DNA of 16,548 bases from Sandaracinaceae bacterium (GTDB lineage Bacteria > Myxococcota_A > Polyangia > Polyangiales > Sandaracinaceae): positions 1-16,548 of the forward strand of contig JBGAQA010000127.1 of the NCBI GenBank assembly GCA_044220955.1, written 5' to 3'. Below the pieces are notes generated by a model. That model was given only the letters and a program-made list of their open reading frames with translations, had not been told where the DNA came from and made no database searches. The translations under genes and the position numbers were made by a program. This document shows positions 1 to 16,548 of the stretch, piece by piece. Within the stretch, counting starts at the first letter, position 1. Each line of letters starts with the position of its first letter.

Positions 1-106
1 GAGCGAGAGCGAGAGCGAGAGCGAGAGCGAGAGCGAGAGCGAGAGCGAGAGCGAGAGCGAGAGCGAGCTCGAGCTCGAGTCCGAGTCCGAGCTCGAGTCC
101 GACCCC
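1..106. repeat. Hexamer tandem repeat: (GAGAGC)x10 plus partial unit, followed by in-phase variants GAGCTC/GAGTCC/GACCCC; truncated by window start
   Basis: Read directly: GAGAGC units at 5-64, then GAGCTC, GAGCTC, GAGTCC, GAGTCC, GAGCTC, GAGTCC, GACCCC to 106. It ends 3 nt from the carA stop codon. Confidence 0.95.
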
Positions 107-109
107 GCC

Positions 110-1222
110 TCAGCTCATCGCGTCGACGAAGCGTCGGAACAGGTACCGCGCGTCGTGTGGCCCAGCGCTCGCCTCCGGGTGGTACTGCACCGAGAACGCG
201 GGCGCGCCGGTCGCTGCCGTGGTCTCGAGGCCCATGCACGTGCCGTCGTTCAGGTGCACGTGCGTGACCTTGCACTTGCCCGCCAGCGACTCGACGTCGA
301 CGGCGAAGCCGTGGTTCTGCGTCGTGATCTCGATCTTGCCGGTCGCGAGATCCTTCACGGGGTGGTTCAGCCCGCGGTGACCGAACTTCATCTTGTACGT
401 CCGGCCGCCCAGCGCGAGCGCGAGCATCTGGTGCCCGAGGCAGATGCCGAACATCGGCTTCTTTCCGACGAGCTCGCGGATGGTCGTGATCGCGTGCGTC
501 ACCGCCGCGGGATCGCCCGGTCCGTTCGAGAGGAAGACTCCGTCCGGGTCGTGCGCGAGGACGTCCTTCGCGCTGGCCGCGCCCGGCAGCACCGTGACCC
601 GGCAGCCGTGGTCGACGAGGTTGCGCAGGATGTTCAGCTTGATGCCGTAGTCGATCGCCACGACGTGACGCGTCGGCGCGTCGGTCTTCGCCCACACGCC
701 CGAGCCCTCGCTCCAGACGTAGGGCTCGCGGGTCGTGACACGGCCGGTCAGGTCCATGCCGTTCATCGAGGGCGCGGCCTTGGCCTTCGCGAGCAGCGCG
801 TCCACGCTCTCGGTGCCGATCGCGGCCATCTGCGCGCCGCGGTCGCGCAGGTGGCGCGTCAGCGCGCGCGTGTCCACGCCCGCGATCGCGACGATCCCGC
901 TGCGCGCGAGGTAGGCGTCGAGCGACTCGGTCGAGCGCCAGTTGCTCGTGGTCGTCGAGAGCTCGTGCACGATGAATCCGGCGACGAACGAGCGCTTCGC
1001 CTCTTGATCCTCGATCGTCGTGCCGGTGTTGCCGATCTCGGGCGCGGTCATCGTGACCAGCTGGCCGGCGTACGAGGGATCCGTGAGGACCTCCTGGTAG
1101 CCGGTCATGCCCGTCGTGAAGACAGCCTCACCGGTGGTCGTGCCCGCGGCGCCCACGGCGATGCCCTCGAAGGTCGATCCGTCGGCGAGGACGAGGTGCG
1201 CCGCCGCGTGCTTCGCGCTCAT
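110..1222 (-). CDS. carA: Carbamoyl-phosphate synthase small (glutaminase) subunit, 370 aa
   Basis: N-terminal GEAVFTTGMTGYQEVLTDPSYAGQ; GATase motifs FLSNGPGDP, GICLGHQ (catalytic Cys), TTQNHGFAVD and QYHPE. Start MSAKH at 1222 overlaps the pyrC stop (ATGA). Confidence 0.96.
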   Translation of the reverse strand: MSAKHAAAHLVLADGSTFEGIAVGAAGTTTGEAVFTTGMTGYQEVLTDPSYAGQLVTMTAPEIGNTGTTIEDQEAKRSFVAGFIVHELSTTTSNWRSTESLDAYLARSGIVAIAGVDTRALTRHLRDRGAQMAAIGTESVDALLAKAKAAPSMNGMDLTGRVTTREPYVWSEGSGVWAKTDAPTRHVVAIDYGIKLNILRNLVDHGCRVTVLPGAASAKDVLAHDPDGVFLSNGPGDPAAVTHAITTIRELVGKKPMFGICLGHQMLALALGGRTYKMKFGHRGLNHPVKDLATGKIEITTQNHGFAVDVESLAGKCKVTHVHLNDGTCMGLETTAATGAPAFSVQYHPEASAGPHDARYLFRRFVDAMS

Positions 1223-2514
1223 CGCTGGTAAGTCACCTTTCCGCCCACGAGCGTCAGCGTACATGCGCCGCGCATCGTCGCCCCGAGCCAGGGCGTGTTC
1301 AGCGACTTGCTGGCGATCGTGTCGCGGGCGACCACCCACTCGAGGTCGGGGTCGATCACGGTGACGTCGGCGGCGGCGCCCACGGCCAGCGAGCCACCGG
1401 ACAGGCGTGCCAGACGGGCCGGCGACGACGAGACCGCCTCGACGAGGCGCATCATGCTCAGCTTGTTCTCGCGGACGAGCCCGAGGAGCAGCGGGAGCAT
1501 GGTCTCCAGGCCGATGAGGCCTGGGGAGGCCGCCGCCAGCTCGCAGTCCTTCTCGAGGGGACTGTGCGGCGCGTGATCGGTGGCGATGCAGTCGATCGTG
1601 CCGTCGGCGAGGGCCGCGACCGTCGCCTCGACGTCCTCGGCCTCGCGCAGCGGCGGGTTGACCTTGCACGCGGTCCGGTAGCCGAGCAGCGCGTGATCCG
1701 TGAGCAGGAGGTGGTGCGGCGTCACCTCGGCCGTCACGCGCATCCCGCGCGACTTGGCCTCACGGACCAGCCGCGCGGCGCCCGACGTGGACAGGTGCGC
1801 CACGTGGTAGCGGGCGCCGATCCGCTCGTTGAGCACGAGATCGCGCGCGACGATCACGTCCTCCGCCTCGCGCGGCCAGCCCTTGAGGCCGAGCTTCGTC
1901 GAGATGGCCCCCTCGTGCATCTGCGCGCCGCTCGTGAGCGAGTGGTCCTCGCAGTGCTGCGACACGAGCAGATCGAAGGTGCCCGCGTACTCCAGCGCGC
2001 GCCGCATCACCGCGGTGTTCATCACGCAGACGCCGTCGTCGCTCACGCCGATCGCGCCGGCGGCGCGCATGTCGGCCATCTCGGTGAGCACCTCGCCCTT
2101 GCTGCCGAGCGTGATCGCGCCGAAGGGGTAGAGGCGCGTCCCGCCGACCTCGCGCGCGCGCGCGAGCATGGTCTCCGTGATCGCGCGCGTGTCGTTCACG
2201 GGCCGCGTGTTCGGCATGGGGCACACGGCGGTGTAGCCGCCGCGCGCCGCCGCCCGCAGGCCGGAGGCGATGTCCTCCTTGTACTCCTGCCCCGGCTCGC
2301 GGAAGTGGACGTGCATGTCCACGAAGCCGGGCGTGACGAGCTTGCTCCGGCAGTCGACCCGCGTGACGCGCTCGCCAGCGATCCCTTCGCCAGCGCCCGC
2401 GCCGACTCGCGCGACCACCCCGCGCTCGATCACGACGTCGGCGATCTCGTCGCGCTGCGCCGCGGGATCGATCACCCGGCCCCCCGAGAGCACGAGCGTC
2501 GCGTCGAGAGTCAT
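1219..2514 (-). CDS. pyrC: Dihydroorotase (type I / multifunctional-complex type), 431 aa
   Basis: PGFVDMHVHFREPG, MPNTRP, SDDG, HCED, HVAHLST, KVNPPLR and ATDHAPH; metal ligands appear intact; coupled to carA. Confidence 0.95.
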   Translation of the reverse strand: MTLDATLVLSGGRVIDPAAQRDEIADVVIERGVVARVGAGAGEGIAGERVTRVDCRSKLVTPGFVDMHVHFREPGQEYKEDIASGLRAAARGGYTAVCPMPNTRPVNDTRAITETMLARAREVGGTRLYPFGAITLGSKGEVLTEMADMRAAGAIGVSDDGVCVMNTAVMRRALEYAGTFDLLVSQHCEDHSLTSGAQMHEGAISTKLGLKGWPREAEDVIVARDLVLNERIGARYHVAHLSTSGAARLVREAKSRGMRVTAEVTPHHLLLTDHALLGYRTACKVNPPLREAEDVEATVAALADGTIDCIATDHAPHSPLEKDCELAAASPGLIGLETMLPLLLGLVRENKLSMMRLVEAVSSSPARLARLSGGSLAVGAAADVTVIDPDLEWVVARDTIASKSLNTPWLGATMRGACTLTLVGGKVTYQR

Positions 2515-2523
2515 CGGGCCCGC

Positions 2524-2552
2524 CGTTTACGTGCTCGCGCCGCGGGAGTCAA
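2524..2552 (-). promoter_or_regulatory. Putative sigma70-type promoter of pyrC: TTGACT-N17-TAAACG, 9 nt upstream of ATG
   Basis: -35 TTGACT (2552-2547), 17-nt spacer, imperfect -10 TAAACG (2529-2524). No Shine-Dalgarno before the ATG. Bracketed by inverted repeat CGCCGTT (2521-2527) / AACGGCG (2551-2557). Confidence 0.5.
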
Positions 2553-2617
2553 CGGCGGCCCCCGATCCCGCACGCAGCGCCCTCGGCGCGAGCGGGGAGG
2601 AGGCTCTCGATCTCGGG

Positions 2618-2896
2618 TCAGCCAACGTCTTCGAGCGCCTCGGCCTCGGACTCACCCATCGCCGCGTCGGGAGCGTCGATGACGCCGACCGACGACTGCG
2701 CGGGCGCGCGCCGCGCCGGCACCTTGCCGCTCTTGATCTCCTCGACGCGGACTTTCATCGCCTGGACCTTGCGGCAGAGCGAGGCGAAGTCCTTCGATCG
2801 GATCGCCATGTTCGGCGTCCCGCCGCGAAGCAGCGTCGAGAGGATGAAGTCGATGACCTGGATCTCGCCTTCGGAGAACGAGTTGCTGATGCGCAT
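2618..2896 (-). CDS. Small hypothetical protein, 92 aa (MRISNSFSEGEIQVIDFILSTLLRGG...), helical N-terminal part and acidic tail
   Basis: Protein-like composition with GC3-biased codons. A promoter-like motif lies directly upstream of ATG 2896, which favours this start over 2947. Confidence 0.8.
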   Translation of the reverse strand: MRISNSFSEGEIQVIDFILSTLLRGGTPNMAIRSKDFASLCRKVQAMKVRVEEIKSGKVPARRAPAQSSVGVIDAPDAAMGESEAEALEDVG

Positions 2897-2903
2897 GTCG
2901 GGC

Positions 2904-2932
2904 GATCTAACAGACCATGCGCGGAGTGACAA
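2904..2932 (-). promoter_or_regulatory. Putative promoter TTGTCA-N17-TAGATC with extended -10 TG, 7 nt before ATG 2896 (leaderless-type)
   Basis: -35 at 2932-2927; 17-nt spacer ending TGT; -10 at 2909-2904; no SD. Confidence 0.55.
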
Positions 2933-2939
2933 TGGGCGA

Positions 2940-2958
2940 CGTGACATGTGTGGTCACG
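2940..2958. promoter_or_regulatory. Inverted repeat CGTGAC-N7-GTCACG just upstream of the predicted -35; possible transcription-factor site
   Basis: Seen directly in the divergent intergenic region; function inferred from position only. Confidence 0.35.
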
Positions 2959-3176
2959 CGCCCGTCATCGGTCGGTGAGCTTCGTGGCGGATCTAGCCGA
3001 AAAGATACGAGCAATGGCGATCGAGACTCGCCGAAACCGCCGTGCGCGACACCCCACAAAGGCCGCGCGACGGCGATCGGTGTCGACAGCGGCCGATCGC
3101 GATCGCCCTCGATCGAAACCATGCCATCGACGTTCGCGCGCGGGCGGGCAGAGCGAAGCGGATAGACTCCGCGGCC

Positions 3177-4563
3177 GTGAACCGGCTCGCCCTCGCGGCC
3201 TCGGCGCTCGCCGCGATCTCCACCGCCGCGCTGCTCGCGCTCGCGGCCTCGCACGTGTCCTCGCTGACGTCCCGAGAGCTGGATCGCGCCGGAGCCGTCG
3301 TCCCCCTCGCCCCCGCCGGCCCGACGACGCTGATCGAGCACGACGTGCTGGTCGGCGACGATCTCGCGTACGAGCTCTGCACGTCCGACGCGATGGACGC
3401 GACGCGTTGGGACGGCGCCCTGACGCTCACGCTCGAGGCGGTCGAGGGCGACACGCGCCAGCACCTGCTCGATCAGCGGGTCGACGGGCCGCTCCTCACG
3501 CGTGCCCGGCGCGGGGCGAGCGGGGCGTGCTTCGACTTCTTCGAGGTCGGGCCGCTCGAGGCCGCGGGACACTTCGTCCTCGTCGCGCGAGAGGTCGCGC
3601 CGGCGGTGGCAGGGCTCGGCGTGCGCGCGCGGGTCACGGCCCGGAGGCCGCTCGACGCGGGCGACCGCAACGTCGTGCTCGGGATCTTGCTCGGCGCCAT
3701 CGCCCTGGTGATCGCGCTCGCGCTTCGGCCGCCGGCGGCCGCGGTGCCCGCGATCGCGCGTCCGTGGCGGGCCGGCGCGACGTGGGGCGTGAGCGGCGGC
3801 CTCGCGGTGCTGAGCTGCCTGCTCGTCCATCGCGGTGCGCACCCTGGTGGCGCTGCTCGTGCCGGCGGCGACGCTGGGCAGCGGCGTCGCCCTCTCGCGG
3901 GGTGGGCCGGGGGGCGGCGCCGTGCTCGGCGTCGTCGGCTTCGTCGATCTCAGCACGCTGCTCACCCACGTCCCGATCCCGGGACCGGCCTTCGGGCTCG
4001 TCGCGGGCCTGCTGCTGGCGGCGTCGGAGGTGGGCGTCGCCGCGGGGCTCGCGCGCGCGCTCGAGGCGCGCCCGCCGCTCGTGGTGCTCGCGCTCGAGCG
4101 CCCCTCCCGCGCGAGCGTGGCCTTCGCTGGGTTCCTCCTCGCGCCCATCGTGGGCGTGGTGCTGCGGATCGCCGCGACGCGCGTGCTCGGCCTCGTCCCC
4201 TCGACCGGGGAGGCCCCGATCGAGGCGTACGTCTCGTGGCCGAGCGGCCTGCTCTCGTTCGCCGCGCTCTCGGCCGTCGCGCCCATCGGCGAGGAGGTCT
4301 TCTTCCGCGGCCTCGTGTACGGCGCCATCCGCGGGGAGGGCGGCCGTGCGCGCGAGACGGCGGCGTTCCTCGGCGCTTGGCTGCTCTTCGTCCTCGCGCA
4401 CATCCCCCAGACCTGGGGCAGCTGGGGCGGCCTCGCCGCGGTCGCGATCGCGGGGCTGGGCTTCACGACGCTGCGCGCCACGACCGGCTCCGTGCTGGTC
4501 TCGTCCCTGGCCCACCTCGTCTACAACGGTCTGCTCGCCGCAGCCGCGCTGGCAGCGGCATGA
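3177..4563 (+). pseudogene. Membrane protein with N-terminal extracytoplasmic domain and C-terminal CPBP (CAAX/Abi) intramembrane glutamic endopeptidase domain, interrupted by a +1 frameshift near 3828 (pseudogene or sequencing error)
   Basis: The frame from GTG 3177 reads as signal/TM, soluble domain and TMs up to ...LSCLLV (3827), then degrades into R/G/A-rich nonsense. The +1 frame resumes hydrophobic IAVRTLVALLV at 3829 and has a stop at 3811-3813. The span 3177-4563 is 3n+1. Confidence 0.65.
3835..4563 (+). CDS. CPBP-family intramembrane endopeptidase (downstream part of the frameshifted gene; might be translated separately from GTG 3835)
   Basis: Motifs APIGEEVFFRG (EExxxR), FVLAH (FxxxH) and HLVYN (HxxxN); multiple TM segments. 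Confidence 0.85.
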   Translation: MRTLVALLVPAATLGSGVALSRGGPGGGAVLGVVGFVDLSTLLTHVPIPGPAFGLVAGLLLAASEVGVAAGLARALEARPPLVVLALERPSRASVAFAGFLLAPIVGVVLRIAATRVLGLVPSTGEAPIEAYVSWPSGLLSFAALSAVAPIGEEVFFRGLVYGAIRGEGGRARETAAFLGAWLLFVLAHIPQTWGSWGGLAAVAIAGLGFTTLRATTGSVLVSSLAHLVYNGLLAAAALAAA

Positions 4564-4585
4564 CGACCTGGAGGCGTCGAGCGAG

Positions 4586-4945
4586 ATGATCGGCAGCTGG
4601 CTCGTCGGGCTGCGGCTCGTGAAGCTGCTCGCGGTCGGTGCGCTCTGCGCGGGCACGGTCGGCGCGTTCCTGCCGCGCGCGCTCGAGGATCGCCAGCGCG
4701 CCGCCTACGCGCTCGCGGGGCCGGGCTTCGGGCTCTCGTGGGCGTGCGGGTTCGTGATGGTCTGGGCCCAGCAGCGCTCGCTCCTCTCCGCGTGGCTGCT
4801 CGGCGCGACCGTGACCTCGCTCTTCTCGCTGAACGTGGTGCTCTGGTCCGTCGGCAAGGACGGACGCCGCGGGCCGATCGCCGCGGCGCTCGGGATCGGC
4901 TCGCTCGCGCTCACGCTCGCGCTGATGGTGCTCCGGCCGGAGTGA
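4586..4945 (+). CDS. Small membrane protein of unknown function, 119 aa, about 4 TM
   Basis: MIGSWLVGLRLVKLLAVG...LMVLRPE; GGAGG at 4570-4574; four hydrophobic stretches. Confidence 0.8.
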   Translation: MIGSWLVGLRLVKLLAVGALCAGTVGAFLPRALEDRQRAAYALAGPGFGLSWACGFVMVWAQQRSLLSAWLLGATVTSLFSLNVVLWSVGKDGRRGPIAAALGIGSLALTLALMVLRPE

Positions 4946-4946
4946 G

Positions 4947-4984
4947 GTCGAGAGCGAGAGCGGACGCCGTCGAGAGCGGACGCC
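4947..4984. repeat. Short direct repeat CGAGAGCGGACGCC x2 with GAGAGC units, filling the convergent intergenic gap
   Basis: 14-bp copies at 4955-4968 and 4971-4984; GTCGAGAGCG at 4947 and 4969. Confidence 0.75.
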
Positions 4985-6691
<1,707 letters not shown>

Positions 6692-6740
6692 GCCGATTCT
6701 TCTCCGTGATCTCGGGCCGAAAAGCGTGGCCGAGGACGGG

Positions 6741-6769
6741 ATCGTCGTGGAAAGATCCGTGGACGTCAA
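6741..6769 (-). promoter_or_regulatory. Putative pilB promoter TTGACG-N17-GACGAT
   Basis: -35 at 6769-6764 (5/6 match), 17-nt spacer, weak -10 at 6746-6741 (3/6 match). Confidence 0.4.
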
Positions 6770-6797
6770 TGACGACCGCGCATCCGGAGGGAGGGAG

Positions 6798-7940
6798 TTG
6801 AGCTTCTTCGACGGCGGTCGGCTGCGACGTGCGCGGGCGCTGGAGGCGGCGGGCGACTTCCGCGGCGCGGCGTCCGTCTACGCCGAGCTCTCGATGTTCG
6901 TCGAGGCGAGCAAGTGCCTCGTCCACGAGGGGGAGAAGGCAGGAACGCTCGAGGCGCGGGTCGGCGCGTGGATGGACGCGGCGCGCGTGCTGCCGCAGAC
7001 CGCGGTCGAAGCGCTGCGCGAGGTCGACGTGCGCATCGGGCGCGCGATCCTGGAGCACCTGCGCCCGACCGGGGTGGCGGGGAACGCCGAGAAGCGGCAG
7101 CTGACCGACGCGGCCGAGCGGCTCGAGCGGGCGGAGCAGTGGCGCGACGCCGCCGACGCATGGGAACTGCTCGGTCGGCAAGAGGATCTCGCGCGCTGCC
7201 TCGAGCTCGGCGGCGAGGTCGAGCGGCTCGAGCGCGTGCTGACCGAGCAGAACCGGAGCGACGCGAAGGGCGACCGCATCCGGCGCCTGCTCTCGGAGCA
7301 CGATCTGGCCCTCGCGCTCGGGCAGCGCTCGGCCGCGCGGCAGGCGCTCCACGAGGCGAGCACCCTCGCGCCCGACGATCCGAGCATCCGCGCGTCGCTG
7401 CGGCGCATCGACGAGCGCGCGGTCAAGGGGAGCGTGCTGCGCCTCGCGCTGCCGGACAGGACCCTGCGGGTCGTGGGGAAGCTGCCGGTGGTGCTCGGGC
7501 GCGCGGAGGCGGACGTGGCGCTGCGCGGCAGCTCCGTCTCACGGCGGCACGCCGAGGTGGCGCGCGGGGCGTCCGGCTTCGTGCTCCGTGACCTCGGGAG
7601 CCGCAACGGGACGCTCGTGGCGGGGGTCGTGCTCGCACGGGAGATGCCCATCGCGGGCGAGCTCGAGGTCGGGCTCGGGGACGACGTGGCGATCAAGCTG
7701 ACGCCCGACGGCGACGCGCTCGAGATCGAGGTGGTGCGCGGGCTCGACCGCGGCGAGGTGGTGCGCGTGGGGCAGGGCGCCGTCGCGCTGCGCGAGCTGG
7801 GCGTGCGCGTGCGCTTCGAGCCCGAGCGCACGGTCATCGAGGGCCGCGTGACGCTGGGCGAGCGCGTGCTGGCCGAGGTGGAGCTGCTCCGGGGCGACGT
7901 GCTCACCATCGCGGGGCAGCGCGTGGAGGTCGTCGCGTGA
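6798..7940 (+). CDS. FHA-domain protein with N-terminal TPR-like helical repeats, about 380 aa
   Basis: FHA motifs LGR, VSRRHA and DLGSRNGT. Probable TTG start at 6798 after GGAGGGAGG; the track's start at 6561 would overlap pilB. Confidence 0.85.
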   Translation: MSFFDGGRLRRARALEAAGDFRGAASVYAELSMFVEASKCLVHEGEKAGTLEARVGAWMDAARVLPQTAVEALREVDVRIGRAILEHLRPTGVAGNAEKRQLTDAAERLERAEQWRDAADAWELLGRQEDLARCLELGGEVERLERVLTEQNRSDAKGDRIRRLLSEHDLALALGQRSAARQALHEASTLAPDDPSIRASLRRIDERAVKGSVLRLALPDRTLRVVGKLPVVLGRAEADVALRGSSVSRRHAEVARGASGFVLRDLGSRNGTLVAGVVLAREMPIAGELEVGLGDDVAIKLTPDGDALEIEVVRGLDRGEVVRVGQGAVALRELGVRVRFEPERTVIEGRVTLGERVLAEVELLRGDVLTIAGQRVEVVA

Positions 7941-9166
7941 GCGTGTGGTCGCGCCTGCGCGGTGCGCTCGGAGGCGCGCCCGAGCCTGCCGCGCCTCCGC
8001 CGGCGGCCGCGCCGGTGGCTCCCGCGCCTCCGCCGCGCACGGCGCTGGACGAGCTCGCGAGCCTCGCATCGGCGCCGCCGGGCGCGGAGACCGAGGCCAA
8101 GGCGCTCGCGCTCCTCGATCGGGCGGTGGCCGACGGTCAGGAGGCCGACGCGCTCGACGTCGTGCGTCGCCTGCTCGCGCGCGTGCTCCACCCGACGCTC
8201 GCGCTGCGCGTGGCCGAGCGGCTCGACGCCCGCGGCGACGACCTCGGGGCCAGCACCGTCCTCGATCCGCTCCTCGTGGCGAAGGATCCGCGGGTGTCGC
8301 TCGATGCGTGGATGCTCGCTGCCGAGCTCGCCGAGCGTCGCGGCGAGCTCGTGACGGCGCTCGCGCACTACGAGCACGTCGTGGCCCGCGACTTCGACTA
8401 CCCGCGCGCGAGGGAGAGGGCGCTGAGGCTCGCAGACGCGCTCCGCGGCGAGCGCGACGTCGACTCGGGCGCCACGCTGATGGGCGCCTCGAGCGGCCGC
8501 GGCCGCTTCCGCGTCCTGCGCGAGCTCGGGCGGGGCGGCGCGGGCACCGTCTTCCTCGCCGAGGACGTCCCGCTCGCGCGCGAGGTCGCGCTCAAGATCT
8601 ACCAGCGACGCGGCCGCGCCGACCGCCAGCGCTTGCTGCACGAAGCGCGCGTCCCGGCGCTCCTGCCGCACCCGGCGATCGTGCGCGTGCTCGACGTCGA
8701 GGAATCCACCATGGCCATCGCGATGGAGCTCGCGCCGTGTGGATCGCTGCGGGGCGAGCTCGCCCGCGGGACGCTGCCCCAGGACCGCATCCGAGCGCTC
8801 ACCGGGCGGATCGCGGCCGCCCTCGTCCACGTCCGCGGGGCGGGCTGGGTGCACCGGGACGTGAAGCCCGCCAACGTGCTGCTCTTCGAGGACGACCGCA
8901 TCGTGCTCACGGACTTCGGCATCGCGGCGAAGATCGGCGCGCCCGGTGCGGCGGGCGAGGGATCCATGGGCTTCATGCCGAGGGAGCAGCGGATCGGCGC
9001 CGCGGCCGCGACGAGCATGGACGTGCATGCGCTCGGCAAGACGATGCTCGAGATGCTCGCGCCGCACGGCGAGGCGCTCGAGGAGCTGAGCTCGCTCGCG
9101 CGCGCGGCGACGCGAGACGACCCGCACGCACGGCCGCCGCTCGAGCGCTTCCTGCCCGGCGGATGA
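7937..9166 (+). CDS. Hanks-type Ser/Thr protein kinase with N-terminal TPR-like region, soluble, 409 aa
   Basis: LGRGGAGTV, VALK, HRDVKPAN, DFG and DVHALG; GTGA overlap with the FHA gene. Confidence 0.92.
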   Translation: MSVWSRLRGALGGAPEPAAPPPAAAPVAPAPPPRTALDELASLASAPPGAETEAKALALLDRAVADGQEADALDVVRRLLARVLHPTLALRVAERLDARGDDLGASTVLDPLLVAKDPRVSLDAWMLAAELAERRGELVTALAHYEHVVARDFDYPRARERALRLADALRGERDVDSGATLMGASSGRGRFRVLRELGRGGAGTVFLAEDVPLAREVALKIYQRRGRADRQRLLHEARVPALLPHPAIVRVLDVEESTMAIAMELAPCGSLRGELARGTLPQDRIRALTGRIAAALVHVRGAGWVHRDVKPANVLLFEDDRIVLTDFGIAAKIGAPGAAGEGSMGFMPREQRIGAAAATSMDVHALGKTMLEMLAPHGEALEELSSLARAATRDDPHARPPLERFLPGG

Positions 9167-10218
9167 GCGAGCCCTCGCGCCGCGCTCACGGCATCGACCT
9201 GCTGCGCCTGATCGCCGCGGTGCAGATGATCTCCGGGCACACGGTCGACGCGCTGATCGCCCCCGAGCACCGGAGCGGCGAGCTCTGGGCGCGCTGGACC
9301 CTGATGCGGGGCCTGACCGCGGTCGCGTTCCTCTTCGCTTCCGGCGTCGCGTTCGCCATGGTCGCCGCGCAGAGCCCCGAGCGGCGCCGGTCGCGCGTGA
9401 GGCGGGCGCTGATGCTCGTCGGGATCAGCTACGCGCTGCACCCTCCGGTGGCGCTCTTCTCGCGCGACGCCGCGCTGCGCGAGGCCTCGATCCGGGAATT
9501 CTTCGCGGTGGACGTGCTCGCCTGCATCGGGGTGACGCTGCTCGTGCTCGAGGTGCTCGCCCGCCTCCGGCCGCGGGCGTTCGCGGGCGCGAGCGCCGCG
9601 CTGGGGATCGCAGCGCTCGTCGCGGCTCCGGCGACGGCGGGCATCGTGGCGAGCGGGCCCGCGCGGCCGCTGCTCGACTACGTCACCAGGACCGGTGGTT
9701 CGCTCTTCCCGCTGCTCCCGTACTCGGGCTTCGCGCTGCTCGGGGCGGCCATCGGGGCCGCCGCGCTGCCACGCGAGCCTGGACCGCGCGCCGTGCGGGT
9801 GCTCGTCGCCGCGACGCTCGGGTTCGGGGGGATCGCCGCCGCCTGGAATGCGCTCGCGCCCGCGCCGACGCCCGCGCTCTACTACGCGCACCCAGCGGCC
9901 TCGTTCGGTCGGATCGCCGCCGTGTGCGCCCTCGCGCTCGTGCTCACCCTCGCCACGGCCCGCGTTCGTGCACTACCGCGGTGGATGACGACGCTGGCCG
10001 GCGAGACGCTCTTCCTCTACGTGTCGCACCTGCTCGCGCTCTACGTGGGCGGCGTCGGCCTCGTGCACTTCTTCGGCGCGTCGCTCTCCGTCGCGGGCAG
10101 CGTCGCTGCCGCGCTGGCGCTGATCCTCGCCTGCGCGGTCGCGGCGCTCGGCTGGCACGAGCACGCCGGGCGACTCGGCGTGCCGCGGCCGGCGCGCGGC
10201 CCCCGCCGTCGAGACTGA
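9163..10218 (+). CDS. Polytopic membrane acyltransferase-like protein (DUF1624 / HGSNAT-like, acyltransferase-3 clan), 351 aa
   Basis: N-terminal GIDLLRLIAAVQMISGH, AFLFASG, DVLACIG, SLFPLLPY and TLFLYVSH; about 9-10 hydrophobic segments; ATGA overlap with the kinase. Confidence 0.75.
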   Translation: MSEPSRRAHGIDLLRLIAAVQMISGHTVDALIAPEHRSGELWARWTLMRGLTAVAFLFASGVAFAMVAAQSPERRRSRVRRALMLVGISYALHPPVALFSRDAALREASIREFFAVDVLACIGVTLLVLEVLARLRPRAFAGASAALGIAALVAAPATAGIVASGPARPLLDYVTRTGGSLFPLLPYSGFALLGAAIGAAALPREPGPRAVRVLVAATLGFGGIAAAWNALAPAPTPALYYAHPAASFGRIAAVCALALVLTLATARVRALPRWMTTLAGETLFLYVSHLLALYVGGVGLVHFFGASLSVAGSVAAALALILACAVAALGWHEHAGRLGVPRPARGPRRRD

Positions 10219-10232
10219 ATCGGGGCGGACCT

Positions 10233-10757
10233 TCACTCGACGACGATGAGGCCGCTCATCCCGCGGCCGTCGTCGGAGCCATGCACGCTGCAGAAGAACC
10301 CGTACCGCCCCGGGCTGTCGAACGTGAACGTGCCGCCCGTCGTCGACGCCACGGGAACCGGCGTCGCGGCGGGGGAGCAAGTGGCGCGGTTGAGCGGGTG
10401 GTTTCCCGCGGCAGGCAGCGTGACGCTCTGGCCGGCGTGGATGCGGATGCAGGCGGGCGCGTAGCGGAACGCCGCTGCGCCGCTGATCATCACCACCACC
10501 GCGCTGGCGTCGGCCGTGTGGTCCTCGAGCGTGGTGCAGCCCGCGAAGTCGGCCGCGCATTCCGAGGGGCCGGCGTCGGGCAGCGGGCCGGCGTCCTCCC
10601 GCGCGCCGGCGTCGCGGCCTGCGTCGATGGTGCTCCCGCCCCCGTCGCGGCCCCCGTCGCCAGGGCCGGCCCCGGTGTCGCTCGCGACGGGAGCGCCGTT
10701 GCAGCCGGCCTGGCAGAGACAGAGCAGCAAGAGCGAGCCGGCCACGCGAGCCTGCAT
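10233..10757 (-). CDS. Cupredoxin (plastocyanin/azurin-like) lipoprotein, 174 aa
   Basis: Signal peptide with lipobox-like QAGC; DAG-rich linker; RYAPACIRIHAGQSV, HPL and YGFFCSVH...GMSGLIVVE give the type-1 Cu ligands H, C, H, M; GGAGG SD. Confidence 0.88.
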   Translation of the reverse strand: MQARVAGSLLLLCLCQAGCNGAPVASDTGAGPGDGGRDGGGSTIDAGRDAGAREDAGPLPDAGPSECAADFAGCTTLEDHTADASAVVVMISGAAAFRYAPACIRIHAGQSVTLPAAGNHPLNRATCSPAATPVPVASTTGGTFTFDSPGRYGFFCSVHGSDDGRGMSGLIVVE

Positions 10758-10854
10758 GCGAGAGCCTCCACGGAGAACGGTAGAAGAAAGGTATGGGCGG
10801 GCGAGACGGTGCGAGATCGCACGCTCCGCGTCAACCTCCCCATCGGCGAAAAAA

Positions 10855-10872
10855 GGACTGACACGTCAGTCC
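10855..10872. promoter_or_regulatory. Perfect 18-bp inverted repeat GGACTGAC-AC-GTCAGTCC, putative repressor operator overlapping predicted -35 (CTGACA-N17-TAGATC)
   Basis: 8-2-8 palindrome read directly, 20 nt upstream of GTG 10893; CTGACA at 10858-10863 and TAGATC at 10881-10886. Confidence 0.7.
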
Positions 10873-10892
10873 AGTCGATGTAGATCGCCGCC

Positions 10893-11597
10893 GTGACCGA
10901 GGCTGCGCTCGTGCTCTCTCCGAACGCCACCGCGGCGTTCTTTCGGCTGGAAGGCGCCATCGCGCCGGTCGCTGCCCTCGAGGCCATCGGCCGGATCGCG
11001 GCGAGCGCGCAGTCGGTCCGCCGTCGGGTCCTCGGCCGGGCGATGGCTCTCGTCGGCGCCGGTCTCTCGCTCCCGACACCCCTGTCCGATCCACGCGCCG
11101 GTGCCCGCCTGGCGTGGTCGACGCTCGAGGGTATGTCGCGCGATCGCGTGGAGGTGCTCGGGTTCGACTTCGCGCGGGACGAGATCCTCCCGAAGGTCCG
11201 GAAAGAAGCGCGGCGCCTGCTCGCGCGCGCCAAGACCGACGGCGCGCGGACGGTGCTCGTGAGCGACGGCCTCGACGTCGTCGCCGCCGAGGTGGCCCGC
11301 GCCCTCGGGATCGACGAGGTCATCGCCAACGCTCTCGAGTACGACGGGGAGCTCGCCACGGGCGAGCGCGTCGTACCGGTGGTCGGGCCCGAGCTCGATC
11401 CTGCGCGTCTCGCGTCGCTCGCGCGCGCCTGGGGCGTCGACCTCGCTCGCTCGGTCGCCTACGGATCGTGCGAGGGCGACACGATGTTGCTCTCGCAGGT
11501 GGGACGCCCCTGTGCGATCTGCCCCGAGCGCGGCCTGGCCCGCGTCGCGCGGGACCTCGGCTGGCCGATCGTCCTGCCCGCCGGAGACGGAGCATGA
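10893..11597 (+). CDS. HAD-IB (SerB-like) family protein with degenerate catalytic motifs, 234 aa
   Basis: AAFFRLEG at the motif-I position, TVLVS, LGIDEVIANALEYDGELATG, VDLARSVAYG...D.MLLSQVGRP and ARDLGWPIV, typical of the HAD-IB fold. Confidence 0.85.
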   Translation: MTEAALVLSPNATAAFFRLEGAIAPVAALEAIGRIAASAQSVRRRVLGRAMALVGAGLSLPTPLSDPRAGARLAWSTLEGMSRDRVEVLGFDFARDEILPKVRKEARRLLARAKTDGARTVLVSDGLDVVAAEVARALGIDEVIANALEYDGELATGERVVPVVGPELDPARLASLARAWGVDLARSVAYGSCEGDTMLLSQVGRPCAICPERGLARVARDLGWPIVLPAGDGA

Positions 11598-13249
11598 GCG
11601 CGGGCGTGCGCGAGAGCCTCGCGGGCAAGCGCCTGCTCGTCACGGGCGTCACCGGGTTCCTCGGGAAGGTCCTGGTGGCGTTCCTGCTCCACGAGCTGCC
11701 GGAGCTCGGGCGGATCACCGTGCTCGCGCGCGGCCGTCGAGGTCAGTCGCCGGCCGAGCGCGTGAGAAGGATCGCCGAGCGCTCGCCCGCGTGGCGGCCG
11801 CTGCGGGCGCGCCATGGCCACGCGCTCGGTGACATGCTCGCGGAGCGCCTCGAGGTCGTCTCCGGCGACGCGCGCGAGGAGCTGCTCGGCATCACGCCCG
11901 GGGCGCTCGAGATGCTCGCGCCGCGGATCGACGTCGTCCTGCACTGCGCGGGGCTCACGGACTTCGTGCCCGACCCGGTCGACGCCGTCGCGGTGAACGT
12001 CCGCGGTGCGCTGCGCGCGGCCGACGTCGCGGCGCGCACGGCAGGGCGTCGACTGCTGCACGTCTCGACGTGCTTCGTGGCTGGCAAGGTCGACGGTCCG
12101 GTGGAGGAGCGCCTCGCGCCCGGCCGCTCGCCGAACGGCACACGCTTCGATGCCGCGAGCGAGCTGCTGGCGATGGACTCGATGATCGAGGCTTCCCGCT
12201 CGCGTCATGCCGACGCTGCCGCGGCGCGTCGCGAGCGAATCGAGATCGGGCAGCAGCGCGCCAACGCGCTCGGCTGGCCGAACCTGTACACGTACGGCAA
12301 GTCGCTGGCCGAGCACCTGCTCGCGGCGCGAGGCGACGTCACCGCGCTCGTGGTCCGGCCCTCCATCGTCGAGTGCGCGCGCGCCTTCCCCTTCGCGGGC
12401 TGGAACGAGGGCGTGAACACGTCGGCGCCGCTCGTCTGGCTCACCGGCACGCTGCACCGCTCGCTGCCTTTCAGCGGCGAGCACGTGCTCGACGTCGTGC
12501 CGGTCGACTCGGTCGCGCGGGGGCTGACCCTCTCGCTGGCCGAGCTCGTGCGGGGCCGCGTCCGGCACGCCGACGTCGTGCAGCTCGCGTCGGGCGACCA
12601 CAACCCCTTCACGCTGCGGCGCTGTGTCGATCTCACGTCGCTCGCGCGCCGCCGCCAGTACCAACGCTCGGACGACCTCTTCGAGCGCCTCGTGCTCGCG
12701 CACATGGACAGCGTCGCCACGGGGCGCGCGCCCGAGACCGATCCCCTTGTCCCTGCGGCGCGGGCCGCGACCAAGGCCGCGCGCGACCTCCTGGTCGCCT
12801 TCGATCCGGAGGCCCACCTCCCGGGCCCGATCCGCGAGCGCTTCGGGAGCAAGCTCGCGCGCTGGGCGCAGACGGCGGGCAAGGAGCTCGGCACGGCGTC
12901 GCGCACGCTCGGCCAGGTGGACGAGATGCTGAAGCTGTACAAGCCCTTCGTCTTCGAGCACGACCCGAGGCTCGCGACCGAGCGCGTGCGCGGCTGGACG
13001 GCGCGTCTCGACGACGACGAGCGCGCGTCGTTCGGCTTCGACACCGAGACGCTCGACTGGCGCGACTACTGGATGAACGTGCAGATCCCGGGGCTCGACG
13101 CGTGGTCGCTCCCGGCGCTCCGGGGCGAGCGCGCGCCGGAGGATCCCCCCTTCGACCTCGGGGCGGCCATCGCCGAGGTCGGCGAGCCGCGGACGCGCGT
13201 GCCGAGCGAGCGCCCGAGCGAGCGGTCGATGGAAGAAGGTGCCGAGTGA
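11594..13249 (+). CDS. Fatty acyl-CoA/ACP reductase (male-sterility NAD_binding_4 domain plus C-terminal sterile domain), ElbD FAR-domain-like, 551 aa
   Basis: LLVTGVTGFLGK, HVST, GWPNLYTYGK (YxxxK), VRPSIVE, FPFAGWNEG, LDVVPVD and C-terminal FDTETLDWRDYW...IPGL; ATGA overlap with the HAD gene. Confidence 0.9.
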   Translation: MSAGVRESLAGKRLLVTGVTGFLGKVLVAFLLHELPELGRITVLARGRRGQSPAERVRRIAERSPAWRPLRARHGHALGDMLAERLEVVSGDAREELLGITPGALEMLAPRIDVVLHCAGLTDFVPDPVDAVAVNVRGALRAADVAARTAGRRLLHVSTCFVAGKVDGPVEERLAPGRSPNGTRFDAASELLAMDSMIEASRSRHADAAAARRERIEIGQQRANALGWPNLYTYGKSLAEHLLAARGDVTALVVRPSIVECARAFPFAGWNEGVNTSAPLVWLTGTLHRSLPFSGEHVLDVVPVDSVARGLTLSLAELVRGRVRHADVVQLASGDHNPFTLRRCVDLTSLARRRQYQRSDDLFERLVLAHMDSVATGRAPETDPLVPAARAATKAARDLLVAFDPEAHLPGPIRERFGSKLARWAQTAGKELGTASRTLGQVDEMLKLYKPFVFEHDPRLATERVRGWTARLDDDERASFGFDTETLDWRDYWMNVQIPGLDAWSLPALRGERAPEDPPFDLGAAIAEVGEPRTRVPSERPSERSMEEGAE

Positions 13250-13274
13250 ATCGGCGCGCGGAGGCCGGTCGGCC

Positions 13275-14462
13275 ATGATCTTCGTCACGGGGGGCACCGG
13301 GTACCTGGGAGCCTACGTCCTCGCGCGCCTGCTCGAGACGCACCGGACGCGCGTCCTCTTGCTCGTCCGCGCCAAGGATCGCCGCGAGGCGATCGCCAAG
13401 CTCTGGAGCGGCCTGCAGCTGCACATGGACGAGCGGCGCTTCGAGAAGGTGCTGCCGCTCGTGTCCTTCGTGCGAGGAGATCTGACCGCCCCGGCGCTCG
13501 GCATCGCGAAGGAGGCGCGACGCCGCCTGGCCAACGAGGCCACGAGCGTGATCCACGTCGCCGCGTCCCTGAACCGCAAGAGCGAGAAGGCGTGCCTCAA
13601 CGCCAACCTGCGCGGCACGCTCTCGGTCATCCAGCTCGCGCGGGAGATCGCCGACGGGCGTGGAGGGCTGGCGCGCTTCAGCAACGTCTCGACGGTCGCC
13701 GTCTGCGGGCGGCGCGACCGCGAGGTCGTCCTCGAGGACACCGCCATCGACTGGGAGCGCTCGGACTACGACCCCTACGCGCGCACGAAGAAGTTCGCCG
13801 AGCACATGGCGCGCGAGCTCCTGCCGGGCGTGCGCGTCTTGACCTTTCGCCCCTCGATCGTGATGGGGGACTCGCGCTTCCCCGAGACGTCGCAGTTCGA
13901 GATGGTCCGCGCGACGAGCGTGCTCGCGGACCTGCCGCTCGTGCCGACGCGCGGCGATGCGCGCATCGACATCGTGAACGCCGACTACGTCGGGAGGGCC
14001 ATCGCCGACGTGCACCTCAAGGCGGCGCCCGCGCACGACATCTACCACCTGTCGGGCGGCGTCCGCAGCAAGACGGCGACGGCGATCCGAGACGCCCTGC
14101 TGGCCAGGCATCCGCTCAAGCCCCGGCCGCGCTTCGTCGCGAGCGCGGAGCGGCCCTTCGCGCGCGTCGTCGACCGGATGGCGAGCATCGGCGCGCGCGA
14201 AGGAGCGCGGGGCCAGCTCGCCCTGATCGGCTCCCTCCTGAAGGTCTTCCTGCCCTACATCACCTTCGACACGGTGTTCGACAACACCCGCATCGTGGAC
14301 GAGCTCGGAGAGGCACCGGTGCCGTTCACCGACTACTGCGGAGCGCTCTACGACTGGTCGAAGCGCAACCGCTTCCGCTACCCGTACCGCGCGCTCGACG
14401 AGGCGACGCTCCGCAGGCTGACAGAGAGCGACGAACGAGGGGAGGGCGCGACGTGGGCTTGA
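13275..14462 (+). CDS. Extended SDR / thioester-reductase-like oxidoreductase, 395 aa
   Basis: IFVTGGTGYLG, RGDLT, IHVAAS, NLRGT, VST, YARTK (YxxxK) and RPSIVMGDS; GGAGG at 13260-13264 supports ATG 13275. Confidence 0.9.
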   Translation: MIFVTGGTGYLGAYVLARLLETHRTRVLLLVRAKDRREAIAKLWSGLQLHMDERRFEKVLPLVSFVRGDLTAPALGIAKEARRRLANEATSVIHVAASLNRKSEKACLNANLRGTLSVIQLAREIADGRGGLARFSNVSTVAVCGRRDREVVLEDTAIDWERSDYDPYARTKKFAEHMARELLPGVRVLTFRPSIVMGDSRFPETSQFEMVRATSVLADLPLVPTRGDARIDIVNADYVGRAIADVHLKAAPAHDIYHLSGGVRSKTATAIRDALLARHPLKPRPRFVASAERPFARVVDRMASIGAREGARGQLALIGSLLKVFLPYITFDTVFDNTRIVDELGEAPVPFTDYCGALYDWSKRNRFRYPYRALDEATLRRLTESDERGEGATWA

Positions 14463-15976
14463 TCCGCAGGCTGGGGATCCAGGTCGTCCGCACGGCGCTC
14501 GACGGCGCCAAGCGCGCGCTCGACGCCGACGCGATGCTCGGGACCGCGATGAGCGCCCTGATCGAGGCGCGCGCCGCCGAGCACCGGAGCAGCCCGCAGC
14601 CGCCCTACCGGCCGAGCGATCCGCTGCGCCTGCTCTTCGCGGGGTACGTCGGTTCGCGCAACACGGGCGCGGACGTGCGCGTCGAGGAGATGCTGCGGCA
14701 GTTCCGCCACCTCTTCGGCGACGACCACGTCGATCTCTCGGTGCTCACCATCGATCCAGCGTGGACACGCGGCTACTTCAAGACGGTGCGGCAGATCCAC
14801 GTGCCGCAGGTCTATCCGAAGTTCCTCTACGACGAGGTGGCGCGTCACGACGGCGTCGTCGCGTGCGAAGGCTCCATGTTCAAGAGCAAGTTCGCCAACG
14901 CCCTGACGACGCTGATGGTCGGCTCGATCGGGCTCGCGCTCGCCGAGGAGAAGCTCGCCATCGGGTACGGGGGCGAGGCGGGCGCGATGGACGAGAGCGT
15001 CGAGGCGCTGGTGCGGCGACACGTGAAGGGCGCCCTCGTGATCACCCGTAACCCCGAGTCGACGCAGGTGCTCGAGGGGCTCGGGATCGAGGCCAGGACC
15101 GGGACCGACACCGCGTGGACGTTCGGCGGCGCGCCGCGGGCGCTCGGGGAGAAGCTGCTGACGCGCGCCGGCTGGGACGGGCGGGCGCCGGTCGTCGTGG
15201 TGTGTCCGATCCACCCGTTCTGGTGGCCGGTGCGCGCCGACCCGCTCAAGGCCGCGATGCACGCCGCCACGGGGGCGCACGAGCACAGCCACTTCCGGAG
15301 CGTCTACTTCCACCACGACGGACCGGAGGTGGAGGCCTCGCTCCGCTCGTACCTCACGCGCTTCTCGGGCGCGCTGCGCGACCTCTCCCGCAAGCGCCGC
15401 GTGTTCCCGGTGGTGGTCGGCATGGAGGCGCTCGATCGGCGCGCGTGCGAGCGCTTCTCGGACGCGTACGGCGAGAAGCTGCCGACCTTCGTCTCGGACG
15501 AGCACGACATGTTCGAGCTCGTCGCGATCCTGCGCGCCGCGTCGCTCGTCGCGAGCTCGCGCTACCACGCCATCGTGTGCTCGATGCCCGCGGGCGTGCC
15601 CTCGATCGGCGTGACGATGGACGAGCGCATCCGCAACCTGATGAAGGACCGGGGCCAGCCCGAGCTCGCGCTCGAGTGCGACGACGCCCGCCTCGACGAT
15701 CGGCTCTTCGCGGCGATGGACGCGGCCCTGGCCGAGCCGGAGGCGATGCGCGCGGGGATCGAGGGGTCCGTCACGCGCAACTTGCTCGCCATGGGGCGCA
15801 TGGGCGCGTGGGCCGTCGAGCATGTGCGCGCGCGCCACCCGCGCATCCGCTTCCGGGCCGGTCTCGGCGACGCCACGCGCCCCGAGCTGCACCTGCCGCC
15901 GCTCCCGGAGCCGCAGGCGCGGCTGCTGGAGCGCGCGACCATGAGCGACCTGCGGGCGCGTGGGCCGAGCGCGTGA
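14453..15976 (+). CDS. Polysaccharide pyruvyl transferase family-like (CsaB/WcaK-like, GT-B fold) protein, about 507 aa
   Basis: GYVGSRNTGAD (cf. GYxGxxNxGD), ITRNPES (TxRxxxS), GTDTAW and SSRYHAIVCSMPAGVPSIGV (RxH...GVP); GGAGG at 14441 before GTG 14453; alternative ATG at 14534. Confidence 0.78.
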   Translation: MGLIRRLGIQVVRTALDGAKRALDADAMLGTAMSALIEARAAEHRSSPQPPYRPSDPLRLLFAGYVGSRNTGADVRVEEMLRQFRHLFGDDHVDLSVLTIDPAWTRGYFKTVRQIHVPQVYPKFLYDEVARHDGVVACEGSMFKSKFANALTTLMVGSIGLALAEEKLAIGYGGEAGAMDESVEALVRRHVKGALVITRNPESTQVLEGLGIEARTGTDTAWTFGGAPRALGEKLLTRAGWDGRAPVVVVCPIHPFWWPVRADPLKAAMHAATGAHEHSHFRSVYFHHDGPEVEASLRSYLTRFSGALRDLSRKRRVFPVVVGMEALDRRACERFSDAYGEKLPTFVSDEHDMFELVAILRAASLVASSRYHAIVCSMPAGVPSIGVTMDERIRNLMKDRGQPELALECDDARLDDRLFAAMDAALAEPEAMRAGIEGSVTRNLLAMGRMGAWAVEHVRARHPRIRFRAGLGDATRPELHLPPLPEPQARLLERATMSDLRARGPSA

Positions 15977-16013
15977 GCCGCGCCGTCTCGACGTCGTCGA
16001 CCGGGAGCGCGTG

Positions 16014-16548
16014 ATGAGCGCGTCCTTCGTCGATCGCTTCCTCGCGAACCTCGACACGCACCGGGAGCGCGCGTTCGTCGTCGAGGTCCACTGCAGCCGC
16101 GGGGGCGACCGGCTCGCGCCGACGCGGGGTGCGCTGCTGCGCGCCATGGTCGAGGACGCACGCGAGTCCTTGCGGGCTCGTGGGGTGAAGGCCGGCGACC
16201 GCGTCGTGCTCGTGGCGCCCAACTCCGCGCGCTGGGTGGCGATGGACCTCGCGATCCTCGCCGAGGGGGCCACCGCGGTCCCGCTCTACGCGCGCCAGGC
16301 GCCCGCCGAGGTGTCCCTGATGATCCGGGATGCCGACGTGTCGCTCGTGATCGTGGGCGAACCCGGGCTCGACGCGGCGCTCGCGGAGCAGGGGATCGAG
16401 CGGCGCGCGCTGCTCGACGCGATGTTCGAGGGGCGGCGCCTCGAGCCGAGGCCCGCGGCGCCGATCGCGCCCGATCACGTGGTGACCATCATCTACACGT
16501 CGGGGTCGAGCGGCGAGCCGAAGGGCGTGATGACCACGCGCGCGAACG
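16014..16548 (+). CDS. Long-chain fatty acid-CoA ligase / AMP-binding protein, 5' part only
   Basis: Hand-translated, absent from the ORF track because no stop lies in the window: MSASFVDRFLANLD...GVKAGDRVVLVAPNSARWVAMDLAILAEGATAVPLY...TIIYTSGSSGEPKGVM (AMP-binding signature). Confidence 0.92.
   Translation, partial: MSASFVDRFLANLDTHRERAFVVEVHCSRGGDRLAPTRGALLRAMVEDARESLRARGVKAGDRVVLVAPNSARWVAMDLAILAEGATAVPLYARQAPAEVSLMIRDADVSLVIVGEPGLDAALAEQGIERRALLDAMFEGRRLEPRPAAPIAPDHVVTIIYTSGSSGEPKGVMTTRAN

What the first reader, a model, noticed from the sequence alone, without database searches (positions are those of the whole stretch)
10893..16548. Candidate alternative ether-lipid / fatty-alcohol lipid operon: pseudo-HAD + FAR + second reductase + pyruvyl-transferase-like protein + acyl-CoA ligase
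Seen: five same-strand genes with overlaps or gaps under 40 nt, under one predicted promoter/operator. Known: Myxococcus xanthus makes ether lipids with the elb cluster, where ElbD fuses acyl-CoA synthetase, carrier, acyltransferase and fatty-acyl-reductase domains. As I recall, HAD-like and SDR-like genes lie next to it. Here FAR and ligase are separate genes, and a polysaccharide-pyruvyl-transferase-like gene is embedded, which I do not recall as part of elb. Inference: the ligase activates a fatty acid, FAR reduces it to aldehyde/alcohol, and the GT-B enzyme plus second SDR attach it to a head group or form and reduce the ether linkage. This would be an uncharacterised route to alkyl ether or alkyl-glyco lipids.
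Basis: partly seen in the sequence, partly recalled or inferred. Interest (0 to 1): 0.8.

Follow-up and report, generated by a model that had tools for sequence, protein, structure and literature searches.

The report
Split ether-lipid operon with PEP enzyme
These five genes are the front half of a conserved, repressor-controlled eleven-gene operon that is related to the myxobacterial ether-lipid genes but swaps in a different set of enzymes, and may join a fatty alcohol to a three-carbon unit by chemistry so far known only on sugars; its lipid product has not been identified.

Summary
The five coupled genes are real; the contig end cuts the operon. It continues on contig C70: crotonase, ACP, second ligase, YegS-type kinase, PlsC-type acyltransferase, TetR. 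This order is kept in Myxococcota, Acidobacteriota and Planctomycetota records. The reductase nests among ElbD reductase domains, the pseudo-HAD is a dead ElbB relative, and the second ligase (not the window's, which is dispensable) is sister to ElbD's ligase. In place of ElbC (LarA-like) and ElbE it carries a pyruvyl-transferase-like GT-B protein with an invariant PEP site, a crotonase and a thioester reductase (0 of 29 elb loci have these; 0 of 80 of these loci have ElbC/E). The two cluster types rarely share a genome (2 of 36; 0 of 12). Best reading: an alternative alkyl-ether lipid route in which PEP supplies the three-carbon unit. No lipid data exist for any carrier in papers I could read, the sugar-attachment idea has no support, and the genome also holds two PlsA/Ger-like genes. 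The scan noted this operon before on other DNA; one later check partly overturned an ether-lipid link.

The parts
10856..10871 (.). Palindromic operator GACTGAC-N2-GTCAGTC, most likely bound by the TetR encoded at the end of the operon
   Evidence: 1 match vs 0 in 200 shuffles; present in 19 of 19 loci that show both the first gene and TetR, in 7 more without TetR in the stretch, absent in the other 35 of 61; binding by TetR is inferred
10858..10886 (+). Likely sigma-70-type promoter: CTGACA, 17 nt, TAGATC; the -35 box lies inside the operator
   Evidence: CTGACA-like hexamer followed after 17 nt by TA in 20 of 26 operator-bearing loci; the consensus scan found no promoter; inferred
10893..11597 (+). 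Pseudo-HAD (HAD-IB fold), catalytically dead relative of ElbB; fused to the FAR in Acidobacteriota
   Evidence: PF12710; fold Z 22.4, rmsd 2.5 over 217 to 3fvv; motif I D replaced by R in 55 of 60 homologues, while elb-type HADs keep DxDGT; fusion e.g. L073
11594..13249 (+). Fatty acyl-CoA/ACP reductase of the ElbD reductase type
   Evidence: 33-38% identity over 91-99% of its length to the 120 best longer proteins, nearly all FAR-ligase-ACP-acyltransferase fusions; nests among them, support 98; YxxxK in 62 of 62
13275..14462 (+). Second NAD_binding_4 reductase, thioester-reductase type
   Evidence: best solved match MxaA 4u7w E 1e-21; S139, Y168, K172 in 62 of 62; kept elsewhere in 3 of 4 genomes whose locus lacks it
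14453..15976 (+). Pyruvyl-transferase-like GT-B protein (PVT) with an intact PEP site and an altered acceptor motif
   Evidence: PF04230, TIGR03609 below cut-off; model pLDDT 92.8, GT-B, Pvg1p Z 17.5; S141, R199, R370, H372, R392 invariant in 99 sequences and aligned to WcaK
16014..16548 (+). 5' part of ligase 1 (AMP-binding), accessory; cut by the contig end, continues on contig C70 together with crotonase, ACP, ligase 2, YegS-type kinase, PlsC-type acyltransferase and TetR
   Evidence: PF00501; C30 end and C70 start lie 7 nt apart in two relatives; C70 genes identified

Best explanation
An eleven-gene, TetR-controlled biosynthetic operon, descended from the same reductase, ligase and HAD genes as the elb ether-lipid cluster, that builds an alkyl-ether glycerophospholipid by another ether-forming module. 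Shown: gene content, order, homologies, intact catalytic motifs. Inferred steps: (1) ligase 2 loads a fatty acid on the ACP; (2) the FAR, with the dead HAD as a binding or scaffold partner, reduces it to a fatty alcohol; (3) the PVT transfers the C3 unit of PEP to that alcohol, which has only one hydroxyl, so an enol ether (2-alkoxyacrylate) forms instead of a cyclic ketal; (4) the acid is made a thioester (ligase 1 where present, otherwise ligase 2 or a housekeeping ligase); (5) the crotonase adds water at C3, giving 2-O-alkylglyceryl thioester; (6) the second reductase reduces it to 2-O-alkylglycerol; (7) the YegS-type kinase phosphorylates and the PlsC-type enzyme acylates it, giving an ether phosphatidic acid that enters head-group synthesis. 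I put a fatty-alcohol-derived phospholipid at about 0.85, a PEP-derived C-O-C link made by the PVT at about 0.55, and this exact order at about 0.25-0.3.
For: Module swap: PVT, crotonase and second reductase in 0 of 29 elb-type loci; ElbC and ElbE in 0 of 80 PVT loci. Near exclusion per genome: of 36 PVT-positive among 301 Myxococcota genomes all 36 have the FAR and 2 also show an ElbD-length FAR, while 85 of the 91 PVT-negative FAR genomes have it in a frame of 1400 aa or more; in 301 Acidobacteriota genomes 11 have HAD-FAR plus PVT, 46 an ElbD-length FAR, none both. FAR inside ElbD reductases (AU p 0.017 against a separate ElbD clade); ligase 2 sister to ElbD ligase (92/90). PEP-site residues match those mutated in CsaB and the family motifs and are invariant. 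Crotonase keeps both Glu in 61 of 61; kinase GGDGT in 43 of 43; acyltransferase HxxxxD in 43 of 43; ACP Ser in 50 of 50. Natural fusions tie the PVT to ligase 1 (P0292) and to a FAR C-terminal domain (P0251). A CDP-alcohol phosphatidyltransferase lies next to 18 of the 80 loci. The route uses every core enzyme once.
Against: No lipid, enzyme or expression data for any carrier were found. Characterised family members make ketals on sugar diols, none an enol ether on a lipid. Ligase 1 is absent from 8 of 51 loci with room and from 5 of 5 genomes tested, and groups with general long-chain ligases. PlsC-type enzymes usually acylate a secondary hydroxyl (recalled); here a primary one would be needed. 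ACP and acyltransferase are only same-family, not shown orthologous, to ElbD's (no ACP hit; acyltransferase 38-61 bits). Two PVT genes stand alone, with no FAR found in their genomes. The exclusion counts come from related genomes and only 4 candidates were scored per genome. ElbD's own reductase activity was never shown, and elbD homologues occur in bacteria without ether lipids. An earlier scan note says a later check on cultured ether-lipid makers partly failed.
Confidence: 0.4

Rival explanations
1. Same end product as elb: a 1-O-alkyl glycerophospholipid. The PVT uses its phosphate/carboxylate site for another phosphorylated C3 compound, or acts on the fatty aldehyde, and crotonase plus second reductase finish the ether, standing in for ElbC and ElbE.
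For: Orthology of FAR, ligase 2 and HAD to elb parts and near exclusion with fused ElbD; a YegS-type kinase also flanks 6 of 29 elb-type loci; a PlsC-type enzyme fits a free sn-2 hydroxyl.
Against: All PEP-site residues are kept, which points to PEP itself; a crotonase needs a thioester substrate, which an aldehyde route lacks (established crotonase chemistry).
Confidence: 0.2
2. Glycerol-free lipid: crotonase and the two reductases turn an enoyl or hydroxyacyl thioester into a long-chain 1,3-diol; kinase and acyltransferase make a diol phospholipid, or the PVT caps the diol as an ordinary cyclic pyruvate ketal.
For: Keeps the known ketal chemistry of the family: a 4,6-ketal bridges a 1,3-diol; explains why ligase 1 can be lost; crotonase resembles ordinary enoyl-CoA hydratases.
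Against: The sugar-contacting N-x-G-D motif is shifted to N-x-G-A/S-D across the clade; two reductases are both kept where one would do; does not explain the exclusion with ElbD.
Confidence: 0.15
3. Salvage or breakdown: the operon recycles fatty alcohols or alkylglycerols from prey or sediment (kinase, acyltransferase, ligases, crotonase, dehydrogenases running backwards), induced through TetR.
For: TetR and operator in Myxococcota loci; ligase plus crotonase is a common catabolic pair (recalled).
Against: A dedicated ACP, an ElbD-type ligase and FAR, and a neighbouring CDP-alcohol transferase are biosynthetic marks; no thiolase or acyl-CoA dehydrogenase recurs; TetR is missing in the acidobacterial loci.
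Confidence: 0.1
4. One reading: the GT-B protein attaches the fatty alcohol to a sugar head group, giving an alkyl glycolipid, or pyruvylates such a sugar.
For: GT-B fold; top structural matches are glycosyltransferases such as PimA, Z 21.5; known family members act on lipid-linked sugars.
Against: No glycosyltransferase, nucleotide-sugar enzyme or flippase recurs among the 80 loci; the conserved residues are those of the PEP site; the fold is shared by the whole family and does not show function.
Confidence: 0.07

Closest known systems
Myxococcus xanthus elbA-E ether-lipid operon (ElbD; MIBiG BGC0000871; Lorenzen et al. 2014, seen only as summarised in PMC9131029)
   Same: HAD gene first, ElbD-type reductase, ElbD-type ligase, ACP and AGPAT-family acyltransferase all present; YegS-type kinase also beside some elb-type loci.
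   Different: All four ElbD modules are separate genes; HAD is dead; no LarA-like ElbC, no epimerase-type ElbE; adds PVT, crotonase, thioester reductase, a second ligase and TetR.
Split-elbD clusters of sponge Poribacteria and soil Acidobacteria (bioRxiv 10.64898/2026.06.23.733905, section 14)
   Same: Reductase separated from the ligase; DAG kinase, acyltransferase and CDP-alcohol transferase neighbours are reported.
   Different: There the split is one cut between reductase and A domain; the text has no 'pyruvyl' and names no crotonase in that section. Its figures and supplements were not seen, so overlap with its clade 1 is not excluded.
Ketal-pyruvyltransferases CsaB, WcaK, WbbZ, Pvg1p (PF04230)
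   Same: GT-B fold; R-x-x-x-S, R-x-H, basic residue and Ser of the PEP site kept.
   Different: About 500 aa with extra helices; N-x-G-D becomes N-x-G-A-D; Lys becomes Arg392; lipid-gene rather than glycan-gene context; below the CsaB and WcaK cut-offs.
NRPS/PKS terminal thioester reductases (MxaA R domain)
   Same: Best solved match of the second reductase (E 1e-21), Ser/Thr-Tyr-Lys triad intact.
   Different: Stand-alone protein in a lipid operon; substrate unknown. That MxaA releases a primary alcohol is recalled.
AGPS/FARAT and PlsA/Ger ether-lipid routes
   Same: Also give alkyl ethers; FARAT shares the FAR fold.
   Different: No AGPS or PlsA domain recurs in the operon; a FAR-acyltransferase fusion branches outside the ElbD/split clade.

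Membership tests
elb operon | One protein with FAR, acyl-CoA synthetase, ACP and acyltransferase domains (ElbD) | tested here: not met
   Four separate genes; no long-frame FAR in G000, 87.9% complete, nor in 31 FAR-positive of 32 family genomes
elb operon | Reductase of the ElbD type | tested here: met
   tested against ElbD-architecture proteins, the M. xanthus sequence itself was not in hand
elb operon | Ligase of the ElbD type | tested here: met
   Ligase 2 on C70 is sister to ElbD ligases, 92/90, not starred; ligase 1 rejected, p 1e-6
elb operon | HAD gene elbB with intact DxDGT | tested here: not met
   Orthologue present, 25-30% identity, but R-x-E-G replaces D-x-D-G
elb operon | elbC (LarA-like by Pfam here) and epimerase-type elbE | tested here: not met
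   0 of 80 loci; PF09861 not found in G000, controls rang in 2 of 14
elb operon | ACP and acyltransferase orthologous to ElbD's | tested here: inconclusive
   Same Pfam families; ACP gave no BLAST hit, acyltransferase 38-61 bits
elb operon | Required for alkyl-ether lipid formation | not testable with these tools
   No genetics or lipid data found
Ketal-pyruvyltransferase (PF04230) | GT-B fold | tested here: met
   (Pvg1p 5ax7 Z 17.5, rmsd 3.4, 257 aligned)
Ketal-pyruvyltransferase (PF04230) | PEP-site residues (CsaB S88, R148, R306, H308, K328) | tested here: met
   S141, R199, R370, H372, R392 invariant in 99; R199 82 of 82, R370, H372, R392 80 of 82 in distant representatives; positions matched through WcaK, CsaB itself not aligned
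Ketal-pyruvyltransferase (PF04230) | N-x-G-D acceptor motif | tested here: not met
   N-x-G-A/S-D/E in the clade against N-x-G-D
Ketal-pyruvyltransferase (PF04230) | Glycan-biosynthesis context and sugar-diol acceptor | tested here: not met
   No recurring glycan gene in 80 loci; the acceptor itself is untested
HAD-IB phosphatase | Asp nucleophile, motif III Lys, motif IV Asp pair | tested here: not met
   Fold kept, residues lost
Wax-ester fatty acyl reductase | Closer to plant or Marinobacter-type FARs than to ElbD; WS/DGAT partner | tested here: inconclusive
   164 bits to solved FAR 7eoz against up to 310 bits to ElbD-architecture proteins; no WS/DGAT recurs; bacterial wax-ester FARs were not in the trees

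The most novel reading that the evidence does not exclude
A further route to bacterial ether lipids in which the glycerol backbone does not come from glycerol-3-phosphate or DHAP but is built on the fatty alcohol from PEP: a pyruvyltransferase-family enzyme makes an alkyl enol ether, a crotonase hydrates it and a thioester reductase turns it into 2-O-alkylglycerol. It would be the first non-sugar acceptor for this enzyme family, a source of sn-2 ether bonds in aerobes, and the counterpart of elb in Sandaracinaceae, Nannocystaceae-type myxobacteria and part of the soil Acidobacteriota.
Probability: 0.27. Interest if true: 0.9.

Novelty: new variant of a known kind. Interest (0 to 1): 0.62.

Why it matters
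How the elb system forms the ether bond is unknown (PMC9131029), and the makers and routes of environmental alkyl-ether lipids used as climate proxies are unsettled (PMC11868695, PMC13274423). This operon offers the same front and back end as elb in small separate proteins, with a different middle module, so each step can be assayed alone, and comparing the two modules points at ElbC (LarA-like) and ElbE as the likely ether-forming parts of elb. A cultured species, Sandaracinus amylolyticus, has a named record of the key protein and lacks the elb cluster. Screens that look only for fused ElbD miss these genomes. If the product is not an ether it is still an undescribed lipid made by a widespread operon.

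Tried and rejected
PVT as a remote ElbC homologue: rejected, the gene between HAD and ElbD is LarA-like and gave no BLAST hit. Window ligase as the ElbD-type ligase: rejected. Operator as head of a wider regulon: 5 genome-wide matches at 1 mismatch, within the range of 25 permuted palindromes (0-124), only the window's site is perfect. Operator as a minus-strand terminator (flagged): less likely, since sequence rather than stem is conserved, it is doubled in 4 loci and tracks TetR. Sequence searches of the PVT against solved structures found nothing. CarF family not found in G000, but no control rang, so no conclusion. No RNA holder listed. Complex prediction of FAR with PVT was not available, so binding is open. 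Lipid data for Sandaracinus or Nannocystaceae: none found; the 2011 myxobacterial fatty-acid survey was not held. No cultured Nannocystaceae species name among the best 120 hits of a Nannocystaceae-type PVT, only MAG names. The ESM Atlas only returned PF04230 clusters. The careful FAR tree did not finish; quick trees were used. The Bacillus region fetched for a CsaB comparison carried no annotation and was not used.
Full report
Observation. The window is the whole of contig C30 of a 7.5-Mb draft genome, 87.9% complete; its closest named relatives are Sandaracinaceae MAGs (L013, 72-87% protein identity). Five + strand genes lie at 10893-11597, 11594-13249, 13275-14462, 14453-15976 and 16014 to the contig end, with a 4-nt overlap, 25-nt gap, 10-nt overlap and 37-nt gap. 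Pfam gives HAD, NAD_binding_4 with Sterile, NAD_binding_4, PS_pyruv_trans and AMP-binding. No NCBIfam equivalog cut-off is reached.

The operon is longer. In L013 the ligase is whole and followed by six more genes. All lie on contig C70 of the same genome, minus strand: rest of ligase 1, crotonase, ACP, ligase 2, YegS-type kinase, PlsC-type acyltransferase, TetR. The end of C30 and the start of C70 map 7 nt apart in two relatives. Four of four family genomes I fetched (G646, G642, G647, G626) hold all eleven genes in this order behind the operator.

Conservation. Of 62 loci with room upstream, 58 have FAR, 57 HAD, 56 the second reductase; of 51 with room downstream, 49 have the crotonase, 46 ACP, 45 ligase 2, 44 kinase, 43 ligase 1, 41 acyltransferase, 18 TetR (the 10-kb flank cuts some tails). 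In Acidobacteriota HAD and FAR are fused, and a CDP-alcohol phosphatidyltransferase lies beside 18 loci. Pairwise distances of each gene follow those of the PVT (Spearman 0.74-0.85, 42-61 loci; kin are not independent). The FAR was found in 31 of 32 genomes of the family, 22 of 22 of high quality (one, G648, is unpublished). A named record of the PVT exists for Sandaracinus amylolyticus (AKF06332.1; its cluster representative is 62% identical); I did not read gene order in that named record. Exceptions: two PVT genes stand alone and no FAR was found in their genomes.

Regulation. GACTGACACGTCAGTC (10856-10871) has no match in 200 shuffles. It precedes the first gene in 26 of 61 loci, including all 19 that also show TetR, and in none of the loci with fused HAD-FAR. 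Its left arm is followed after 17 nt by TA in 20 of 26, so it probably covers a -35 box. TetR binding is inferred.

Relation to elb. As summarised in PMC9131029 (passages), elbA-E encode an epimerase-like protein, a HAD, an unknown ElbC, ElbD (FAR, ligase, ACP, acyltransferase) and an epimerase-like ElbE; ElbD's ligase and ACP were shown to work, its reductase and acyltransferase were not. I did not have the M. xanthus sequences, so I used proteins with ElbD's domain order. The window FAR matches the 120 best longer proteins at 33-38% over 91-99% of its length. In trees the split FARs form one group (99) inside ElbD reductases (98), away from a FAR-acyltransferase fusion and the second reductase (quick tree, 79 rows); a separate ElbD clade is rejected at p 0.017 (27 rows, group named after the first tree). 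Ligase 2 is sister to ElbD ligases (92/90); ligase 1 with ElbD is rejected (p 1e-6) and it sits with general ligases. The HAD aligns end to end with elb-type HADs but has R-x-E-G for D-x-D-G (R in 55 of 60) and lacks the later catalytic residues. ACP and acyltransferase are same-family only. In 29 elb-type loci the gene after the HAD is LarA-like (21 of 29), ElbE-type genes occur in 22 and a YegS-type kinase in 6, but PVT, crotonase and second reductase in none; ElbC and ElbE occur in none of the 80 PVT loci. So the two clusters share front and back ends and differ in the middle module.

Distribution. Among 301 Myxococcota genomes 36 have the PVT and 127 the FAR; all 36 are among the 127; 2 of the 36 also show an ElbD-length FAR; 85 of the other 91 have the FAR in a frame of at least 1400 aa (my count from the tables; the fused layout was read in 19 of 20 fetched). 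Among 301 Acidobacteriota genomes 12 have the PVT, 11 of them with HAD-FAR; 46 others have an ElbD-length FAR (one, G353, unpublished); none has both. Only 4 FAR candidates per genome were scored there and kin are not independent; in the family search up to 44 were scored and no ElbD-type second hit appeared. Independently, Table 3 of PMC12224551 (passages) lists S. amylolyticus without the elb cluster. G000 shows no fused ElbD and no LarA-like gene but has two proteins with two BcrAD_BadFG stretches and DUF2229, the PlsA/Ger layout as I recall it, so ether lipids in this host could have another source.

The PVT. The model (pLDDT 92.8) is GT-B; Pvg1p matches at Z 17.5 among many glycosyltransferases that score higher, so fold alone says little. 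PEP binding in CsaB rests on R148, H308, K328, with R306 and S88 predicted (PMC10435577, passages); family motifs are N-x-G-D, R-x-x-x-S/T and H (PMC10629545, passages). Here R199-x-x-x-S203, R370-x-H372, R392 and S141 align with the WcaK motifs (its N-terminal part aligned poorly), are invariant in 99 sequences and nearly so in 82 distant representatives. The sugar-side motif reads N-x-G-A/S-D. The clade is large: 301 clusters at 50% identity with E up to 1e-30. One representative is fused to ligase 1, another carries a FAR C-terminal domain in front (single sequences, the second probably partial).

Other enzymes. The second reductase is closest to the MxaA thioester reductase and is kept elsewhere in 3 of 4 genomes whose locus lacks it. 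Ligase 1 had no orthologue in 5 of 5 genomes tested, one titled a single chromosome: it is accessory. All catalytic motifs of FAR, reductase, crotonase, ACP, kinase, acyltransferase and both ligases are conserved.

Mechanism. Shown: parts, order, homologies, motifs. Inferred: fatty acid to acyl-ACP to fatty alcohol; PEP transfer to the alcohol giving an enol ether, since one hydroxyl cannot close a ketal; thioester formation; hydration at C3; reduction to 2-O-alkylglycerol; phosphorylation and acylation. I noted this route, before looking at earlier scan notes. It uses each core gene once, but no family member is known to make enol ethers (PMC6801904, passages), the loss of ligase 1 needs a stand-in, and a PlsC-type enzyme would act on a primary hydroxyl. 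Rivals are an elb-like 1-O-alkyl product, a diol or pyruvate-ketal lipid, salvage, and a glycolipid.

Novelty. No paper held all five terms pyruvyl transferase, enoyl-CoA hydratase, acyl carrier, diacylglycerol kinase, reductase; in a four-term search none of the 20 listed papers, ranked by number of terms, held 'pyruvyl'; elbD searches listed 12 and 4 papers, and the three searched for 'pyruvyl' had none. The 2026 sponge preprint (passages and section 14) reports split elbD with kinase and CDP-alcohol neighbours; its figures and closed supplements could overlap with this cluster. Also seen as passages: PMC11868695, PMC13012113, PMC13445942 (supplements not opened; they may hold strain lipid data), PMC9304148, PMC13274423, PMC9426513; term counts only: PMC5010890. 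Lorenzen 2014 and Sinninghe Damste 2018 were not seen. The scan has noted this operon in six other windows; one note says a later check on cultured ether-lipid makers made part of it fall, but the text is cut and I could not test named strains. I therefore make no claim about brGDGT producers.

Verdict. Real, conserved, regulated and undescribed in what I could search; a variant of the elb kind rather than a member, with a new middle module whose chemistry is directly testable. Interest 0.62.

Noticed in passing
L094:12455-14098, L104:11496-13148, L113:6937-8529: The gene between the HAD and ElbD-architecture genes (ElbC by position, 'unknown function' in the review) is a lactate-racemase-like protein (PF09861, E about 1e-36), present in 21 of 29 elb-type loci; a lead for elb's ether-forming step.
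   Followed up: partly
G000:C144:16548-21221 and C264:29473-32886 (L177, L178): Two large proteins with two BcrAD_BadFG stretches and DUF2229, the PlsA/Ger-like layout, in the window's own genome.
   Followed up: partly
L016:9920-11449, L041 near 9000-10400: PVT genes standing alone, with no FAR found in their genomes (G615, G617); may be assembly gaps or a second use of the enzyme.
   Followed up: partly
L149:5362-11608 (G179): A second, reduced copy of the cluster (HAD, FAR, PVT, crotonase, ACP, ligase 2) without second reductase and ligase 1, in a genome that has two PVT genes.
   Followed up: no
L061, L064, L068, L085 after the crotonase: A FabH-like gene is inserted in four acidobacterial loci.
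   Followed up: no
L070:5294-19000, L090:11450-18300: The operon is broken up by multi-kilobase insertions of unrelated genes, yet order is kept.
   Followed up: no
L157:741-6807 (G519): An elb-type locus (HAD, LarA-like, ElbE-type, kinase) with a stand-alone FAR and no ligase next to it.
   Followed up: no
P0292, P0251: Natural fusions PVT-ligase 1 (967 aa) and FAR C-terminal domain-PVT (640 aa, probably partial).
   Followed up: partly
window 6561-10218 (+): Three coupled genes: TPR/FHA protein, Ser/Thr kinase with an N-terminal repeat region, and an HGSNAT/acyltransferase-3 membrane protein; not conserved beside the operon.
   Followed up: no
window 10233-10757 (-): Small cupredoxin-like probable lipoprotein, divergent from the operon promoter.
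   Followed up: no
window 1-6769 (-): Housekeeping genes read from the translations by recalled motifs, not scanned: carbamoyl-phosphate synthase small subunit, dihydroorotase, PilB-type ATPase; a GA-type simple repeat at the contig start.
   Followed up: no
G000:C274:26195: A one-mismatch copy of the operator arms in apparently non-coding DNA; within chance range genome-wide.
   Followed up: no
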